From IMG/VR virus record IMGVR_UViG_3300031566_003932: DNA of 64,000 nucleotides, one strand, 5' to 3'. The position numbers and the translations under genes were made by a program. The DNA comes from a virus. Below, piece after piece: positions 1 to 64,000 of this stretch (position 1 is the first letter of the stretch; each line of letters begins with the position of its first letter). The notes beneath the pieces were generated by a model, which saw only the letters and a list, made by a program, of their open reading frames with translations, was not told the DNA's origin and searched no databases.

Positions 1-49
1 AGCCGGGCAGTAGGGGCATGTATTGTTACAGAGGCTTGAAACCTCGATG

Positions 50-706
50 CTATTTATGGTTGTTATCGGCTGCATATCTAACCAATTTCTCCCTCAATGG
101 ATGTGTCAATCTGTCCTCCGGTATCACGACTAAAATCGGGCCTGTAAGCAAAAGCTCATCAGGTGCCACAAAAACTAAATCATCCGTATATTTTTCAAAA
201 ACCTTGAGCCATTGTTCTGGGGTCTTCATGTTGATATGTGAGGGATCGGTCCCTTTGTCCAGGCATAGCGTGTGCGCCTGTATACGTCCGACTCGAAAGC
301 ATTCATTCAACACATCGTCAAGTATCGATTCATCGATGTGCTCAAGCAATGCCGAGGAGAACACCAGGTCGAATTCTTTATCCTTGTAGGGCATGTTCTG
401 AACGCTGCCCTGCCTGAGATTAGGCAATCCACTATGAAAGACTGCTATCTGGCTTATCTCGATTCCATGGACATTTTTAAAACCCCTGCTTTCCCATACC
501 CTCATGGCATGGCCCACGCCCGAGCCAAGGTCTAAGATCTTGGCCGAAAGAGGAAGGCCGGTATACATCAGAATGCGGTTGATATAATACGCCTTGGCTT
601 CGTTGGCCCATTCGGGCATGGGACTATTGATATACTGGTGCCGATACCAGCCCTTGAGATATTCCTGATCATACCAGGACCCGTCTATGAATTTTTGATT
701 ATCCAT
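50..706 (-). CDS. Class I SAM-dependent methyltransferase (Methyltransf_11-like)
   Basis: ILDLGSGVG motif I, FDLVFSSALLEHI; likely start MDNQKF at 706 overlaps the FkbM stop. Confidence 0.85.
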   Translation of the reverse strand: MDNQKFIDGSWYDQEYLKGWYRHQYINSPMPEWANEAKAYYINRILMYTGLPLSAKILDLGSGVGHAMRVWESRGFKNVHGIEISQIAVFHSGLPNLRQGSVQNMPYKDKEFDLVFSSALLEHIDESILDDVLNECFRVGRIQAHTLCLDKGTDPSHINMKTPEQWLKVFEKYTDDLVFVAPDELLLTGPILVVIPEDRLTHPLREKLVRYAADNNHK

Positions 707-1460
707 TAGCTGCCTTAAATATCTTCCACCCGGTGAAATTCCTATTATATCCCTGCATTCCGCCCTCTGTTTCACCCCGGAAAGTAAAATCGAATCCGCA
801 GTCTTTGAGAAAAGATTTCAGGATTACATTTGCCGTGTTTTGATCCGGATATCCGTATTGAGCAAATTGATCATCACTAAAAAAGCCGGGTGCGGGCGCG
901 TGTGTCTCCAGGTCCATAAACTTGACCCGCGTTAACGAATCTTTCAGGCTATCCCTCGGGCTGAAAATCTCGTATTCGCCACCCTCGATATCTACCTTGA
1001 GAACGTCAATAGTATCGAACAAAGATAGAAGATGCTCAAAGCCTATGGTCTGGGTAAAGCCTGCATTGATATGCTCATTAGGATCAAAGAAAGTTCCGTA
1101 TTGCCCGTGGTTGCTCCGGGAACTTGACCAGAATATGTTACGAGCCTCACCCGTTTTCAATGCCGCGGCCGCCCACATGGGCGTAATGACATGGCCAAAA
1201 TGATTATTATATGTGTTCTTTACCAAAGTTCTGAAATTCTCAAAGAAGGCCTCGATTGCCAGGATTCGGTTAAAGCCCTTTTCTGCTGCAAAATATAAGG
1301 TACTGCAACCGATATGAGCGCCTATTTCAAGCATAGTATCATGGGAACCGTTGAAATCTTCCATGTATCTCACACCCTCATCCAGAATCCACTGGTCGCA
1401 GTCTTGCAGTTCCATCGTGACATCACGGCTTTTGATGTGCGGGTGTGCTATGTTAAGCAT
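699..1460 (-). CDS. FkbM-family methyltransferase
   Basis: LEIGAHIG motif I and DVLKVDIEGGEYEIF signature; start overlaps the radical SAM stop. Confidence 0.85.
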   Translation of the reverse strand: MLNIAHPHIKSRDVTMELQDCDQWILDEGVRYMEDFNGSHDTMLEIGAHIGCSTLYFAAEKGFNRILAIEAFFENFRTLVKNTYNNHFGHVITPMWAAAALKTGEARNIFWSSSRSNHGQYGTFFDPNEHINAGFTQTIGFEHLLSLFDTIDVLKVDIEGGEYEIFSPRDSLKDSLTRVKFMDLETHAPAPGFFSDDQFAQYGYPDQNTANVILKSFLKDCGFDFTFRGETEGGMQGYNRNFTGWKIFKAANG

Positions 1461-2217
1461 ACATCCTCACGAGGTCCTGGTCAGTAGGTTGATTCTCCAT
1501 TTCAAACTGCGCCATAAGATCGGCGGATATCTCTTGATGACAAGTCCGACAAAGAGCATAAGGCCGGATAGGGCGACTAAGGATATCCCCATCAAACACA
1601 TTGCCAAAAACGCCGAGATTACGATAGTCAAAGCAGCAAGGCGTAATATTACCCTCAGTGAGTACATATCCTCTCCCCTCTATAAGTGGGTCGCATCGAC
1701 CCTTGAGCATGCAGTCAACCTGATTCTCAGGCTCAAGCTGCCCTGCCCAATTGTGCGTATAGATAATAGGGCCATTATTGAGCACCCCCGGAATTCCGAC
1801 CTTTAGCATGATCTGAGCTGCCTTACGCGCATGGGCGGGCGAATGCGGGGAAAGGTCAAGCTGATCCATGCCCGCATCCTTGAGGCCCTTGCAGACCTCA
1901 TAAGTCATATTTACGCCGTTAGTACACATGCAGACGCGCCGATCGCCCATGATTTCCTTGGTGCGCTTCACCCGTTTAACGAGTTGTGGATCGAGAAACG
2001 CTTCGCCATCCCCGTTCATATTGACTTCCATCTGTGTGCCACGGTTGCAAAGCTCCTGTAAAAGCTCAAGGGTCTTGTCAAATACCCGGTCTGACATGAT
2101 GCCGGGTTTCCTTGCAGGGTCTTTCACGAGCAGGCGGTTAATGCAATATTGACATTGCAAATTGCAAATGTTAGAAAGCTCAATAGTCGTTATGGTCTTG
2201 AGGGTAATCATCCCCAC
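1453..2217 (-). CDS. Radical SAM protein with C-terminal twitch/SPASM-type Fe-S domain (paralog 1)
   Basis: CNLQCQYC, GDGE, TNG, NWAGQ, C..CC..CxxC; likely start 2211 (ATGA overlap with upstream ORF). Confidence 0.9.
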   Translation of the reverse strand: MGMITLKTITTIELSNICNLQCQYCINRLLVKDPARKPGIMSDRVFDKTLELLQELCNRGTQMEVNMNGDGEAFLDPQLVKRVKRTKEIMGDRRVCMCTNGVNMTYEVCKGLKDAGMDQLDLSPHSPAHARKAAQIMLKVGIPGVLNNGPIIYTHNWAGQLEPENQVDCMLKGRCDPLIEGRGYVLTEGNITPCCFDYRNLGVFGNVFDGDILSRPIRPYALCRTCHQEISADLMAQFEMENQPTDQDLVRMYA

Positions 2218-2384
2218 CTCATAAGGCCCTTATCGTCTAAAATTTCATCGTTCAACAGATTGATGAAATGATGACAATCTGTGCAGTAAACATGATATAT
2301 GCTTTGCACCCGTAAATATTTTTTGCCATACATATTTTCAGGATATCCAGCCGTAACCCAATTTTTATGCTCACATTTTTCCAT
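2208..2384 (-). CDS. Small hypothetical Cys/His protein (58 aa, MEKCEHKNW...CTDCHH), not in ORF track
   Basis: Translated by hand; GGAGG upstream; stop overlaps radical SAM start. Confidence 0.6.
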   Translation of the reverse strand: MEKCEHKNWVTAGYPENMYGKKYLRVQSIYHVYCTDCHHFINLLNDEILDDKGLMRWG

Positions 2385-2520
2385 AAAGGAGACCTCCCAT
2401 GGGACACCTAATATTTTGCATCTTGCATATTATAGCGATTTTATTCGGTTTCATCCTGCTGTTCATAACCGTTCCACTTCATATCATTTACGCTTGCGTA
2501 CACAGAAAAAGAAAGTTAGC

Positions 2521-2835
2521 TTAAATATCGCTAGTAAGCCAATCATCGAGAAAAGGCTTCAATCCCTTTTGTATATCCAGATATAGACTTAAAGCGGAAT
2601 TCCGTTCTATTTCTAATTTATTCGGATCTGATGCAACTTTTTTAGCAAAAATCAAAGCTCGAAATTCTCCATTATCCTTTGTATCAAATTCAAACTGTCT
2701 TGTGCATTTATGGCAAAGTCGAGCAGGGTAAACGTCAAAAAGCATTCTATCTATTGCGTCCTCTGCCCCGCATTTCTCACAAGAAATGAAAACGCCATAT
2801 TTCTTAGTGATCGAAATATTGATAAAGGCCATCAC
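2521..2835 (-). CDS. Hypothetical Zn-finger-like protein (CxxC...CxxC), AT-rich
   Basis: CEKC and CHKC; GTG start overlaps portal stop. Confidence 0.6.
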   Translation of the reverse strand: MMAFINISITKKYGVFISCEKCGAEDAIDRMLFDVYPARLCHKCTRQFEFDTKDNGEFRALIFAKKVASDPNKLEIERNSALSLYLDIQKGLKPFLDDWLTSDI

Positions 2836-5054
2836 GCAAACCCCTTCTGAGGCTCAAGCCTCGGTTTTGCGCTCTCCTTGCCATTCCATTCATCAACTAT
2901 CGTGACCGGTATCAGGAGTGCGCGGCATTGAAAGTGATTCGGAGGCGTGTAACTGCCCCAGTCCTTCAAGATCCGCCCGTTGAGATGTTCGCAAATATCC
3001 GATGTCCGCTCATCCAATACCGCACTGTATTCATAGGCCAGCACAAAGCCTCTAAATTCCGGTTGCCCGAAAAGCGCCTGCCGTGCCTGGTTAAGCGCGT
3101 CAGACGTATTTGTTCGGGCAATATTCTCTAACCTGGCCGGGACGTTAATCGCCTTACCCCCCGCATCGACTTCCGGCAGCATCTGCAAGAGCGTTGTTTC
3201 CTCGCCTATGGCCTTGATGGTCTGAGGTAAGGTCTTGTCGTACTTGACGGCATTCTCAAGCACATTTTGAACGCCTTTCAAGGTATCTTGCTCCATCACG
3301 CCGGCAATCGTGAAAGCCTTGGATGCAAGAAATTTCTCAACCTGCGTCTTATCCATGCCGGGGCGAATGGTCTTGGCCTGCACCTTCTTAGGCAATTCAC
3401 GGCGGGCGAATTCATAACCATTCTCAAGCACGGTAGTCAGATTCTTTCGTATATTGCGCCTGAGATTGCCCATGATTGCCTTGCTTATTCCGATTCCGAG
3501 TAGTTCCTTGAGCTTTACATTACCGAGAGACCGCTGACCCACGATATTGATAATCTGCTTTTCTATGGATATCCGGACCTCTGCCATGCTCTGCTTGAGG
3601 TCGTCAACAAACTTGCCGTCTTGATCATCCAGGGTGCCTTTGATCGCGGTGAAATCTACTCGTTTGAGCCATGGCTTTTCGGCAAATTCCTTTCTGATAA
3701 GATCCTGCTTTTCCTTGGGTTGCGCGGAGATCCAGTTTTCTATTTCCTCATCTGAGGGTGGTTCCTCACCGGGCAGGCCCTCTACAGGTATTTCCTCCTC
3801 TGGTTCCTCTTCCTCTGCCTTCTCAGGAAATCCCATACTCTGCCTGATATGGGCCTCGTCAGTATCGCTCTTTGTTACTGCCCCTTTGCTGACGAGTTCA
3901 GCCCATTGTTTCGCTATCTCCGCTTTCTGCGTGTCGGAGATAGGCTCAAATCGAAACCAGGGGAAATCCTCTGTGCCAAAATTCCATATCGCAAGTTGTC
4001 TGAAAAGCTGCTCGTTCAAGGTTTCTTCAAGGCGCGTGGCGATGATATCCAGAATCCAGAAGAAAGATTCGAGTTGTGTCTGTGATTGGCTGTAACTGCC
4101 GGTCTTTCCTTCTTCCGATAATCCCAGGAGATTCGGGACTAGGATTGATCGCCCGATAGCACGGTTATGCAGCCCTATGGCCTTTTCAAAGGCATCGGTT
4201 CTGACAGGTTGGAAAAGATTGAGTTTTATATGATCAGGTACATGGGCAGCCATCTTTACTGAAATATTATTGATGAGATCTTCAAGATGTTCCTTGTCTC
4301 CTGGTTGCAATGATCCGTGTTGCGCCCAAATAAACCCGCTGGCATGCCGCTCAAGGAAGATATTGTAAAACCGGATCGTAATATCTTTCGACCACCAGGA
4401 GCGATAGCAGGCCCTCAGATCTGATTCGCCGTATATGCGATTGACGTCCGGTTGATGTACAAAATGAATGATCTTGGTAAGGGGTATCTCATTCCGGGCC
4501 CCCCCCACAACTTGGCTGATTTTCTCGATATTGCCATGCTCATCGAGTTGAAAGCCGCCGTTGAAAGTTTCGGCCGGCCTGAGCTTGAGATCCTTCAAGC
4601 CCCAGTATGTCTTGCTGTCATAGGTGATTGGTTGAAAGACTTTCTCGATTACAGAATAACCATTTTGGAAGGCAGAAAGTATCTCGATCAACTTGTCCGA
4701 GAAGCTGCCCCGGATCTGTTTGATTGCAAAGCCGAAGAAATCGGCCATCTCTTCATGCTCTTTGCGGGGCTCCCCATTATCATCCGTTTCAATATCGAAG
4801 TACCAGTCACGGCTTAGGACAGCATTCATTTTGAATTGCAGGGTGGGCTTGATCTGATCGTCTTTGACCATATTGCTGTAGATCTCATTCCCCTTGGTGA
4901 TCTTGAGCGTATCGGGATCATAGTCATGAAACGTACCGAGGCCATAAAGACTGGTTCTCGCTATACCAATTTCACCGGCTTTGGGGGTGCCTGCTTCTTT
5001 CTCAAGAAGATCGGGTTTCTTGAATGCTTGTAATGCTGCGCTAAGTCTGCTCAT
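2832..5054 (-). CDS. Portal protein (Mu gp29/DUF935-like) fused to Mu gpF-like minor head domain
   Basis: Follows terL; acidic linker EEEEPEEEIP; C-terminal SAVLDERTSDICEHLNG...PPNHFQCR is the MuF signature. Confidence 0.85.
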   Translation of the reverse strand: MSRLSAALQAFKKPDLLEKEAGTPKAGEIGIARTSLYGLGTFHDYDPDTLKITKGNEIYSNMVKDDQIKPTLQFKMNAVLSRDWYFDIETDDNGEPRKEHEEMADFFGFAIKQIRGSFSDKLIEILSAFQNGYSVIEKVFQPITYDSKTYWGLKDLKLRPAETFNGGFQLDEHGNIEKISQVVGGARNEIPLTKIIHFVHQPDVNRIYGESDLRACYRSWWSKDITIRFYNIFLERHASGFIWAQHGSLQPGDKEHLEDLINNISVKMAAHVPDHIKLNLFQPVRTDAFEKAIGLHNRAIGRSILVPNLLGLSEEGKTGSYSQSQTQLESFFWILDIIATRLEETLNEQLFRQLAIWNFGTEDFPWFRFEPISDTQKAEIAKQWAELVSKGAVTKSDTDEAHIRQSMGFPEKAEEEEPEEEIPVEGLPGEEPPSDEEIENWISAQPKEKQDLIRKEFAEKPWLKRVDFTAIKGTLDDQDGKFVDDLKQSMAEVRISIEKQIINIVGQRSLGNVKLKELLGIGISKAIMGNLRRNIRKNLTTVLENGYEFARRELPKKVQAKTIRPGMDKTQVEKFLASKAFTIAGVMEQDTLKGVQNVLENAVKYDKTLPQTIKAIGEETTLLQMLPEVDAGGKAINVPARLENIARTNTSDALNQARQALFGQPEFRGFVLAYEYSAVLDERTSDICEHLNGRILKDWGSYTPPNHFQCRALLIPVTIVDEWNGKESAKPRLEPQKGFA

Positions 5055-6545
5055 TTACCAATCCGCTCCGCTTGCTACAGTTTGGCCTACGCCGAAACCG
5101 CTTTCCCATTGAATGCCGACTTTCTCCCTGAGATACTTTAAGGCCATGCTCACCATATCGGCCTGATCCTTAGTTGCGGTATTCGGGAAATTCTGTAATT
5201 CAAGCTCAAACTCTGTCAACCAAGGGGCCTCTTCAGGCAAGAATACCATACCCGCTTCTATGGCCGGAGTTTCTGTGGCTAGGCGTGTGATCTTGTCGGA
5301 TTCAGGTTCAAAGGCTATCAAGGGCAGGCCCTGGACTTCCTGCAAAAGAGAAGATCCCGTTGACTTATCCTCGATTACTATGGCATTCGGCTGCTGGCCA
5401 AAGAGGGTTTGACATTTATTCACTTGCGTTGTTAGAGCCCGCTTCCCTGCCGGATAGTTAAGCCATTCCCGGAATACATCGACAAGATAGTATTGCGTAT
5501 AGGTTATAAGCCATGTACCACATACCCATGGCGAATTAGTGAGCTCATCGGCCTTTTGCGCGGTATCCCAGACCTGTAAAAACATGACCCATTGATCTTT
5601 GGAAGGTAAAATTTGATACTGCTTGAACCATCGCATTTCCACGATTGACCCCTCGAGAGGCGCCGGCCGTTGCTGTAACTGGCAGGCTACGCCATAACTG
5701 CCAAGGAAGCGCTGGGCCTCGTCATAAAAGGTTTCTCCAAAACGATCTCCCCAGTAAAACTCACCCTCTTCCTTCCGGGGATCTTCGGGCATTGCATCCT
5801 GCAGCTCGTATTTGAACGGTATCCGCACATGCACCCAATCACCGTTTCCCTTCTTAATCACATGACCGGTTAAATCGTCTTGATGTACCCGTTGCTGGAT
5901 TATGATAATGGCCGAATTATTAGGATCATTCAGGCGTGTGCTCAAGGAATTGTCAAAACTATCAAGGGCCGCCATGCGATCGGCTTCGGAGTACATGGCC
6001 TTTTTTGCATCGTGAGGGTCATCAATAATCATAATATCCGCGCCCTCGCCTGAGACTCCGCCAGACATGCCGAAGATAATTCGAGTACCGGTACCATTTA
6101 TCTCATAGCGCCGTTTTTGATTCTGGTCTGAGGTAAAGACAATCTCAGATCCCCATCTGACTTGAAACCATCGGCTTTGTACTAACCGGCGCATCTTGAC
6201 CGCATCCCTAACAGCGAGCTCTTCCTTGTGCGAGCCGGTAAGGAATTTCTTGGAAGGGTCATTGAGCCAGACCCAGGCCGGGAACATGACAGAGCAAAGG
6301 GTTGACTTCATAGAACGGTACGGGACGTTGATCACAAGCCGGGTAATCTCACCCCTATACACCCGCTCTAAGTAATCGCAGATAAGCTCGATATGCCAGT
6401 TGTGTTGATATTCCACGCCGGGCTCAATTATCGGCCAAGATTCCCGGACAAAACTGAGAAAATCCCGCCTGCACAGTTCGGAATCAACTATTTCCTGCTG
6501 TAGCAGCCTTAGTGGCAATGTCTTTAAGAATTCGGAGTTCATCAA
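5055..6545 (-). CDS. terL: Terminase large subunit
   Basis: INVPYRSMKS Walker A variant, IMIIDD Walker B, WDTA and DQADMVS nuclease motifs. Confidence 0.93.
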   Translation of the reverse strand: MMNSEFLKTLPLRLLQQEIVDSELCRRDFLSFVRESWPIIEPGVEYQHNWHIELICDYLERVYRGEITRLVINVPYRSMKSTLCSVMFPAWVWLNDPSKKFLTGSHKEELAVRDAVKMRRLVQSRWFQVRWGSEIVFTSDQNQKRRYEINGTGTRIIFGMSGGVSGEGADIMIIDDPHDAKKAMYSEADRMAALDSFDNSLSTRLNDPNNSAIIIIQQRVHQDDLTGHVIKKGNGDWVHVRIPFKYELQDAMPEDPRKEEGEFYWGDRFGETFYDEAQRFLGSYGVACQLQQRPAPLEGSIVEMRWFKQYQILPSKDQWVMFLQVWDTAQKADELTNSPWVCGTWLITYTQYYLVDVFREWLNYPAGKRALTTQVNKCQTLFGQQPNAIVIEDKSTGSSLLQEVQGLPLIAFEPESDKITRLATETPAIEAGMVFLPEEAPWLTEFELELQNFPNTATKDQADMVSMALKYLREKVGIQWESGFGVGQTVASGADW

Positions 6546-7086
6546 TGCTCAAATCTTTCAAGATTGGTTTCAAGTCAATCGGTATCGGCCCGCCATCGGG
6601 TCCGGAGGCCTCGACTGCCTTAATGTCTTTCCAGCGATCTCTACGCCGGTTCTTGAGCCAGAAGATTCCAGCGGTAGTTTCCGAAGGTATGTGCTTTGAA
6701 ACTTTTTTGGTTATTACATACTTGATTTTCTCTTTTTCCGTTTTCGGGTCAATTTGCGGGTTTTCTTCCTTGACAGCTCGCCGTGTAACTTCAGTGTAGT
6801 TATAGCCTTTGGCTCTCTTTTTCAGCGACTTCTCAATATCTCCCGTATCAAATTCATCCTTCCCCTCTTGAACCGCCTTCCCGAATTCGGGGTATTCCCT
6901 GCGCCATCGGACCAGACTATCCCTCGAAATATCTATGAGCTCACAGAACTTCACATCGGTAAAGCCCTCAGAAAAGGCAATCCGGGCTTGCCGGATATAC
7001 TCTTCTTTGAATTCGCGGGGTCTGCCTGCCTTATTGTTTTTCTGCTTGGGCGGCATATAATCCATCTCTGAAACTAGACAACACAA
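6484..7086 (-). CDS. terS: Terminase small subunit (true start probably 7056-7065)
   Basis: GRPREF N-terminal HTH, AGIFWLKNRRRDRWKD, EASGPDGGPI; directly upstream of terL. Confidence 0.85.
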   Translation of the reverse strand: MCCLVSEMDYMPPKQKNNKAGRPREFKEEYIRQARIAFSEGFTDVKFCELIDISRDSLVRWRREYPEFGKAVQEGKDEFDTGDIEKSLKKRAKGYNYTEVTRRAVKEENPQIDPKTEKEKIKYVITKKVSKHIPSETTAGIFWLKNRRRDRWKDIKAVEASGPDGGPIPIDLKPILKDLSIDELRILKDIATKAATAGNS

Positions 7087-7447
7087 TCTTTACCATTTCA
7101 AGATATTCCGCTTTTAGAAATGGCAAAGTAGGCGGTTGCAATTCTGGGAATTCCAGGAGACGAATGAGTTTGTTGAGCTGCATTTCGATAAAAGGCTTGT
7201 CAACCATGACGTTAAATCCCTCAGCAAGTGCCTTCTCGTAATTAACTGTAGAATCACCCGCCTTAAAAGCAAGTATCTTGTCAAGCCATCCATTCCAATC
7301 AGGAATCTTGGCCGGGTTGTTCTGGCCTATCAGATAACCCGCTGTCGCTGCGCTCATGTCCGCTGCTACTTCTATGGTATTGGACCCGGTTGCGCACGCG
7401 CTCAAGAAGAGTATCGCTAGGCTTAGTATCATAAGGTTTCTTTTCAT
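7031..7447 (-). CDS. Lipoprotein (possible lysis/spanin component)
   Basis: Signal peptide with lipobox LSAC. Confidence 0.65.
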   Translation of the reverse strand: MKRNLMILSLAILFLSACATGSNTIEVAADMSAATAGYLIGQNNPAKIPDWNGWLDKILAFKAGDSTVNYEKALAEGFNVMVDKPFIEMQLNKLIRLLEFPELQPPTLPFLKAEYLEMVKIVLSSFRDGLYAAQAEKQ

Positions 7448-7514
7448 TCTCCAATGCCTTATCTATAAGTTTGATTGCCGCGTATTCGGCTATTTTCCAA
7501 AAAAGACCGACCAT
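7299..7514 (-). CDS. Small hypothetical protein overlapping the lipoprotein 5' end
   Basis: GAGG SD and start coupled to the holin-like stop. Confidence 0.4.
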   Translation of the reverse strand: MVGLFWKIAEYAAIKLIDKALENEKKPYDTKPSDTLLERVRNRVQYHRSSSGHERSDSGLSDRPEQPGQDS

Positions 7515-7687
7515 TATTCCCTCGGTTGGTCTTTGCTGAAAATTAAGAGGAGGGCATAGAAAGCAGCCGCTAGGGTTGCTAACTTCTCGGGATCAATCTG
7601 AAAACCCCAATAGCCTACCACAACCACAATCGCCGGTATGACAGCGGCAATACTGGTTTTCCAGTTTTTGATAATTCGGTCTAACAT
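7514..7687 (-). CDS. Putative holin (57 aa, two hydrophobic segments), not in ORF track
   Basis: MLDRIIKNWKTSIAAVIPAIVVVVGYWGFQIDPEKLATLAAAFYALLLIFSKDQPRE; GGAG SD. Confidence 0.6.
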   Translation of the reverse strand: MLDRIIKNWKTSIAAVIPAIVVVVGYWGFQIDPEKLATLAAAFYALLLIFSKDQPRE

Positions 7688-7750
7688 TTTAAATCTCCTC
7701 TTGTTTAAGGTTATTCGATCCTATCCACCAAGCCCCGGGCCTTGATGTAA

Positions 7751-8611
7751 TCATTCGCCTCCGTTTTTATTCTTTTTCTTTGCCTCTATTTCCGATTCCC
7801 TCAACTCTAAGCACTTGCTCTCTGTCAACTTTGAATCGAAAAGAAAATCATAATGCTCAGTTTCCAACCATTCATAAATCCGACTTATGGGAATAAACAA
7901 ACCCATGTGAGTAATGACTGTGCCCCAACCGACAACAGGGACTAAAGAGGGAATGCCGATGAATTCTCCCTGTGCGTTAAACATGGCACCCCCTGAATTC
8001 CCATAAATAATCTGGCTTGAACTCATGTGGTAAGGGAGGGATTCAATCTGGAAATTCTTGCGAGTAATTACTCCCACGGTAGGTAAAGGGGGAAACCCCA
8101 AAGAACAGCCAACAGCGATGCTTTCATCCATAACAAGTACACTGTCTGTATCCTCTTTGTTGGGAAGTATTGCACGATGAATAACTGACTCCTCGGTTCT
8201 TAACTTCAAAAGGGCCAAATCGTTGTCTTTGCTGTAAAGAACAATATCGGCCTCAACCTTCAGGGTGCCAATAGGAGTGCTAATGTCACGATATTTGAAG
8301 ATTTCAACATAAACAATTGCCCGTTTCTCGCGTTTAACATTTTTCTGTACATCAGTATCCCATTCATCTGTAATGCTGATAGCACCTTCAATCACATGAT
8401 GATTAGTAAGTACATAAGTTGAATAGCCCATCTTGCCTGTTTGAAGATACGAATAAACCACAGTGCCGGAACCTCCGACATTACCCTCCGTTACCCTCAC
8501 GACAGGGTAGATGAATTTCTCGTGGGCCTGGATGGCCGTTAGCGCAAATGCTGAAACTGCAAATACGAGAATCACCCCCAGGACCAGAAATGCGGAAATG
8601 ATTCGTTTCAT
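7751..8611 (-). CDS. Secreted trypsin-like (S1) serine protease
   Basis: Signal peptide; triad motifs LTNHHV, DLALLK, GNSGG. Confidence 0.88.
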   Translation of the reverse strand: MKRIISAFLVLGVILVFAVSAFALTAIQAHEKFIYPVVRVTEGNVGGSGTVVYSYLQTGKMGYSTYVLTNHHVIEGAISITDEWDTDVQKNVKREKRAIVYVEIFKYRDISTPIGTLKVEADIVLYSKDNDLALLKLRTEESVIHRAILPNKEDTDSVLVMDESIAVGCSLGFPPLPTVGVITRKNFQIESLPYHMSSSQIIYGNSGGAMFNAQGEFIGIPSLVPVVGWGTVITHMGLFIPISRIYEWLETEHYDFLFDSKLTESKCLELRESEIEAKKKNKNGGE

Positions 8612-8619
8612 GTTAATCT

Positions 8620-9030
8620 CCTTGGTTAAGGGTTGTGGGGCGTGACAGGGTATCCCCTGCGTATTAGGCCCGTTCGCGAGCTACACGCCCCGTAAAATGG
8701 GCTACAATGGGCTGGGTTCCACCGACTTGCGTGTGCCCAATCATCCGCAAGCTCGTTTACCATTGGGTAAACTCATCATTGTAGTCCATATCTGGTTCAG
8801 AACTCAGGCTTCCACCCCTATTAAGGCCACCTACCACCAGAATCAAATATATGAGGCGTTATCTCTGGGCTTTCGCTTGCACTCCGTTCGATCCTTCGTC
8901 CGGGCTCCCCAAAATGGCCCGCGCCGCCTGATTCGATTAGCGGGTTGAGCAACCATAAGATTGACTCGCGCTGCCGTCCGGCTCCAATCAGTCCGTTGCC
9001 CAGTCTCACCCCAACTCGAAAACATGGGGG
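8620..9030 (-). ncRNA. Candidate structured ncRNA, about 410 nt, family unknown
   Basis: No credible ORF; multiple nested helices (see findings). Confidence 0.5.
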
Positions 9031-9033
9031 GAA

Positions 9034-9324
9034 TTATTCTCCAAAACTGTAATGGTTTCCGTCATCCCAGCGACCACCCCATGTACCACCAAGACTTTCC
9101 CAAAATTTACCTAATGGAAGATGATCCCCGGTTGTAGTCAAGTAGGTTCCATCCTTGAACAGGTTGAGGTCTATGGCGAGGCGCTGGTAGTGAAAACTCT
9201 TATTTTTATGGCCTGTGATTGCATAAGCATCGCCAAAGGTCACTTCATAGCCCTGCTCATAAGCAAACAGAAGCAGGAGGGCGATCATATGAGCAAATTT
9301 TGATTGTTTCTGGCGTAGGGTCAC
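9034..9324 (-). CDS. Peptidase M15-family endolysin
   Basis: SFHYQRLAIDL (SxHxxxxAxD) and WDDGNHYS Zn-ligand motifs. Confidence 0.85.
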   Translation of the reverse strand: MTLRQKQSKFAHMIALLLLFAYEQGYEVTFGDAYAITGHKNKSFHYQRLAIDLNLFKDGTYLTTTGDHLPLGKFWESLGGTWGGRWDDGNHYSFGE

Positions 9325-9563
9325 TTCTGTTCCTCCCGTTCTTGCTTTAAGAGCTCGTAAATGGGCTTCTTTTGCTCTTCGACTTCAGTAAGCATGGTCT
9401 GGACTTCCTTGAGTAAGTCTTGCGCCCTCACCTTGGCATTGTAGGGCATGAGGTTGGCCTGAATGATGCCGGATGTATCACGGATGCGCTTGTTGATCCT
9501 GCTATTTAGGGCATCAATGGCTGTGAGTTTATCGGAGATGATTTGACATTGCTCTAAATTCAT
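9321..9563 (-). CDS. Hypothetical coiled-coil protein (start MNLEQ)
   Basis: GAGG SD before 9563; the upstream ORF extension is promoter DNA. Confidence 0.55.
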   Translation of the reverse strand: MNLEQCQIISDKLTAIDALNSRINKRIRDTSGIIQANLMPYNAKVRAQDLLKEVQTMLTEVEEQKKPIYELLKQEREEQK

Positions 9564-9660
9564 ATCAACCTCTCTGAGGGTGGGGCCGAGGCCCTGGAAA
9601 AAGGAGGGAAACCATGAGCCTCGGCTTGGGTGGTTTGTAAGGGAGTCACCATGCAGAGAT

Positions 9661-9720
9661 AGGGTAAAACGGGGAAAGGGGAATGTCAAACGGGTGGAGG
9701 GTGTCGTTTGTATGTCGTTT
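9661..9720 (-). promoter_or_regulatory. Putative late promoter with upstream AAACGACA direct repeats
   Basis: TTGACA (9689-9684), 17 nt, TACCCT (9666-9661); AAACGACA at 9720-9713 and 9709-9702. Confidence 0.55.
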
Positions 9721-9904
9721 ATATGCCTTTTGTAGGTCTTTCTAGGTACTTTTGTAGTGTAAACGGGTACACGGCGATAATAGGCTTATAGGCGTCTATC
9801 AGAGGCACGTGAGCTTTGCGTAATAGACGCCTGGCCGTGCGTTCGTTGACCTTAAGGTAGCTGGCTATTTCCTTAAGGGTTACGAGTGGTTTTTCTTGGG
9901 TCAT
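9719..9904 (-). CDS. Small HTH DNA-binding protein (excisionase/MerR-like)
   Basis: VTLKEIASYLKVNERTARR. Confidence 0.7.
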   Translation of the reverse strand: MTQEKPLVTLKEIASYLKVNERTARRLLRKAHVPLIDAYKPIIAVYPFTLQKYLERPTKGI

Positions 9905-10212
9905 TCCCCTTCCATAACCATAGTTACCAAAGCCGCCGAATCGAGCATGTAATCAATCGCCCGTTTTGCCCGTTCCGCTTCCTTGGTCTTGATGTCGATC
10001 ACAATCTGCTTTGACTTGAGCTCGCGGTTGAGAATTTCCATTTCTTTTCGAAGGGTGATCACCATAGTTTCGAATTGAGCGCGAGTCATATTTTGGAATG
10101 GCTCAACCGTTGTGGCTTCGTAGTAGTCAAAGCGCTCGGCTTCATATGGAGGCTCAGGCCAAGCCCAATCTGAAGTCGTCCTAAAGTTTTCTGCTATATT
10201 ATCGCTGCCCAT
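9901..10212 (-). CDS. Hypothetical protein
   Basis: In-operon ORF with overlapping boundary. Confidence 0.5.
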   Translation of the reverse strand: MGSDNIAENFRTTSDWAWPEPPYEAERFDYYEATTVEPFQNMTRAQFETMVITLRKEMEILNRELKSKQIVIDIKTKEAERAKRAIDYMLDSAALVTMVMEGE

Positions 10213-10245
10213 TTCTTTCCCCTCATTTTTTATGGTGTACGAAAA

Positions 10246-10989
10246 TCATTCATCATCCTTTCGATAATGACAATCTATACACAGGCCTCCGAGATACTTT
10301 TGTCCTTTCCCACAATGCTCGCAGAGGCCTGAATCTTTTGCCGAGTTCTTCTTTATCTCCACATCCATTTTCATGCTCAATTGGTCAAACTGTTTCCGGA
10401 GTTTTTCAGTTGATAGAATATTATTCTGCCAGAACTCATCAGCTTGGCACCAATTGATAACTTGCTCAATCTCTTCCGGGTCCCGCTTATCTTTGTGAAC
10501 TATTAGAGCCATATGCTTTGCCCATTTTCCAATATCGGGTTGTTTGAATTTCGGTTTGCGTTTTTGAATGAGATTTAAGAGAAGTTGAGAAAGGCGAAAC
10601 TCGTCCGAAGTGGTTTCTGACTTCGGACACTCTTCTCTACTCTTCTCTACTCTACTCTGAAGGAGCACTTCGCTTGCATCTTGCTTGCATTGTGCTAGCA
10701 CTTCGCTAGCATTACCATTTACTGATATAAATCCAGCAGTTATCAAAGGCTCTAAATTTATATTTCCTTGCAACATGCCTTTTTGTTGTATCCATTGTGG
10801 ATCTGCCGGTGTATTGTTATTTGTGCGGCTTGCTAGCATATAAAGGGACATAAGTAGCAACTTGCTAGCATCTTGCAAGCATCCATACTCGTAATCATCA
10901 AGCAGGCTATGATAGAGTTTAATCCAGGGTGGATCACGGTGCTTGTAATGCTGGAATTGCTCCCAGTTTTTTATAACTATGTAGTTCAT
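10246..10989 (-). CDS. Phage replication initiator (O-like / replisome organizer)
   Basis: IKNWEQFQHYK...PPWIKLY N-terminus; FWQNNILSTEKLRKQFDQL C-terminal motif. Confidence 0.8.
   Translation of the reverse strand: MNYIVIKNWEQFQHYKHRDPPWIKLYHSLLDDYEYGCLQDASKLLLMSLYMLASRTNNNTPADPQWIQQKGMLQGNINLEPLITAGFISVNGNASEVLAQCKQDASEVLLQSRVEKSREECPKSETTSDEFRLSQLLLNLIQKRKPKFKQPDIGKWAKHMALIVHKDKRDPEEIEQVINWCQADEFWQNNILSTEKLRKQFDQLSMKMDVEIKKNSAKDSGLCEHCGKGQKYLGGLCIDCHYRKDDE
10628..10880. repeat. Short repeats inside the initiator gene; putative origin/iterons
   Basis: tcttctctac tandem, gcacttcgct x2, (t)gctagca x4, cttgcat x2. Confidence 0.45.
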
Positions 10990-11186
10990 CCCTCCCGTTT
11001 CTCCCTCGGCCTCAAAATCTCCCGAAACTCATTATACAAAGTCATCTTAAACCCCCTCTTCCCCTCACACTCTGGGTCCTGACACACATAATAGAAATAC
11101 TCCCCTTTGTAATGTGATGGCCTCATAGGGTGGAGGTTGCACACCGGGCACCAGTAATCAGGTTTAATTTGTGCCGGTGATTGCAT
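10986..11186 (-). CDS. Small Zn-ribbon protein
   Basis: CPVC and CQDPEC. Confidence 0.55.
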   Translation of the reverse strand: MQSPAQIKPDYWCPVCNLHPMRPSHYKGEYFYYVCQDPECEGKRGFKMTLYNEFREILRPREKREG

Positions 11187-11204
11187 TATTCATGCACCTC
11201 GCCC

Positions 11205-11805
11205 TTACCTATTTGCCTCAAAAAACGCTTCTGCAAAGCCGGGCGGAGTAATAGAGCGCAAAACAGATCGGTTTTTTGATGGTGGCAATCTGTGTACCCA
11301 GTCATGCGGCAAATACTCAGGATGATCAACAATACCCAACTTACCGGATGACGTACCTCCAGTCCATAAACCTACGGGCAATACTGGTTTCTCTTTTGGT
11401 TTAATGTGTTCTCCCCAGATACAAGTACGTTTTGTCCAAGGATCGCCATATTGATATGGTTGAAAAATATATTTCCACTTGCCAATATATCGTCTTAGTG
11501 TGCCGACAGGATTTTCTAAAGCCCACCATTGAGGTTTCGCAACAAATATAATTCTCATGCAAGCATCCACCACCGATAACCCCTCTCTCATTTCATCATC
11601 AGTTCTTTTCCATCGAACACCGGATATCGCAAAGACGGTACAGGGGGGGGGCAGCAAGGATGCCGTATACATTTTCTGGTGGTTTATAAAGGCGCACATC
11701 ATGCTCGGGTAGTGTGATATTCAGAACATTATATCCAGCCTCTTTGTAGGGTCTACTCCATGCCCCCGTGCCCCCACATAGATCAAGGATCATTCTTTTA
11801 ATCAT
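11205..11805 (-). pseudogene. C5-cytosine DNA methyltransferase-like gene split by one extra base in a C9 tract
   Basis: ILDLCGGTG in ORF 11599-11805; PPCT, ENP, KRTCIW in ORF 11205-11702; C8 would join them as AAPPCT (199 aa). Confidence 0.8.
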
Positions 11806-11950
11806 CTAACCCGCCTTTTCTTAAACCACCTATAAACACGGGCCCACGGCGAATCTATACGCCAGACTCCATATCTCTTGAGGTATTCCTTTTGCTCCCG
11901 GCGTAAAGACTTGCCGCCATCATAAGGTCGGGGTTTGTTGATTATGATGC

Positions 11951-12433
11951 TCACTCAAACTTCTCCACCCTCTGATCATAAAATGTTACAGCCAATGCGA
12001 ACGCCTGCCACAAATCCTTTTTAAGCCCATAGGTCAAACCAGGACTTTTTTTTGTTCCCGGGGGTCCGAAGCGATCTATAAGGGCTTGTCTGATATTGGA
12101 ATCTTTTGCTCGGGCTGAATTGCAAAGGTGAAGTTTGACTTGTCGGCGGGGTATAAATTCGACATTGTTGTCTAAATTTAAACGAGTCCAAACCTCATAA
12201 AAGCGACCACAGAAAAAAATTGTATCAAACACGCTTTTTCCTACCGGCATCCCATAGGATTCTATTTTTTCAATCGTTATGGTGTGCATATCTTCTAGCG
12301 AACCAAGGCCTGCTAGAATAAGTTCGTTTTCTGCAATATGAGCAAAACGGATTTTATATCCATCCCATCCGATATAGGCGCTTTGCTCAGATCCAGGATC
12401 TACGGCAAGGATAATTTCGGGTTTGTCGGTCAT
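11951..12433 (-). CDS. RuvC-like Holliday junction resolvase
   Basis: ILAVDPGS, IEKIESYGM, DLWQAFALA. Confidence 0.75.
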   Translation of the reverse strand: MTDKPEIILAVDPGSEQSAYIGWDGYKIRFAHIAENELILAGLGSLEDMHTITIEKIESYGMPVGKSVFDTIFFCGRFYEVWTRLNLDNNVEFIPRRQVKLHLCNSARAKDSNIRQALIDRFGPPGTKKSPGLTYGLKKDLWQAFALAVTFYDQRVEKFE

Positions 12434-12564
12434 TTCCCCTCCCTCTCTGCTTTGATATACCCATGAATCCATTCATTCCGGCGCATGTCCCATTCAGGGT
12501 AGAAATTGTCCTTCAAAGATTTGCGCTGAAGACGGGCCTGATAGCCCTGTTCATAAGCGGTCAC
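12430..12564 (-). CDS. Rmf/CrpP-like small protein (44 aa), not in ORF track
   Basis: MTAYEQGYQARLQRKSLKDNFYPEWDMRRNEWIHGYIKAEREGK; both ends overlap neighbours. Confidence 0.5.
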   Translation of the reverse strand: MTAYEQGYQARLQRKSLKDNFYPEWDMRRNEWIHGYIKAEREGK

Positions 12565-12845
12565 TTACCCTCCGGTGGTTTATAGATATGTGGGTTTGGC
12601 CTTATGCTGCGCCATAATTGGTAAAACATTTTGACAAACCAGAAGGGGAGACCATTTTGTACTCGGTGATAGGTTTCAAGTGCGCTTTCGCAATCCCAAC
12701 ATTCATGTCCCCAATCCCTTAATTTCCTTGGGTCGATATGCGGATTCTCTGCCTCATACCGTGCTCGATCGCCACCCCAGGCATGTATCCAATTCCAGCA
12801 AGCCCAGGGTGAACCGCAGTAAGGGCATTTTCGTATTAGAGTCAC
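12561..12845 (-). CDS. Hypothetical Zn-finger protein
   Basis: CPYC and CWDC; GGAGG plus GTG start. Confidence 0.55.
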   Translation of the reverse strand: MTLIRKCPYCGSPWACWNWIHAWGGDRARYEAENPHIDPRKLRDWGHECWDCESALETYHRVQNGLPFWFVKMFYQLWRSIRPNPHIYKPPEGK

Positions 12846-13046
12846 TTACCCTCCCACCCGAATCTCTTCTGATTCCTTCTTATCCAGTTCCCGCACTTCC
12901 CACTCTGACTTTCTCCATGCTTTCCACATCAATCGCTTTAATTCTTCAGCCTTCAGAGGAGGCTCTTCTGGTGCTCTGTCAATACGAAATATTTGATATG
13001 GCATGTTTAACCCCCTGTTGTACTTCATGGCCTTTCTCATAAGGGT

Positions 13047-13274
13047 TCATAGCTCTCCCCTATCATGTTCATTCCAATCTTCCGGCCCATATTCATCATC
13101 GTGCTTATCGCAAATCCCAGGCTCCGGGCTCCGCTTGAATCCACCGGGTGGGCCTTTGAACTTTCTACCGCAGACGGTGCAATATTTATCGACACGCCCT
13201 TTACCACGGGTATTCTTGTAACTGGCGATTTGCCTGGTGATTTGTTCGCGCCTGGCTTGCGTATCTTTAGCCAT
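13047..13274 (-). CDS. Hypothetical Cys-motif protein
   Basis: CTVC; GGGGG SD. Confidence 0.5.
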   Translation of the reverse strand: MAKDTQARREQITRQIASYKNTRGKGRVDKYCTVCGRKFKGPPGGFKRSPEPGICDKHDDEYGPEDWNEHDRGEL

Positions 13275-13293
13275 AACCCCCTGAAATGCTTTA

Positions 13294-13911
13294 TTATGAT
13301 AATCCTCTCATTCCTAATCCATATTGACCGCCTGCCAGGATATCCACAAACCACCACTTATCGACTTTGCGGATATCTATTTCATGTAGGTTATCTATGA
13401 TGTAATCACGCGCGTTTTTATCTCGGATATAATAGATATCACCGCCCTGTCTTTCTGTGCGCTGCATTCCTCTTTTTTGTGCCCTCAATCGTCCCTCGCG
13501 TATAGCTCTTGTGACCGCATGGACATCCACGCCCAAGCATTCCGCAAATGATCTGGCCGATTGTCCATCCAGACTTGATAGAAGTCTCATGCGTTTGCGT
13601 TTAAGCACTATTCCTGTGGTGGTGCGTGAATACCCGCGTTGTTTTAATCGGCGTTGAAGCACTTCGGGTGATAAATGGGCATTTCTTTCTAATATGGTGA
13701 GCTCATCCTCACACCAGTTCGGTTCCTTTTTCTGCCGGACTATCCATCCTTGTTGAATCGCGTAACGTGATACTTTCCATCGGGGAAGATGCAGATATTT
13801 TGCAAGAGCTTTAACTTGGCCATTGCCGGATGCAGTCTTATAGACTTTTTCAATGAGCTTATGGGCTTCCGGTGTGATGGGGTATTTAATTGTTTTGGTT
13901 TTTTTAGTCAT
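13294..13911 (-). CDS. Multi-HTH DNA-binding protein (start MTKKTK)
   Basis: WCEDELTILE Myb-like segment, SARSFAECLGVDVHAV HTH; CAGGGGG SD. Confidence 0.65.
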   Translation of the reverse strand: MTKKTKTIKYPITPEAHKLIEKVYKTASGNGQVKALAKYLHLPRWKVSRYAIQQGWIVRQKKEPNWCEDELTILERNAHLSPEVLQRRLKQRGYSRTTTGIVLKRKRMRLLSSLDGQSARSFAECLGVDVHAVTRAIREGRLRAQKRGMQRTERQGGDIYYIRDKNARDYIIDNLHEIDIRKVDKWWFVDILAGGQYGLGMRGLS

Positions 13912-13990
13912 AACCCCCTGAAATGCTTTTAGTATACGGTTTGTGTCTCTCTTTTCATCAAGGTATACTTTCCAAACAAAAAAAGAGCTG

Positions 13991-14236
13991 CTATCGTTTA
14001 AGCAACTCTGAAACCTTTTTATCACTGTGAGGTTCGGCCATGAAAATAGTCCCAAGGGTCCGTTGCATGCCTTCAAGCACAAATTGGAAAGCGAGTTCGC
14101 TTCGGGTGGTCCCGAGCATATCCGCTTCTTTCTGTAAGATGTTGCCGAATTCAGATGAGCAGGTGAAGGTAACGCGGTCGGTTTTCTTGCCGGTAGCAAT
14201 GGGGCTTGGATTGAAGTTAATTGAGATTTGTGGCAT
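13991..14236 (-). CDS. CII-like / ribbon-helix-helix-like regulator
   Basis: Directly after cro-like gene; RVTFTC...TTRSELA pattern. Confidence 0.5.
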   Translation of the reverse strand: MPQISINFNPSPIATGKKTDRVTFTCSSEFGNILQKEADMLGTTRSELAFQFVLEGMQRTLGTIFMAEPHSDKKVSELLKR

Positions 14237-14256
14237 GGCTCCCTCCGTAGGTAGTT

Positions 14257-14517
14257 TTATTCAGTTTTTGGGTGTGGTTTCCCCCTAGTAAAATATTGTG
14301 TGAGGCGATTTAGTATGGTATTAGGTTTAGATTTCTTAGTATGCTGTAAAGACAATTCAAATCCCTGGACTGCTAGAAAAAAGTCAGCAGTTGTCCGTGT
14401 ACGGCCAGTTTCATAATTGGCAATTTTTGAACGACTAGTTTGTAATGCTGTCCCAAAAGCCGCTTGAGAGAGTTCTGCTTTAAGCCGGACAGCTTTGATA
14501 TAGGCTGGTATATTCAT
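14257..14517 (-). CDS. Cro-like XRE HTH regulator
   Basis: IKAVRLKAELSQAAFGTALQTSRSKIANYETG. Confidence 0.8.
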   Translation of the reverse strand: MNIPAYIKAVRLKAELSQAAFGTALQTSRSKIANYETGRTRTTADFFLAVQGFELSLQHTKKSKPNTILNRLTQYFTRGKPHPKTE

Positions 14518-14521
14518 GAAT

Positions 14522-14556
14522 AGGCATATTGTGCCTTTTTCAAAAAGGAATGTCAA
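14522..14556 (-). promoter_or_regulatory. pR-like promoter overlapping an AGGCA-N5-TGCCT operator palindrome
   Basis: TTGACA (14556-14551), 17 nt, CACAAT (14533-14528); palindrome 14522-14536. Confidence 0.65.
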
Positions 14557-14588
14557 GCCTTATTTTTAACTTTGAGCAATGAGTACAC

Positions 14589-14819
14589 ATGGAAGGCAGA
14601 GCAAGACAATTAATGAAGCAAAAAAGGAAAGAGCTTGGTTGGACTCAGGAAGAAGTCGGCTCTTGGATTAATATGGATCAGTCCCTTTACTCAAAGAAAG
14701 AGCGAGGGGTAACTGAATTGTTTGCCGATGAATGGCTTGAGATAATGACGCAACTCGAAATTCACGGCAGAAAACCTAAACCCGTCAAACTTCCTTTCAA
14801 ACTAGAATTAGTTTCCTAA
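14589..14819 (+). CDS. CI-like XRE repressor, HTH only
   Basis: KQKRKELGWTQEEVGSWINMDQSLYSKKERG; divergent from cro-like gene. Confidence 0.8.
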   Translation: MEGRARQLMKQKRKELGWTQEEVGSWINMDQSLYSKKERGVTELFADEWLEIMTQLEIHGRKPKPVKLPFKLELVS

Positions 14820-14877
14820 TTATTCCCACGATTTACCAATAAAACACACCCCCCTCAAAAAATAATGTCGAATATGC

Positions 14878-14906
14878 TTGACATGCCTTTTTCCTTTGTG
14901 TAATAT
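14878..14906 (+). promoter_or_regulatory. pL-like sigma70 promoter
   Basis: TTGACA, 17 nt, TAATAT; shares CTTGACAT.CCTTTTT with the pR-like promoter. Confidence 0.7.
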
Positions 14907-14994
14907 AGGCACAAAAGGCATAAAACCATCCGGCGAATTCCTTAATGAAGATAGTCGGGATAAGAATTGGGGTTAAACACTCCAGGAGGGCATC

Positions 14995-15189
14995 ATGTCA
15001 GAACAAGTATTCCTAGACCTTTTTGAATTCAACCATAAAGGTTTCCCCATCTTTAAGAAATGCGCCGAGGTCGATATTACCAATTACACAGCAGAGCAGT
15101 TTGACCACCTCCGGGAAATTGAGGAAAGATACTACAGACGAACCTGGGAAATCAGGAGAATCCCATGTGCCATGACCGTGAACGCATAA
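14995..15189 (+). CDS. Hypothetical early protein
   Basis: AGGAGG SD; first ORF after pL. Confidence 0.55.
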   Translation: MSEQVFLDLFEFNHKGFPIFKKCAEVDITNYTAEQFDHLREIEERYYRRTWEIRRIPCAMTVNA

Positions 15190-15386
15190 ACCTCGATCAG
15201 TTCAAATCAGTGTCAATTCTTACGCGATCATTGGGGCCATTGACCATTATGGCCCGAGATTATGAAGGATTAGTTTGGCAAACAACCCCCTTCTTTCCGA
15301 GCTTCCGTGTACGTGACAAGTGTTTTCTCATTAATGAGACTAAACCAGATCACGGCATTATGAGGCAGGTAGCGGAAAGGGGATAG
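15165..15386 (+). CDS. Hypothetical early protein
   Basis: AGGAG SD; overlaps previous ORF. Confidence 0.45.
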   Translation: MCHDRERINLDQFKSVSILTRSLGPLTIMARDYEGLVWQTTPFFPSFRVRDKCFLINETKPDHGIMRQVAERG

Positions 15387-15389
15387 GCA

Positions 15390-15700
15390 AGGGGAGTCAA
15401 GAGGGCAACCCAAGGCGTAACGCTCATTATGCTGGCAATGCGGGGCACGGGGTGCCGCATATAAAGATTAACTAACTTGTGTGCCGTTAATCTGCCAGCA
15501 CCCAAAATGCCGATCGGAGTGGCCTCTGAGCGGCAAGGGGCTAGGGTAGGTAGCCAGCCAATAAAATTGCGGGATACCCGGCCTATCCTAGCGCCACCCC
15601 ACGACTTATAGCCTGATAAGGGCTTTAAGTAGCACAGTATTTTCGCATAACCTTTCCTTCGGGACCCCGGCCCGCCAGGAGGCATCTGGCGGGGAAAGGG
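15390..15700 (+). ncRNA. Candidate structured RNA in the early-left transcript
   Basis: Helices TGCTGGCA/TGCCAGCA, AGATTAAC/GTTAATCT, GCTAGGGTAGG/CCTATCCTAGC, CCCGCCAG/CTGGCGGG. Confidence 0.45.
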
Positions 15701-15707
15701 GTGAATC

Positions 15708-15872
15708 ATGGACCAGCCAATAAACATTATATTCGATGGTCCCCCATCGCATGAATCAGGGCGATTTGTTGAAGTTGAAACAGATGACGGTAAATCAATC
15801 AACGCAGGGGAATGGATAGAGAGGGAAGATGGTTTGTGGGCGCTACGGATAACAGCATTGCCTAAATCATAA
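15708..15872 (+). CDS. Small acidic hypothetical protein (54 aa, MDQPINIIFDGPP...), not in ORF track
   Basis: Translated by hand; purine-rich SD. Confidence 0.6.
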   Translation: MDQPINIIFDGPPSHESGRFVEVETDDGKSINAGEWIEREDGLWALRITALPKS

Positions 15873-15881
15873 GGAGTATGT

Positions 15882-16004
15882 GTGGCCCACATAATCATCC
15901 TCATCGACTTCGTAGGCTGGTGTTTGTGGATGTACCAAAAACCGGGGCCTTGGCCGTGTATTTCATTCCTGGGGGGAATTGTAATTGGAGGGTTGATGAT
16001 ATGA
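15882..16004 (+). CDS. Small two-TM membrane protein (40 aa), not in ORF track
   Basis: MAHIIILIDFVGWCLWMYQKPGPWPCISFLGGIVIGGLMI; AAGGAG SD; stop overlaps next start. Confidence 0.45.
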   Translation: MAHIIILIDFVGWCLWMYQKPGPWPCISFLGGIVIGGLMI

Positions 16005-16555
16005 CCGACCTTGACGAATCGAAATACATCCGAGTTTCAACTATCCTCGGTCAGTACGCCGATTTCTCCAAGGTAAAGCCTGATGTCCTCGATTTCGCCA
16101 CGGAGCGCGGAAGCAAAGTACACGCTCTTTGTTCCGGGTACGCTCAGGATATATGGATTCCCTCGATTCCCGAATATTGTAAGGGTTATTTTGACAGTTT
16201 CACCGGATGGTTCGATAAGCACGTTATCCGGGTAATCTATGTTGAAAAGCGGTTTTATAACCATACCTATTTCTACACCGGCCAGCCGGATATCATCCTT
16301 GAAATGAGAAGTGAGGGGGTTGTCCTCATTGACAACAAGACCCCCCAAGGAAAAGAATTCGAGAAAATATGGCGGGGGGCAATAGCAGCATATCAGAACC
16401 TTGAAATAGATGTTGCTATCAATAAAGGTGGTTCCCTGCAGTTCAACCCACACGGCAAGAGTGCCAGGATGAAATGGTATGAGGAAACGGGAGGGGATTT
16501 CGCGCAGTTTCTTCACGGCTTATCATCGTATAGATTTTTTAAAGAAAGGGGATAA
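16001..16555 (+). CDS. PD-(D/E)XK exonuclease-like recombination protein
   Basis: RVSTIL, ERGSKVH, GQPDII, LIDNKT. Confidence 0.75.
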   Translation: MTDLDESKYIRVSTILGQYADFSKVKPDVLDFATERGSKVHALCSGYAQDIWIPSIPEYCKGYFDSFTGWFDKHVIRVIYVEKRFYNHTYFYTGQPDIILEMRSEGVVLIDNKTPQGKEFEKIWRGAIAAYQNLEIDVAINKGGSLQFNPHGKSARMKWYEETGGDFAQFLHGLSSYRFFKERG

Positions 16556-16557
16556 TC

Positions 16558-17280
16558 ATGCCAATAGATTTCGCAAAACTCGCAGAAGGCAAAGACGATT
16601 CAAAACAGAAACCTAAAGCAGTCCCGCCCAAAACCGGGGAGATCATCACCCTTAACACGGCCCTGGTACACCAACTCAATGTCTTTATCGCTCAGGGTGA
16701 GCAGATCAGGGATGAGGCCTTTAAGATCAAAGTCACGGACGACAAAACAAAAGAAGCAGCTACAGACCTTGGCTCCAAGATTCACAAGGCCATGAAACGG
16801 ATTGATGCTGAAGTAGACGAAATCATAGAAGCCCCTAAAGGTTTTGTGACTTATGCCAAGAATATCGGTGCAAAGGTTCAGAAACCTTTTGAGGAAGGGA
16901 AGGAGTATCTAAGGGGTGAGATCAAACAACACAGGGCACGAGAAACACTAGCGGCAGAGCAACGAAAGGAAGCGGCTCGGAAAGCGACCGAGGCTCTGCA
17001 AAAGAAACTCAACGAGGAAGCCAAGGCCTCCGGTATCAAGGAAGAGATCAAGGTGGATGCCATAGCTGTTCCGGGGGTAGACAATATCACCCGAGCGGAA
17101 AGCGGTACTTCCTACGGCACGAAACGGCCAAAGGTTACAGTCGTGAATCTTGAGATCGTTCCCCGCGAATATCTCAAAATCGAGTTAAGGACAAAGGCGG
17201 TCCATGATGCTATGCGCCAGGGAGTGACGGAGATCCCCGGCTTAGAACTCGACTGGGAAGAGGACATAGCGTTTAAGTAA
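16558..17280 (+). CDS. Coiled-coil recombination-module protein (Gp157-like C-terminus)
   Basis: VPREYL...EIPG; lies between exo and bet. Confidence 0.5.
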   Translation: MPIDFAKLAEGKDDSKQKPKAVPPKTGEIITLNTALVHQLNVFIAQGEQIRDEAFKIKVTDDKTKEAATDLGSKIHKAMKRIDAEVDEIIEAPKGFVTYAKNIGAKVQKPFEEGKEYLRGEIKQHRARETLAAEQRKEAARKATEALQKKLNEEAKASGIKEEIKVDAIAVPGVDNITRAESGTSYGTKRPKVTVVNLEIVPREYLKIELRTKAVHDAMRQGVTEIPGLELDWEEDIAFK

Positions 17281-17304
17281 ACATTTTAATAAAGGAGGTT
17301 TAAC

Positions 17305-18630
17305 ATGAAGGAAGAAACGAAAAGTGCTGTCATCGAATATGATGCGAAGGACGGACAACGGATAGTCCTGACATTCGATCTTATTAGGCGTTATCTCGTC
17401 CAGGGACACCCTGAGTTTGTAACTGTTCAAGAGTTTATGTATTTCATGGGTGTATGTCAGAGTCAGGGCATGAATCCTTACAAACGGGATTGTTACCTTA
17501 TCAAATACACCCAAGGGGATTCAGCGGCGATCATCACCGCCATTGATTTTCTGCGAAGCCGAGCGAAAGCGCAACCGGATTGCAAGGGTTGGAAGGCAGG
17601 GATTATCTTGCAAGTAAACGGCAACGTAGAATACAGGGAAGGTACGTTTCTCCTTGATAACGAGAAGCTGGTTGGTGGTTGGTTCCAGGGCAAACCGGCA
17701 GGTTGGGATGAACCTATTAGGTGGACCGTACCACTAAAGACTTACATTAAACGCAAAAAGGATGGAAGTATTACGCGTTTTTGGCAAGCTGATAATCAAC
17801 CCGGCCAGATAGCCAAAGTCGCTGAATGCCAGGGCTTGAAAAAATGCTGGCCTCAAGAATTCCAGAATCTCTATACGGATGCAGAGATTGCACCAGATGA
17901 TGGCGTGAGAGGTTTGCCGGAGATCCCCGAGCAAACGGGCAAAGAAGTGGACGCTGAATTTGATGCCGATGCACACGAGGAGTTTGACAAGACAATAGGG
18001 CAACTCAAGGCCCTGAACCTCGATCACCTCAATGAGTATGTGACCTTTGCGGCACGAGTGAGCGATAAAACCGTCTATGAACTCAAGCAAGAGGCGATCC
18101 AGCAGTTTGATAACTTCCTTGCTTCTTTTCAGAAATGGGAGGCTAAGAAGTATCCTGGTGAGCAGAAACCCGACTCCTCCGACAAAGATCCGATCCGCGA
18201 GGAGTATATCAGACTAAAGACCGCTGGCTTCTCCACTTGGGTTCACAAGAATCTCGATGCTATCCGAAACATGGAGCAACAGTACCGCGTTGAAATCAAG
18301 GCCAAATGGATGATGCTTTACCCACAGGATACTTACCCCTTGGATAAGCAAGAAAACGCAGCCACGGGGCAGGATGCTCTTTCTGTGGGGGATTCTGAGG
18401 ATGAAACGGAGGGTGAAGAACCAGGAGAAGAGGATCAGGGACTTCCCCCCCCCTCACCGGAAGATGAAAAGGTTCTTTCACTCGTTACCGGCTCACATGC
18501 CGATGTTGCAAACAGGGCTTGCGTACCTTGCCCAGATGGTAATGGCCGATCCCGGTTAGCCAAGCATTGCAAGGAGGAGTGCCCATCGAGGATGGGTTGC
18601 CCGACCTGGAGTGAGTACGATAATCAATGA
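17305..18630 (+). CDS. bet: Bet/RecT-family ssDNA annealing protein with long acidic C-terminal extension
   Basis: CQSQGMNPYKRDCYLIKY, IAKVAECQGLKKCWP. Confidence 0.8.
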   Translation: MKEETKSAVIEYDAKDGQRIVLTFDLIRRYLVQGHPEFVTVQEFMYFMGVCQSQGMNPYKRDCYLIKYTQGDSAAIITAIDFLRSRAKAQPDCKGWKAGIILQVNGNVEYREGTFLLDNEKLVGGWFQGKPAGWDEPIRWTVPLKTYIKRKKDGSITRFWQADNQPGQIAKVAECQGLKKCWPQEFQNLYTDAEIAPDDGVRGLPEIPEQTGKEVDAEFDADAHEEFDKTIGQLKALNLDHLNEYVTFAARVSDKTVYELKQEAIQQFDNFLASFQKWEAKKYPGEQKPDSSDKDPIREEYIRLKTAGFSTWVHKNLDAIRNMEQQYRVEIKAKWMMLYPQDTYPLDKQENAATGQDALSVGDSEDETEGEEPGEEDQGLPPPSPEDEKVLSLVTGSHADVANRACVPCPDGNGRSRLAKHCKEECPSRMGCPTWSEYDNQ

Positions 18631-18791
18631 TCTATCCTGATGAAACCATGATCCAATGCCCCTGGTGCGGATACGAGGACAGCGAAAGCAAGTTTTTACC
18701 TCTACTTGATGATAGATATGAATGCCCTAATCCAAAATGCTACGAGGTATTCCGGCCAAGGGAGGAGATAGAGAAGGAAATAGAACAATAG
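18627..18791 (+). CDS. Small Zn-ribbon protein (54 aa), not in ORF track
   Basis: CPWC and CPNPKC; ATGA overlap with bet stop. Confidence 0.55.
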   Translation: MIYPDETMIQCPWCGYEDSESKFLPLLDDRYECPNPKCYEVFRPREEIEKEIEQ

Positions 18792-18846
18792 ATGGAAAAT
18801 TTTCCATGTATGCAGGCTGTTGGGTGATTTATGTTTAATGAAATAT

Positions 18847-18964
18847 GGGGGCACTGGATAATCCGTGTACAGGATGATACTTGCTGTAATCTAAGCATGA
18901 GTTATGGCGCCCTATGCCTCATGCCGGGGAGATCAGTAGAGGGGTTCAATTCCCTTCACCCCCA
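18847..18964 (+). other. Degenerate tRNA-like element, possible attP core
   Basis: T-arm AGGGG-TTCAATT-CCCTT then CACCCCC-A; CTGTAAT loop upstream; too long and imperfect for a real tRNA. Confidence 0.3.
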
Positions 18965-18973
18965 CCCCGTATC

Positions 18974-19032
18974 ACCCAACAAGGTCAATCCAGCCGACCC
19001 GATAAAACGGGCGGCTGATAACAGCGTTAGCC
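18974..19032 (+). other. Integron attC-like site (59 bp)
   Basis: ACCCAAC...GTTAGCC; inner stem ATC(C)AGCCG(A)CCCG / CGGG-CGGCT-GAT with two unpaired bases. Confidence 0.7.
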
Positions 19033-19050
19033 CAAGAAAGGAGGGAGAAG

Positions 19051-19320
19051 ATGTCTAAACCGAATTGTTATAAATGCAAATACCGAGGGATGATTTCTGG
19101 TGATGCCCATTCTCAATGTAAACACCCCAAAGTAAAGATGCATGAAAATCCTTTCGGGGCATTAGTTGATGTGCTGGAAGGCAAGACTGAAAGTGCTCGA
19201 ATAGAATTAGAAATTAAGGGACATCCCCAGGGTATTCGGTCAGGCTGGTTTATGTGGCCTGCCAATTTTGACCCGACATGGCTTGAAAATTGTAATGGAT
19301 TCGAGGCCAAAGAATCTTGA
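19051..19320 (+). CDS. Cys-rich hypothetical protein
   Basis: CYKC...C; GGAGG SD just after the attC GTT box. Confidence 0.6.
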   Translation: MSKPNCYKCKYRGMISGDAHSQCKHPKVKMHENPFGALVDVLEGKTESARIELEIKGHPQGIRSGWFMWPANFDPTWLENCNGFEAKES

Positions 19321-19345
19321 CCTCCGCCCCTGCAATATGTGATAT
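19317..19345 (+). promoter_or_regulatory. Putative integrase promoter
   Basis: TTGACC, 17 nt, TGATAT. Confidence 0.45.
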
Positions 19346-19376
19346 GCTTTCCCTTGAACAAAGAGGGAGGCTGACC

Positions 19377-20435
19377 ATGCCAGCGTACATCGATGGGAGG
19401 GGGTATATCCGCGTCACTGTACCGGGATTCGACAAGACATTGACTTCCTGGCGCGGGCAACGGCTCAAGGACTTATCATCTGAAGATATCCAAAAACTCT
19501 GCGATTATTTTAATCAGGCCATGATGCTAGGTAACTATGAAGCGGTAAAAACGTGGTTCCCCGGGGAACGCGCAAAGCACCTCGTCAAGAAACTAGCCTA
19601 TAAATGGCTTGAAGCTGAGAACAAGAAAGAATCCACCATTAAGATTGAGCAGCGGGATCTCGAAACGTATATCCTGCCACAGATCGGAGATATGGCAATC
19701 CAGGAAGTCACAAGACAAGACTTCTATTGGATTCGGGAAAGGTGGGGTGACATTCACATGGCTCGGAGAGTGAGGGCAGAGTGTCAAGCCCTTATGACCT
19801 GGGCATGGCGAGAAGGCATTACAGAGCGTCAGGTATTTGTTCCGACTATCAAGGTTGACAAGAAGCCTACCCCCTATATCGAGTTAAAGGATCGCTGGGG
19901 GATATGGGAGCTGGTAGATGATGAAAGGTGCCGGGCCCCCCTGGTCCTCTCTATTGAAATGGGGCTACGGATAGGTGAGATTGTGGCCCTGCAGCGTGAT
20001 TGCGTTGATATCGGAAGGGATCTGCTCAGGATCGTGCGCCATGTCTCCGGAACTCGAGTAATCCCAATGCGGAAAGCAGGGGATGAGTACCGGATACCCA
20101 TTGACATGCCGTACAGCCAGAGGGCAAAGGCCGTACTCATAGAGCGCAAGGCAGACATAGGATCCCCATGGTTATTCCACGGTGTCAAGGGGAACCACCT
20201 ACAGGTTGACCGGGTGAGCAAGGCATTTAAACGAGCTGCCCGGACCTATGGATTGCCTCAGGCGCATTTACACCAATGCAGACATAGCTTTGCTCAGGAT
20301 CGGGTAGCTGAGGGCTATCACCTCGAGGAAGTGCAAGCCTTGTTAGGGCATGGGAATAGGGGGACCACTGAGAAGTACAAGGGACATGGGGTACGACACA
20401 TGAGAAAATTAGAAGTTATGGGAGGTAGAGAGTGA
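19377..20435 (+). CDS. int: Tyrosine recombinase (integrase)
   Basis: GLRIGE, HQCRHSFA, LLGH, TEKY catalytic motifs; GGAGG SD. Confidence 0.9.
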   Translation: MPAYIDGRGYIRVTVPGFDKTLTSWRGQRLKDLSSEDIQKLCDYFNQAMMLGNYEAVKTWFPGERAKHLVKKLAYKWLEAENKKESTIKIEQRDLETYILPQIGDMAIQEVTRQDFYWIRERWGDIHMARRVRAECQALMTWAWREGITERQVFVPTIKVDKKPTPYIELKDRWGIWELVDDERCRAPLVLSIEMGLRIGEIVALQRDCVDIGRDLLRIVRHVSGTRVIPMRKAGDEYRIPIDMPYSQRAKAVLIERKADIGSPWLFHGVKGNHLQVDRVSKAFKRAARTYGLPQAHLHQCRHSFAQDRVAEGYHLEEVQALLGHGNRGTTEKYKGHGVRHMRKLEVMGGRE

Positions 20436-20635
20436 TGGAAATTGATTTTATTCCCGTAAAAGCGAATTTTGCTCAAGCTCCTGAATGGGAGGACGCGATA
20501 GAAGCCGCAATCAAAGTGTGGCTTGAGCCATCAAATCTTGGAGATAGGCGAAAGGTTATCAGACTATTTAATGCTATGTTAAATAAAGCACCTCTGGCAA
20601 GTTCTGAATCCAAGGGGGAAGGAGGTAGGGAGTGA
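20432..20635 (+). CDS. Hypothetical protein
   Basis: Coupled to int stop. Confidence 0.45.
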   Translation: MMEIDFIPVKANFAQAPEWEDAIEAAIKVWLEPSNLGDRRKVIRLFNAMLNKAPLASSESKGEGGRE

Positions 20636-20886
20636 TGACATATCCACAACGCGTTAGGATAATAGACGTTACAGGAATGGAACTTCTTCCAGGTATTGAG
20701 GGCAAAACACCAGAAGATAGTATTCCCCATATAGGTAAAGAAGGATTAGCTGAAAAGGTAGGTAGACTTGTTCGCATTACTTTAGATGATGGTAATATTA
20801 TTTGGGGGCATGAATGTTGGTGGAAGCCACTCGCCAACCCCCCGGAACAACCTGAATCCGTTGAGGGGGAAGGAGGTACGGAGTAA
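20632..20886 (+). CDS. Hypothetical protein
   Basis: GGAGG SD; overlapping boundaries. Confidence 0.55.
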   Translation: MMTYPQRVRIIDVTGMELLPGIEGKTPEDSIPHIGKEGLAEKVGRLVRITLDDGNIIWGHECWWKPLANPPEQPESVEGEGGTE

Positions 20887-21722
20887 TGGCAACCAAAATT
20901 GAATGGGCTGAAGAATCATGGAATCCCGTGACAGGCTGTACTCCTATTTCTGAGGGGTGTGTCCATTGTTATGCCAAAAGAATGGCCCAGCGCCTCAAGG
21001 GACGGTATGGGTATCCCGAGGATGAGCCCTTTAAGGTGACAGTCCATCCCGATCGACTTGACCAACCCTTGAAATGGAAGAAATCGAGGATGATCTTTGT
21101 TTGCAGCATGGGGGATTTGTTTCATTCTGCGGTGTTATTTGATTGGCTATTCAAAATTCTTTGCGTGATTGAAAATTCGCCTGAGCATATCTTTCTCATC
21201 CTAACAAAACGACCAGCCCACATGCTCGTTCAATTAGAAAAAATGTTGCACTACTGGGATAAAGCAGACCAACAGATATTTCCTAATCTCTGGCTCGGTG
21301 TCACCGCCGAAAACCAGCAACGGGCAGATGAGCGCATACCTATCCTCTTGCAGATCCCCGCAGCGAAACGGTTTGTGAGCATAGAGCCGATGCTGGGGCC
21401 GGTGGATATTTCATCCGCTTTACCTATTGAAACCATTGGCGGCGTTGAAATGGAAACCTGGTTAGACTGGGTAATCCTCGGCGGCGAATCGGGTCCCGGC
21501 GCACGGCCCCTGCATCCCGATTGGGCTCGATCTGTCAGGGATCAATGCCAAGCAGCAGGTGTGCCGTTTTTCTTTAAGCAGCATTCTGCGGCAGACAAGA
21601 TTATATATCATTTTCGTCGCCGTCTGCTCGATGGCCGGGAATGGAATGAGAGGCCAATCGGCAAACTCTCGGAACAACCGCTTGAATCCCGCGCCCAGCA
21701 TGGTCAACCTAAACAGGAGTAG
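20886..21722 (+). CDS. DUF5131 (Gp37/Gp68-like) protein
   Basis: TKIEW...WNPVTGCTPISEGCVHCYA, SMGDLFH, FVSIEPMLG, WVILGGESG. Confidence 0.9.
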   Translation: MATKIEWAEESWNPVTGCTPISEGCVHCYAKRMAQRLKGRYGYPEDEPFKVTVHPDRLDQPLKWKKSRMIFVCSMGDLFHSAVLFDWLFKILCVIENSPEHIFLILTKRPAHMLVQLEKMLHYWDKADQQIFPNLWLGVTAENQQRADERIPILLQIPAAKRFVSIEPMLGPVDISSALPIETIGGVEMETWLDWVILGGESGPGARPLHPDWARSVRDQCQAAGVPFFFKQHSAADKIIYHFRRRLLDGREWNERPIGKLSEQPLESRAQHGQPKQE

Positions 21723-21724
21723 AT

Positions 21725-22357
21725 GTGGAAAACATCAAAGATTATGAGATAACGAGAAAGTTTTTTCATCAAGGACGTTGGTTTGTCAACTTTCGTGGAA
21801 AATTCAATGGCAAGCAAAGAATGCCCTATGCCAATTATGTGTGGCTTCTCAACAATCAGCAATTTAAGGATATTCCACCGGGCTATGTGATTCATCATTT
21901 GGATGGCGATGAGGTAAATAATGATATAAGCAATCTCGCGCTGATGAAGAAGCAATATCATTTGGCATATCATTACAAATCTAAGAAGAATGAGGAAAGC
22001 GCTGAAAGAATTAGACTAAGACCAACGATTGGTCTCGGAAGAGACCTCACTGTCCCCAAAATAAGCCAATCTGTAATGCGCGATTCTTCTCCGATATGGA
22101 GATTTCGATGGCAGGAAACCGATATTGGCGGAAAAAGAATAAGTAGGGAAATCAGTAAAATTAAAGATAAGATATTCCGTACCAAAGAAGATGCCGAAAG
22201 AGGGATGACGTTGTTTATGAAAATTCATCCAAGTTTTAAATCTGAAGAGGATATGCCAAAGATATACAATTTGCTCCAGCAAATAAATCAGGAAATTGAA
22301 TCAGATGAAACGGAAGATATGTATTACCTTATCAAGAAAACATTCCCTCAAATTTAA
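21725..22357 (+). CDS. HNH endonuclease, AT-rich
   Basis: VIHHLDGDEVNNDISNLALM...H. Confidence 0.8.
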   Translation: MENIKDYEITRKFFHQGRWFVNFRGKFNGKQRMPYANYVWLLNNQQFKDIPPGYVIHHLDGDEVNNDISNLALMKKQYHLAYHYKSKKNEESAERIRLRPTIGLGRDLTVPKISQSVMRDSSPIWRFRWQETDIGGKRISREISKIKDKIFRTKEDAERGMTLFMKIHPSFKSEEDMPKIYNLLQQINQEIESDETEDMYYLIKKTFPQI

Positions 22358-22523
22358 GCGTCTAAGAGGTAAAGTTGCGGAACGCGCCTGTTATTTTTTG
22401 TTGTATCCCTTGCCCAGTATGGTCAACCTGGTATCGAAATAGCACCGGGTTTTGGAGTTAAACCGTTGAAATGATTGAATAAAGTTTCTGTAAACCCTCG
22501 GAACATTTAGGGGAAGGAGAATA

Positions 22524-22910
22524 ATGGATACCACAGAGAAATACATAAAGATGTGTGAGAAAGCAGGGGAGATACAAAAAAATCATCATTGGCAAGCGGG
22601 AGATTGGCATATGCTTGGCGGGAGTAACAATCGGGGAAATCCACGAATTTTAGGCGGATCCTTGTACACTATCATTCAGAATAGTTTCTATAACTGGGAG
22701 AGAGAATCTATCTGGCTTCCCCGCCAAGACCAGTTGCAGGAGATGGTAGGCATTACACCAAAAACTTTTACGGGTTTCATTAAGAAAGCCGTCACTCTGC
22801 CAACCACACCTGATTCCTTTGAGCAACTATGGTTGCATCTTGTCATGTCCGAGGAATATGGCAAGGTGTGGGATGAGGAAAAAGGGGAGTGGAACCCCAC
22901 CCCCGATTGA
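22524..22910 (+). CDS. Hypothetical protein
   Basis: GGAG SD; WLPRQDQLQEM motif. Confidence 0.6.
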   Translation: MDTTEKYIKMCEKAGEIQKNHHWQAGDWHMLGGSNNRGNPRILGGSLYTIIQNSFYNWERESIWLPRQDQLQEMVGITPKTFTGFIKKAVTLPTTPDSFEQLWLHLVMSEEYGKVWDEEKGEWNPTPD

Positions 22911-22936
22911 TTAACCTTTTGAAAGGAGTCGGGAAG

Positions 22937-23593
22937 ATGAGAGCCCTCATCATAGCCTGCCTGATCCTAACTAGCTGCGCCTCCTGGTCTACCCAGGAGA
23001 AAGTGGCCGGCGGGTTCTTCCTCACTGCTCATGCTCTTGACTTAACTGTCAATCAATACACGGTAGCGTCTAAAAACATCGAATATTTACGGGGCTTTCA
23101 ATTAGAGGTCGGTGATAAATTACGATTTGGAGTTTCACAGGAACAAGGGCTGATTTATTTTGCCGGTCAAGAGACAATTAATCTTAAGTTAACAGGGCTC
23201 TTGCTTATTAAGAATTGGGACTTAGATAATTTCAATTTTGCCATCGGTGCTGGGTATTACTTTCCTAAAGCTACCGAGACACAAGCCTTCAGGGAAGGCA
23301 TGTGGTTAGAGGTAAATCATATTTACCCGGAGGCAATACATTCGTGGAGCCGTCCCGATGTATACCGTTACGATATTCATGGAAACGCGGGCGGGTTTAT
23401 TAGGGCCGGGTACTTACAAGAAATAACAAAACATCTGGCTATCGGTTTTGACGCTGGCTATCGTTTTCTTAAATTACGGGAAACTCTCATACGAGATCAT
23501 AAAACATATGACCCAGGTTCATGGGTTGAATTTAATCGGTGTCAAAACTTATCAGGTGGCTTTATTGCTTTAAGGTTTCAGGTCAAATGGTAA
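22937..23593 (+). CDS. Outer-membrane beta-barrel-like protein with lipoprotein-type signal
   Basis: LTSC lipobox; strands IRAGYLQEITKHLAIGFDAGYRF; terminal aromatic residue (RFQVKW). Confidence 0.6.
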   Translation: MRALIIACLILTSCASWSTQEKVAGGFFLTAHALDLTVNQYTVASKNIEYLRGFQLEVGDKLRFGVSQEQGLIYFAGQETINLKLTGLLLIKNWDLDNFNFAIGAGYYFPKATETQAFREGMWLEVNHIYPEAIHSWSRPDVYRYDIHGNAGGFIRAGYLQEITKHLAIGFDAGYRFLKLRETLIRDHKTYDPGSWVEFNRCQNLSGGFIALRFQVKW

Positions 23594-23640
23594 ATAGAAA
23601 GTTAGATTAAACTTCTACCTCAAATTAATCCCTCCACAAG

Positions 23641-23844
23641 CTAAGGCACTTTAGCCAATAAAATAGCTAAGTTGACCACCACACCTGTCAATGTCAGGAT
23701 TATCCCAGTCAGAATTACAATCATTCGATTTTTCATGCTATTTATTTCCTTCCATTGCGAATCATCGGATTTGCAAAGTTGATTGATTTTGGTCTTTATG
23801 CCACTATGTTCGCTACAAAGCTTTTCCATTCTTCTCATTAACAA
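23641..23844 (-). CDS. Small C-terminally anchored membrane protein (XhlA/holin-like)
   Basis: Coiled coil then MIVILTGIILTLTGVVVNLAILL. Confidence 0.55.
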   Translation of the reverse strand: MLMRRMEKLCSEHSGIKTKINQLCKSDDSQWKEINSMKNRMIVILTGIILTLTGVVVNLAILLAKVP

Positions 23845-23892
23845 TCATGTGAGCGTTTGGCATTTTATTTTCATGCTTTCAATTTTAAGGAT

Positions 23893-24528
23893 TTATTTTA
23901 GTATTCCATACAATTTGAAAGTACCGGTTGATATATTTCCCGAACTCATCAGAAATCTAATCGCATCAACGTCCATACTTGCCATGTATATACCAGAAAC
24001 CAGGCTAGCGCCTTCCACGCTGCTCGAATTCATTTGATGGATAATGCCATATGTTTTCACATATTTGGTTGCATTGCTGGGGTCTACAAGATGAATTTCA
24101 CCGGACACGCCGCCAATTGCCGGTGTGCTACCCTCTATGTCCGATGCTATCGTTATTGATGTATAATAAGTCTCTACCTGCCAATAATCGTTTTCTCCCT
24201 CTTTAAATGTCGATCCATTGTCTGTTGAATATCTCAGGAGTAAATTAGCTCCATTGGTGATGGGAACCACGCCAGTCAACAAAACGATATATTCGTCATA
24301 CGTACTAGTGATTACCGAAGTAAAGTCAATCGCTGCATCATTAGAGGCGTCCTGATCAGATAACAAAATCCACGGCTTTATAGTGGCGGCAAATGCTGCT
24401 GTTTGAATTTCCGGATGCCCACTGTCCCCGGCAGCTAGAGCCGCGATATTATCGCGTAAATTCTGCTGTTGCGTACTGGTGAGTTTGGTTCCGTAGCCAA
24501 AGGCCGCTGATAGATCAACCCATGTCAT
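23893..24528 (-). CDS. Short tail-tip/fibre-type virion protein
   Basis: End of tail operon; beta-rich; ends SGNISTGTFKLYG. Confidence 0.5.
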   Translation of the reverse strand: MTWVDLSAAFGYGTKLTSTQQQNLRDNIAALAAGDSGHPEIQTAAFAATIKPWILLSDQDASNDAAIDFTSVITSTYDEYIVLLTGVVPITNGANLLLRYSTDNGSTFKEGENDYWQVETYYTSITIASDIEGSTPAIGGVSGEIHLVDPSNATKYVKTYGIIHQMNSSSVEGASLVSGIYMASMDVDAIRFLMSSGNISTGTFKLYGILK

Positions 24529-24727
24529 TGTTCAAATCCTTTCCGTTAAGAAACTCGGTGATCATTTTCATGTGCTCGGGACAGAGATGAGCCCGATCTG
24601 CGCCTGTCTTGTCATCATAAATGCCGGCGACATGTCCCCAGGCCGGATGCCCCTGATTGAAATGCTCTTCCAGGTGTTCGGTATCACATCCCTTCCGGTC
24701 ACATTTGATCTTGTTTAATTCGGTCAT
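24515..24727 (-). CDS. Hypothetical Cys/His protein
   Basis: CDRKGC, HLCPEH. Confidence 0.5.
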   Translation of the reverse strand: MTELNKIKCDRKGCDTEHLEEHFNQGHPAWGHVAGIYDDKTGADRAHLCPEHMKMITEFLNGKDLNNDMG

Positions 24728-25905
24728 AATAGATATTCATCTCCGTCGAGCAAAGAAAAATCAAGATAGAAACCGGCGAGAACTGCCGCCCCATCAAGTT
24801 CCATTTTGAGCTGACCATCATCCATATTGAGATCGGTTTCCACAAGTCGCCATCCGTCCGTTGAGGTGATATTATAGAAGCTATCAACGAGCCTGATGGT
24901 CTCACCTAGTTTTTGCCGCATGCCATAAAGATCCAGGTTGACCCCGAAACGCCGGGGTGGATCGCTATAAAGATTCACTTTTCGCGCCCCTAATCCGAGC
25001 GCATTGACGCTTGATGTGTGCCAGATCGTCTCGTTTTTGTAGATTTCTTCATGGATTCCATATAGATAAATCGATGCGCTGTTGATGGCAAAAACCGTGC
25101 TTTGAAAATAGTCGCTGTCAATCGAGAAATCGAAAGGCACATAAGCCTTATTGACAAGGCGCTGGCTTTCCACGTCGATCTCAAGATTCTGATAATGATT
25201 GTTCATGAATGTGATATCAAGCGAGCTGATTTCTTCATATTTCTTGAAATTGATCTTGCCATCCCCCTCAACCCAAATGGCGGAGTCGCTTATTTCAGCA
25301 AGACTTCTGAGTGCTTCAATAACTTTCACGCCGTCATATTGCGCCGCGCAGTCCAGGCTTTCCCCAGACATAACAGCGGCCCAGGTCAGAAAAGAGGAAT
25401 AATCAATATCAGGATTATTCGTGCTTACTACAGCGGATTTGCCCCCGTAGCAGGTGCAAAGTGTCCAGGCGATATCTGAGGGGATCTGAGCGGCAAAGCT
25501 CGCGGGTACATCGGAATCCCCGATTTTGCGCTTTTCGAAATCATAGAGATTATCGGCAAATTCAAGCTCGCAGATTTCCCGTTGATATTTGACATTTTTG
25601 AGAAAGCCGGTGTAGAGGGTGACGAGTTCGTTTCCACTCGTGGGATGTTCAAATCCCATCTGCAACGTGGCCGTGTTCGGAATCGTGTAGACGTTGGCAT
25701 AGAATCCATTGAAATGCCCGTCCGTATTATCAAGCGGAACAGCAATTTTGAGCGAGCGCAAATCATTGATCGTGCGCTTGATTCGTGGCCAGCGTGTCAC
25801 CCGGTCGGAATAATCCGAGGTCCCGATGCTGAATTTCCGTATAGGTTCAGAGGCGGTGTTCTCAAGCTGTACCTGAAACCAGGATGATACACTATAAGGC
25901 ATCAA
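24724..25905 (-). CDS. Tail hub/tip protein
   Basis: Second gene after tape measure; AIWVEGDGKINF pattern. Confidence 0.55.
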   Translation of the reverse strand: MMPYSVSSWFQVQLENTASEPIRKFSIGTSDYSDRVTRWPRIKRTINDLRSLKIAVPLDNTDGHFNGFYANVYTIPNTATLQMGFEHPTSGNELVTLYTGFLKNVKYQREICELEFADNLYDFEKRKIGDSDVPASFAAQIPSDIAWTLCTCYGGKSAVVSTNNPDIDYSSFLTWAAVMSGESLDCAAQYDGVKVIEALRSLAEISDSAIWVEGDGKINFKKYEEISSLDITFMNNHYQNLEIDVESQRLVNKAYVPFDFSIDSDYFQSTVFAINSASIYLYGIHEEIYKNETIWHTSSVNALGLGARKVNLYSDPPRRFGVNLDLYGMRQKLGETIRLVDSFYNITSTDGWRLVETDLNMDDGQLKMELDGAAVLAGFYLDFSLLDGDEYLL

Positions 25906-26780
25906 TACCCCTCAAGCTCGATCTTGCCTTTAAAATGGTCACTATAGGGTTTGTTGCACATAGCTAATGGTGTTTCTTCATTCATGATCATTACGCTATG
26001 AACTTCTGTTACGAAATCACTGGTCACAAAGAATAAGAGCTTTGTGTTTGTATCCCACCACGAATTGACAAGCGCCATATCGGAGGCAGTAACCCAGTTG
26101 TTTTGAAAAGAAATCTTTTCATAATCATACCATTTATAGACCCGGAACCTGCCCGACTTCGCGCGGGTTTCCGTCCGTACCTGTTTCTCGCCCTTGGAGT
26201 AATCCCATTCGGGATTAAGGGTTACGGTTTCGGACATCGCTATCCCGAGGTCATAAGCTACAGTTACATTAGGATCACGGACAAACATAAGTGAGTCCAG
26301 ATAAACCGAGAAATCGGTCGTATTATCCGTAATCTCATTGATAGTAAAACGAAGGAAGGATATGGCTGACCAATCTATTGTTCCTGTACTCCAATCAGGA
26401 TCATCAAGATCAAACTTTAAAAGATTCCATCCCACTGAAAGATCGGTTTTTGGCATCCCAACATAAGCCCGGTTATCAACATCACTTCCCCATTGCAAAA
26501 TCACACAATTCCCAGTAGCATTTAAATAATCCAGGATCGTAAAATAGACCCATAAATAAAGCCAGTCATGTTGATACTGAGTCAAATCACCCTGAGCTTG
26601 AGTATTAGTCCAATACGCATTATCTGTCTCCGATAAACTAGCATCAATCCCTAATTTTGCCGAATGAGACCCCTCCTTGACAATACTCGTTTCATCAATC
26701 GGGTTTAAACCATCATTAGCTTCCACCCAATCAGTTATCGTTGACGTATCACCGCAATCATCCAGCATTATTATATTCAT
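25902..26780 (-). CDS. Distal tail-like protein with N-terminal putative carbohydrate-binding domain
   Basis: Directly after TMP; Trp-rich beta N-terminus GWNLLKFDL...IDWSAI. Confidence 0.5.
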   Translation of the reverse strand: MNIIMLDDCGDTSTITDWVEANDGLNPIDETSIVKEGSHSAKLGIDASLSETDNAYWTNTQAQGDLTQYQHDWLYLWVYFTILDYLNATGNCVILQWGSDVDNRAYVGMPKTDLSVGWNLLKFDLDDPDWSTGTIDWSAISFLRFTINEITDNTTDFSVYLDSLMFVRDPNVTVAYDLGIAMSETVTLNPEWDYSKGEKQVRTETRAKSGRFRVYKWYDYEKISFQNNWVTASDMALVNSWWDTNTKLLFFVTSDFVTEVHSVMIMNEETPLAMCNKPYSDHFKGKIELEGY

Positions 26781-28942
26781 GGAGTGATACCTGCGAACTT
26801 TAGGTTACGGAGGGCTGGCACAATCTTATCTTCACAGATATTTTGCCAATCGCGTCGGCTCATTTGTAAGAGGCTTTCCACATTGCCGGCATTAGGAAGT
26901 ATCTCATTATGTACATTCAGATTTTCCACTGTTATGCCTTCCCGTTCTCTTGCCAGATATTGCGTCAAATCTCTGTTCTGAGGTTCCGAAATCACGCGCT
27001 CATTTCTTGCAAGGAAATAATATTGCTCCTTTGGTACCCGCTCAAGCCCCCCGTGAGCTGCCCCACCTATGGCCATACCTGCCATTTTTGCACCTGCGGA
27101 ACCGGCCAGCATTGCCGCTGTGCTTGCTGCCGCTATACCCGGAGCGAGGGCAGGGCCTATGATGGGGATCGCCGCCGTTGCTGCGAATGCAGAGGCATAG
27201 GTCTGTTGAGTCAATTGCCCCATGCGGGCGATTTGTTCTGTGACACCCGTTGATAGATTCAACATGGCCAGCACAACTCGCTTGACCCCGATCCCGACAA
27301 GAGTGGCAACCACCATTTCAGCAGTGCCTCTCAACAAATCCTTTAAGGCATCGGCAAGATTCTCACTCTCAAAGATAGCCTGGCCAACTGCATTCCCGAT
27401 GCCGGCTGTCACCTTATCAAAGACATTCGTTATCAGCTCGCCCGTTTGCTCGGCAAAAGTCTTTGTCTGCTCGGCCATTTGCTCTAGCCAAGTCCATTCA
27501 TCTTCAAGCTGCTTATCCTTGAGATCTTCCCGTTTGGCCTGATACACCATTTCAAGCTCATTCAAGAGTTTTTGGTTTCCTTCGAAAAGCTCACGTTGCT
27601 TGTCATACCAGATCGTGAGGCGTTGCTCCTCGGTCATATAATATCCGGCCCACATGTCATGAAGAGCCTTTATTGCGTTCTTTTGGGCATCGGTTAAATC
27701 GTTGATATTCTTTTTCGTGGTTTCGGTGTTCTCGGTGTCAAAGGGTGGTATGCCGTTTGTTTTGGCCAGGCCCCGTAATTCCTCAATGGCTTTCCTGATC
27801 TTGGCTGTGAAATCCGTTACCTGATGAATGGCAAGGGGCTCATCTATCAACTTACTCAGGGCATTCTTAGCACGATTCGATGACATTTCAAGGTTGGCCA
27901 TCGCCACTTCGCTCTGATTGCTGAAAGCGATAAGCCTCTCAATGATCGAATCAAATTGACCCTCAAAGTTGATCTTATCCATGAGGGTGGCCATGCTGTC
28001 AGTCAGTTTGGCAAAGCCCTTATGAAGAAGCTGCATAAATTCAAGAAAGGCTATTTTGAGAATTTGCCATATCATCTTGAGCCCGCGCCAGGAATCGATC
28101 ATTCCAGCTATTCCGTAAGCTGCGATAGTAGCCATTTTACCGATAGCAGAAACAAAGCTCTCGGCGTAATTCAGGATTTCGTCTTTGTTTTCCCGAATAT
28201 GTTTGATAATTCTCTTCCCGGCCTCTGCCGCTATGCCTGCCCACTCGCTGAAAAGTGGAATGATAGCCTGTCCGATCTGCGTCTTGATGCCTGTCAGAAC
28301 ACGGTGGACCCGGAGCATATTGTCTTTGAATTCTGCGGCTTGATCTGCACTTATCTTATCAAAGGTGATACCGAGGGCCTTGGCCTCATCGGTCATTTTG
28401 CGGAGACCTTCGGCACCTTGCTTCATAAGGGGCAAGAGCTGAGTCCCTGCCCGCCCGAAAAGGTCTTGAGCAAGGGCCACCCGCTTTGTGTTGTCCTCCA
28501 TGTTGGCAAGACCTTGCGAGGCCTCCATGACCATAGTGTCGAGGTCTTTCAGGCTGCCATCTGCATTCTTGACATTGATTCCGAGGTCTTCAAAAGATCG
28601 CTTAGCTTCGGCAAGACCGTCATCGGCATCGCTCATGCGTTTAGCCAGAGTTCTGACGCCCTTTTCCAGGCTTTCAATACTTGACCCGGAGAGTTCAATC
28701 GCATGCTTCATGCCGGAGAGTAGCTCGGTAGAGAGCCCTAAGCGGAGACTCATCTTCTGGAATTCATCCCCGGCCTTGGCCGTGCTATTGGCAATGGCAA
28801 AGAGACCGGTGCCGAGGCCCGCAACTGCCGCGCCCGCGCCTATGGCAAGGGTCTTGACACTCGGAAGCATCCCGCGCAAAGACTTCATTGTCTTTGAGAA
28901 CTGGTCTTTTGCGTGGATTATTATTTCAAGTTTTTCCGACAT
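26777..28942 (-). CDS. Tape measure protein
   Basis: 721 aa, Ala/Gly-rich helical; AQDLFGRAGTQLLPLM; follows chaperones. Confidence 0.9.
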   Translation of the reverse strand: MSEKLEIIIHAKDQFSKTMKSLRGMLPSVKTLAIGAGAAVAGLGTGLFAIANSTAKAGDEFQKMSLRLGLSTELLSGMKHAIELSGSSIESLEKGVRTLAKRMSDADDGLAEAKRSFEDLGINVKNADGSLKDLDTMVMEASQGLANMEDNTKRVALAQDLFGRAGTQLLPLMKQGAEGLRKMTDEAKALGITFDKISADQAAEFKDNMLRVHRVLTGIKTQIGQAIIPLFSEWAGIAAEAGKRIIKHIRENKDEILNYAESFVSAIGKMATIAAYGIAGMIDSWRGLKMIWQILKIAFLEFMQLLHKGFAKLTDSMATLMDKINFEGQFDSIIERLIAFSNQSEVAMANLEMSSNRAKNALSKLIDEPLAIHQVTDFTAKIRKAIEELRGLAKTNGIPPFDTENTETTKKNINDLTDAQKNAIKALHDMWAGYYMTEEQRLTIWYDKQRELFEGNQKLLNELEMVYQAKREDLKDKQLEDEWTWLEQMAEQTKTFAEQTGELITNVFDKVTAGIGNAVGQAIFESENLADALKDLLRGTAEMVVATLVGIGVKRVVLAMLNLSTGVTEQIARMGQLTQQTYASAFAATAAIPIIGPALAPGIAAASTAAMLAGSAGAKMAGMAIGGAAHGGLERVPKEQYYFLARNERVISEPQNRDLTQYLAREREGITVENLNVHNEILPNAGNVESLLQMSRRDWQNICEDKIVPALRNLKFAGITP

Positions 28943-29560
28943 TTTGTTGCCTTATCTTCACCCATTCATCCCGGCAAATATCGAATATCTGGACAATGAT
29001 GTTGAATTGCTCCAAAACCCCTCCGGGATCTGGCCATTCAGTTCGCCTGTAAACACCGTCACTGTGTAACTCATGGCAGTGATAAAAGAGATCCAGCCAA
29101 AGTGAGGCGGGCCATCCGGCTATCAGAGCCTCTATCGATCGGTCCCGGCCTGCTCTTCCATAGAACCAGATAGCCCGCCCGAGTTTTTTGCCTCTCCTGA
29201 ATCAAGTGCCGAGATCGAAGCAATTTGAGTAATAATTGCAAGGGTAAGAGGGAGCAATGCGGGTTCTTCTGACAAATCCTCAAACGTGGGCGGTTTGCCA
29301 TTGATCGTAATGCCCGTAATATTCCGCACATGATTAGGAAATAAATGTTCTGCCAAGCCCTGCAATTCAAATGCCTTATCTGCGAGTTTCCCGATTTCTT
29401 CCTTGTTCATGCTCTTCTTGATAGTGGGCATTTTCTCTGTCAGGAATGGTTGAATCGCCATCATAGCCTTTCTTTTAAAAGGCCGGATCTCCATTGAAAT
29501 CTTCTCACCTCGCAGCTCGGTCTCAAATGCCTGCCAGTCTATGATTAATTCCAGCGCCAT
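28926..29560 (-). CDS. Tail assembly chaperone G (29132-29560) and GT via -1 frameshift at A-AAA-AAC (29189-29183)
   Basis: X-XXY-YYZ heptamer; -1 frame open to 28926 and encodes WPDPGGVLEQ. Confidence 0.8.
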
Positions 29561-29567
29561 AATCCTC

Positions 29568-30539
29568 CTAATATGTTGATAAAGTGTTGACCAGAGTACA
29601 CAGCATCGCACCTAGCGATGTCACTTTATACTCTGCGTGAGCCGTGAATGCCGCTTCTATAATTCCGGGACCTCCGATATTCACCGGAAACGTGTCATAA
29701 ACAACCTGGGGCAGACTAATTTCTAGTTCCGTATCGTATCCCGAGCCGCACTTCTGCCCTGCCACCGTAATGACAAACGCTTGTGCAGTTGCGGAGGTAC
29801 AAATGTCAAATTGAGTATCATCAATAAAGAGCATTGTACCGGCTATTTCAATCCGTCTTTTGCCCTCCCGTAAGATCCGGCTCGCGGTTTTAACGCCATC
29901 GATCATGCCTCTAACAGCGAGATTATTGTTCATCGTAATTGTGATATTCGAAAGCTCATCAATCGCATTACCACCTATTTGTATGCTTACCTGATCCCAA
30001 GCCCATTCGGAGCCAACTTCATATGAGGCCCCTGTTTTCGCAACCTTTGCATACTTGCCGCCAAGTAAACCGGCGGTGGCTTTTATCATCGTGCCGCGAG
30101 CGATTTCTATGGTCAGCGTATTAAGCAGCATGTCATGGTATTGATGGGCGCTACCTGCAGCCCGGTATACCTCGACCGTCATCGGCGGGACTGCTGCAAA
30201 AACATCGAAGTCTCCGGGGTCTGGCCAAAAGACATGACTATAATGTGAGGCTACCGCGGTGGCTGCATAAGACGCTACACCGGTCCACGCCTTCAGGAAT
30301 TTACCGATCAATACCGGATGAACCGGCACCACGACATCGCCCGCAATTTCATGAACTCCCTCATACGTGGGAACTTCATCGATATGCCCCGCTGCCATAC
30401 CTTCATTGGGAAGTCTTTGAATATTTTCCGCTAGGGTCTCACTGATAAGCGGAAAATAATGAAATGAACTAATATTTGCCGTGCCAAAGGAAGTCTGCAT
30501 AGCAATTCCTATATGGCCTAGCATTCCGTATGCTGTCAT
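29568..30539 (-). CDS. Major tail tube protein
   Basis: Beta-rich 323 aa before chaperone and TMP; no sheath gene. Confidence 0.8.
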   Translation of the reverse strand: MTAYGMLGHIGIAMQTSFGTANISSFHYFPLISETLAENIQRLPNEGMAAGHIDEVPTYEGVHEIAGDVVVPVHPVLIGKFLKAWTGVASYAATAVASHYSHVFWPDPGDFDVFAAVPPMTVEVYRAAGSAHQYHDMLLNTLTIEIARGTMIKATAGLLGGKYAKVAKTGASYEVGSEWAWDQVSIQIGGNAIDELSNITITMNNNLAVRGMIDGVKTASRILREGKRRIEIAGTMLFIDDTQFDICTSATAQAFVITVAGQKCGSGYDTELEISLPQVVYDTFPVNIGGPGIIEAAFTAHAEYKVTSLGAMLCTLVNTLSTY

Positions 30540-30727
30540 TGTTCTTCACCTCCAGTCTCAGGTGGTTTGTCTTTTTGTGTTTCGGTTTTCTTTGGATGCA
30601 CTCGTTGGGCACGTCCTTGTCTGACATACTCCTCACCCAATTCCTTCTCAACGTCCTTAATCATTCCGCTGATCATCAGACCGAGCTTCGGGACGTATCT
30701 TTCCCCCTCAATCCATTCTATTTTCAT
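30536..30727 (-). CDS. Small hypothetical virion-module protein
   Basis: Coupled ORF. Confidence 0.5.
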   Translation of the reverse strand: MKIEWIEGERYVPKLGLMISGMIKDVEKELGEEYVRQGRAQRVHPKKTETQKDKPPETGGEEQ

Positions 30728-31158
30728 GCTCTCACCTCTGTTTTAATCGTTATGATTGCGGCATGGAAATATATCTGTGCCTCCTCATCTTCATTATATT
30801 CATACTTGACCTCATAGCCCATAGTCATGCTTACGGTGCCATTGAGGTTTTTATTGGCCGTGAGTACGTCCATGATCTCTTCTTCCGCATCCTGCAAGCG
30901 GTCCTCTGCATCGGCCCCGCTCAGAAGGCTCGCCGCCTGGATCTCCACCATGAGGGAAGGATGAGCCAGCCAGGGTGTTGAGCCTGTCGTATATGCATCA
31001 TAATCCAGACCCCCCCGATAAATGCCGATCCACCCTTTACCCCGGGCTGCAATGTTCGGATCCTCGTTGCGTTTCGGATTCCGCTCGATGATATAATCCG
31101 AGAGGTTATCATCCAGGATTGTCTTGACGGCCTTGGTTATATCCTTCATGTTGATCAT
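30724..31158 (-). CDS. Tail completion/terminator-like protein
   Basis: Position, size and acidic beta-rich sequence. Confidence 0.55.
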   Translation of the reverse strand: MINMKDITKAVKTILDDNLSDYIIERNPKRNEDPNIAARGKGWIGIYRGGLDYDAYTTGSTPWLAHPSLMVEIQAASLLSGADAEDRLQDAEEEIMDVLTANKNLNGTVSMTMGYEVKYEYNEDEEAQIYFHAAIITIKTEVRA

Positions 31159-31613
31159 TTCAGAATCTTCCTTACAAATTTTTCATAGAGTTTCTTTATC
31201 TCCGGGCCGATCTGTTTTTGAGTCGGAAGTATCCGGCGAACCGGTAGGTTATCCTTGCCGAAATGGTGCTTGTAGGCATAATCCACACCGGCTTGAATCT
31301 TGGCAACCCAGGGGTCCCAGAAGTGCTTCCACCTGCTCCGCATGGTTCCCGTATCTTGCAGGATCATTATCTTACCCGTTTTCTTCGGACCCTTGCGCCT
31401 CAACATAATTGTCATAGGTGAAAGTTCCTTCCACCCGGTGCCCGGGTGGGCGAGCTTGCCCTGTGACTGGAAATTCTTTTGAATCCACCTATCCGTCACG
31501 GCGATTGCCTGAGCATTTACGGCACGCCTATTATTTAACTGCTGTATTCTGGAATCCAGGTGGTGCTGTAATTGTTTAATTCCGATCATCGTAAACGATG
31601 CAAGTCTAGACAT
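31155..31613 (-). CDS. Mu gpG-like virion morphogenesis protein
   Basis: ILQDTGTMR, YAYKHHFG, LPVRRIL. Confidence 0.8.
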   Translation of the reverse strand: MSRLASFTMIGIKQLQHHLDSRIQQLNNRRAVNAQAIAVTDRWIQKNFQSQGKLAHPGTGWKELSPMTIMLRRKGPKKTGKIMILQDTGTMRSRWKHFWDPWVAKIQAGVDYAYKHHFGKDNLPVRRILPTQKQIGPEIKKLYEKFVRKILK

Positions 31614-32071
31614 TAAGTTCTCTCATCCTCCAAGGCTTCCAGGAGCCCGGAACTGACTCGCGTGAAAGCGTTTTCCGCTCCGAGCATAGTATGTACCGGG
31701 TGATAATCTTCCAGGTTTGACCAGATTTGTGCGGTCTGTGCCGATGGTGCGATTGTGGTTCCTGACCCAGTGTAAATGTATTCCTTGCCGCCCTTGATAT
31801 CGTCAATCCGGCCTATCACCACATTATGGATTTCTTTAGCGCTTTTCGGAATCCGTGTCTTGAGCGCATTGTAGTATGTCAGATCAATGGCCAGATCCTT
31901 AATCGTGGGGTGCGAGGCCGAGAAGGGAACGGAGAAATGCGAAGCAAGCCGGCCATTTAACTCCATCTCTGCATAGTATATCAAATCGCTGCTGACTTCA
32001 ATCTCAGTCTTGGCCCAGGTCTTGATTATGGGATATCTGATAATGACTTCTTCATAGTCGGTATAAGACAT
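31613..32071 (-). CDS. Head-tail adaptor (Mu gp36/DUF1320-like)
   Basis: AEMELNGRLASHFSVPF...IKDLAIDL. Confidence 0.7.
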   Translation of the reverse strand: MSYTDYEEVIIRYPIIKTWAKTEIEVSSDLIYYAEMELNGRLASHFSVPFSASHPTIKDLAIDLTYYNALKTRIPKSAKEIHNVVIGRIDDIKGGKEYIYTGSGTTIAPSAQTAQIWSNLEDYHPVHTMLGAENAFTRVSSGLLEALEDERT

Positions 32072-32080
32072 TTCGCACCT

Positions 32081-32434
32081 CTAACTTGTATCCAGGCTTT
32101 TGGTGATATGCACCTCTGCCTTGTCTTCCGGTTTTGCGGGTACGGTAAACTTGCCGCCTGATTCCGGGGAAATCTCGAATTCGATGTAATATTTGCCTAT
32201 GGTATCGGTATCTCCCGACTGCCAGGCATATTGAAATTTCCCGGTTGTGGCTGGCGTGATACTGATTCCCGTAGTTTGCCGGTTGATTTTGAGCGCCCCG
32301 GATTTGGCGTCTTTCATGGTACAATAGACGGTTGCTCCATCGATATCCACCACATCGCCTGCAGCATCCTTAACTTGACCGTAATAATAGGGCTGCAGGT
32401 CATTTTGTTTGATATAGACAGTTTCAATGCTCAT
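32081..32434 (-). CDS. BppU N-terminal-like Ig-fold virion protein
   Basis: IKQND...VDIDGATV...GKFQYAWQSGDTDTIGKYYIEFEI. Confidence 0.65.
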   Translation of the reverse strand: MSIETVYIKQNDLQPYYYGQVKDAAGDVVDIDGATVYCTMKDAKSGALKINRQTTGISITPATTGKFQYAWQSGDTDTIGKYYIEFEISPESGGKFTVPAKPEDKAEVHITKSLDTS

Positions 32435-32652
32435 GGCAGAAATTCTCTCCTATCAGTATCTTTCTCAAATATCCGCCGTGTTGTATCCTTATGAAATAGC
32501 CTGATATCTGTATCCTTTTCAAACACTCGCCTAGCTCCTTCAATCTCGATTGCCACGGCTGTATAGGTTCCATATTCCGGCCAAAAATCCTCGGCCCAGA
32601 AATTATCAGGCCAGAACTGCGAAGGCCAAAAGCCAGCGGGCAATAAGGCCAT
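32431..32652 (-). CDS. Small protein with FWP-like x4 and FxKDT x3 repeats
   Basis: Direct reading of translation. Confidence 0.55.
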   Translation of the reverse strand: MALLPAGFWPSQFWPDNFWAEDFWPEYGTYTAVAIEIEGARRVFEKDTDIRLFHKDTTRRIFEKDTDRREFLP

Positions 32653-34847
32653 TAGCTGCCATCCAATGTATTGACGGCGGTACGGTTGCCATCCGAATCC
32701 ACAGTTACAATTAACCGACTCTTTGTATCATCTATACTTCGGAAATGCAGAGTTGCGCTACCGCCCCCGCTCGTGATTCCGGTGAGCATGGCCATATCAA
32801 TCCGCTGTTTTTCAATAAACGGATATCCGCTTTCAATTTCCGTATAGAAAAGACTGCTTACCCGTACATCCGCCGAAGTTATGGCATTCATGACCGTTTG
32901 CGAAGTCGGAAGCGTAAGGATATGCGCGTTCAAATTTTGACTCGTCGGCAATGTAACAACATGAGCCTGTAACGTCAGACTTGACGGAAGTGTAGCGATC
33001 AGACTGGCCAATGCGCTGGAACTGGGTATAGATCCACTCGCCGGAAGTGTGCTGATTTGTGCTTCAAGTGTCTCGGACGTAGGCAAGGTAGCGATCAGAT
33101 CCGCTAAAGCACTGGAACTGGGCAAGCTGCCTGATAGCGGTAATGTCACAATATGAGCATTGAGCGTTTCAGACGTGGGCAAAGTCACCATGTGCGCTTT
33201 AAGTGTCAGACTTGTCGGTAAAGTAATGATATGAGCGTTCAAGGCCAAGCTTGTCGGCAAGGTACTGATTTGAGCCTGTAAGGTCAAAGAATTCGGAAGT
33301 GTGGCAATCAAGTCGGCAAGCGTGGAACTATTCGGCAATGAGCCGCTTATGGGTAATGTGACGATGTGCGCGTTTAGAGTTTCGCTAGTCGGAAGCGTGA
33401 CAGCATGTCCTTGCAACGTGAGACTAGTCGGGAGTGTCACAATGTGAGCATTCAAGGTCAAGCTCGTAGGCAGCGTATCAATATGCGCTTTCAAATTCTC
33501 TGAACTTGGTAGATAACCAAGGAACGCATCATAACAGGCCGATTGCACTTCACTTGCAGAGGCCCCGCCCCCGGCTACCCCCTCGCTGATACCTTGCAGG
33601 GAATCATCGGAACTGACGAAAGCCGACATATTGCCACCTGCCGCCATGAGTAAGGAAAGAACGCTGAAATCTGCTACTTCCGCCGTGAGATCCGAACTAT
33701 CCGCAACCACCGTTTTCATAAGGTGATTTAGATTGAAATCATCTACCACCTGAGCGCATGCGCTTTGTACTTCGGCTGTAGAGGCTCCCCCGCCTGCCGC
33801 ACCTTCAGCAATGGCTTGTAAAGCATCATCGCTGCTTACAAATGCGCTGACATCTCCCCCAGCCGCGATCATGAGGCCCAAAACGCTGAAATCCGCAACC
33901 TCAGTTGTCAAATCGCTACTGTCCGCCACAACCGTTTTCATTAGGTGATCGAGGTTGATATTAGAGAGGGCGACGCCTGCAATGATTCCGACCGCCTCAG
34001 AGTTGGGCAAGGTTATGATGTGAGCATTTACTGTTTCACTGGTTGGCAACGTGATAATATGTGCGTTTAGAGTCTCGCTGTTTGGCAAAAGTCCGATTTG
34101 CCCATTAAGCGTTTCAGAATTCGGAAGCGTATCGATCCATCCCTTGACAGTAAGGCTGTTCGGGAGATCGGCAACCATTCCGCTTGTAGGGCTTATCCCG
34201 AACCAGGCATCCACCTGCAGGCTGCTTGGCAAGTCAGCTACATGCCCAGAGAGCGGTAAAGTCAAAATGTGAGCATTTAGAACTTCACTACTTGGAAGCG
34301 TTAAGATATGAGCGTTGAGCGTTTCGCTATTCGGCAAATCTGCCACATGGCCCGAAAGTGGCAAAGTAACGATATGATCATTCAAGACGCTACTCGTGGG
34401 GAGCGTAATTATGTGCGCGTTGAGTGCTTCGGACGTTGCCAGGGTGAGAATATGAGCGTTGAGCGTTTCCGAATTTGGCAGAACACTGGCCAGAGCCCAG
34501 GGGTAATCATCATATTTGCTGTGCCAGAATGCCGAAGTGACCACCGCCACAGTGTCAAAATATGGGAGGCACTTACTGTCATCTTGAATAGCGATGCCCA
34601 TATCGCCATAAGTATCCATATTTGAGTTTGTGAGCGTGAGATTATAATGGCCATCCATGCTCTCGATTGCCGCCCAGCTATTCGCCGAGATACTTACAGG
34701 TGTCACATTTCCATATTTTCTAATGGCCTTTTCATCGGCCCCCGAAAGCGTCAAATCCGTTACCGGTGTCAGACCGTCTGAATTACTCACAATCGGCCCT
34801 ACTGGAAATGTAATTATAGTTTTGCCGATTAATTCTTTTTTGCTCAT
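32652..34847 (-). CDS. 731-aa Ser/Thr-rich repeat protein (putative virion fibre)
   Basis: About 30 units of LPxSxxLxAHIxT (with 6- and 9-aa variants) and two ~60-aa repeats. Confidence 0.8.
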   Translation of the reverse strand: MSKKELIGKTIITFPVGPIVSNSDGLTPVTDLTLSGADEKAIRKYGNVTPVSISANSWAAIESMDGHYNLTLTNSNMDTYGDMGIAIQDDSKCLPYFDTVAVVTSAFWHSKYDDYPWALASVLPNSETLNAHILTLATSEALNAHIITLPTSSVLNDHIVTLPLSGHVADLPNSETLNAHILTLPSSEVLNAHILTLPLSGHVADLPSSLQVDAWFGISPTSGMVADLPNSLTVKGWIDTLPNSETLNGQIGLLPNSETLNAHIITLPTSETVNAHIITLPNSEAVGIIAGVALSNINLDHLMKTVVADSSDLTTEVADFSVLGLMIAAGGDVSAFVSSDDALQAIAEGAAGGGASTAEVQSACAQVVDDFNLNHLMKTVVADSSDLTAEVADFSVLSLLMAAGGNMSAFVSSDDSLQGISEGVAGGGASASEVQSACYDAFLGYLPSSENLKAHIDTLPTSLTLNAHIVTLPTSLTLQGHAVTLPTSETLNAHIVTLPISGSLPNSSTLADLIATLPNSLTLQAQISTLPTSLALNAHIITLPTSLTLKAHMVTLPTSETLNAHIVTLPLSGSLPSSSALADLIATLPTSETLEAQISTLPASGSIPSSSALASLIATLPSSLTLQAHVVTLPTSQNLNAHILTLPTSQTVMNAITSADVRVSSLFYTEIESGYPFIEKQRIDMAMLTGITSGGGSATLHFRSIDDTKSRLIVTVDSDGNRTAVNTLDGS

Positions 34848-34848
34848 C

Positions 34849-36336
34849 TTAATTTCTCAATAATCTATTGTAATAAGCGATTCTAGGGAGTATGGAGATT
34901 TCTCCCCCCGCCGTCACAATCTCACTCGCCCCGATATACCAAGTTGAGCGTGTTTGCCCCTCTATATCATCCGTAAATGTACCGCTTAAATCCTCCCCAT
35001 CATCCACGATCGCCAAGTTTGTTACATCTCCATCAGAATCTAAGCGGTAATCGTCATTAGCATAATCCTTAAAAACTGAATTGGTATGGACGTCCTTGCT
35101 CTGATAGGCTTCATCGGGAGAAGTATCATCTTCAGAGATGTTGTAGGCATGAGTACCAAATCCTCCACCGGCATCGGAGTAATCCTCACCACCAGCGTCA
35201 GCTTGACAGAGGTTATTCTTGACTGTTAGTGTTCCAACAACCTCAGCCGTGAGTTCTCTAATATTATTATAATTGCCGATACAGGTATTGTTTAGAATAT
35301 ATTTATCTCCAGATGAATCGCCTGAAACTCCTAGTCCGTGGTAATTAGCGTTTGTAAATCCATAACAAATACAATTCCTTACATTTATATTCCTTGCTGC
35401 ACCGTGATGATCGATGCCCCAATTAGAACTAACATCCCCTTTGAGGAGGAGGCGATTCAAGGTCATTACGCCAGTATCAGCACCATCTCGCAACTGTACA
35501 CCAGAGTTATAGGATCCTGATATATCAAATGCTAGATTTGACACTTCAATATTGTCGAATTTTCCTGCAATGCTTTCTTTAAATTGGATTATATCCCAAG
35601 TACCCATATTTATTCTGGCTCCATTCCCATATGCCCCTCCATTATGTTCATCTCCACTCTGAGCTGTGAGTTTGAAAAGATAAGTAGCTGTATCAACATC
35701 AAAATATACTTCAGCGGTAGTACTTGTTTCTTCATTATTGTGTTCCCCTGTGAGATTGCCTGTCAATGGGCCGGTGCCTGGATCGATGATATCTGCTTCA
35801 AAGGCGTTGACTGTATCGTAGTTAAGACCAGAACCGATTGAGAATGTTCCTTCTGCAATCGTGCCCTTTGACAAAGTATAATCTGAAGGCAATCGTTGAC
35901 CTACATATTCATTCTTGATAATCTGATCAAAGGCTCGTTCTATATAAATTAAACCAGGATCTTTTTCCTTGTTGTAGATTGCATCAAACTGGCTTTTGGT
36001 AATAAGACCAAGATCAAGTAGTAACTTATAGTCAATGAACCAATCTCGCCGCCTGAGTCGTTTTTCATCAAGTCTTGCTGTGCGTTCCCAGGGATATTTC
36101 CCTTGAGAATCTACAGCCACAAGATATTTCTTGATGTTGTCATAGACCTTTTGACCAGGCCATTTCCAATTGGTAGAACCACGTAACTGCCAATAATCAC
36201 CTGGTAATGTGAGGACACAATGATGCTTCCTGGTGATACCACCATTATGAAATCCATCAGGGCGAATGTCGATTATCTGACCATCACGCCAATATCTGGG
36301 GTCTTGTGAACCACCAACTTTGAGTAGAAGTTCCAT
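34849..36336 (-). CDS. Virion protein with putative parallel beta-helix domain
   Basis: INVRNCICYG, ILNNTCIGN, VKNNLC stacks; DYRL and DDIEGQTR...IGASE tail. Confidence 0.6.
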   Translation of the reverse strand: MELLLKVGGSQDPRYWRDGQIIDIRPDGFHNGGITRKHHCVLTLPGDYWQLRGSTNWKWPGQKVYDNIKKYLVAVDSQGKYPWERTARLDEKRLRRRDWFIDYKLLLDLGLITKSQFDAIYNKEKDPGLIYIERAFDQIIKNEYVGQRLPSDYTLSKGTIAEGTFSIGSGLNYDTVNAFEADIIDPGTGPLTGNLTGEHNNEETSTTAEVYFDVDTATYLFKLTAQSGDEHNGGAYGNGARINMGTWDIIQFKESIAGKFDNIEVSNLAFDISGSYNSGVQLRDGADTGVMTLNRLLLKGDVSSNWGIDHHGAARNINVRNCICYGFTNANYHGLGVSGDSSGDKYILNNTCIGNYNNIRELTAEVVGTLTVKNNLCQADAGGEDYSDAGGGFGTHAYNISEDDTSPDEAYQSKDVHTNSVFKDYANDDYRLDSDGDVTNLAIVDDGEDLSGTFTDDIEGQTRSTWYIGASEIVTAGGEISILPRIAYYNRLLRN

Positions 36337-36359
36337 TTACTTCCTTATTGCATCAAGAA

Positions 36360-36689
36360 TCACTCCGAAGAAACACGGAGGCCGCTGTATGGGTCCGATT
36401 TTCCCTTGTACAAAGGGACGGCTAGATCAGACCAGACCTCCCCGTCGAAACTCGCCTTTGCGTTAAAGATTATTTTCGGCCCAGCTGGGTCAAATCCGGG
36501 TAAAGCGTGATAAACCGAACCATCAACAGCTGCATCTTCTACGGGTTGCTCTACCCCATTGATAATCACAATTACCTTTGTCACGCCAGGATTAGGGTCA
36601 CTGACCAGATAATATGTCTGGCCGAATGCCAGCACGGGCAGCAAAAGCGCCATGAGGCATATACCTATTAGAAAAGCTATTGTTTTCAT
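36360..36689 (-). CDS. Small secreted beta-rich protein
   Basis: MKTIAFLIGICLMALLLPVLAFG signal peptide. Confidence 0.6.
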   Translation of the reverse strand: MKTIAFLIGICLMALLLPVLAFGQTYYLVSDPNPGVTKVIVIINGVEQPVEDAAVDGSVYHALPGFDPAGPKIIFNAKASFDGEVWSDLAVPLYKGKSDPYSGLRVSSE

Positions 36690-36701
36690 ACTAGATACCT
36701 C

Positions 36702-39620
36702 CTAAAAGTATTTCTCCTGATAAATGTTTGTCTTGGCATCGATGAGTTTCGCTGTCAAAACCTTGATGTCTTCCTTATTCATAAACGTGCCGTCAAAGAT
36801 ATTCTCTACAATCCGGCCCTGATGCTCAAGGGAGGCCATGATACTCGAATTGACCCGGCCCCTTCCTGCCTCATCCAGATTCGGGGCAAGATTAGAGGCC
36901 AGATCCAGATAAGAAAACCTGATCCCCTGCCCGTTATTCAGAATCTTCACGGCCTCGCTGTAATACTGCATTCCGTCAATGCACATCCTGAGCTCATCCT
37001 TTACCAGTAGGTCGCGCCAGAGTTTCACGGCTTCTTGAGCGTATTGTTTGAGTTGTTCAGTGAATTGCCCGCCGTTGCCTTCCAGGGTGTATTTGATATG
37101 ATGGATAAGGTCACGCATCCAGAGAAAGCAACCGAGCCGCCGTTCTGGGTACTTCACCCGGTCCGCTTGCATAAGTGGCCAGTTGCGCTGAAACCGTGCC
37201 CGCCTGATCAGCTCCGTTGCATACCCCGTGTGCATAATAGCGATGTCATCCAGCACACAAATCTTGCTGATACCGCTATTCATTTTCTCTTCCGGATGCT
37301 CGTGAACCATGCCAAAGAACCGGATTCCCTTGTGATTGCGAAATATCCGGGCCGGGAGGTCCGTCTTGAACAGAGCTGCCGGTTCCGTTGCGTAATGATG
37401 CTGTCTGACCGAATATCCGTTATAACAATTCTGTCTCAAATGCTGTGGCAGGTTCCGGGCGTTTTCAAGAGTTTCGTCGCTATCAATCCATAAGATCCAA
37501 TCCATGACCGCTTTTTCGATTGTCCGGTTGCGGGCCTCGTCAAAACCTTGTTCAAGAGGCGACTTGATCTTGAAAGTCTGTGCTCCGAATTTCTTGGCCA
37601 CACGTTCGGTCTCATCGGTCGTGGTCTCATCAATGCCGATAATAATCTCATCGGCAATAGATTGAATCGTTTGCAGGGTCTTCCCGAGCGTATATTCAAC
37701 ATCCTTGGCAATCATACAGACTGAGAGTGTTTCCCGTGGTGCCTGGCTTATGAGTTTTCGCTTATAATTGATCTCGCCCGTGGGAAGACCCGAGCTCTGA
37801 AAGGTCAATAGCCAGTGACCGACATAGCCCTTAAAGGTGTAAAGGCTGGGTATGGCGATCAGCTTATAATCTCGCTGATTGCCCCATATCTCAAAAATGT
37901 CCTGCCGCTCGAAGTGGTGAATATGCGAACGCCATCCTTTTTCCTCTTCATATCCGAGAGCCTCCCATGCACCGGAGGGAACAGTAATAAGCATGTGACC
38001 GTTTGGCTCAAGATGCTGCATAAGCAAATCCGAAATCTCGGCCACATTTGGTATGTGTTCAAAAAGTTCTGAGGCAAGAATCATGTCGTATTTGCCTAAT
38101 TCCTGGTGCATTTCCTCAAGTTTTCCGCAAATGAATTTCACCCGACCTTGAGTATTGGCCTGTTTCTCCCAGGCGCGAGCCTTGTCAATATTCGACTGCA
38201 TGAAATCAAGGCCGGTGAATCTGGCTTCAGGCATCCTGCCGGCGAGATTCATCGTATAATGACCGTGAGCGCATCCGAAGTCGAGTACGTTTTTCGGCTT
38301 CAATTCCTGTATTTTCTGAAACATCTGCATAAATCGGCCATTACGTCCAAGATCCTCCGGGCCATAATGCACACCCTTTTTCTCTTCGTGGGCGTAATAC
38401 CGTGTGTAGTGGTCTTCATACTCACCGGAGAAATAGAAATAATAATTCTTTTTGAGATCGGGCCGGGTCTTTTCCGCTCCGTCCTTAACTGCCGCCACAA
38501 TATCGCTTTGCTCTTCAAGGTGCTTGTGTAAGCGATAGGTGTTTGCACTCCGTTCCCTGAGCATGTCTTCAAACTGCTTTTCCCATTCTGCCGCGATATC
38601 GGGCCACGCCTGCCGCTTTGCTTTGGCCTTTTTGTGTAGCCCTATCCATTTATGCAGGGCCGTTCTCACAGTCTTTGCAAAGAGCTTCTTATCGACCCCG
38701 CCGTCTTTGTCTAGATCAAGCAGGATCGCGCCCGCTTCATTCATCGTTTCCGGGAGGGCCGCCGTCTTGAAGGCAATAAACGGGGTCCCGCAGGCGTTAG
38801 CCTCAAGTGCTACCATGCAACTCGTATCTTCAAAGGTCGTGGGGTAGACATAAAGCATACACCGGGCCATGAGTTCGGCAAGTTGCCGTTTCCCGAGAGG
38901 CCCCACGTTTGTCACGTTCTTTCGGTCATCACAGCATTTCCAGAGATATTCATAATACTGCCTTAGCTGCGGGACTGTGTTATCATACCCGCAGACGTAT
39001 AAGTGACAATTAGGGAGCTCATCCATAATGCCTTTGTCGCCCACGAGATTTTCAAGACCCCGCTCCGGGCGCGAGGCATAGATGAGGGAATTCGGCTCAC
39101 GGTCGAAAAGTTCAAGTCCTTCATATTCCTGATAATCGATGCCGTTCTTTGTGGCCGTGATATATTCTTTTGGGATTCCATAAACATCCGAGACCTGCCG
39201 CTTGTGGAATTCCGAAACCGTGAAGACCTGATCAACATACATGAGTTGCGCTTGCACCATCATGCCATGGCGATGCAAAGCCAGATCATGCAACCACCAC
39301 ACATTGAGCTTACTGTTAATGATTTGCGTGAATGAATGCCAGTGACGCTGTGCAATCACTACATCATAGGGTGCTCTCATGACGTAATGGAAGCGATCAC
39401 CAAGAGGCATATTTTCTCTTGGAGTGCCTAAAAACTCGTAGGTCACGCCATCCCATTTGCCGCATTGCTGCTCATTTGTAAAAACGATTACACTATGGCC
39501 GCGCTTTACGAGTTCGCGGGCCATGTAATACCCGGCGCTTTCCGATCCTCCGAGACTTTTACCGTCTGGAATGGTTGCGCCGTTAAATGGCATGCCGGGA
39601 ATTGCCATTGCGATGTGCAT
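36702..39620 (-). CDS. Tri-domain GT4 + SAM methyltransferase + GT2 fusion
   Basis: GT-B: GGSESA, YASRPERGL, FEDTSCMVALEA; MTase: VLDFGCAHG, SELFEHI; GT-A: SVCMIAKD, WIDSDE, VHE, HTGY. Confidence 0.88.
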   Translation of the reverse strand: MHIAMAIPGMPFNGATIPDGKSLGGSESAGYYMARELVKRGHSVIVFTNEQQCGKWDGVTYEFLGTPRENMPLGDRFHYVMRAPYDVVIAQRHWHSFTQIINSKLNVWWLHDLALHRHGMMVQAQLMYVDQVFTVSEFHKRQVSDVYGIPKEYITATKNGIDYQEYEGLELFDREPNSLIYASRPERGLENLVGDKGIMDELPNCHLYVCGYDNTVPQLRQYYEYLWKCCDDRKNVTNVGPLGKRQLAELMARCMLYVYPTTFEDTSCMVALEANACGTPFIAFKTAALPETMNEAGAILLDLDKDGGVDKKLFAKTVRTALHKWIGLHKKAKAKRQAWPDIAAEWEKQFEDMLRERSANTYRLHKHLEEQSDIVAAVKDGAEKTRPDLKKNYYFYFSGEYEDHYTRYYAHEEKKGVHYGPEDLGRNGRFMQMFQKIQELKPKNVLDFGCAHGHYTMNLAGRMPEARFTGLDFMQSNIDKARAWEKQANTQGRVKFICGKLEEMHQELGKYDMILASELFEHIPNVAEISDLLMQHLEPNGHMLITVPSGAWEALGYEEEKGWRSHIHHFERQDIFEIWGNQRDYKLIAIPSLYTFKGYVGHWLLTFQSSGLPTGEINYKRKLISQAPRETLSVCMIAKDVEYTLGKTLQTIQSIADEIIIGIDETTTDETERVAKKFGAQTFKIKSPLEQGFDEARNRTIEKAVMDWILWIDSDETLENARNLPQHLRQNCYNGYSVRQHHYATEPAALFKTDLPARIFRNHKGIRFFGMVHEHPEEKMNSGISKICVLDDIAIMHTGYATELIRRARFQRNWPLMQADRVKYPERRLGCFLWMRDLIHHIKYTLEGNGGQFTEQLKQYAQEAVKLWRDLLVKDELRMCIDGMQYYSEAVKILNNGQGIRFSYLDLASNLAPNLDEAGRGRVNSSIMASLEHQGRIVENIFDGTFMNKEDIKVLTAKLIDAKTNIYQEKYF

Positions 39621-39634
39621 ACAGTCCTCCTCTC

Positions 39635-39913
39635 TTAGATGCTGTCGATTTGCAATTTGCTTCTTATCAATCCGATAAGGGCATCTTTGTTGATGTATTT
39701 GGGCGGTAATTCAATGCCCATTGCCTCTGCCTGTTTTTTCAATTCCTTGTAAGTTAAATCCTTAAGGTCAATCCTGGTCTCTACCCCTTCGCCCTCGTCC
39801 GCCGTATCAAAGACTTGATCGGGCCGGGGCAAGTCTGCTTCGGTCAAACCCCGTTTGAAATCGTCTTCCGTGGGCTTCATGAGACCTTGTCTGATTGCGT
39901 CATCTCGTAACAT
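39635..39913 (-). CDS. Small protein with Rho-N/HeH-like C-terminus
   Basis: DLTYKELKKQAEAMGI...KDALIGLI. Confidence 0.6.
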   Translation of the reverse strand: MLRDDAIRQGLMKPTEDDFKRGLTEADLPRPDQVFDTADEGEGVETRIDLKDLTYKELKKQAEAMGIELPPKYINKDALIGLIRSKLQIDSI

Positions 39914-39931
39914 GATTTTCCTCTTTTGGAA

Positions 39932-39949
39932 GGGGGCCCGGAGGCCCCC
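39932..39949 (-). terminator. GC hairpin after the capsid gene (weak terminator or stabiliser)
   Basis: GGGGCC-CGGA-GGCCCC; poor U tract. Confidence 0.35.
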
Positions 39950-39963
39950 GATCCGGTTAAAGG

Positions 39964-40944
39964 TTACACACTGGTTACATGAGTCATGAGAAAGGCGAGA
40001 TTCTTGGCCGTAATCTTCTCATCCTGGTAGTAACCAAGCTCGATTTCCTCGCTCTTGGTCTTCGGGTCAAACGGATGCCGTTCTGCGATCATGTTCGGCA
40101 AGCCCGGTTTGGTCCATCTGAAGGAGTACATAAAACTAGGTTCCTCAATGCTCGGGCTGGCCGGTGCATAATAAAACAAGACATGATCACCCCAGAGCGG
40201 GCTTAATGATGCGGTTTGACCTTCCTGCGTGGTGCTGTAGTAGGCCCTTCCGACATGGAACGCATCAAGCTCGAAAATTCGCTTGAACTGCTCCACACTG
40301 GCATATCTGACACCCACTTCACCAGGTGCCCCGGCATAACCGTATATGATTGAGATCACGTCGGCATGCTGCCTGAAATTCCGCCATGCCAGCTCGCTCA
40401 TAATGCAGCGGTTTGGCCTGTATCCTGTTGAATCCTGGACGTTAGCGACTGCCTGCCAGCAATCGGCCAACGGAGTGCTATAACCGGTTCTGTGCTCTAT
40501 CCAGTCAGACGTGATAGTGGCATAAGAGCCACAATTGCTTCCACTGGTGCACCTTAGAGCTACCCGTTGCTCCCAGGACAACATGAGTTTGCTTTTGATG
40601 AATTTTGTCCGGCCTTCCCGCATGTTACCGATGAAAACCGGGTCCATATTTTCGCGATCCTCAAGATTCAAGGGCATTTTGAGAGCGTAATTCTTCGCGT
40701 TATAGCTTTCAGATGAGACACTTCGCTCGATCTTGTTCGCTTCATCTCCTGGTGCCCTCTTGTCATCCTCAATCCTGAAAGCGTCCGCATGACTCCAAAT
40801 GATGTAAGTATCGCTTTGTTTTCCCACCGAAACGATGGGGGCAATAACATCGGCAATCATGCCTTTAGGTTCGTAATTGATCGCCACATTCGACAAATGC
40901 TGATCAATATGCAGGTCGTGACCTGTTGCTCCTCCTCCTGCCAT
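39964..40944 (-). CDS. Major capsid protein
   Basis: 326 aa after decoration genes; HIDQHLSNVAINY, IAPIVSVGKQSDTY. Confidence 0.85.
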   Translation of the reverse strand: MAGGGATGHDLHIDQHLSNVAINYEPKGMIADVIAPIVSVGKQSDTYIIWSHADAFRIEDDKRAPGDEANKIERSVSSESYNAKNYALKMPLNLEDRENMDPVFIGNMREGRTKFIKSKLMLSWEQRVALRCTSGSNCGSYATITSDWIEHRTGYSTPLADCWQAVANVQDSTGYRPNRCIMSELAWRNFRQHADVISIIYGYAGAPGEVGVRYASVEQFKRIFELDAFHVGRAYYSTTQEGQTASLSPLWGDHVLFYYAPASPSIEEPSFMYSFRWTKPGLPNMIAERHPFDPKTKSEEIELGYYQDEKITAKNLAFLMTHVTSV

Positions 40945-40962
40945 TTTCGTTCACCTCCTAGC

Positions 40963-41343
40963 TTATAATGAGTCCACGCTTTGATACATGGGCGCTGCAA
41001 AGTTAAAGAATCCTGTTCCGATACTGCCACTGGTTGCGGCTGTTGCCCCCCCCCGGCCTATCGTGTAATAACCGCTGGCAGCGGTTACGAAATACCCCGA
41101 GGTCGTGACCCTGAGCTTGTTACCGACACCGATCGCAAGCCCGGCACGATACTTGAATTCTCCGATTACCCCATAATCAACGTGCTCATTGTTTTTGGCT
41201 TTGTTAAGAATGATTCCACCGGCCTCATGAGAGCTATTCGCTATCTGGCCATCATCCAGGGCGATAGCGAAATACTGGTGAGTATCAAGAGCTTCACCGG
41301 CTTTGATTGTACTTGTAACTGCAAGTTGTCCTTGTACTGCCAT
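40963..41343 (-). CDS. Capsid decoration/cement protein (DUF2190-like)
   Basis: Gly/Ala-rich; VTTSGYF; between protease and capsid. Confidence 0.7.
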   Translation of the reverse strand: MAVQGQLAVTSTIKAGEALDTHQYFAIALDDGQIANSSHEAGGIILNKAKNNEHVDYGVIGEFKYRAGLAIGVGNKLRVTTSGYFVTAASGYYTIGRGGATAATSGSIGTGFFNFAAPMYQSVDSL

Positions 41344-41356
41344 AAAACTTCACCTC

Positions 41357-42076
41357 CTACATTGATGTAACAGCGCCTATGATCCCGCCGAGAAATATGG
41401 CTGCTCCGACGTCGGCACTTCCGATATTTTCCAATGCTCGGGCTACGCTATAATCACCGGAAGCGACTGGAGTGAAATAACCGGAAGTTGTCACAGTCAA
41501 ATTATCGCCATAGGTACACACTACTGCTGGACCCAGTCGCACCTCCATGACACCGGCTATGCCAAAATTCCGAGCAGTCCCGGCGACTGCCGCGCCTAAA
41601 GCCACGGCATTGGCCTCTATGCCAAGATCGGCCTGTTCGTGATCATTCAAAGCCATGGCCGTCCCTGCAATCATGGCAACACTTGACGTCATTGAATAGA
41701 TCCAAATATTTGACTTGTCTGATCCAGTCGGAATGTTAAAAAGCCCTGTTCCCAGTGACCCGGAGGTCACGGTGGCTTTGGCTTCTCCTAAAATCGGATC
41801 GTTGCTATCGGCGGTTGTAAACCAGCCGGAAGTTGTTACTGTTAGCTTTGCGCCCTTTGAGATTGCCAGCCCGGCGGCAAACTTCAATTCGCCTATATAC
41901 CCGAGCGACAGGAATTCCCCGCTCTTGGGTTTATTCAGCAAAATGCCGCTTGTTTCCTCGCCGTTATTGGCGAGCAATCCGTCAACTAGGGCGATAGCGT
42001 GATACTGAAAAGCAGACGTGTTCAAGTCTTCTTTGGCCTGTATTGTCGTGCTAAATCGCACATTCTGAGTGGCCAT
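41357..42076 (-). CDS. Tandem double DUF2190-like decoration protein
   Basis: Two internal copies, each with VTTSG[WY]F; similar to 40963-41343. Confidence 0.7.
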   Translation of the reverse strand: MATQNVRFSTTIQAKEDLNTSAFQYHAIALVDGLLANNGEETSGILLNKPKSGEFLSLGYIGELKFAAGLAISKGAKLTVTTSGWFTTADSNDPILGEAKATVTSGSLGTGLFNIPTGSDKSNIWIYSMTSSVAMIAGTAMALNDHEQADLGIEANAVALGAAVAGTARNFGIAGVMEVRLGPAVVCTYGDNLTVTTSGYFTPVASGDYSVARALENIGSADVGAAIFLGGIIGAVTSM

Positions 42077-42104
42077 GTACTATCACCTCCTATATATGAC
42101 CTTC

Positions 42105-43607
42105 TTACAGGTCTTCGTAAGCATATCGTTTGGCAAGATCCGCATCGCCTTCAAGCACGGCCTTGGAAGCCTCGGCGTAGTTCACGTCCTTATGATCGGC
42201 CATGTACTTCTTGGTCTTGGCCGTGAGTTCCTCGCCTACGGTCTTGTATTCCTTCTGCTCATCGCCAGTGCCTTCCTTGCCCTTTTCGGTGATATCAAAC
42301 ACCTTGGCATGAGTTTCAAAGCACTTCTTGAAGGCATCGAAGGTGATCGAGAAACCATGATCATCCGTATAAACGTGCTTCTCCAAGTCGTTGACCAGGA
42401 TATCGCGGGCCGCGGGTGTCATCTTGCCGTCTTTGACCATCTGCTCGCAGAACGTCTTGATTTCATCCGTCCGGGCCGTTTTCAGACCATCGGCTTTCTC
42501 TTTCTTCAAAGCCTCGGCCTCGGCCTTGTAGGTCTTGCTCTCGCCTTCCGATTTTGTTAAATCGGCTTTTGCCGCATTCAGCTCATCAGTGAGCTGCTTA
42601 ATCTTTTCATCAGACATTTCTTCAACCTCCTCGTCTGTTTTAATTTCCCCGCTTTCATTGACTTCAAAGCTATAACTGGCCATTTTCTCAAACGTCCCGA
42701 CTTCGGGAGTCATGGACAGATAGGCTTCCAGGTCTGCAAGATTACTGACGGCGGGGATATCTGCGCCTAGTAAACCGACGGCGGAAAGTACCCGTTTGAA
42801 TACCTTGCCGCTCTCTTTCAAATTCCAGTAAATCTCGGCGCTCACCCTCTTGTAACGTCCAGAGGTGATCGCCTTATAAAGTACGTCAGGCACCTGAGTC
42901 ACAGTGGCGATAAGTTTTTCACCGACTTTCTTGAGGCCCTTCACCCAGCCAAGGGCGGGCTGGCCATCTTCCAGGTGCATTTTATTGTCATGTGCAAGTT
43001 TCAGGGGCGGTTTGATTTTCTCCTGCAGCTCATAGAAAGCATGAACCATTTCGTTCAAGTCGCCCTCGGTGTATGCGTCTCCGTTCCAGATTCCGGTGCT
43101 GAAAACCTCGACATCGAACTCGTGGGTCTTTTCCTCAGTGGCATGGCTCCTGTTCCCTGCCTGCGTTTTCCTGTCTACCCACTGGCAATTTTTGGGTTCA
43201 TAATTGCCATCGTTATTTGTCCGGTCGATTGTGTAACCGTCCGGTCGCGGCCCCATATCTTTCATAAAATCGTCAAAACTATCCTGCCAGCGTTGGCATA
43301 CGGAAACCCCGCGGCCTCCGTATCTTGCATAATCCTTGTCATTGCTATTGACACAGCGTGACTTCATGGAAGTCCAGACCGAATAGTCTTGCTCTCTCGA
43401 CATGGCCGCCGTTTTGCTCCATTTACCCTCTGCGTCCTTGGTCCATCCCGCGTTTTTCACGGCTCCCCAGCCGATCTTCGCCGCCATCTCGTCATCTCCG
43501 GGGGTCTTGCCTAGAGAACTATTCGCAGCATTGCGCCAGATTTCTTGTGCGCTCGCGGGAAGCACTTTCACTCCATCGGGCAAACTTTCTAATGTTGGGT
43601 ACGGCAT
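42105..43607 (-). CDS. Head maturation protease/scaffold (Mu gpI-like) with N-terminal ChaB-like domain and in-frame HNH domain
   Basis: AAKIGWGAVK ChaB; YGGRGVSVCQRW...IDRTNNDGNYEPKNC HNH; LKLAHD, PALGW, YKRVSAE, LLGADIPAV protease; helical scaffold tail. Confidence 0.85.
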   Translation of the reverse strand: MPYPTLESLPDGVKVLPASAQEIWRNAANSSLGKTPGDDEMAAKIGWGAVKNAGWTKDAEGKWSKTAAMSREQDYSVWTSMKSRCVNSNDKDYARYGGRGVSVCQRWQDSFDDFMKDMGPRPDGYTIDRTNNDGNYEPKNCQWVDRKTQAGNRSHATEEKTHEFDVEVFSTGIWNGDAYTEGDLNEMVHAFYELQEKIKPPLKLAHDNKMHLEDGQPALGWVKGLKKVGEKLIATVTQVPDVLYKAITSGRYKRVSAEIYWNLKESGKVFKRVLSAVGLLGADIPAVSNLADLEAYLSMTPEVGTFEKMASYSFEVNESGEIKTDEEVEEMSDEKIKQLTDELNAAKADLTKSEGESKTYKAEAEALKKEKADGLKTARTDEIKTFCEQMVKDGKMTPAARDILVNDLEKHVYTDDHGFSITFDAFKKCFETHAKVFDITEKGKEGTGDEQKEYKTVGEELTAKTKKYMADHKDVNYAEASKAVLEGDADLAKRYAYEDL

Positions 43608-43631
43608 TTTCCTTGTCCTCCATCGGCCAAC

Positions 43632-43674
43632 AAAAAAGGGAGCAATCTAGTGGTTCTGGCACCAGACTGCCCCC
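43632..43674 (-). terminator. Intrinsic terminator-like hairpin before the protease gene
   Basis: GGGGGCAGTCTGGTG / CACTAGATTGCTCCC (15 bp with G-U pairs) then T6. Confidence 0.6.
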
Positions 43675-43734
43675 TAAAATGTTCTGCTCTAAGATTCGCG
43701 GGTCCTAGAGTGGCCTTACTTTATTTAACGTGAA

Positions 43735-44445
43735 TCATCCATTTATCACCTTGATTATCTGCATATTCTCAGGCACTATTTGATGACATTTATGGCAAAG
43801 TTCATAAGGCTCAAGTCTGAATTTCGTAATATCATCAAAGATATTCCCGAGCATGCCTTTCTTTGCTGCATCCAAGCAGCACGTAGTTATGTCACCATTG
43901 CTATAAACCATGACCTGGCCTCTCTCAAGCCAGGGGCAGGCGTATTTGACAGGACTTTCAAACCAATCGACTTGACCGGCCCAATTATTTGGGAGTGTCA
44001 CCGGGTCAATTGTAAGTCGCCCAGCGATACCGAGCTTTCGAAATATCTCAATCGTTCTTGCCGTTACGCGAGGGTCGCCATGATAGGTGATATCGATTGC
44101 GGTAATTCCTGCATTCTGCAAGTTCCGGGCAAGTTCCTCAGTCATCAACTTTCCATTAGTGTTTGCGTGTATGATCTGCCGTATAGGTAGCTTATTACGA
44201 GCATGCTTGACCATCTCTGCAAGATCGGGGTTTAACGTAGGCTCACCTATGCCAAATAGGTTTAACTCGCGCTGTGTGCCCTGTTTGCAGAAGTGGGCCA
44301 CCCATTCGATAGCCTTCTCAAAGACCTTCATGCTCATCAAGCCCACTTCCCGGAACTTCTTTTGAAAAGGAGCCGGGCAGTAGGGGCATGTATTGTTACA
44401 GAGGCTTGAAACCTCGATGCTATTTATGGTTGTTATCGGCTGCAT
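43735..44445 (-). CDS. Radical SAM protein with twitch/SPASM-type domain (paralog 2)
   Basis: CNNTCPYC, GIGE, TNG, NWAGQ, C..CC..CxxC. Confidence 0.9.
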   Translation of the reverse strand: MQPITTINSIEVSSLCNNTCPYCPAPFQKKFREVGLMSMKVFEKAIEWVAHFCKQGTQRELNLFGIGEPTLNPDLAEMVKHARNKLPIRQIIHANTNGKLMTEELARNLQNAGITAIDITYHGDPRVTARTIEIFRKLGIAGRLTIDPVTLPNNWAGQVDWFESPVKYACPWLERGQVMVYSNGDITTCCLDAAKKGMLGNIFDDITKFRLEPYELCHKCHQIVPENMQIIKVING

Positions 44446-45076
44446 ATCTAACCAATTTCTCCCTCAATGGATGTGTCAATCTGTCCTCCGGTATCACGAC
44501 TAAAATCGGGCCTGTAAGCAAAAGCTCATCAGGTGCCACAAAAACTAAATCATCCGTATATTTTTCAAAAACCTTGAGCCATTGTTCTGGGGTCTTCATG
44601 TTGATATGTGAGGGATCGGTCCCTTTGTCCAGGCATAGCGTGTGCGCCTGTATACGTCCGACTCGAAAGCATTCATTCAACACATCGTCAAGTATCGATT
44701 CATCGATGTGCTCAAGCAATGCCGAGGAGAACACCAGGTCGAATTCTTTATCCTTGTAGGGCATGTTCTGAACGCTGCCCTGCCTGAGATTAGGCAATCC
44801 ACTATGAAAGACTGCTATCTGGCTTATCTCGATTCCATGGACATTTTTAAAACCCCTGCTTTCCCATACCCTCATGGCATGGCCCACGCCCGAGCCAAGG
44901 TCTAAGATCTTGGCCGAAAGAGGAAGGCCGGTATACATCAGAATGCGGTTGATATAATACGCCTTGGCTTCGTTGGCCCATTCGGGCATGGGACTATTGA
45001 TATACTGGTGCCGATACCAGCCCTTGAGATATTCCTGATCATACCAGGACCCGTCTATGAATTTTTGATTATCCAT
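44420..45076 (-). CDS. Class I methyltransferase (copy 2)
   Basis: Same as 50-706. Confidence 0.85.
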   Translation of the reverse strand: MDNQKFIDGSWYDQEYLKGWYRHQYINSPMPEWANEAKAYYINRILMYTGLPLSAKILDLGSGVGHAMRVWESRGFKNVHGIEISQIAVFHSGLPNLRQGSVQNMPYKDKEFDLVFSSALLEHIDESILDDVLNECFRVGRIQAHTLCLDKGTDPSHINMKTPEQWLKVFEKYTDDLVFVAPDELLLTGPILVVIPEDRLTHPLREKLVRYAADNNHK

Positions 45077-45830
45077 TAGCTGCCTTAAATATCTTCCACC
45101 CGGTGAAATTCCTATTATATCCCTGCATTCCGCCCTCTGTTTCACCCCGGAAAGTAAAATCGAATCCGCAGTCTTTGAGAAAAGATTTCAGGATTACATT
45201 TGCCGTGTTTTGATCCGGATATCCGTATTGAGCAAATTGATCATCACTAAAAAAGCCGGGTGCGGGCGCGTGTGTCTCCAGGTCCATAAACTTGACCCGC
45301 GTTAACGAATCTTTCAGGCTATCCCTCGGGCTGAAAATCTCGTATTCGCCACCCTCGATATCTACCTTGAGAACGTCAATAGTATCGAACAAAGATAGAA
45401 GATGCTCAAAGCCTATGGTCTGGGTAAAGCCTGCATTGATATGCTCATTAGGATCAAAGAAAGTTCCGTATTGCCCGTGGTTGCTCCGGGAACTTGACCA
45501 GAATATGTTACGAGCCTCACCCGTTTTCAATGCCGCGGCCGCCCACATGGGCGTAATGACATGGCCAAAATGATTATTATATGTGTTCTTTACCAAAGTT
45601 CTGAAATTCTCAAAGAAGGCCTCGATTGCCAGGATTCGGTTAAAGCCCTTTTCTGCTGCAAAATATAAGGTACTGCAACCGATATGAGCGCCTATTTCAA
45701 GCATAGTATCATGGGAACCGTTGAAATCTTCCATGTATCTCACACCCTCATCCAGAATCCACTGGTCGCAGTCTTGCAGTTCCATCGTGACATCACGGCT
45801 TTTGATGTGCGGGTGTGCTATGTTAAGCAT
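45069..45830 (-). CDS. FkbM-family methyltransferase (copy 2)
   Basis: Same as 699-1460. Confidence 0.85.
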   Translation of the reverse strand: MLNIAHPHIKSRDVTMELQDCDQWILDEGVRYMEDFNGSHDTMLEIGAHIGCSTLYFAAEKGFNRILAIEAFFENFRTLVKNTYNNHFGHVITPMWAAAALKTGEARNIFWSSSRSNHGQYGTFFDPNEHINAGFTQTIGFEHLLSLFDTIDVLKVDIEGGEYEIFSPRDSLKDSLTRVKFMDLETHAPAPGFFSDDQFAQYGYPDQNTANVILKSFLKDCGFDFTFRGETEGGMQGYNRNFTGWKIFKAANG

Positions 45831-46587
45831 ACATCCTCACGAGGTCCTGGTCAGTAGGTTGATTCTCCATTTCAAACTGCGCCATAAGATCGGCGGATAT
45901 CTCTTGATGACAAGTCCGACAAAGAGCATAAGGCCGGATAGGGCGACTAAGGATATCCCCATCAAACACATTGCCAAAAACGCCGAGATTACGATAGTCA
46001 AAGCAGCAAGGCGTAATATTACCCTCAGTGAGTACATATCCTCTCCCCTCTATAAGTGGGTCGCATCGACCCTTGAGCATGCAGTCAACCTGATTCTCAG
46101 GCTCAAGCTGCCCTGCCCAATTGTGCGTATAGATAATAGGGCCATTATTGAGCACCCCCGGAATTCCGACCTTTAGCATGATCTGAGCTGCCTTACGCGC
46201 ATGGGCGGGCGAATGCGGGGAAAGGTCAAGCTGATCCATGCCCGCATCCTTGAGGCCCTTGCAGACCTCATAAGTCATATTTACGCCGTTAGTACACATG
46301 CAGACGCGCCGATCGCCCATGATTTCCTTGGTGCGCTTCACCCGTTTAACGAGTTGTGGATCGAGAAACGCTTCGCCATCCCCGTTCATATTGACTTCCA
46401 TCTGTGTGCCACGGTTGCAAAGCTCCTGTAAAAGCTCAAGGGTCTTGTCAAATACCCGGTCTGACATGATGCCGGGTTTCCTTGCAGGGTCTTTCACGAG
46501 CAGGCGGTTAATGCAATATTGACATTGCAAATTGCAAATGTTAGAAAGCTCAATAGTCGTTATGGTCTTGAGGGTAATCATCCCCAC
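45823..46587 (-). CDS. Radical SAM paralog 1 (copy 2)
   Basis: Same as 1453-2217. Confidence 0.9.
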   Translation of the reverse strand: MGMITLKTITTIELSNICNLQCQYCINRLLVKDPARKPGIMSDRVFDKTLELLQELCNRGTQMEVNMNGDGEAFLDPQLVKRVKRTKEIMGDRRVCMCTNGVNMTYEVCKGLKDAGMDQLDLSPHSPAHARKAAQIMLKVGIPGVLNNGPIIYTHNWAGQLEPENQVDCMLKGRCDPLIEGRGYVLTEGNITPCCFDYRNLGVFGNVFDGDILSRPIRPYALCRTCHQEISADLMAQFEMENQPTDQDLVRMYA

Positions 46588-47201
46588 CTCATAAGGCCCT
46601 TATCGTCTAAAATTTCATCGTTCAACAGATTGATGAAATGATGACAATCTGTGCAGTAAACATGATATATGCTTTGCACCCGTAAATATTTTTTGCCATA
46701 CATATTTTCAGGATATCCAGCCGTAACCCAATTTTTATGCTCACATTTTTCCATAAAGGAGACCTCCCATGGGACACCTAATATTTTGCATCTTGCATAT
46801 TATAGCGATTTTATTCGGTTTCATCCTGCTGTTCATAACCGTTCCACTTCATATCATTTACGCTTGCGTACACAGAAAAAGAAAGTTAGCTTAAATATCG
46901 CTAGTAAGCCAATCATCGAGAAAAGGCTTCAATCCCTTTTGTATATCCAGATATAGACTTAAAGCGGAATTCCGTTCTATTTCTAATTTATTCGGATCTG
47001 ATGCAACTTTTTTAGCAAAAATCAAAGCTCGAAATTCTCCATTATCCTTTGTATCAAATTCAAACTGTCTTGTGCATTTATGGCAAAGTCGAGCAGGGTA
47101 AACGTCAAAAAGCATTCTATCTATTGCGTCCTCTGCCCCGCATTTCTCACAAGAAATGAAAACGCCATATTTCTTAGTGATCGAAATATTGATAAAGGCC
47201 A

Positions 47202-49424
47202 TCACGCAAACCCCTTCTGAGGCTCAAGCCTCGGTTTTGCGCTCTCCTTGCCATTCCATTCATCAACTATCGTGACCGGTATCAGGAGTGCGCGGCATTG
47301 AAAGTGATTCGGAGGCGTGTAACTGCCCCAGTCCTTCAAGATCCGCCCGTTGAGATGTTCGCAAATATCCGATGTCCGCTCATCCAATACCGCACTGTAT
47401 TCATAGGCCAGCACAAAGCCTCTAAATTCCGGTTGCCCGAAAAGCGCCTGCCGTGCCTGGTTAAGCGCGTCAGACGTATTTGTTCGGGCAATATTCTCTA
47501 ACCTGGCCGGGACGTTAATCGCCTTACCCCCCGCATCGACTTCCGGCAGCATCTGCAAGAGCGTTGTTTCCTCGCCTATGGCCTTGATGGTCTGAGGTAA
47601 GGTCTTGTCGTACTTGACGGCATTCTCAAGCACATTTTGAACGCCTTTCAAGGTATCTTGCTCCATCACGCCGGCAATCGTGAAAGCCTTGGATGCAAGA
47701 AATTTCTCAACCTGCGTCTTATCCATGCCGGGGCGAATGGTCTTGGCCTGCACCTTCTTAGGCAATTCACGGCGGGCGAATTCATAACCATTCTCAAGCA
47801 CGGTAGTCAGATTCTTTCGTATATTGCGCCTGAGATTGCCCATGATTGCCTTGCTTATTCCGATTCCGAGTAGTTCCTTGAGCTTTACATTACCGAGAGA
47901 CCGCTGACCCACGATATTGATAATCTGCTTTTCTATGGATATCCGGACCTCTGCCATGCTCTGCTTGAGGTCGTCAACAAACTTGCCGTCTTGATCATCC
48001 AGGGTGCCTTTGATCGCGGTGAAATCTACTCGTTTGAGCCATGGCTTTTCGGCAAATTCCTTTCTGATAAGATCCTGCTTTTCCTTGGGTTGCGCGGAGA
48101 TCCAGTTTTCTATTTCCTCATCTGAGGGTGGTTCCTCACCGGGCAGGCCCTCTACAGGTATTTCCTCCTCTGGTTCCTCTTCCTCTGCCTTCTCAGGAAA
48201 TCCCATACTCTGCCTGATATGGGCCTCGTCAGTATCGCTCTTTGTTACTGCCCCTTTGCTGACGAGTTCAGCCCATTGTTTCGCTATCTCCGCTTTCTGC
48301 GTGTCGGAGATAGGCTCAAATCGAAACCAGGGGAAATCCTCTGTGCCAAAATTCCATATCGCAAGTTGTCTGAAAAGCTGCTCGTTCAAGGTTTCTTCAA
48401 GGCGCGTGGCGATGATATCCAGAATCCAGAAGAAAGATTCGAGTTGTGTCTGTGATTGGCTGTAACTGCCGGTCTTTCCTTCTTCCGATAATCCCAGGAG
48501 ATTCGGGACTAGGATTGATCGCCCGATAGCACGGTTATGCAGCCCTATGGCCTTTTCAAAGGCATCGGTTCTGACAGGTTGGAAAAGATTGAGTTTTATA
48601 TGATCAGGTACATGGGCAGCCATCTTTACTGAAATATTATTGATGAGATCTTCAAGATGTTCCTTGTCTCCTGGTTGCAATGATCCGTGTTGCGCCCAAA
48701 TAAACCCGCTGGCATGCCGCTCAAGGAAGATATTGTAAAACCGGATCGTAATATCTTTCGACCACCAGGAGCGATAGCAGGCCCTCAGATCTGATTCGCC
48801 GTATATGCGATTGACGTCCGGTTGATGTACAAAATGAATGATCTTGGTAAGGGGTATCTCATTCCGGGCCCCCCCCACAACTTGGCTGATTTTCTCGATA
48901 TTGCCATGCTCATCGAGTTGAAAGCCGCCGTTGAAAGTTTCGGCCGGCCTGAGCTTGAGATCCTTCAAGCCCCAGTATGTCTTGCTGTCATAGGTGATTG
49001 GTTGAAAGACTTTCTCGATTACAGAATAACCATTTTGGAAGGCAGAAAGTATCTCGATCAACTTGTCCGAGAAGCTGCCCCGGATCTGTTTGATTGCAAA
49101 GCCGAAGAAATCGGCCATCTCTTCATGCTCTTTGCGGGGCTCCCCATTATCATCCGTTTCAATATCGAAGTACCAGTCACGGCTTAGGACAGCATTCATT
49201 TTGAATTGCAGGGTGGGCTTGATCTGATCGTCTTTGACCATATTGCTGTAGATCTCATTCCCCTTGGTGATCTTGAGCGTATCGGGATCATAGTCATGAA
49301 ACGTACCGAGGCCATAAAGACTGGTTCTCGCTATACCAATTTCACCGGCTTTGGGGGTGCCTGCTTCTTTCTCAAGAAGATCGGGTTTCTTGAATGCTTG
49401 TAATGCTGCGCTAAGTCTGCTCAT
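47202..49424 (-). CDS. Portal-MuF fusion (copy 2)
   Basis: Same as 2832-5054. Confidence 0.85.
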   Translation of the reverse strand: MSRLSAALQAFKKPDLLEKEAGTPKAGEIGIARTSLYGLGTFHDYDPDTLKITKGNEIYSNMVKDDQIKPTLQFKMNAVLSRDWYFDIETDDNGEPRKEHEEMADFFGFAIKQIRGSFSDKLIEILSAFQNGYSVIEKVFQPITYDSKTYWGLKDLKLRPAETFNGGFQLDEHGNIEKISQVVGGARNEIPLTKIIHFVHQPDVNRIYGESDLRACYRSWWSKDITIRFYNIFLERHASGFIWAQHGSLQPGDKEHLEDLINNISVKMAAHVPDHIKLNLFQPVRTDAFEKAIGLHNRAIGRSILVPNLLGLSEEGKTGSYSQSQTQLESFFWILDIIATRLEETLNEQLFRQLAIWNFGTEDFPWFRFEPISDTQKAEIAKQWAELVSKGAVTKSDTDEAHIRQSMGFPEKAEEEEPEEEIPVEGLPGEEPPSDEEIENWISAQPKEKQDLIRKEFAEKPWLKRVDFTAIKGTLDDQDGKFVDDLKQSMAEVRISIEKQIINIVGQRSLGNVKLKELLGIGISKAIMGNLRRNIRKNLTTVLENGYEFARRELPKKVQAKTIRPGMDKTQVEKFLASKAFTIAGVMEQDTLKGVQNVLENAVKYDKTLPQTIKAIGEETTLLQMLPEVDAGGKAINVPARLENIARTNTSDALNQARQALFGQPEFRGFVLAYEYSAVLDERTSDICEHLNGRILKDWGSYTPPNHFQCRALLIPVTIVDEWNGKESAKPRLEPQKGFA

Positions 49425-50915
49425 TTACCAATCCGCTCCGCTTGCTACAGTTTGGCCTACGCCGAAACCGCTTTCCCATTGAATGCCGACTTTCTCCCTG
49501 AGATACTTTAAGGCCATGCTCACCATATCGGCCTGATCCTTAGTTGCGGTATTCGGGAAATTCTGTAATTCAAGCTCAAACTCTGTCAACCAAGGGGCCT
49601 CTTCAGGCAAGAATACCATACCCGCTTCTATGGCCGGAGTTTCTGTGGCTAGGCGTGTGATCTTGTCGGATTCAGGTTCAAAGGCTATCAAGGGCAGGCC
49701 CTGGACTTCCTGCAAAAGAGAAGATCCCGTTGACTTATCCTCGATTACTATGGCATTCGGCTGCTGGCCAAAGAGGGTTTGACATTTATTCACTTGCGTT
49801 GTTAGAGCCCGCTTCCCTGCCGGATAGTTAAGCCATTCCCGGAATACATCGACAAGATAGTATTGCGTATAGGTTATAAGCCATGTACCACATACCCATG
49901 GCGAATTAGTGAGCTCATCGGCCTTTTGCGCGGTATCCCAGACCTGTAAAAACATGACCCATTGATCTTTGGAAGGTAAAATTTGATACTGCTTGAACCA
50001 TCGCATTTCCACGATTGACCCCTCGAGAGGCGCCGGCCGTTGCTGTAACTGGCAGGCTACGCCATAACTGCCAAGGAAGCGCTGGGCCTCGTCATAAAAG
50101 GTTTCTCCAAAACGATCTCCCCAGTAAAACTCACCCTCTTCCTTCCGGGGATCTTCGGGCATTGCATCCTGCAGCTCGTATTTGAACGGTATCCGCACAT
50201 GCACCCAATCACCGTTTCCCTTCTTAATCACATGACCGGTTAAATCGTCTTGATGTACCCGTTGCTGGATTATGATAATGGCCGAATTATTAGGATCATT
50301 CAGGCGTGTGCTCAAGGAATTGTCAAAACTATCAAGGGCCGCCATGCGATCGGCTTCGGAGTACATGGCCTTTTTTGCATCGTGAGGGTCATCAATAATC
50401 ATAATATCCGCGCCCTCGCCTGAGACTCCGCCAGACATGCCGAAGATAATTCGAGTACCGGTACCATTTATCTCATAGCGCCGTTTTTGATTCTGGTCTG
50501 AGGTAAAGACAATCTCAGATCCCCATCTGACTTGAAACCATCGGCTTTGTACTAACCGGCGCATCTTGACCGCATCCCTAACAGCGAGCTCTTCCTTGTG
50601 CGAGCCGGTAAGGAATTTCTTGGAAGGGTCATTGAGCCAGACCCAGGCCGGGAACATGACAGAGCAAAGGGTTGACTTCATAGAACGGTACGGGACGTTG
50701 ATCACAAGCCGGGTAATCTCACCCCTATACACCCGCTCTAAGTAATCGCAGATAAGCTCGATATGCCAGTTGTGTTGATATTCCACGCCGGGCTCAATTA
50801 TCGGCCAAGATTCCCGGACAAAACTGAGAAAATCCCGCCTGCACAGTTCGGAATCAACTATTTCCTGCTGTAGCAGCCTTAGTGGCAATGTCTTTAAGAA
50901 TTCGGAGTTCATCAA
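49425..50915 (-). CDS. terL: Terminase large subunit (copy 2)
   Basis: Same as 5055-6545. Confidence 0.93.
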   Translation of the reverse strand: MMNSEFLKTLPLRLLQQEIVDSELCRRDFLSFVRESWPIIEPGVEYQHNWHIELICDYLERVYRGEITRLVINVPYRSMKSTLCSVMFPAWVWLNDPSKKFLTGSHKEELAVRDAVKMRRLVQSRWFQVRWGSEIVFTSDQNQKRRYEINGTGTRIIFGMSGGVSGEGADIMIIDDPHDAKKAMYSEADRMAALDSFDNSLSTRLNDPNNSAIIIIQQRVHQDDLTGHVIKKGNGDWVHVRIPFKYELQDAMPEDPRKEEGEFYWGDRFGETFYDEAQRFLGSYGVACQLQQRPAPLEGSIVEMRWFKQYQILPSKDQWVMFLQVWDTAQKADELTNSPWVCGTWLITYTQYYLVDVFREWLNYPAGKRALTTQVNKCQTLFGQQPNAIVIEDKSTGSSLLQEVQGLPLIAFEPESDKITRLATETPAIEAGMVFLPEEAPWLTEFELELQNFPNTATKDQADMVSMALKYLREKVGIQWESGFGVGQTVASGADW

Positions 50916-51456
50916 TGCTCAAATCTTTCAAGATTGGTTTCAAGTCAATCGGTATCGGCCCGCCATCGGGTCCGGAGGCCTCGACTGCCTTAATGTCTTT
51001 CCAGCGATCTCTACGCCGGTTCTTGAGCCAGAAGATTCCAGCGGTAGTTTCCGAAGGTATGTGCTTTGAAACTTTTTTGGTTATTACATACTTGATTTTC
51101 TCTTTTTCCGTTTTCGGGTCAATTTGCGGGTTTTCTTCCTTGACAGCTCGCCGTGTAACTTCAGTGTAGTTATAGCCTTTGGCTCTCTTTTTCAGCGACT
51201 TCTCAATATCTCCCGTATCAAATTCATCCTTCCCCTCTTGAACCGCCTTCCCGAATTCGGGGTATTCCCTGCGCCATCGGACCAGACTATCCCTCGAAAT
51301 ATCTATGAGCTCACAGAACTTCACATCGGTAAAGCCCTCAGAAAAGGCAATCCGGGCTTGCCGGATATACTCTTCTTTGAATTCGCGGGGTCTGCCTGCC
51401 TTATTGTTTTTCTGCTTGGGCGGCATATAATCCATCTCTGAAACTAGACAACACAA
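50854..51456 (-). CDS. terS: Terminase small subunit (copy 2)
   Basis: Same as 6484-7086. Confidence 0.85.
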   Translation of the reverse strand: MCCLVSEMDYMPPKQKNNKAGRPREFKEEYIRQARIAFSEGFTDVKFCELIDISRDSLVRWRREYPEFGKAVQEGKDEFDTGDIEKSLKKRAKGYNYTEVTRRAVKEENPQIDPKTEKEKIKYVITKKVSKHIPSETTAGIFWLKNRRRDRWKDIKAVEASGPDGGPIPIDLKPILKDLSIDELRILKDIATKAATAGNS

Positions 51457-52120
51457 TCTTTACCATTTCAAGATATTCCGCTTTTAGAAATGGCAAAGTA
51501 GGCGGTTGCAATTCTGGGAATTCCAGGAGACGAATGAGTTTGTTGAGCTGCATTTCGATAAAAGGCTTGTCAACCATGACGTTAAATCCCTCAGCAAGTG
51601 CCTTCTCGTAATTAACTGTAGAATCACCCGCCTTAAAAGCAAGTATCTTGTCAAGCCATCCATTCCAATCAGGAATCTTGGCCGGGTTGTTCTGGCCTAT
51701 CAGATAACCCGCTGTCGCTGCGCTCATGTCCGCTGCTACTTCTATGGTATTGGACCCGGTTGCGCACGCGCTCAAGAAGAGTATCGCTAGGCTTAGTATC
51801 ATAAGGTTTCTTTTCATTCTCCAATGCCTTATCTATAAGTTTGATTGCCGCGTATTCGGCTATTTTCCAAAAAAGACCGACCATTATTCCCTCGGTTGGT
51901 CTTTGCTGAAAATTAAGAGGAGGGCATAGAAAGCAGCCGCTAGGGTTGCTAACTTCTCGGGATCAATCTGAAAACCCCAATAGCCTACCACAACCACAAT
52001 CGCCGGTATGACAGCGGCAATACTGGTTTTCCAGTTTTTGATAATTCGGTCTAACATTTTAAATCTCCTCTTGTTTAAGGTTATTCGATCCTATCCACCA
52101 AGCCCCGGGCCTTGATGTAA

Positions 52121-52981
52121 TCATTCGCCTCCGTTTTTATTCTTTTTCTTTGCCTCTATTTCCGATTCCCTCAACTCTAAGCACTTGCTCTCTGTCAACT
52201 TTGAATCGAAAAGAAAATCATAATGCTCAGTTTCCAACCATTCATAAATCCGACTTATGGGAATAAACAAACCCATGTGAGTAATGACTGTGCCCCAACC
52301 GACAACAGGGACTAAAGAGGGAATGCCGATGAATTCTCCCTGTGCGTTAAACATGGCACCCCCTGAATTCCCATAAATAATCTGGCTTGAACTCATGTGG
52401 TAAGGGAGGGATTCAATCTGGAAATTCTTGCGAGTAATTACTCCCACGGTAGGTAAAGGGGGAAACCCCAAAGAACAGCCAACAGCGATGCTTTCATCCA
52501 TAACAAGTACACTGTCTGTATCCTCTTTGTTGGGAAGTATTGCACGATGAATAACTGACTCCTCGGTTCTTAACTTCAAAAGGGCCAAATCGTTGTCTTT
52601 GCTGTAAAGAACAATATCGGCCTCAACCTTCAGGGTGCCAATAGGAGTGCTAATGTCACGATATTTGAAGATTTCAACATAAACAATTGCCCGTTTCTCG
52701 CGTTTAACATTTTTCTGTACATCAGTATCCCATTCATCTGTAATGCTGATAGCACCTTCAATCACATGATGATTAGTAAGTACATAAGTTGAATAGCCCA
52801 TCTTGCCTGTTTGAAGATACGAATAAACCACAGTGCCGGAACCTCCGACATTACCCTCCGTTACCCTCACGACAGGGTAGATGAATTTCTCGTGGGCCTG
52901 GATGGCCGTTAGCGCAAATGCTGAAACTGCAAATACGAGAATCACCCCCAGGACCAGAAATGCGGAAATGATTCGTTTCAT
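52121..52981 (-). CDS. Secreted trypsin-like protease (copy 2)
   Basis: Same as 7751-8611. Confidence 0.88.
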   Translation of the reverse strand: MKRIISAFLVLGVILVFAVSAFALTAIQAHEKFIYPVVRVTEGNVGGSGTVVYSYLQTGKMGYSTYVLTNHHVIEGAISITDEWDTDVQKNVKREKRAIVYVEIFKYRDISTPIGTLKVEADIVLYSKDNDLALLKLRTEESVIHRAILPNKEDTDSVLVMDESIAVGCSLGFPPLPTVGVITRKNFQIESLPYHMSSSQIIYGNSGGAMFNAQGEFIGIPSLVPVVGWGTVITHMGLFIPISRIYEWLETEHYDFLFDSKLTESKCLELRESEIEAKKKNKNGGE

Positions 52982-52989
52982 GTTAATCT

Positions 52990-53400
52990 CCTTGGTTAAG
53001 GGTTGTGGGGCGTGACAGGGTATCCCCTGCGTATTAGGCCCGTTCGCGAGCTACACGCCCCGTAAAATGGGCTACAATGGGCTGGGTTCCACCGACTTGC
53101 GTGTGCCCAATCATCCGCAAGCTCGTTTACCATTGGGTAAACTCATCATTGTAGTCCATATCTGGTTCAGAACTCAGGCTTCCACCCCTATTAAGGCCAC
53201 CTACCACCAGAATCAAATATATGAGGCGTTATCTCTGGGCTTTCGCTTGCACTCCGTTCGATCCTTCGTCCGGGCTCCCCAAAATGGCCCGCGCCGCCTG
53301 ATTCGATTAGCGGGTTGAGCAACCATAAGATTGACTCGCGCTGCCGTCCGGCTCCAATCAGTCCGTTGCCCAGTCTCACCCCAACTCGAAAACATGGGGG
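52990..53400 (-). ncRNA. Candidate structured ncRNA (copy 2)
   Basis: Same as 8620-9030. Confidence 0.5.
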
Positions 53401-53403
53401 GAA

Positions 53404-53694
53404 TTATTCTCCAAAACTGTAATGGTTTCCGTCATCCCAGCGACCACCCCATGTACCACCAAGACTTTCCCAAAATTTACCTAATGGAAGATGATCCCCG
53501 GTTGTAGTCAAGTAGGTTCCATCCTTGAACAGGTTGAGGTCTATGGCGAGGCGCTGGTAGTGAAAACTCTTATTTTTATGGCCTGTGATTGCATAAGCAT
53601 CGCCAAAGGTCACTTCATAGCCCTGCTCATAAGCAAACAGAAGCAGGAGGGCGATCATATGAGCAAATTTTGATTGTTTCTGGCGTAGGGTCAC
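53404..53694 (-). CDS. M15 endolysin (copy 2)
   Basis: Same as 9034-9324. Confidence 0.85.
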   Translation of the reverse strand: MTLRQKQSKFAHMIALLLLFAYEQGYEVTFGDAYAITGHKNKSFHYQRLAIDLNLFKDGTYLTTTGDHLPLGKFWESLGGTWGGRWDDGNHYSFGE

Positions 53695-54615
53695 TTCTGT
53701 TCCTCCCGTTCTTGCTTTAAGAGCTCGTAAATGGGCTTCTTTTGCTCTTCGACTTCAGTAAGCATGGTCTGGACTTCCTTGAGTAAGTCTTGCGCCCTCA
53801 CCTTGGCATTGTAGGGCATGAGGTTGGCCTGAATGATGCCGGATGTATCACGGATGCGCTTGTTGATCCTGCTATTTAGGGCATCAATGGCTGTGAGTTT
53901 ATCGGAGATGATTTGACATTGCTCTAAATTCATATCAACCTCTCTGAGGGTGGGGCCGAGGCCCTGGAAAAAGGAGGGAAACCATGAGCCTCGGCTTGGG
54001 TGGTTTGTAAGGGAGTCACCATGCAGAGATAGGGTAAAACGGGGAAAGGGGAATGTCAAACGGGTGGAGGGTGTCGTTTGTATGTCGTTTATATGCCTTT
54101 TGTAGGTCTTTCTAGGTACTTTTGTAGTGTAAACGGGTACACGGCGATAATAGGCTTATAGGCGTCTATCAGAGGCACGTGAGCTTTGCGTAATAGACGC
54201 CTGGCCGTGCGTTCGTTGACCTTAAGGTAGCTGGCTATTTCCTTAAGGGTTACGAGTGGTTTTTCTTGGGTCATTCCCCTTCCATAACCATAGTTACCAA
54301 AGCCGCCGAATCGAGCATGTAATCAATCGCCCGTTTTGCCCGTTCCGCTTCCTTGGTCTTGATGTCGATCACAATCTGCTTTGACTTGAGCTCGCGGTTG
54401 AGAATTTCCATTTCTTTTCGAAGGGTGATCACCATAGTTTCGAATTGAGCGCGAGTCATATTTTGGAATGGCTCAACCGTTGTGGCTTCGTAGTAGTCAA
54501 AGCGCTCGGCTTCATATGGAGGCTCAGGCCAAGCCCAATCTGAAGTCGTCCTAAAGTTTTCTGCTATATTATCGCTGCCCATTTCTTTCCCCTCATTTTT
54601 TATGGTGTACGAAAA

Positions 54616-55359
54616 TCATTCATCATCCTTTCGATAATGACAATCTATACACAGGCCTCCGAGATACTTTTGTCCTTTCCCACAATGCTCGCAGAGGCCT
54701 GAATCTTTTGCCGAGTTCTTCTTTATCTCCACATCCATTTTCATGCTCAATTGGTCAAACTGTTTCCGGAGTTTTTCAGTTGATAGAATATTATTCTGCC
54801 AGAACTCATCAGCTTGGCACCAATTGATAACTTGCTCAATCTCTTCCGGGTCCCGCTTATCTTTGTGAACTATTAGAGCCATATGCTTTGCCCATTTTCC
54901 AATATCGGGTTGTTTGAATTTCGGTTTGCGTTTTTGAATGAGATTTAAGAGAAGTTGAGAAAGGCGAAACTCGTCCGAAGTGGTTTCTGACTTCGGACAC
55001 TCTTCTCTACTCTTCTCTACTCTACTCTGAAGGAGCACTTCGCTTGCATCTTGCTTGCATTGTGCTAGCACTTCGCTAGCATTACCATTTACTGATATAA
55101 ATCCAGCAGTTATCAAAGGCTCTAAATTTATATTTCCTTGCAACATGCCTTTTTGTTGTATCCATTGTGGATCTGCCGGTGTATTGTTATTTGTGCGGCT
55201 TGCTAGCATATAAAGGGACATAAGTAGCAACTTGCTAGCATCTTGCAAGCATCCATACTCGTAATCATCAAGCAGGCTATGATAGAGTTTAATCCAGGGT
55301 GGATCACGGTGCTTGTAATGCTGGAATTGCTCCCAGTTTTTTATAACTATGTAGTTCAT
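54616..55359 (-). CDS. Replication initiator (copy 2)
   Basis: Same as 10246-10989. Confidence 0.8.
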   Translation of the reverse strand: MNYIVIKNWEQFQHYKHRDPPWIKLYHSLLDDYEYGCLQDASKLLLMSLYMLASRTNNNTPADPQWIQQKGMLQGNINLEPLITAGFISVNGNASEVLAQCKQDASEVLLQSRVEKSREECPKSETTSDEFRLSQLLLNLIQKRKPKFKQPDIGKWAKHMALIVHKDKRDPEEIEQVINWCQADEFWQNNILSTEKLRKQFDQLSMKMDVEIKKNSAKDSGLCEHCGKGQKYLGGLCIDCHYRKDDE

Positions 55360-55574
55360 CCCTCCCGTTTCTCCCTCGGCCTCAAAATCTCCCGAAACTC
55401 ATTATACAAAGTCATCTTAAACCCCCTCTTCCCCTCACACTCTGGGTCCTGACACACATAATAGAAATACTCCCCTTTGTAATGTGATGGCCTCATAGGG
55501 TGGAGGTTGCACACCGGGCACCAGTAATCAGGTTTAATTTGTGCCGGTGATTGCATTATTCATGCACCTCGCCC

Positions 55575-56175
55575 TTACCTATTTGCCTCAAAAAACGCTT
55601 CTGCAAAGCCGGGCGGAGTAATAGAGCGCAAAACAGATCGGTTTTTTGATGGTGGCAATCTGTGTACCCAGTCATGCGGCAAATACTCAGGATGATCAAC
55701 AATACCCAACTTACCGGATGACGTACCTCCAGTCCATAAACCTACGGGCAATACTGGTTTCTCTTTTGGTTTAATGTGTTCTCCCCAGATACAAGTACGT
55801 TTTGTCCAAGGATCGCCATATTGATATGGTTGAAAAATATATTTCCACTTGCCAATATATCGTCTTAGTGTGCCGACAGGATTTTCTAAAGCCCACCATT
55901 GAGGTTTCGCAACAAATATAATTCTCATGCAAGCATCCACCACCGATAACCCCTCTCTCATTTCATCATCAGTTCTTTTCCATCGAACACCGGATATCGC
56001 AAAGACGGTACAGGGGGGGGGCAGCAAGGATGCCGTATACATTTTCTGGTGGTTTATAAAGGCGCACATCATGCTCGGGTAGTGTGATATTCAGAACATT
56101 ATATCCAGCCTCTTTGTAGGGTCTACTCCATGCCCCCGTGCCCCCACATAGATCAAGGATCATTCTTTTAATCAT
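55575..56175 (-). pseudogene. Frameshifted C5 methyltransferase (copy 2)
   Basis: Same C9 tract as 11205-11805. Confidence 0.8.
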
Positions 56176-56320
56176 CTAACCCGCCTTTTCTTAAACCACC
56201 TATAAACACGGGCCCACGGCGAATCTATACGCCAGACTCCATATCTCTTGAGGTATTCCTTTTGCTCCCGGCGTAAAGACTTGCCGCCATCATAAGGTCG
56301 GGGTTTGTTGATTATGATGC

Positions 56321-56803
56321 TCACTCAAACTTCTCCACCCTCTGATCATAAAATGTTACAGCCAATGCGAACGCCTGCCACAAATCCTTTTTAAGCCCAT
56401 AGGTCAAACCAGGACTTTTTTTTGTTCCCGGGGGTCCGAAGCGATCTATAAGGGCTTGTCTGATATTGGAATCTTTTGCTCGGGCTGAATTGCAAAGGTG
56501 AAGTTTGACTTGTCGGCGGGGTATAAATTCGACATTGTTGTCTAAATTTAAACGAGTCCAAACCTCATAAAAGCGACCACAGAAAAAAATTGTATCAAAC
56601 ACGCTTTTTCCTACCGGCATCCCATAGGATTCTATTTTTTCAATCGTTATGGTGTGCATATCTTCTAGCGAACCAAGGCCTGCTAGAATAAGTTCGTTTT
56701 CTGCAATATGAGCAAAACGGATTTTATATCCATCCCATCCGATATAGGCGCTTTGCTCAGATCCAGGATCTACGGCAAGGATAATTTCGGGTTTGTCGGT
56801 CAT
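56321..56803 (-). CDS. RuvC-like resolvase (copy 2)
   Basis: Same as 11951-12433. Confidence 0.75.
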   Translation of the reverse strand: MTDKPEIILAVDPGSEQSAYIGWDGYKIRFAHIAENELILAGLGSLEDMHTITIEKIESYGMPVGKSVFDTIFFCGRFYEVWTRLNLDNNVEFIPRRQVKLHLCNSARAKDSNIRQALIDRFGPPGTKKSPGLTYGLKKDLWQAFALAVTFYDQRVEKFE

Positions 56804-58626
56804 TTCCCCTCCCTCTCTGCTTTGATATACCCATGAATCCATTCATTCCGGCGCATGTCCCATTCAGGGTAGAAATTGTCCTTCAAAGATTTGCGCTGAA
56901 GACGGGCCTGATAGCCCTGTTCATAAGCGGTCACTTACCCTCCGGTGGTTTATAGATATGTGGGTTTGGCCTTATGCTGCGCCATAATTGGTAAAACATT
57001 TTGACAAACCAGAAGGGGAGACCATTTTGTACTCGGTGATAGGTTTCAAGTGCGCTTTCGCAATCCCAACATTCATGTCCCCAATCCCTTAATTTCCTTG
57101 GGTCGATATGCGGATTCTCTGCCTCATACCGTGCTCGATCGCCACCCCAGGCATGTATCCAATTCCAGCAAGCCCAGGGTGAACCGCAGTAAGGGCATTT
57201 TCGTATTAGAGTCACTTACCCTCCCACCCGAATCTCTTCTGATTCCTTCTTATCCAGTTCCCGCACTTCCCACTCTGACTTTCTCCATGCTTTCCACATC
57301 AATCGCTTTAATTCTTCAGCCTTCAGAGGAGGCTCTTCTGGTGCTCTGTCAATACGAAATATTTGATATGGCATGTTTAACCCCCTGTTGTACTTCATGG
57401 CCTTTCTCATAAGGGTTCATAGCTCTCCCCTATCATGTTCATTCCAATCTTCCGGCCCATATTCATCATCGTGCTTATCGCAAATCCCAGGCTCCGGGCT
57501 CCGCTTGAATCCACCGGGTGGGCCTTTGAACTTTCTACCGCAGACGGTGCAATATTTATCGACACGCCCTTTACCACGGGTATTCTTGTAACTGGCGATT
57601 TGCCTGGTGATTTGTTCGCGCCTGGCTTGCGTATCTTTAGCCATAACCCCCTGAAATGCTTTATTATGATAATCCTCTCATTCCTAATCCATATTGACCG
57701 CCTGCCAGGATATCCACAAACCACCACTTATCGACTTTGCGGATATCTATTTCATGTAGGTTATCTATGATGTAATCACGCGCGTTTTTATCTCGGATAT
57801 AATAGATATCACCGCCCTGTCTTTCTGTGCGCTGCATTCCTCTTTTTTGTGCCCTCAATCGTCCCTCGCGTATAGCTCTTGTGACCGCATGGACATCCAC
57901 GCCCAAGCATTCCGCAAATGATCTGGCCGATTGTCCATCCAGACTTGATAGAAGTCTCATGCGTTTGCGTTTAAGCACTATTCCTGTGGTGGTGCGTGAA
58001 TACCCGCGTTGTTTTAATCGGCGTTGAAGCACTTCGGGTGATAAATGGGCATTTCTTTCTAATATGGTGAGCTCATCCTCACACCAGTTCGGTTCCTTTT
58101 TCTGCCGGACTATCCATCCTTGTTGAATCGCGTAACGTGATACTTTCCATCGGGGAAGATGCAGATATTTTGCAAGAGCTTTAACTTGGCCATTGCCGGA
58201 TGCAGTCTTATAGACTTTTTCAATGAGCTTATGGGCTTCCGGTGTGATGGGGTATTTAATTGTTTTGGTTTTTTTAGTCATAACCCCCTGAAATGCTTTT
58301 AGTATACGGTTTGTGTCTCTCTTTTCATCAAGGTATACTTTCCAAACAAAAAAAGAGCTGCTATCGTTTAAGCAACTCTGAAACCTTTTTATCACTGTGA
58401 GGTTCGGCCATGAAAATAGTCCCAAGGGTCCGTTGCATGCCTTCAAGCACAAATTGGAAAGCGAGTTCGCTTCGGGTGGTCCCGAGCATATCCGCTTCTT
58501 TCTGTAAGATGTTGCCGAATTCAGATGAGCAGGTGAAGGTAACGCGGTCGGTTTTCTTGCCGGTAGCAATGGGGCTTGGATTGAAGTTAATTGAGATTTG
58601 TGGCATGGCTCCCTCCGTAGGTAGTT

Positions 58627-58887
58627 TTATTCAGTTTTTGGGTGTGGTTTCCCCCTAGTAAAATATTGTGTGAGGCGATTTAGTATGGTATTAGGTTTAG
58701 ATTTCTTAGTATGCTGTAAAGACAATTCAAATCCCTGGACTGCTAGAAAAAAGTCAGCAGTTGTCCGTGTACGGCCAGTTTCATAATTGGCAATTTTTGA
58801 ACGACTAGTTTGTAATGCTGTCCCAAAAGCCGCTTGAGAGAGTTCTGCTTTAAGCCGGACAGCTTTGATATAGGCTGGTATATTCAT
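58627..58887 (-). CDS. Cro-like regulator (copy 2)
   Basis: Same as 14257-14517. Confidence 0.8.
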   Translation of the reverse strand: MNIPAYIKAVRLKAELSQAAFGTALQTSRSKIANYETGRTRTTADFFLAVQGFELSLQHTKKSKPNTILNRLTQYFTRGKPHPKTE

Positions 58888-58958
58888 GAATAGGCATATT
58901 GTGCCTTTTTCAAAAAGGAATGTCAAGCCTTATTTTTAACTTTGAGCAATGAGTACAC

Positions 58959-59189
58959 ATGGAAGGCAGAGCAAGACAATTAATGAAGCAAAAAAGGAAA
59001 GAGCTTGGTTGGACTCAGGAAGAAGTCGGCTCTTGGATTAATATGGATCAGTCCCTTTACTCAAAGAAAGAGCGAGGGGTAACTGAATTGTTTGCCGATG
59101 AATGGCTTGAGATAATGACGCAACTCGAAATTCACGGCAGAAAACCTAAACCCGTCAAACTTCCTTTCAAACTAGAATTAGTTTCCTAA
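58959..59189 (+). CDS. CI-like repressor (copy 2)
   Basis: Same as 14589-14819. Confidence 0.8.
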   Translation: MEGRARQLMKQKRKELGWTQEEVGSWINMDQSLYSKKERGVTELFADEWLEIMTQLEIHGRKPKPVKLPFKLELVS

Positions 59190-60370
59190 TTATTCCCACG
59201 ATTTACCAATAAAACACACCCCCCTCAAAAAATAATGTCGAATATGCTTGACATGCCTTTTTCCTTTGTGTAATATAGGCACAAAAGGCATAAAACCATC
59301 CGGCGAATTCCTTAATGAAGATAGTCGGGATAAGAATTGGGGTTAAACACTCCAGGAGGGCATCATGTCAGAACAAGTATTCCTAGACCTTTTTGAATTC
59401 AACCATAAAGGTTTCCCCATCTTTAAGAAATGCGCCGAGGTCGATATTACCAATTACACAGCAGAGCAGTTTGACCACCTCCGGGAAATTGAGGAAAGAT
59501 ACTACAGACGAACCTGGGAAATCAGGAGAATCCCATGTGCCATGACCGTGAACGCATAAACCTCGATCAGTTCAAATCAGTGTCAATTCTTACGCGATCA
59601 TTGGGGCCATTGACCATTATGGCCCGAGATTATGAAGGATTAGTTTGGCAAACAACCCCCTTCTTTCCGAGCTTCCGTGTACGTGACAAGTGTTTTCTCA
59701 TTAATGAGACTAAACCAGATCACGGCATTATGAGGCAGGTAGCGGAAAGGGGATAGGCAAGGGGAGTCAAGAGGGCAACCCAAGGCGTAACGCTCATTAT
59801 GCTGGCAATGCGGGGCACGGGGTGCCGCATATAAAGATTAACTAACTTGTGTGCCGTTAATCTGCCAGCACCCAAAATGCCGATCGGAGTGGCCTCTGAG
59901 CGGCAAGGGGCTAGGGTAGGTAGCCAGCCAATAAAATTGCGGGATACCCGGCCTATCCTAGCGCCACCCCACGACTTATAGCCTGATAAGGGCTTTAAGT
60001 AGCACAGTATTTTCGCATAACCTTTCCTTCGGGACCCCGGCCCGCCAGGAGGCATCTGGCGGGGAAAGGGGTGAATCATGGACCAGCCAATAAACATTAT
60101 ATTCGATGGTCCCCCATCGCATGAATCAGGGCGATTTGTTGAAGTTGAAACAGATGACGGTAAATCAATCAACGCAGGGGAATGGATAGAGAGGGAAGAT
60201 GGTTTGTGGGCGCTACGGATAACAGCATTGCCTAAATCATAAGGAGTATGTGTGGCCCACATAATCATCCTCATCGACTTCGTAGGCTGGTGTTTGTGGA
60301 TGTACCAAAAACCGGGGCCTTGGCCGTGTATTTCATTCCTGGGGGGAATTGTAATTGGAGGGTTGATGAT

Positions 60371-60925
60371 ATGACCGACCTTGACGAATCGAAATACATC
60401 CGAGTTTCAACTATCCTCGGTCAGTACGCCGATTTCTCCAAGGTAAAGCCTGATGTCCTCGATTTCGCCACGGAGCGCGGAAGCAAAGTACACGCTCTTT
60501 GTTCCGGGTACGCTCAGGATATATGGATTCCCTCGATTCCCGAATATTGTAAGGGTTATTTTGACAGTTTCACCGGATGGTTCGATAAGCACGTTATCCG
60601 GGTAATCTATGTTGAAAAGCGGTTTTATAACCATACCTATTTCTACACCGGCCAGCCGGATATCATCCTTGAAATGAGAAGTGAGGGGGTTGTCCTCATT
60701 GACAACAAGACCCCCCAAGGAAAAGAATTCGAGAAAATATGGCGGGGGGCAATAGCAGCATATCAGAACCTTGAAATAGATGTTGCTATCAATAAAGGTG
60801 GTTCCCTGCAGTTCAACCCACACGGCAAGAGTGCCAGGATGAAATGGTATGAGGAAACGGGAGGGGATTTCGCGCAGTTTCTTCACGGCTTATCATCGTA
60901 TAGATTTTTTAAAGAAAGGGGATAA
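60371..60925 (+). CDS. PD-(D/E)XK exonuclease (copy 2)
   Basis: Same as 16001-16555. Confidence 0.75.
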   Translation: MTDLDESKYIRVSTILGQYADFSKVKPDVLDFATERGSKVHALCSGYAQDIWIPSIPEYCKGYFDSFTGWFDKHVIRVIYVEKRFYNHTYFYTGQPDIILEMRSEGVVLIDNKTPQGKEFEKIWRGAIAAYQNLEIDVAINKGGSLQFNPHGKSARMKWYEETGGDFAQFLHGLSSYRFFKERG

Positions 60926-61674
60926 TCATGCCAATAGATTTCGCAAAACTCGCAGAAGGCAAAGACGATTCAAAACAGAAACCTAAAGCAGTCCCGCCCA
61001 AAACCGGGGAGATCATCACCCTTAACACGGCCCTGGTACACCAACTCAATGTCTTTATCGCTCAGGGTGAGCAGATCAGGGATGAGGCCTTTAAGATCAA
61101 AGTCACGGACGACAAAACAAAAGAAGCAGCTACAGACCTTGGCTCCAAGATTCACAAGGCCATGAAACGGATTGATGCTGAAGTAGACGAAATCATAGAA
61201 GCCCCTAAAGGTTTTGTGACTTATGCCAAGAATATCGGTGCAAAGGTTCAGAAACCTTTTGAGGAAGGGAAGGAGTATCTAAGGGGTGAGATCAAACAAC
61301 ACAGGGCACGAGAAACACTAGCGGCAGAGCAACGAAAGGAAGCGGCTCGGAAAGCGACCGAGGCTCTGCAAAAGAAACTCAACGAGGAAGCCAAGGCCTC
61401 CGGTATCAAGGAAGAGATCAAGGTGGATGCCATAGCTGTTCCGGGGGTAGACAATATCACCCGAGCGGAAAGCGGTACTTCCTACGGCACGAAACGGCCA
61501 AAGGTTACAGTCGTGAATCTTGAGATCGTTCCCCGCGAATATCTCAAAATCGAGTTAAGGACAAAGGCGGTCCATGATGCTATGCGCCAGGGAGTGACGG
61601 AGATCCCCGGCTTAGAACTCGACTGGGAAGAGGACATAGCGTTTAAGTAAACATTTTAATAAAGGAGGTTTAAC

Positions 61675-63000
61675 ATGAAGGAAGAAACGAAAAGTGCTGT
61701 CATCGAATATGATGCGAAGGACGGACAACGGATAGTCCTGACATTCGATCTTATTAGGCGTTATCTCGTCCAGGGACACCCTGAGTTTGTAACTGTTCAA
61801 GAGTTTATGTATTTCATGGGTGTATGTCAGAGTCAGGGCATGAATCCTTACAAACGGGATTGTTACCTTATCAAATACACCCAAGGGGATTCAGCGGCGA
61901 TCATCACCGCCATTGATTTTCTGCGAAGCCGAGCGAAAGCGCAACCGGATTGCAAGGGTTGGAAGGCAGGGATTATCTTGCAAGTAAACGGCAACGTAGA
62001 ATACAGGGAAGGTACGTTTCTCCTTGATAACGAGAAGCTGGTTGGTGGTTGGTTCCAGGGCAAACCGGCAGGTTGGGATGAACCTATTAGGTGGACCGTA
62101 CCACTAAAGACTTACATTAAACGCAAAAAGGATGGAAGTATTACGCGTTTTTGGCAAGCTGATAATCAACCCGGCCAGATAGCCAAAGTCGCTGAATGCC
62201 AGGGCTTGAAAAAATGCTGGCCTCAAGAATTCCAGAATCTCTATACGGATGCAGAGATTGCACCAGATGATGGCGTGAGAGGTTTGCCGGAGATCCCCGA
62301 GCAAACGGGCAAAGAAGTGGACGCTGAATTTGATGCCGATGCACACGAGGAGTTTGACAAGACAATAGGGCAACTCAAGGCCCTGAACCTCGATCACCTC
62401 AATGAGTATGTGACCTTTGCGGCACGAGTGAGCGATAAAACCGTCTATGAACTCAAGCAAGAGGCGATCCAGCAGTTTGATAACTTCCTTGCTTCTTTTC
62501 AGAAATGGGAGGCTAAGAAGTATCCTGGTGAGCAGAAACCCGACTCCTCCGACAAAGATCCGATCCGCGAGGAGTATATCAGACTAAAGACCGCTGGCTT
62601 CTCCACTTGGGTTCACAAGAATCTCGATGCTATCCGAAACATGGAGCAACAGTACCGCGTTGAAATCAAGGCCAAATGGATGATGCTTTACCCACAGGAT
62701 ACTTACCCCTTGGATAAGCAAGAAAACGCAGCCACGGGGCAGGATGCTCTTTCTGTGGGGGATTCTGAGGATGAAACGGAGGGTGAAGAACCAGGAGAAG
62801 AGGATCAGGGACTTCCCCCCCCCTCACCGGAAGATGAAAAGGTTCTTTCACTCGTTACCGGCTCACATGCCGATGTTGCAAACAGGGCTTGCGTACCTTG
62901 CCCAGATGGTAATGGCCGATCCCGGTTAGCCAAGCATTGCAAGGAGGAGTGCCCATCGAGGATGGGTTGCCCGACCTGGAGTGAGTACGATAATCAATGA
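61675..63000 (+). CDS. bet: Bet/RecT recombinase (copy 2)
   Basis: Same as 17305-18630. Confidence 0.8.
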   Translation: MKEETKSAVIEYDAKDGQRIVLTFDLIRRYLVQGHPEFVTVQEFMYFMGVCQSQGMNPYKRDCYLIKYTQGDSAAIITAIDFLRSRAKAQPDCKGWKAGIILQVNGNVEYREGTFLLDNEKLVGGWFQGKPAGWDEPIRWTVPLKTYIKRKKDGSITRFWQADNQPGQIAKVAECQGLKKCWPQEFQNLYTDAEIAPDDGVRGLPEIPEQTGKEVDAEFDADAHEEFDKTIGQLKALNLDHLNEYVTFAARVSDKTVYELKQEAIQQFDNFLASFQKWEAKKYPGEQKPDSSDKDPIREEYIRLKTAGFSTWVHKNLDAIRNMEQQYRVEIKAKWMMLYPQDTYPLDKQENAATGQDALSVGDSEDETEGEEPGEEDQGLPPPSPEDEKVLSLVTGSHADVANRACVPCPDGNGRSRLAKHCKEECPSRMGCPTWSEYDNQ

Positions 63001-63343
63001 TCTATCCTGATGAAACCATGATCCAATGCCCCTGGTGCGGATACGAGGACAGCGAAAGCAAGTTTTTACCTCTACTTGATGATAGATATGAATGCCCTAA
63101 TCCAAAATGCTACGAGGTATTCCGGCCAAGGGAGGAGATAGAGAAGGAAATAGAACAATAGATGGAAAATTTTCCATGTATGCAGGCTGTTGGGTGATTT
63201 ATGTTTAATGAAATATGGGGGCACTGGATAATCCGTGTACAGGATGATACTTGCTGTAATCTAAGCATGAGTTATGGCGCCCTATGCCTCATGCCGGGGA
63301 GATCAGTAGAGGGGTTCAATTCCCTTCACCCCCACCCCGTATC

Positions 63344-63402
63344 ACCCAACAAGGTCAATCCAGCCGACCCGATAAAACGGGCGGCTGATAACAGCGTTAG
63401 CC
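63344..63402 (+). other. attC-like site (copy 2)
   Basis: Same as 18974-19032. Confidence 0.7.
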
Positions 63403-63746
63403 CAAGAAAGGAGGGAGAAGATGTCTAAACCGAATTGTTATAAATGCAAATACCGAGGGATGATTTCTGGTGATGCCCATTCTCAATGTAAACACCCCAA
63501 AGTAAAGATGCATGAAAATCCTTTCGGGGCATTAGTTGATGTGCTGGAAGGCAAGACTGAAAGTGCTCGAATAGAATTAGAAATTAAGGGACATCCCCAG
63601 GGTATTCGGTCAGGCTGGTTTATGTGGCCTGCCAATTTTGACCCGACATGGCTTGAAAATTGTAATGGATTCGAGGCCAAAGAATCTTGACCTCCGCCCC
63701 TGCAATATGTGATATGCTTTCCCTTGAACAAAGAGGGAGGCTGACC

Positions 63747-64000
63747 ATGCCAGCGTACATCGATGGGAGGGGGTATATCCGCGTCACTGTACCGGGATTC
63801 GACAAGACATTGACTTCCTGGCGCGGGCAACGGCTCAAGGACTTATCATCTGAAGATATCCAAAAACTCTGCGATTATTTTAATCAGGCCATGATGCTAG
63901 GTAACTATGAAGCGGTAAAAACGTGGTTCCCCGGGGAACGCGCAAAGCACCTCGTCAAGAAACTAGCCTATAAATGGCTTGAAGCTGAGAACAAGAAAGA
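63747..64000 (+). CDS. int: Integrase, 5' part truncated by window end (copy 2)
   Basis: Same as 19377-19630. Confidence 0.85.
   Translation, partial: MPAYIDGRGYIRVTVPGFDKTLTSWRGQRLKDLSSEDIQKLCDYFNQAMMLGNYEAVKTWFPGERAKHLVKKLAYKWLEAENKK

Follow-up and report, generated by a model that had tools for sequence, protein, structure and literature searches.

What does a phage gain from two radical SAM enzymes encoded within its head operon? This question is raised by a 64,000-nucleotide stretch of viral DNA (the window) that derives from an uncultured, temperate soil phage encoding an integrase and RecT. An original prediction, made from the letters of the window, described two paralogous minimal radical SAM/twitch enzymes that bracket two methyltransferases, and placed this four-enzyme block at the junction between the gpF and protease genes. 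It favored BtrN-like sugar chemistry for the pair over the chemistry of long SPASM RiPP maturases. We have evaluated these proposals by sequence and fold comparison, and by a comparison of gene organization that took in more than 160 metagenomic loci.

The locus and its genome setting

The phage genome is circular and spans approximately 44,370 bp. The 64-kb window reads past its join, and thus most of the four-gene block is seen again at 50..2217. The block is composed of overlapping minus-strand open reading frames (Table 1) arranged in the order rSAM-A, FkbM methyltransferase, class I methyltransferase, and rSAM-B, with a portal-MuF gene upstream and a prohead protease gene downstream. Start and stop codons overlap at every boundary, as had been proposed: by 8 nt for rSAM-A/FkbM, by 8 nt (ATG start) or 77 nt (GTG start) for FkbM/class I methyltransferase, and by 26 nt for class I methyltransferase/rSAM-B. 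For rSAM-A, the position of the ATG at 46581 is where the orthologs start. The location at the gpF/protease junction was likewise borne out, with both flanks confirmed. In relatives that carry no radical SAM genes (for example L092, L112, L125, L136, and L138), the protease gene directly follows the portal gene, and therefore the block is an insert at this junction. A terminator-like hairpin lies in the 127 bp that separate rSAM-B from the protease gene, and may represent the 3′ edge of the inserted block. Within the protease-scaffold protein, HNH phrogs match residues 65-155.

A small open reading frame of 58 codons precedes rSAM-A, with a stop codon that overlaps the rSAM-A ATG (ATGA) and the sequence GGGAGG upstream. 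No homolog occupies this position in any related locus, and in close relatives its place is taken by an unrelated ORF of 43 aa, indicating that it does not encode a conserved precursor peptide.

Table 1. Features of the head operon region, in window coordinates
Feature	Coordinates	Strand	Description
rSAM-A	45823..46587	-	254 aa from GTG at 46587; 252 aa from ATG at 46581; Pfam Radical_SAM 2.2e-14
FkbM-family SAM methyltransferase	45069..45830	-	253 aa; Pfam Methyltransf_21 3.9e-11; TIGR01444 2.3e-12 (each passes its cut-off)
Class I SAM methyltransferase	44420..45145	-	241 aa from GTG; 218 aa from ATG 45076; Pfam Methyltransf_11 1.3e-13
rSAM-B	43735..44445	-	236 aa, the core enzyme of the two; Pfam Radical_SAM 2e-13
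58-aa Cys/His-containing ORF	46578..46754	-	Read from sequence; doubtful as a real gene
Terminator-like hairpin	43637..43675	-	Consensus scan, pattern match only; 16-bp stem then T run
GT4-methyltransferase-GT2 enzyme	36702..39620	-	972 aa; Pfam domains
Portal + Mu-F fusion, upstream flank	47202..49424	-	Portal_Mu 2.8e-46; Phage_Mu_F 2.3e-10
ChaB / HNH-like / head-maturation protease-scaffold protein, downstream flank	42105..43607	-	ChaB 2.1e-6; phrog_976 8.2e-37
Major capsid protein	39964..40944	-	phrog_1005 2.7e-56

Among 50,697 GenBank phage records, no full-length match was found for either radical SAM protein, for the tri-domain glycosyltransferase discussed below, or for the 11-kb head region, and only short, partial domain matches of low identity were recovered. 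No RNA runs containing the sequence of the window were found. GTDB genomes yielded two matches only, both on phage-like contigs binned into ‘Deltaproteobacteria’ MAGs, a weak hint that the host is possibly of deltaproteobacterial type.

Class and integrity of the two radical SAM proteins

The two proteins are indeed paralogs, sharing 84 of 234 residues (36%; E 1e-47), and every motif originally listed for them (CxxxCxxC, GTQxE, GxGE, TNG, NWAGQ, ITxCCxD, GNxFD, and PYxLCxxCHQ) is present in their alignment. Both have the CxxxCxxC motif and exceed the curated cut-off of PF04055 (54.4 bits for rSAM-A and 51.3 bits for rSAM-B versus 29.5), which makes them members of the Radical_SAM family. rSAM-B additionally matches SPASM exactly at the cut-off (2.8e-4), through residues 170-210 only. 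Across 119 distinct homologs, the SAM-binding motifs and seven cysteines (C16, C20, C23, C170, C189, C217, and C220 of rSAM-B) are invariant. The last four of these display the layout of a twitch auxiliary site in sequence and model, wherein a beta-hairpin (E177-180/E185-187 in the models) separates the first two cysteines and a CxxC follows, and they should hold one auxiliary [4Fe-4S] cluster. Cysteine is also found at position 190, the second residue of the CC pair, in 113 of the 119 homologs. The remaining six, all from one subclade, carry Ser or Ala at this position, suggesting that C190 may not be catalytic.

We looked for decay in either paralog and found none. Clade A retains every motif, among them all seven cluster cysteines as well as GNGES, TNG, and HNWAGQ, in 22 orthologs that are 48-84% identical, and AF2 models have pLDDT values of 94.8 (rSAM-B) and 88.2 (rSAM-A). 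Taken together, sequences and models indicate that both proteins are intact, minimal (about 235-252 aa), BtrN-type radical SAM enzymes. The family profile finds approximately 140 clusters (50% identity) at E <= 1e-30, most of them viral. NCBIfam matches are all far under their cut-offs, such that neither protein joins a curated housekeeping or RiPP family, and the ‘AslB’ names on JGI records of relatives are generic. Two fusion proteins among the relatives, a radical SAM protein interrupted by a LAGLIDADG-type insert (P0129) and a triple rSAM-SPASM protein with a sub-threshold CBM6 match (P0244), include no fusion to a glycosyltransferase.

Among solved structures, none matches either paralog better than BtrN (PDB 4M7T/4M7S), the 2-deoxy-scyllo-inosamine dehydrogenase of the butirosin pathway, whether sequences or folds are compared. 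In phmmer searches, BtrN scores 4.5e-8 with rSAM-B and 1.1e-4 with rSAM-A (residues 8-209), and the family profile matches it at 1.9e-14 over residues 6-208. Foldseek places BtrN first for rSAM-B (E 8e-14, TM 0.69), with the next entry at 2e-7. VIA gives Z 21.4 for rSAM-B (rmsd 3.0, 218/246 residues) and Z 18.9 for rSAM-A (rmsd 2.9, 213/246 residues), whereas the next entries have Z values of 17.2 and 15.3 and are 120 or more residues longer. Thus, both proteins have an abridged core fold that matches BtrN over its full length, which supports the originally proposed BtrN-like structural class.

The resemblance extends to details. BtrN is of similar size (250 aa), combines an abridged radical-SAM core with a single-cluster twitch domain, and has its CxxxCxxC cysteines at identical residue numbers, C16/C20/C23 (numbering from PMC9012708). 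It is a sugar dehydrogenase whose auxiliary cluster has four Cys ligands (PMC9012708). In a profile alignment, C170 and C189 of rSAM-B correspond to BtrN C169 and C187, and C217/C220 most likely correspond to the last two BtrN ligands, which lie beyond the end of the alignment. We take the BtrN residues aligned to the phage C...C(C)...CxxC pattern to be the four auxiliary-cluster ligands of Goldman et al. (2013).

Despite this likeness, the phage proteins are just 23-25% identical to BtrN and carry a near-invariant extra Cys after the second auxiliary ligand, at a position occupied by Phe in BtrN. The profile alignment also places an invariant Trp155, from the phage NWAGQ loop, at the position of BtrN Arg152, which is presumably a substrate-site residue. 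Given the low identity and this replacement, the chemistry of BtrN is not simply transferable to the phage enzymes. Moreover, the phage genes are paired, are tied to a protein-type glycosyltransferase, and have no aminoglycoside pathway with them; neither an inosose synthase nor an aminotransferase was found among the phage proteins scanned. The absence of a 2-deoxystreptamine pathway, together with the sequence divergence and the Arg152 replacement, rules out an orthologous DOIA dehydrogenase.

Like the phage enzymes, HygY, NeoN, and SpeY are small twitch proteins, and they attack a sugar by removing hydrogen from one of its carbons. Among the fold matches, SpeY has Z 13.5, well under BtrN, and DesII is listed as well. 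According to accounts cited in PMC10991966, Cys249 of NeoN donates hydrogen, and HygY is turned from an epimerase into a dehydrogenase by loss of one Cys. A single cysteine would set epimerization versus oxidation in HygY and NeoN, and C190 is the phage candidate for this role. Their substrates are free antibiotic intermediates, whereas that of the phage enzymes is presumably a protein-linked glycan.

Peptide substrates are commoner than sugars among twitch and SPASM enzymes overall, and the best fold matches after BtrN are the peptide- or protein-modifying ChlB, anSME, SuiB, CteB, and EpeE. The SPASM maturases and anSMEs (CteB, SuiB, PqqE, ChlB, and anSMEcpe) resemble the phage proteins in the radical SAM core and in the hairpin of the first auxiliary cluster (Z 15-17), but they are 100-200 residues longer and hold two auxiliary clusters rather than one. 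The seven-Cys SPASM motif is absent, as only the four auxiliary cysteines and C190 are conserved in the 119 homologs. Most of these enzymes also contain a peptide-recognition domain and are encoded next to a precursor gene. The phage proteins have neither, and with CxxxCxxC starting at residue 16, their N termini are too short to accommodate such a domain. We rejected a RiPP maturase function, since no small ORF beside the radical SAM genes is common beyond close relatives, and an anSME function, since the target motif C/S-x-P/A-x-R occurs in no head protein and there is a single auxiliary site.

Linkage to a GT4-methyltransferase-GT2 enzyme

The conserved partner of the radical SAM proteins is not the portal/protease junction but an enzyme of approximately 970 aa, whose gene lies 4 kb downstream of the block in this phage, beside the capsid gene. 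Its Pfam domains are Glyco_transf_4/Glycos_transf_1, Methyltransf_31, and Glycos_transf_2. The GT2 domain best matches GmaR (3.8e-15), 7msk (a Glyco_trans_2-like protein), and SunS (5e-8), and is of the same kind as GmaR and SunS, which are protein/peptide glycosyltransferases. The methyltransferase domain matches WbdD. Relatives of this enzyme are present on 394 viral contigs, and in most loci with readable order its gene follows the capsid gene, in some with a small ORF between. A glycosyltransferase of the protein-glycosylating type is thus genetically tied to structural genes, as we would expect for a virion glycosylation system.

Of 54 non-redundant radical SAM loci whose flanks are long enough to judge, approximately 50 (52 by one count) contain the GT-MT-GT gene, and this association holds even where the capsid protein is just 25-35% identical. 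The radical SAM genes themselves move: they lie between portal and protease genes, between the capsid and glycosyltransferase genes (L047-L056), or after the glycosyltransferase gene (L024, L071-L077, L081), and in each case this partner is kept. In one locus (L166), a distant relative has a 741-aa GT2-MT-GT2 protein coupled to it. In another (L084), the fused enzyme is missing, and a standalone GT2 and a methyltransferase reside beside the radical SAM gene. The dependence is not reciprocal, as 16 of 30 well-covered glycosyltransferase loci, L092 among them, are free of radical SAM genes.

The bracketing of two methyltransferases by two radical SAM genes is real in this phage; as a conserved architecture it does not hold, being one variant among several. 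The FkbM methyltransferase, to which sequence searches matched no solved structure, is retained in some relatives, missing from others, and relocated in yet others, and the class I methyltransferase occurs in some only. The latter has weak, sub-threshold NCBIfam matches to sugar-linked methylases (pseudaminic-acid-associated, 7.6e-7; MftM, 3.2e-4). The same slot can hold a sulfotransferase (7 loci), extra GT2 genes, a polysaccharide deacetylase, or FkbM and class I methyltransferases. Both methyltransferases are therefore optional tailoring inserts. The serine-repeat protein of this phage is not conserved alongside the radical SAM genes. The linkage to the GT4-MT-GT2 enzyme, together with the sulfotransferase, methyltransferase, and GT2 neighbors, gives independent support to the original guess of sugar chemistry.

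The two paralogs differ in their dependence on each other. Clade B genes either stand by themselves or come second in a pair, whereas clade A genes always come first in a pair and never demonstrably occur without B. The proposal that rSAM-A and rSAM-B act in sequence or as a heterodimer is compatible with this order, and can be put more sharply: B can stand alone, and A, demonstrably, never does.

The arrangement recalls the Che8-type mycobacteriophages, which also encode their own glycosyltransferases and whose virion glycosylation is described by Freeman et al. (2023), as summarized in PMC11256854; in those phages, the glycans sit on capsid proteins. In the related phage Maravista, the glycosyltransferase genes are near the right genome end rather than in the head operon, and the same article mentions no radical SAM gene among them (PMC11256854).

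Possible roles in glycan tailoring

Given their resemblance to BtrN and their association with a giant capsid-adjacent glycosyltransferase, the most likely function of the enzymes is the tailoring of a sugar coat through radical chemistry that needs no oxygen. We consider it probable, with modest confidence, that they serve as accessory epimerases or dehydrogenases in a phage protein-glycan system whose core is the 972-aa GT4-methyltransferase-GT2 enzyme. Under this model, a 5′-deoxyadenosyl radical would take a hydrogen from a carbon atom of a sugar, which belongs either to the glycan assembled on a phage protein by the glycosyltransferase or to a precursor of that glycan. The resulting sugar radical could then pass an electron to the auxiliary cluster to give a keto sugar, as in BtrN and SpeY, or regain a hydrogen from C190 to give an epimer, as in HygY and NeoN. 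rSAM-B would be the founding step and rSAM-A a later add-on that needs B, acting on its product or in complex with it, and the FkbM and class I methyltransferases would add optional methyl groups. We found no description of radical SAM sugar tailoring in phages in the literature searched.

Alternatively, the radical SAM enzymes could act before transfer, on a nucleotide-sugar or free-sugar donor, and the GT4 or GT2 domain would then install the unusual sugar. DesII acts on a TDP-sugar, and the substrates of SpeY, HygY, and NeoN are small (pseudo)saccharides in free form. The same holds for BtrN (PMC9012708), and DesII, BtrN, and SpeY are all in the fold lists. Furthermore, the radical SAM clades track the clades of the glycosyltransferase tree, as expected if donor and transferase co-adapt, and a cellular relative (L163) resides in a small-molecule-type cluster with two GT2 genes. 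However, L092 falls among the A+B relatives in the glycosyltransferase tree and has an enzyme 54% identical to that of the window without any radical SAM gene, indicating that the glycosyltransferase can work with an ordinary donor. Nor were nucleotidyltransferase, dehydratase, or aminotransferase genes found alongside the radical SAM genes in this phage. We judge this alternative unlikely, if still worth serious attention.

The position of the radical SAM genes between portal and protease genes in the head operon would suit direct modification of head proteins during capsid maturation, by C-alpha epimerization, thioether or C-C crosslinks, or conversion of Ser/Cys to formylglycine, with glycosylation separate or later. 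The peptide- and protein-modifying enzymes that rank next after BtrN in fold also fit this possibility, as does the CC-x-D motif, which recalls the Cys and Asp that EpeE has beside its twitch-type cluster (PMC13012085). Against it, BtrN is clearly the best and the sole full-length match, the neighbors are sugar-type enzymes, and radical SAM genes also lie away from head genes while still adjoining the glycosyltransferase gene (L045). Likewise, the enzymes have no peptide-recognition domain or conserved precursor ORF, no head protein contains the anSME motif, and the decoration proteins have 0-1 Cys. Direct modification of this kind is distinctly improbable in our estimation, and we give about as little credence to a hybrid in which the pair edits head proteins during assembly (epimerized or oxidized residues, crosslinks) to make the site that GT4-MT-GT2 then glycosylates.

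Slightly lower we rank the possibility that the GT-MT-GT and radical SAM module acts during infection or lysogeny on a target other than the virion: nucleic acid, a small molecule, or a glycan of the host envelope. The phage is temperate, and DNA-hypermodifying phage glycosyltransferases are known (bioRxiv 10.1101/2023.12.21.572611). In L045, the gene pair resides in the recombination module of a 90-kb phage, surrounded by gp32-like, RecA-like, and SbcCD-like genes, and in L072 the radical SAM gene adjoins genes for a DnaE-type polymerase, a UvrD-type helicase, and a primase; these DNA-metabolism settings do not point to the virion. In most loci with readable order, however, the glycosyltransferase gene comes immediately after that of the capsid within the late operon, and its GT2 domain matches protein/peptide glycosyltransferases. 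DNA glycosylation in particular is only a minor contender, as no cytosine methyltransferase or 5mC dioxygenase (5mC/5hmC pathway) was found among the early and replication proteins scanned, and the preprint makes no mention of radical SAM enzymes. Finally, it is hardly credible that one paralog is decayed or regulatory and a single enzyme active: clade A has a long branch (stem 1.37 substitutions per site), but it keeps its cluster cysteines and motifs, and the rSAM-A model is confident and BtrN-like.

Should the radical SAM enzymes instead prove to modify head proteins, this enzyme superfamily would join a virus particle maturation pathway. If the favored glycan-tailoring model is correct, phages of soil bacteria edit the sugars of their particles by oxygen-independent radical chemistry, and a compact (~235 aa) enzyme family that is tractable for study would be added. 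To our knowledge, radical sugar chemistry of this kind has so far been known only from aminoglycoside antibiotic pathways. The existence of one- and two-enzyme versions and of natural Cys-to-Ser/Ala variants makes the choice between epimerase and dehydrogenase directly testable. On this model, glycan coats on virions would extend beyond the mycobacteriophage examples, both in distribution and in chemical variety. The head-operon slot, with its interchangeable methyl-, sulfo-, and glycosyl-transferases, resembles a serotype locus.

The four-gene block and its place in the phage genome

The phage genome is circular (~44,370 bp) and the window reads past its join, such that coordinates 1..19630 are a repeat of 44371..64000. 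Because all ORFs of 1..19630 reappear 44,370 bases on, most of the radical SAM (rSAM) block is also found at 50..2217. The phage is temperate and encodes a tyrosine integrase and RecT. Its late operon carries a block whose first and last genes code for two paralogous small rSAM enzymes, called rSAM-A and rSAM-B. The original prediction of two methyltransferases bracketed by these enzymes at the portal-protease junction describes a real block, in which successive genes share 8, 8-77 and 26 nt at their ends.

Features of the late operon (minus strand, listed in transcription order), followed by other features
Feature	Coordinates	Strand	Position
Terminase		-	First gene of late operon as read
Portal + Mu-F fusion	49424..47202	-	After terminase
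Zinc-ribbon-like ORF, 104 aa		-	Between portal/Mu-F gene and 300-bp spacer
Spacer, 300 bp			Between 104-aa ORF and rSAM-A
rSAM-A	46587..45823	-	
FkbM methyltransferase	45830..45069	-	
Class I methyltransferase	45145..44420	-	
rSAM-B	44445..43735	-	
Spacer, 127 bp, with terminator-like hairpin			Between rSAM-B and protease-scaffold gene
ChaB/HNH-like/protease-scaffold protein	43607..42105	-	
Two decoration-like proteins		-	Between protease-scaffold and capsid genes
Major capsid protein	40944..39964	-	
92-aa ORF		-	Between capsid and GT4-MT-GT2 genes
GT4-methyltransferase-GT2 enzyme, 972 aa	39620..36702	-	
Hairpin	43637-43675	-	rSAM-B/protease gap
58-aa ORF	46578-46754	-	TGA overlaps rSAM-A ATG
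731-aa repeat protein	32652-34847	-	
DUF5131 protein	20886-21722	+	Early region, adjoins HNH gene
Tyrosine integrase	19317-20435		
RecT	17305-18630		

Several smaller features surround the block. The hairpin has a 16-bp stem with a T run after it and may serve as terminator or attenuator at the edge of the inserted block. The 58-aa ORF exhibits a CxH...CxxCHH pattern and has GGGAGG upstream; a homolog at the same position is absent from every related locus, and other small Cys-rich ORFs occupy this position in several relatives. The prohead protease-scaffold protein includes, in frame, a ChaB domain at its N terminus and a separate HNH-endonuclease-like segment (residues ~65-155). Farther along, the 731-aa protein consists of many 13-aa LP[TSN]S..LNAHI.T units that surround a duplicated segment of ~60 aa, and it is 23% Ser+Thr. 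Its homologs occur in closer relatives only, and thus it is not a universal rSAM partner. The DUF5131 protein belongs to the phage Gp37/Gp68 family (E 8.8e-87).

Enzyme class of the two radical SAM proteins

rSAM-A and rSAM-B are 36% identical (E 1e-47) and have in common all the motifs on which their paralogy was first proposed. Both score above the Pfam Radical_SAM cut-off, and neither reaches a curated NCBIfam family, the matches covering the N-terminal core alone and falling far under the cut-offs. The proposal that they resemble BtrN rather than SPASM RiPP maturases is borne out by sequence and fold, since no other solved protein comes as close to either paralog as BtrN. It is the top solved match by phmmer (4.5e-8 for rSAM-B, 1.1e-4 for rSAM-A), and a family profile of 55 sequences matches it at 1.9e-14 over residues 6-208. 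The AF2 models are confident (pLDDT 94.8 for rSAM-B, 88.2 for rSAM-A), and their best structural match is BtrN, whether the search is against the PDB or against Swiss-Prot models. Its Foldseek E is 8e-14, with the next entry at 2e-7. VIA gives it Z 21.4 and rmsd 3.0 over 218 residues for rSAM-B and Z 18.9 for rSAM-A, with the runners-up ChlB, anSME, SuiB and CteB at Z 14-17 and more than 100 residues longer.

BtrN has its CxxxCxxC cysteines at C16/C20/C23 (PMC9012708), and the profile alignment places those of the phage family at the same numbers. It also pairs BtrN C169 and C187 with phage C170 and C189. With Cys4 ligation as described in PMC9012708 and PMC10337720, the terminal CxxC would provide the last two ligands of the predicted auxiliary cluster in the phage enzymes. 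Among 119 distinct family members, no substitution occurs at the seven cluster cysteines or at W155, H122, N97, E68 and G67, and 118 members share D192. C190, which completes the CC pair, is present in 113 members, and the remaining six have Ser or Ala there. Given these profile, fold and conserved-cysteine results, we concluded that both rSAMs are intact BtrN-type twitch enzymes, and are neither BtrN orthologs nor SPASM RiPP maturases.

Unlike BtrN, which has Arg152, the phage family places the Trp of its NWAGQ motif at the aligned position. The loop aligned to that of Arg152 reads PNNWAGQVDW in rSAM-B, with HxNTNG and D147, and SHNWAGQLEP in rSAM-A, with xxCTNG and G147. These clade-specific residues are consistent with paralogs that differ in substrate or position.

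Family distribution and linkage to a fused glycosyltransferase

A collection of 5.8 billion proteins yielded 177 rSAM-B homologs, many on 36-47 kb contigs, and relatives are encoded on 256 IMG/VR contigs. The family profile covers ~140 clusters (50% identity) at E ≤ 1e-30, and the ESM Atlas clusters nearest rSAM-B are 96-100% viral. No cultured phage in a GenBank phage search carries this rSAM. In GTDB, relatives turned up in just two genomes, in both cases on 'Deltaproteobacteria' MAG contigs that resemble binned phage, and one homolog bears a Thermodesulfobacteriota label. A search of sequence runs recovered a near-identical block from six soil metagenomes, together with a small part of it from one groundwater run, and this search returned no RNA evidence for the block. 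The 630-aa family member P0129 is split by a LAGLIDADG-type domain and so matches in two stretches, which probably reflects an intein inside the rSAM gene.

The rSAM tree resolves three clades. Clade A (34 sequences, long stem) is always the first of a pair, where four seeming singletons sit on contigs ending there. Clade B (44, including rSAM-B) either stands alone or comes second in a pair, and clade C (41, two subclades) occurs singly or in pairs.

When window proteins were mapped onto the related loci that we fetched, the ~970-aa GT4-MT-GT2 gene was found in 52 of the 54 non-redundant rSAM loci that had sufficient flanking sequence, one or two being scored on a partial match. This co-occurrence persists where the capsid protein is just 25-35% identical. 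Gene order is portal-rSAM(-rSAM)-protease in close relatives, capsid-rSAM-GT in L047-L056, GT-rSAM(-rSAM) in L024, L063, L071-L077 and L081, and rSAM-GT within the recombination module of a 90-kb phage (L045). The rSAM gene therefore changes place among loci while its GT partner stays. A distant rSAM on a 57-kb phage contig (L166:8001-10954) is translationally coupled to a 741-aa GT2-methyltransferase-GT2 protein, which is a second fusion architecture of the partner enzyme. In L084:5013-10690, which lacks the fused gene, the same portal-protease slot holds a HemN-like rSAM, a B12-binding rSAM, a standalone GT2 and a Methyltransf_24 protein, with a twitch rSAM at the end.

The fused enzyme has relatives on 394 viral contigs, usually encoded directly after the capsid gene. 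The rSAM is absent from 16 of 30 well-covered GT loci, in which the protease gene usually directly follows the portal gene, and these loci are interspersed with rSAM-bearing ones in the GT-enzyme tree (by leaf order, L092 lies among loci with both rSAMs). To judge by its best matches to solved structures, the GT2 domain is closest to protein/peptide glycosyltransferases: flagellin O-GlcNAc transferase GmaR (3.8e-15), the GT2-like entry 7msk, which we take to be ThuS, and SunS. The methyltransferase domain matches WbdD. A family of ~170-183 aa that lacks a Pfam match is encoded near the fused gene in L069, L071, L073, L076, L077, L081, L083, L160 (12960-13499) and L161. Seven loci place it between GT and rSAM, two place it upstream of GT, and it could be a further component of the glycosylation system.

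The interval between the two rSAM genes also varies among close relatives. It is empty in L009, holds FkbM only in L005, the class I methyltransferase only in L013 and L014, both in the window, L007 and L011, and both in opposite order in L015. A sulfotransferase (~187 aa; Sulfotransfer_3, 1.2e-14) occupies it in L019, L020, L023, L026 (5430-5993), L099, L153 and L158. Further accessory genes of the slot include extra GT2 genes and, in an rSAM-less locus, a polysaccharide deacetylase. These methyl-, sulfo-, GT2 and deacetylase extras are the usual glycan-tailoring toolkit. The resulting hierarchy runs from the GT enzyme alone to the addition of rSAM-B, then rSAM-A, then optional extras. The cellular relative P0241 (L163:1-13823, on a 6.8-Mb bacterial chromosome) resides in a cluster that resembles a biosynthetic locus for a glycoside natural product. 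Two GT2 genes are found there, along with genes for a carbamoyltransferase, a carrier protein and an adenylating enzyme (AMP-ligase), a weak BtrH-like (BtrH_N) match and a second, 304-aa rSAM-SPASM.

Proposed role and chemistry

The best-supported reading gives both rSAMs an accessory role, as tailoring enzymes within a phage glycosylation system that most likely decorates a virion protein. Twitch rSAM sugar enzymes and phage virion glycosylation, the latter in Che8-type phages (PMC11256854), are each already known, and our literature search found no paper joining the two.

It is unlikely, by our estimate, that the rSAMs act on the sugar donor before transfer, although the present data fit donor-level and glycan-level chemistry alike. 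Direct action on head proteins seems less probable still, since the rSAMs carry no peptide-recognition domain and have sugar-type enzymes as neighbours, a conserved precursor ORF was not found next to them, a formylglycine-type motif was not found in the head proteins, and the decoration proteins are poor in cysteine. The settings of L045 and L072 suggest a target for the GT-rSAM module other than the virion, but GT adjoins the capsid gene in most loci with readable gene order and its GT2 domain is of the protein-glycosylating type, and we consider such a target improbable. Decay of one paralog, sought as a challenge to the original prediction, can be dismissed as far as sequence can tell, given the family-wide invariance of the cluster cysteines.

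If the rSAMs tailor glycans as we propose, each would remove hydrogen from one of the sugar's carbons. The sugar radical could then pass an electron to the auxiliary cluster to give a keto sugar, as in BtrN (PMC9012708), or regain a hydrogen from a cysteine to give an epimer. C190 and D192, just past an auxiliary ligand, are a plausible hydrogen donor and relay. Precedents are NeoN Cys249, a Cys donor, and HygY, an epimerase that acts as a dehydrogenase once a single Cys is mutated (PMC10991966 cites both), together with EpeE Cys223/Asp210, which adjoin a twitch-type cluster (PMC13012085). If C190 is indeed the donor, then the six natural Ser or Ala variants of this phage family could be dehydrogenases.
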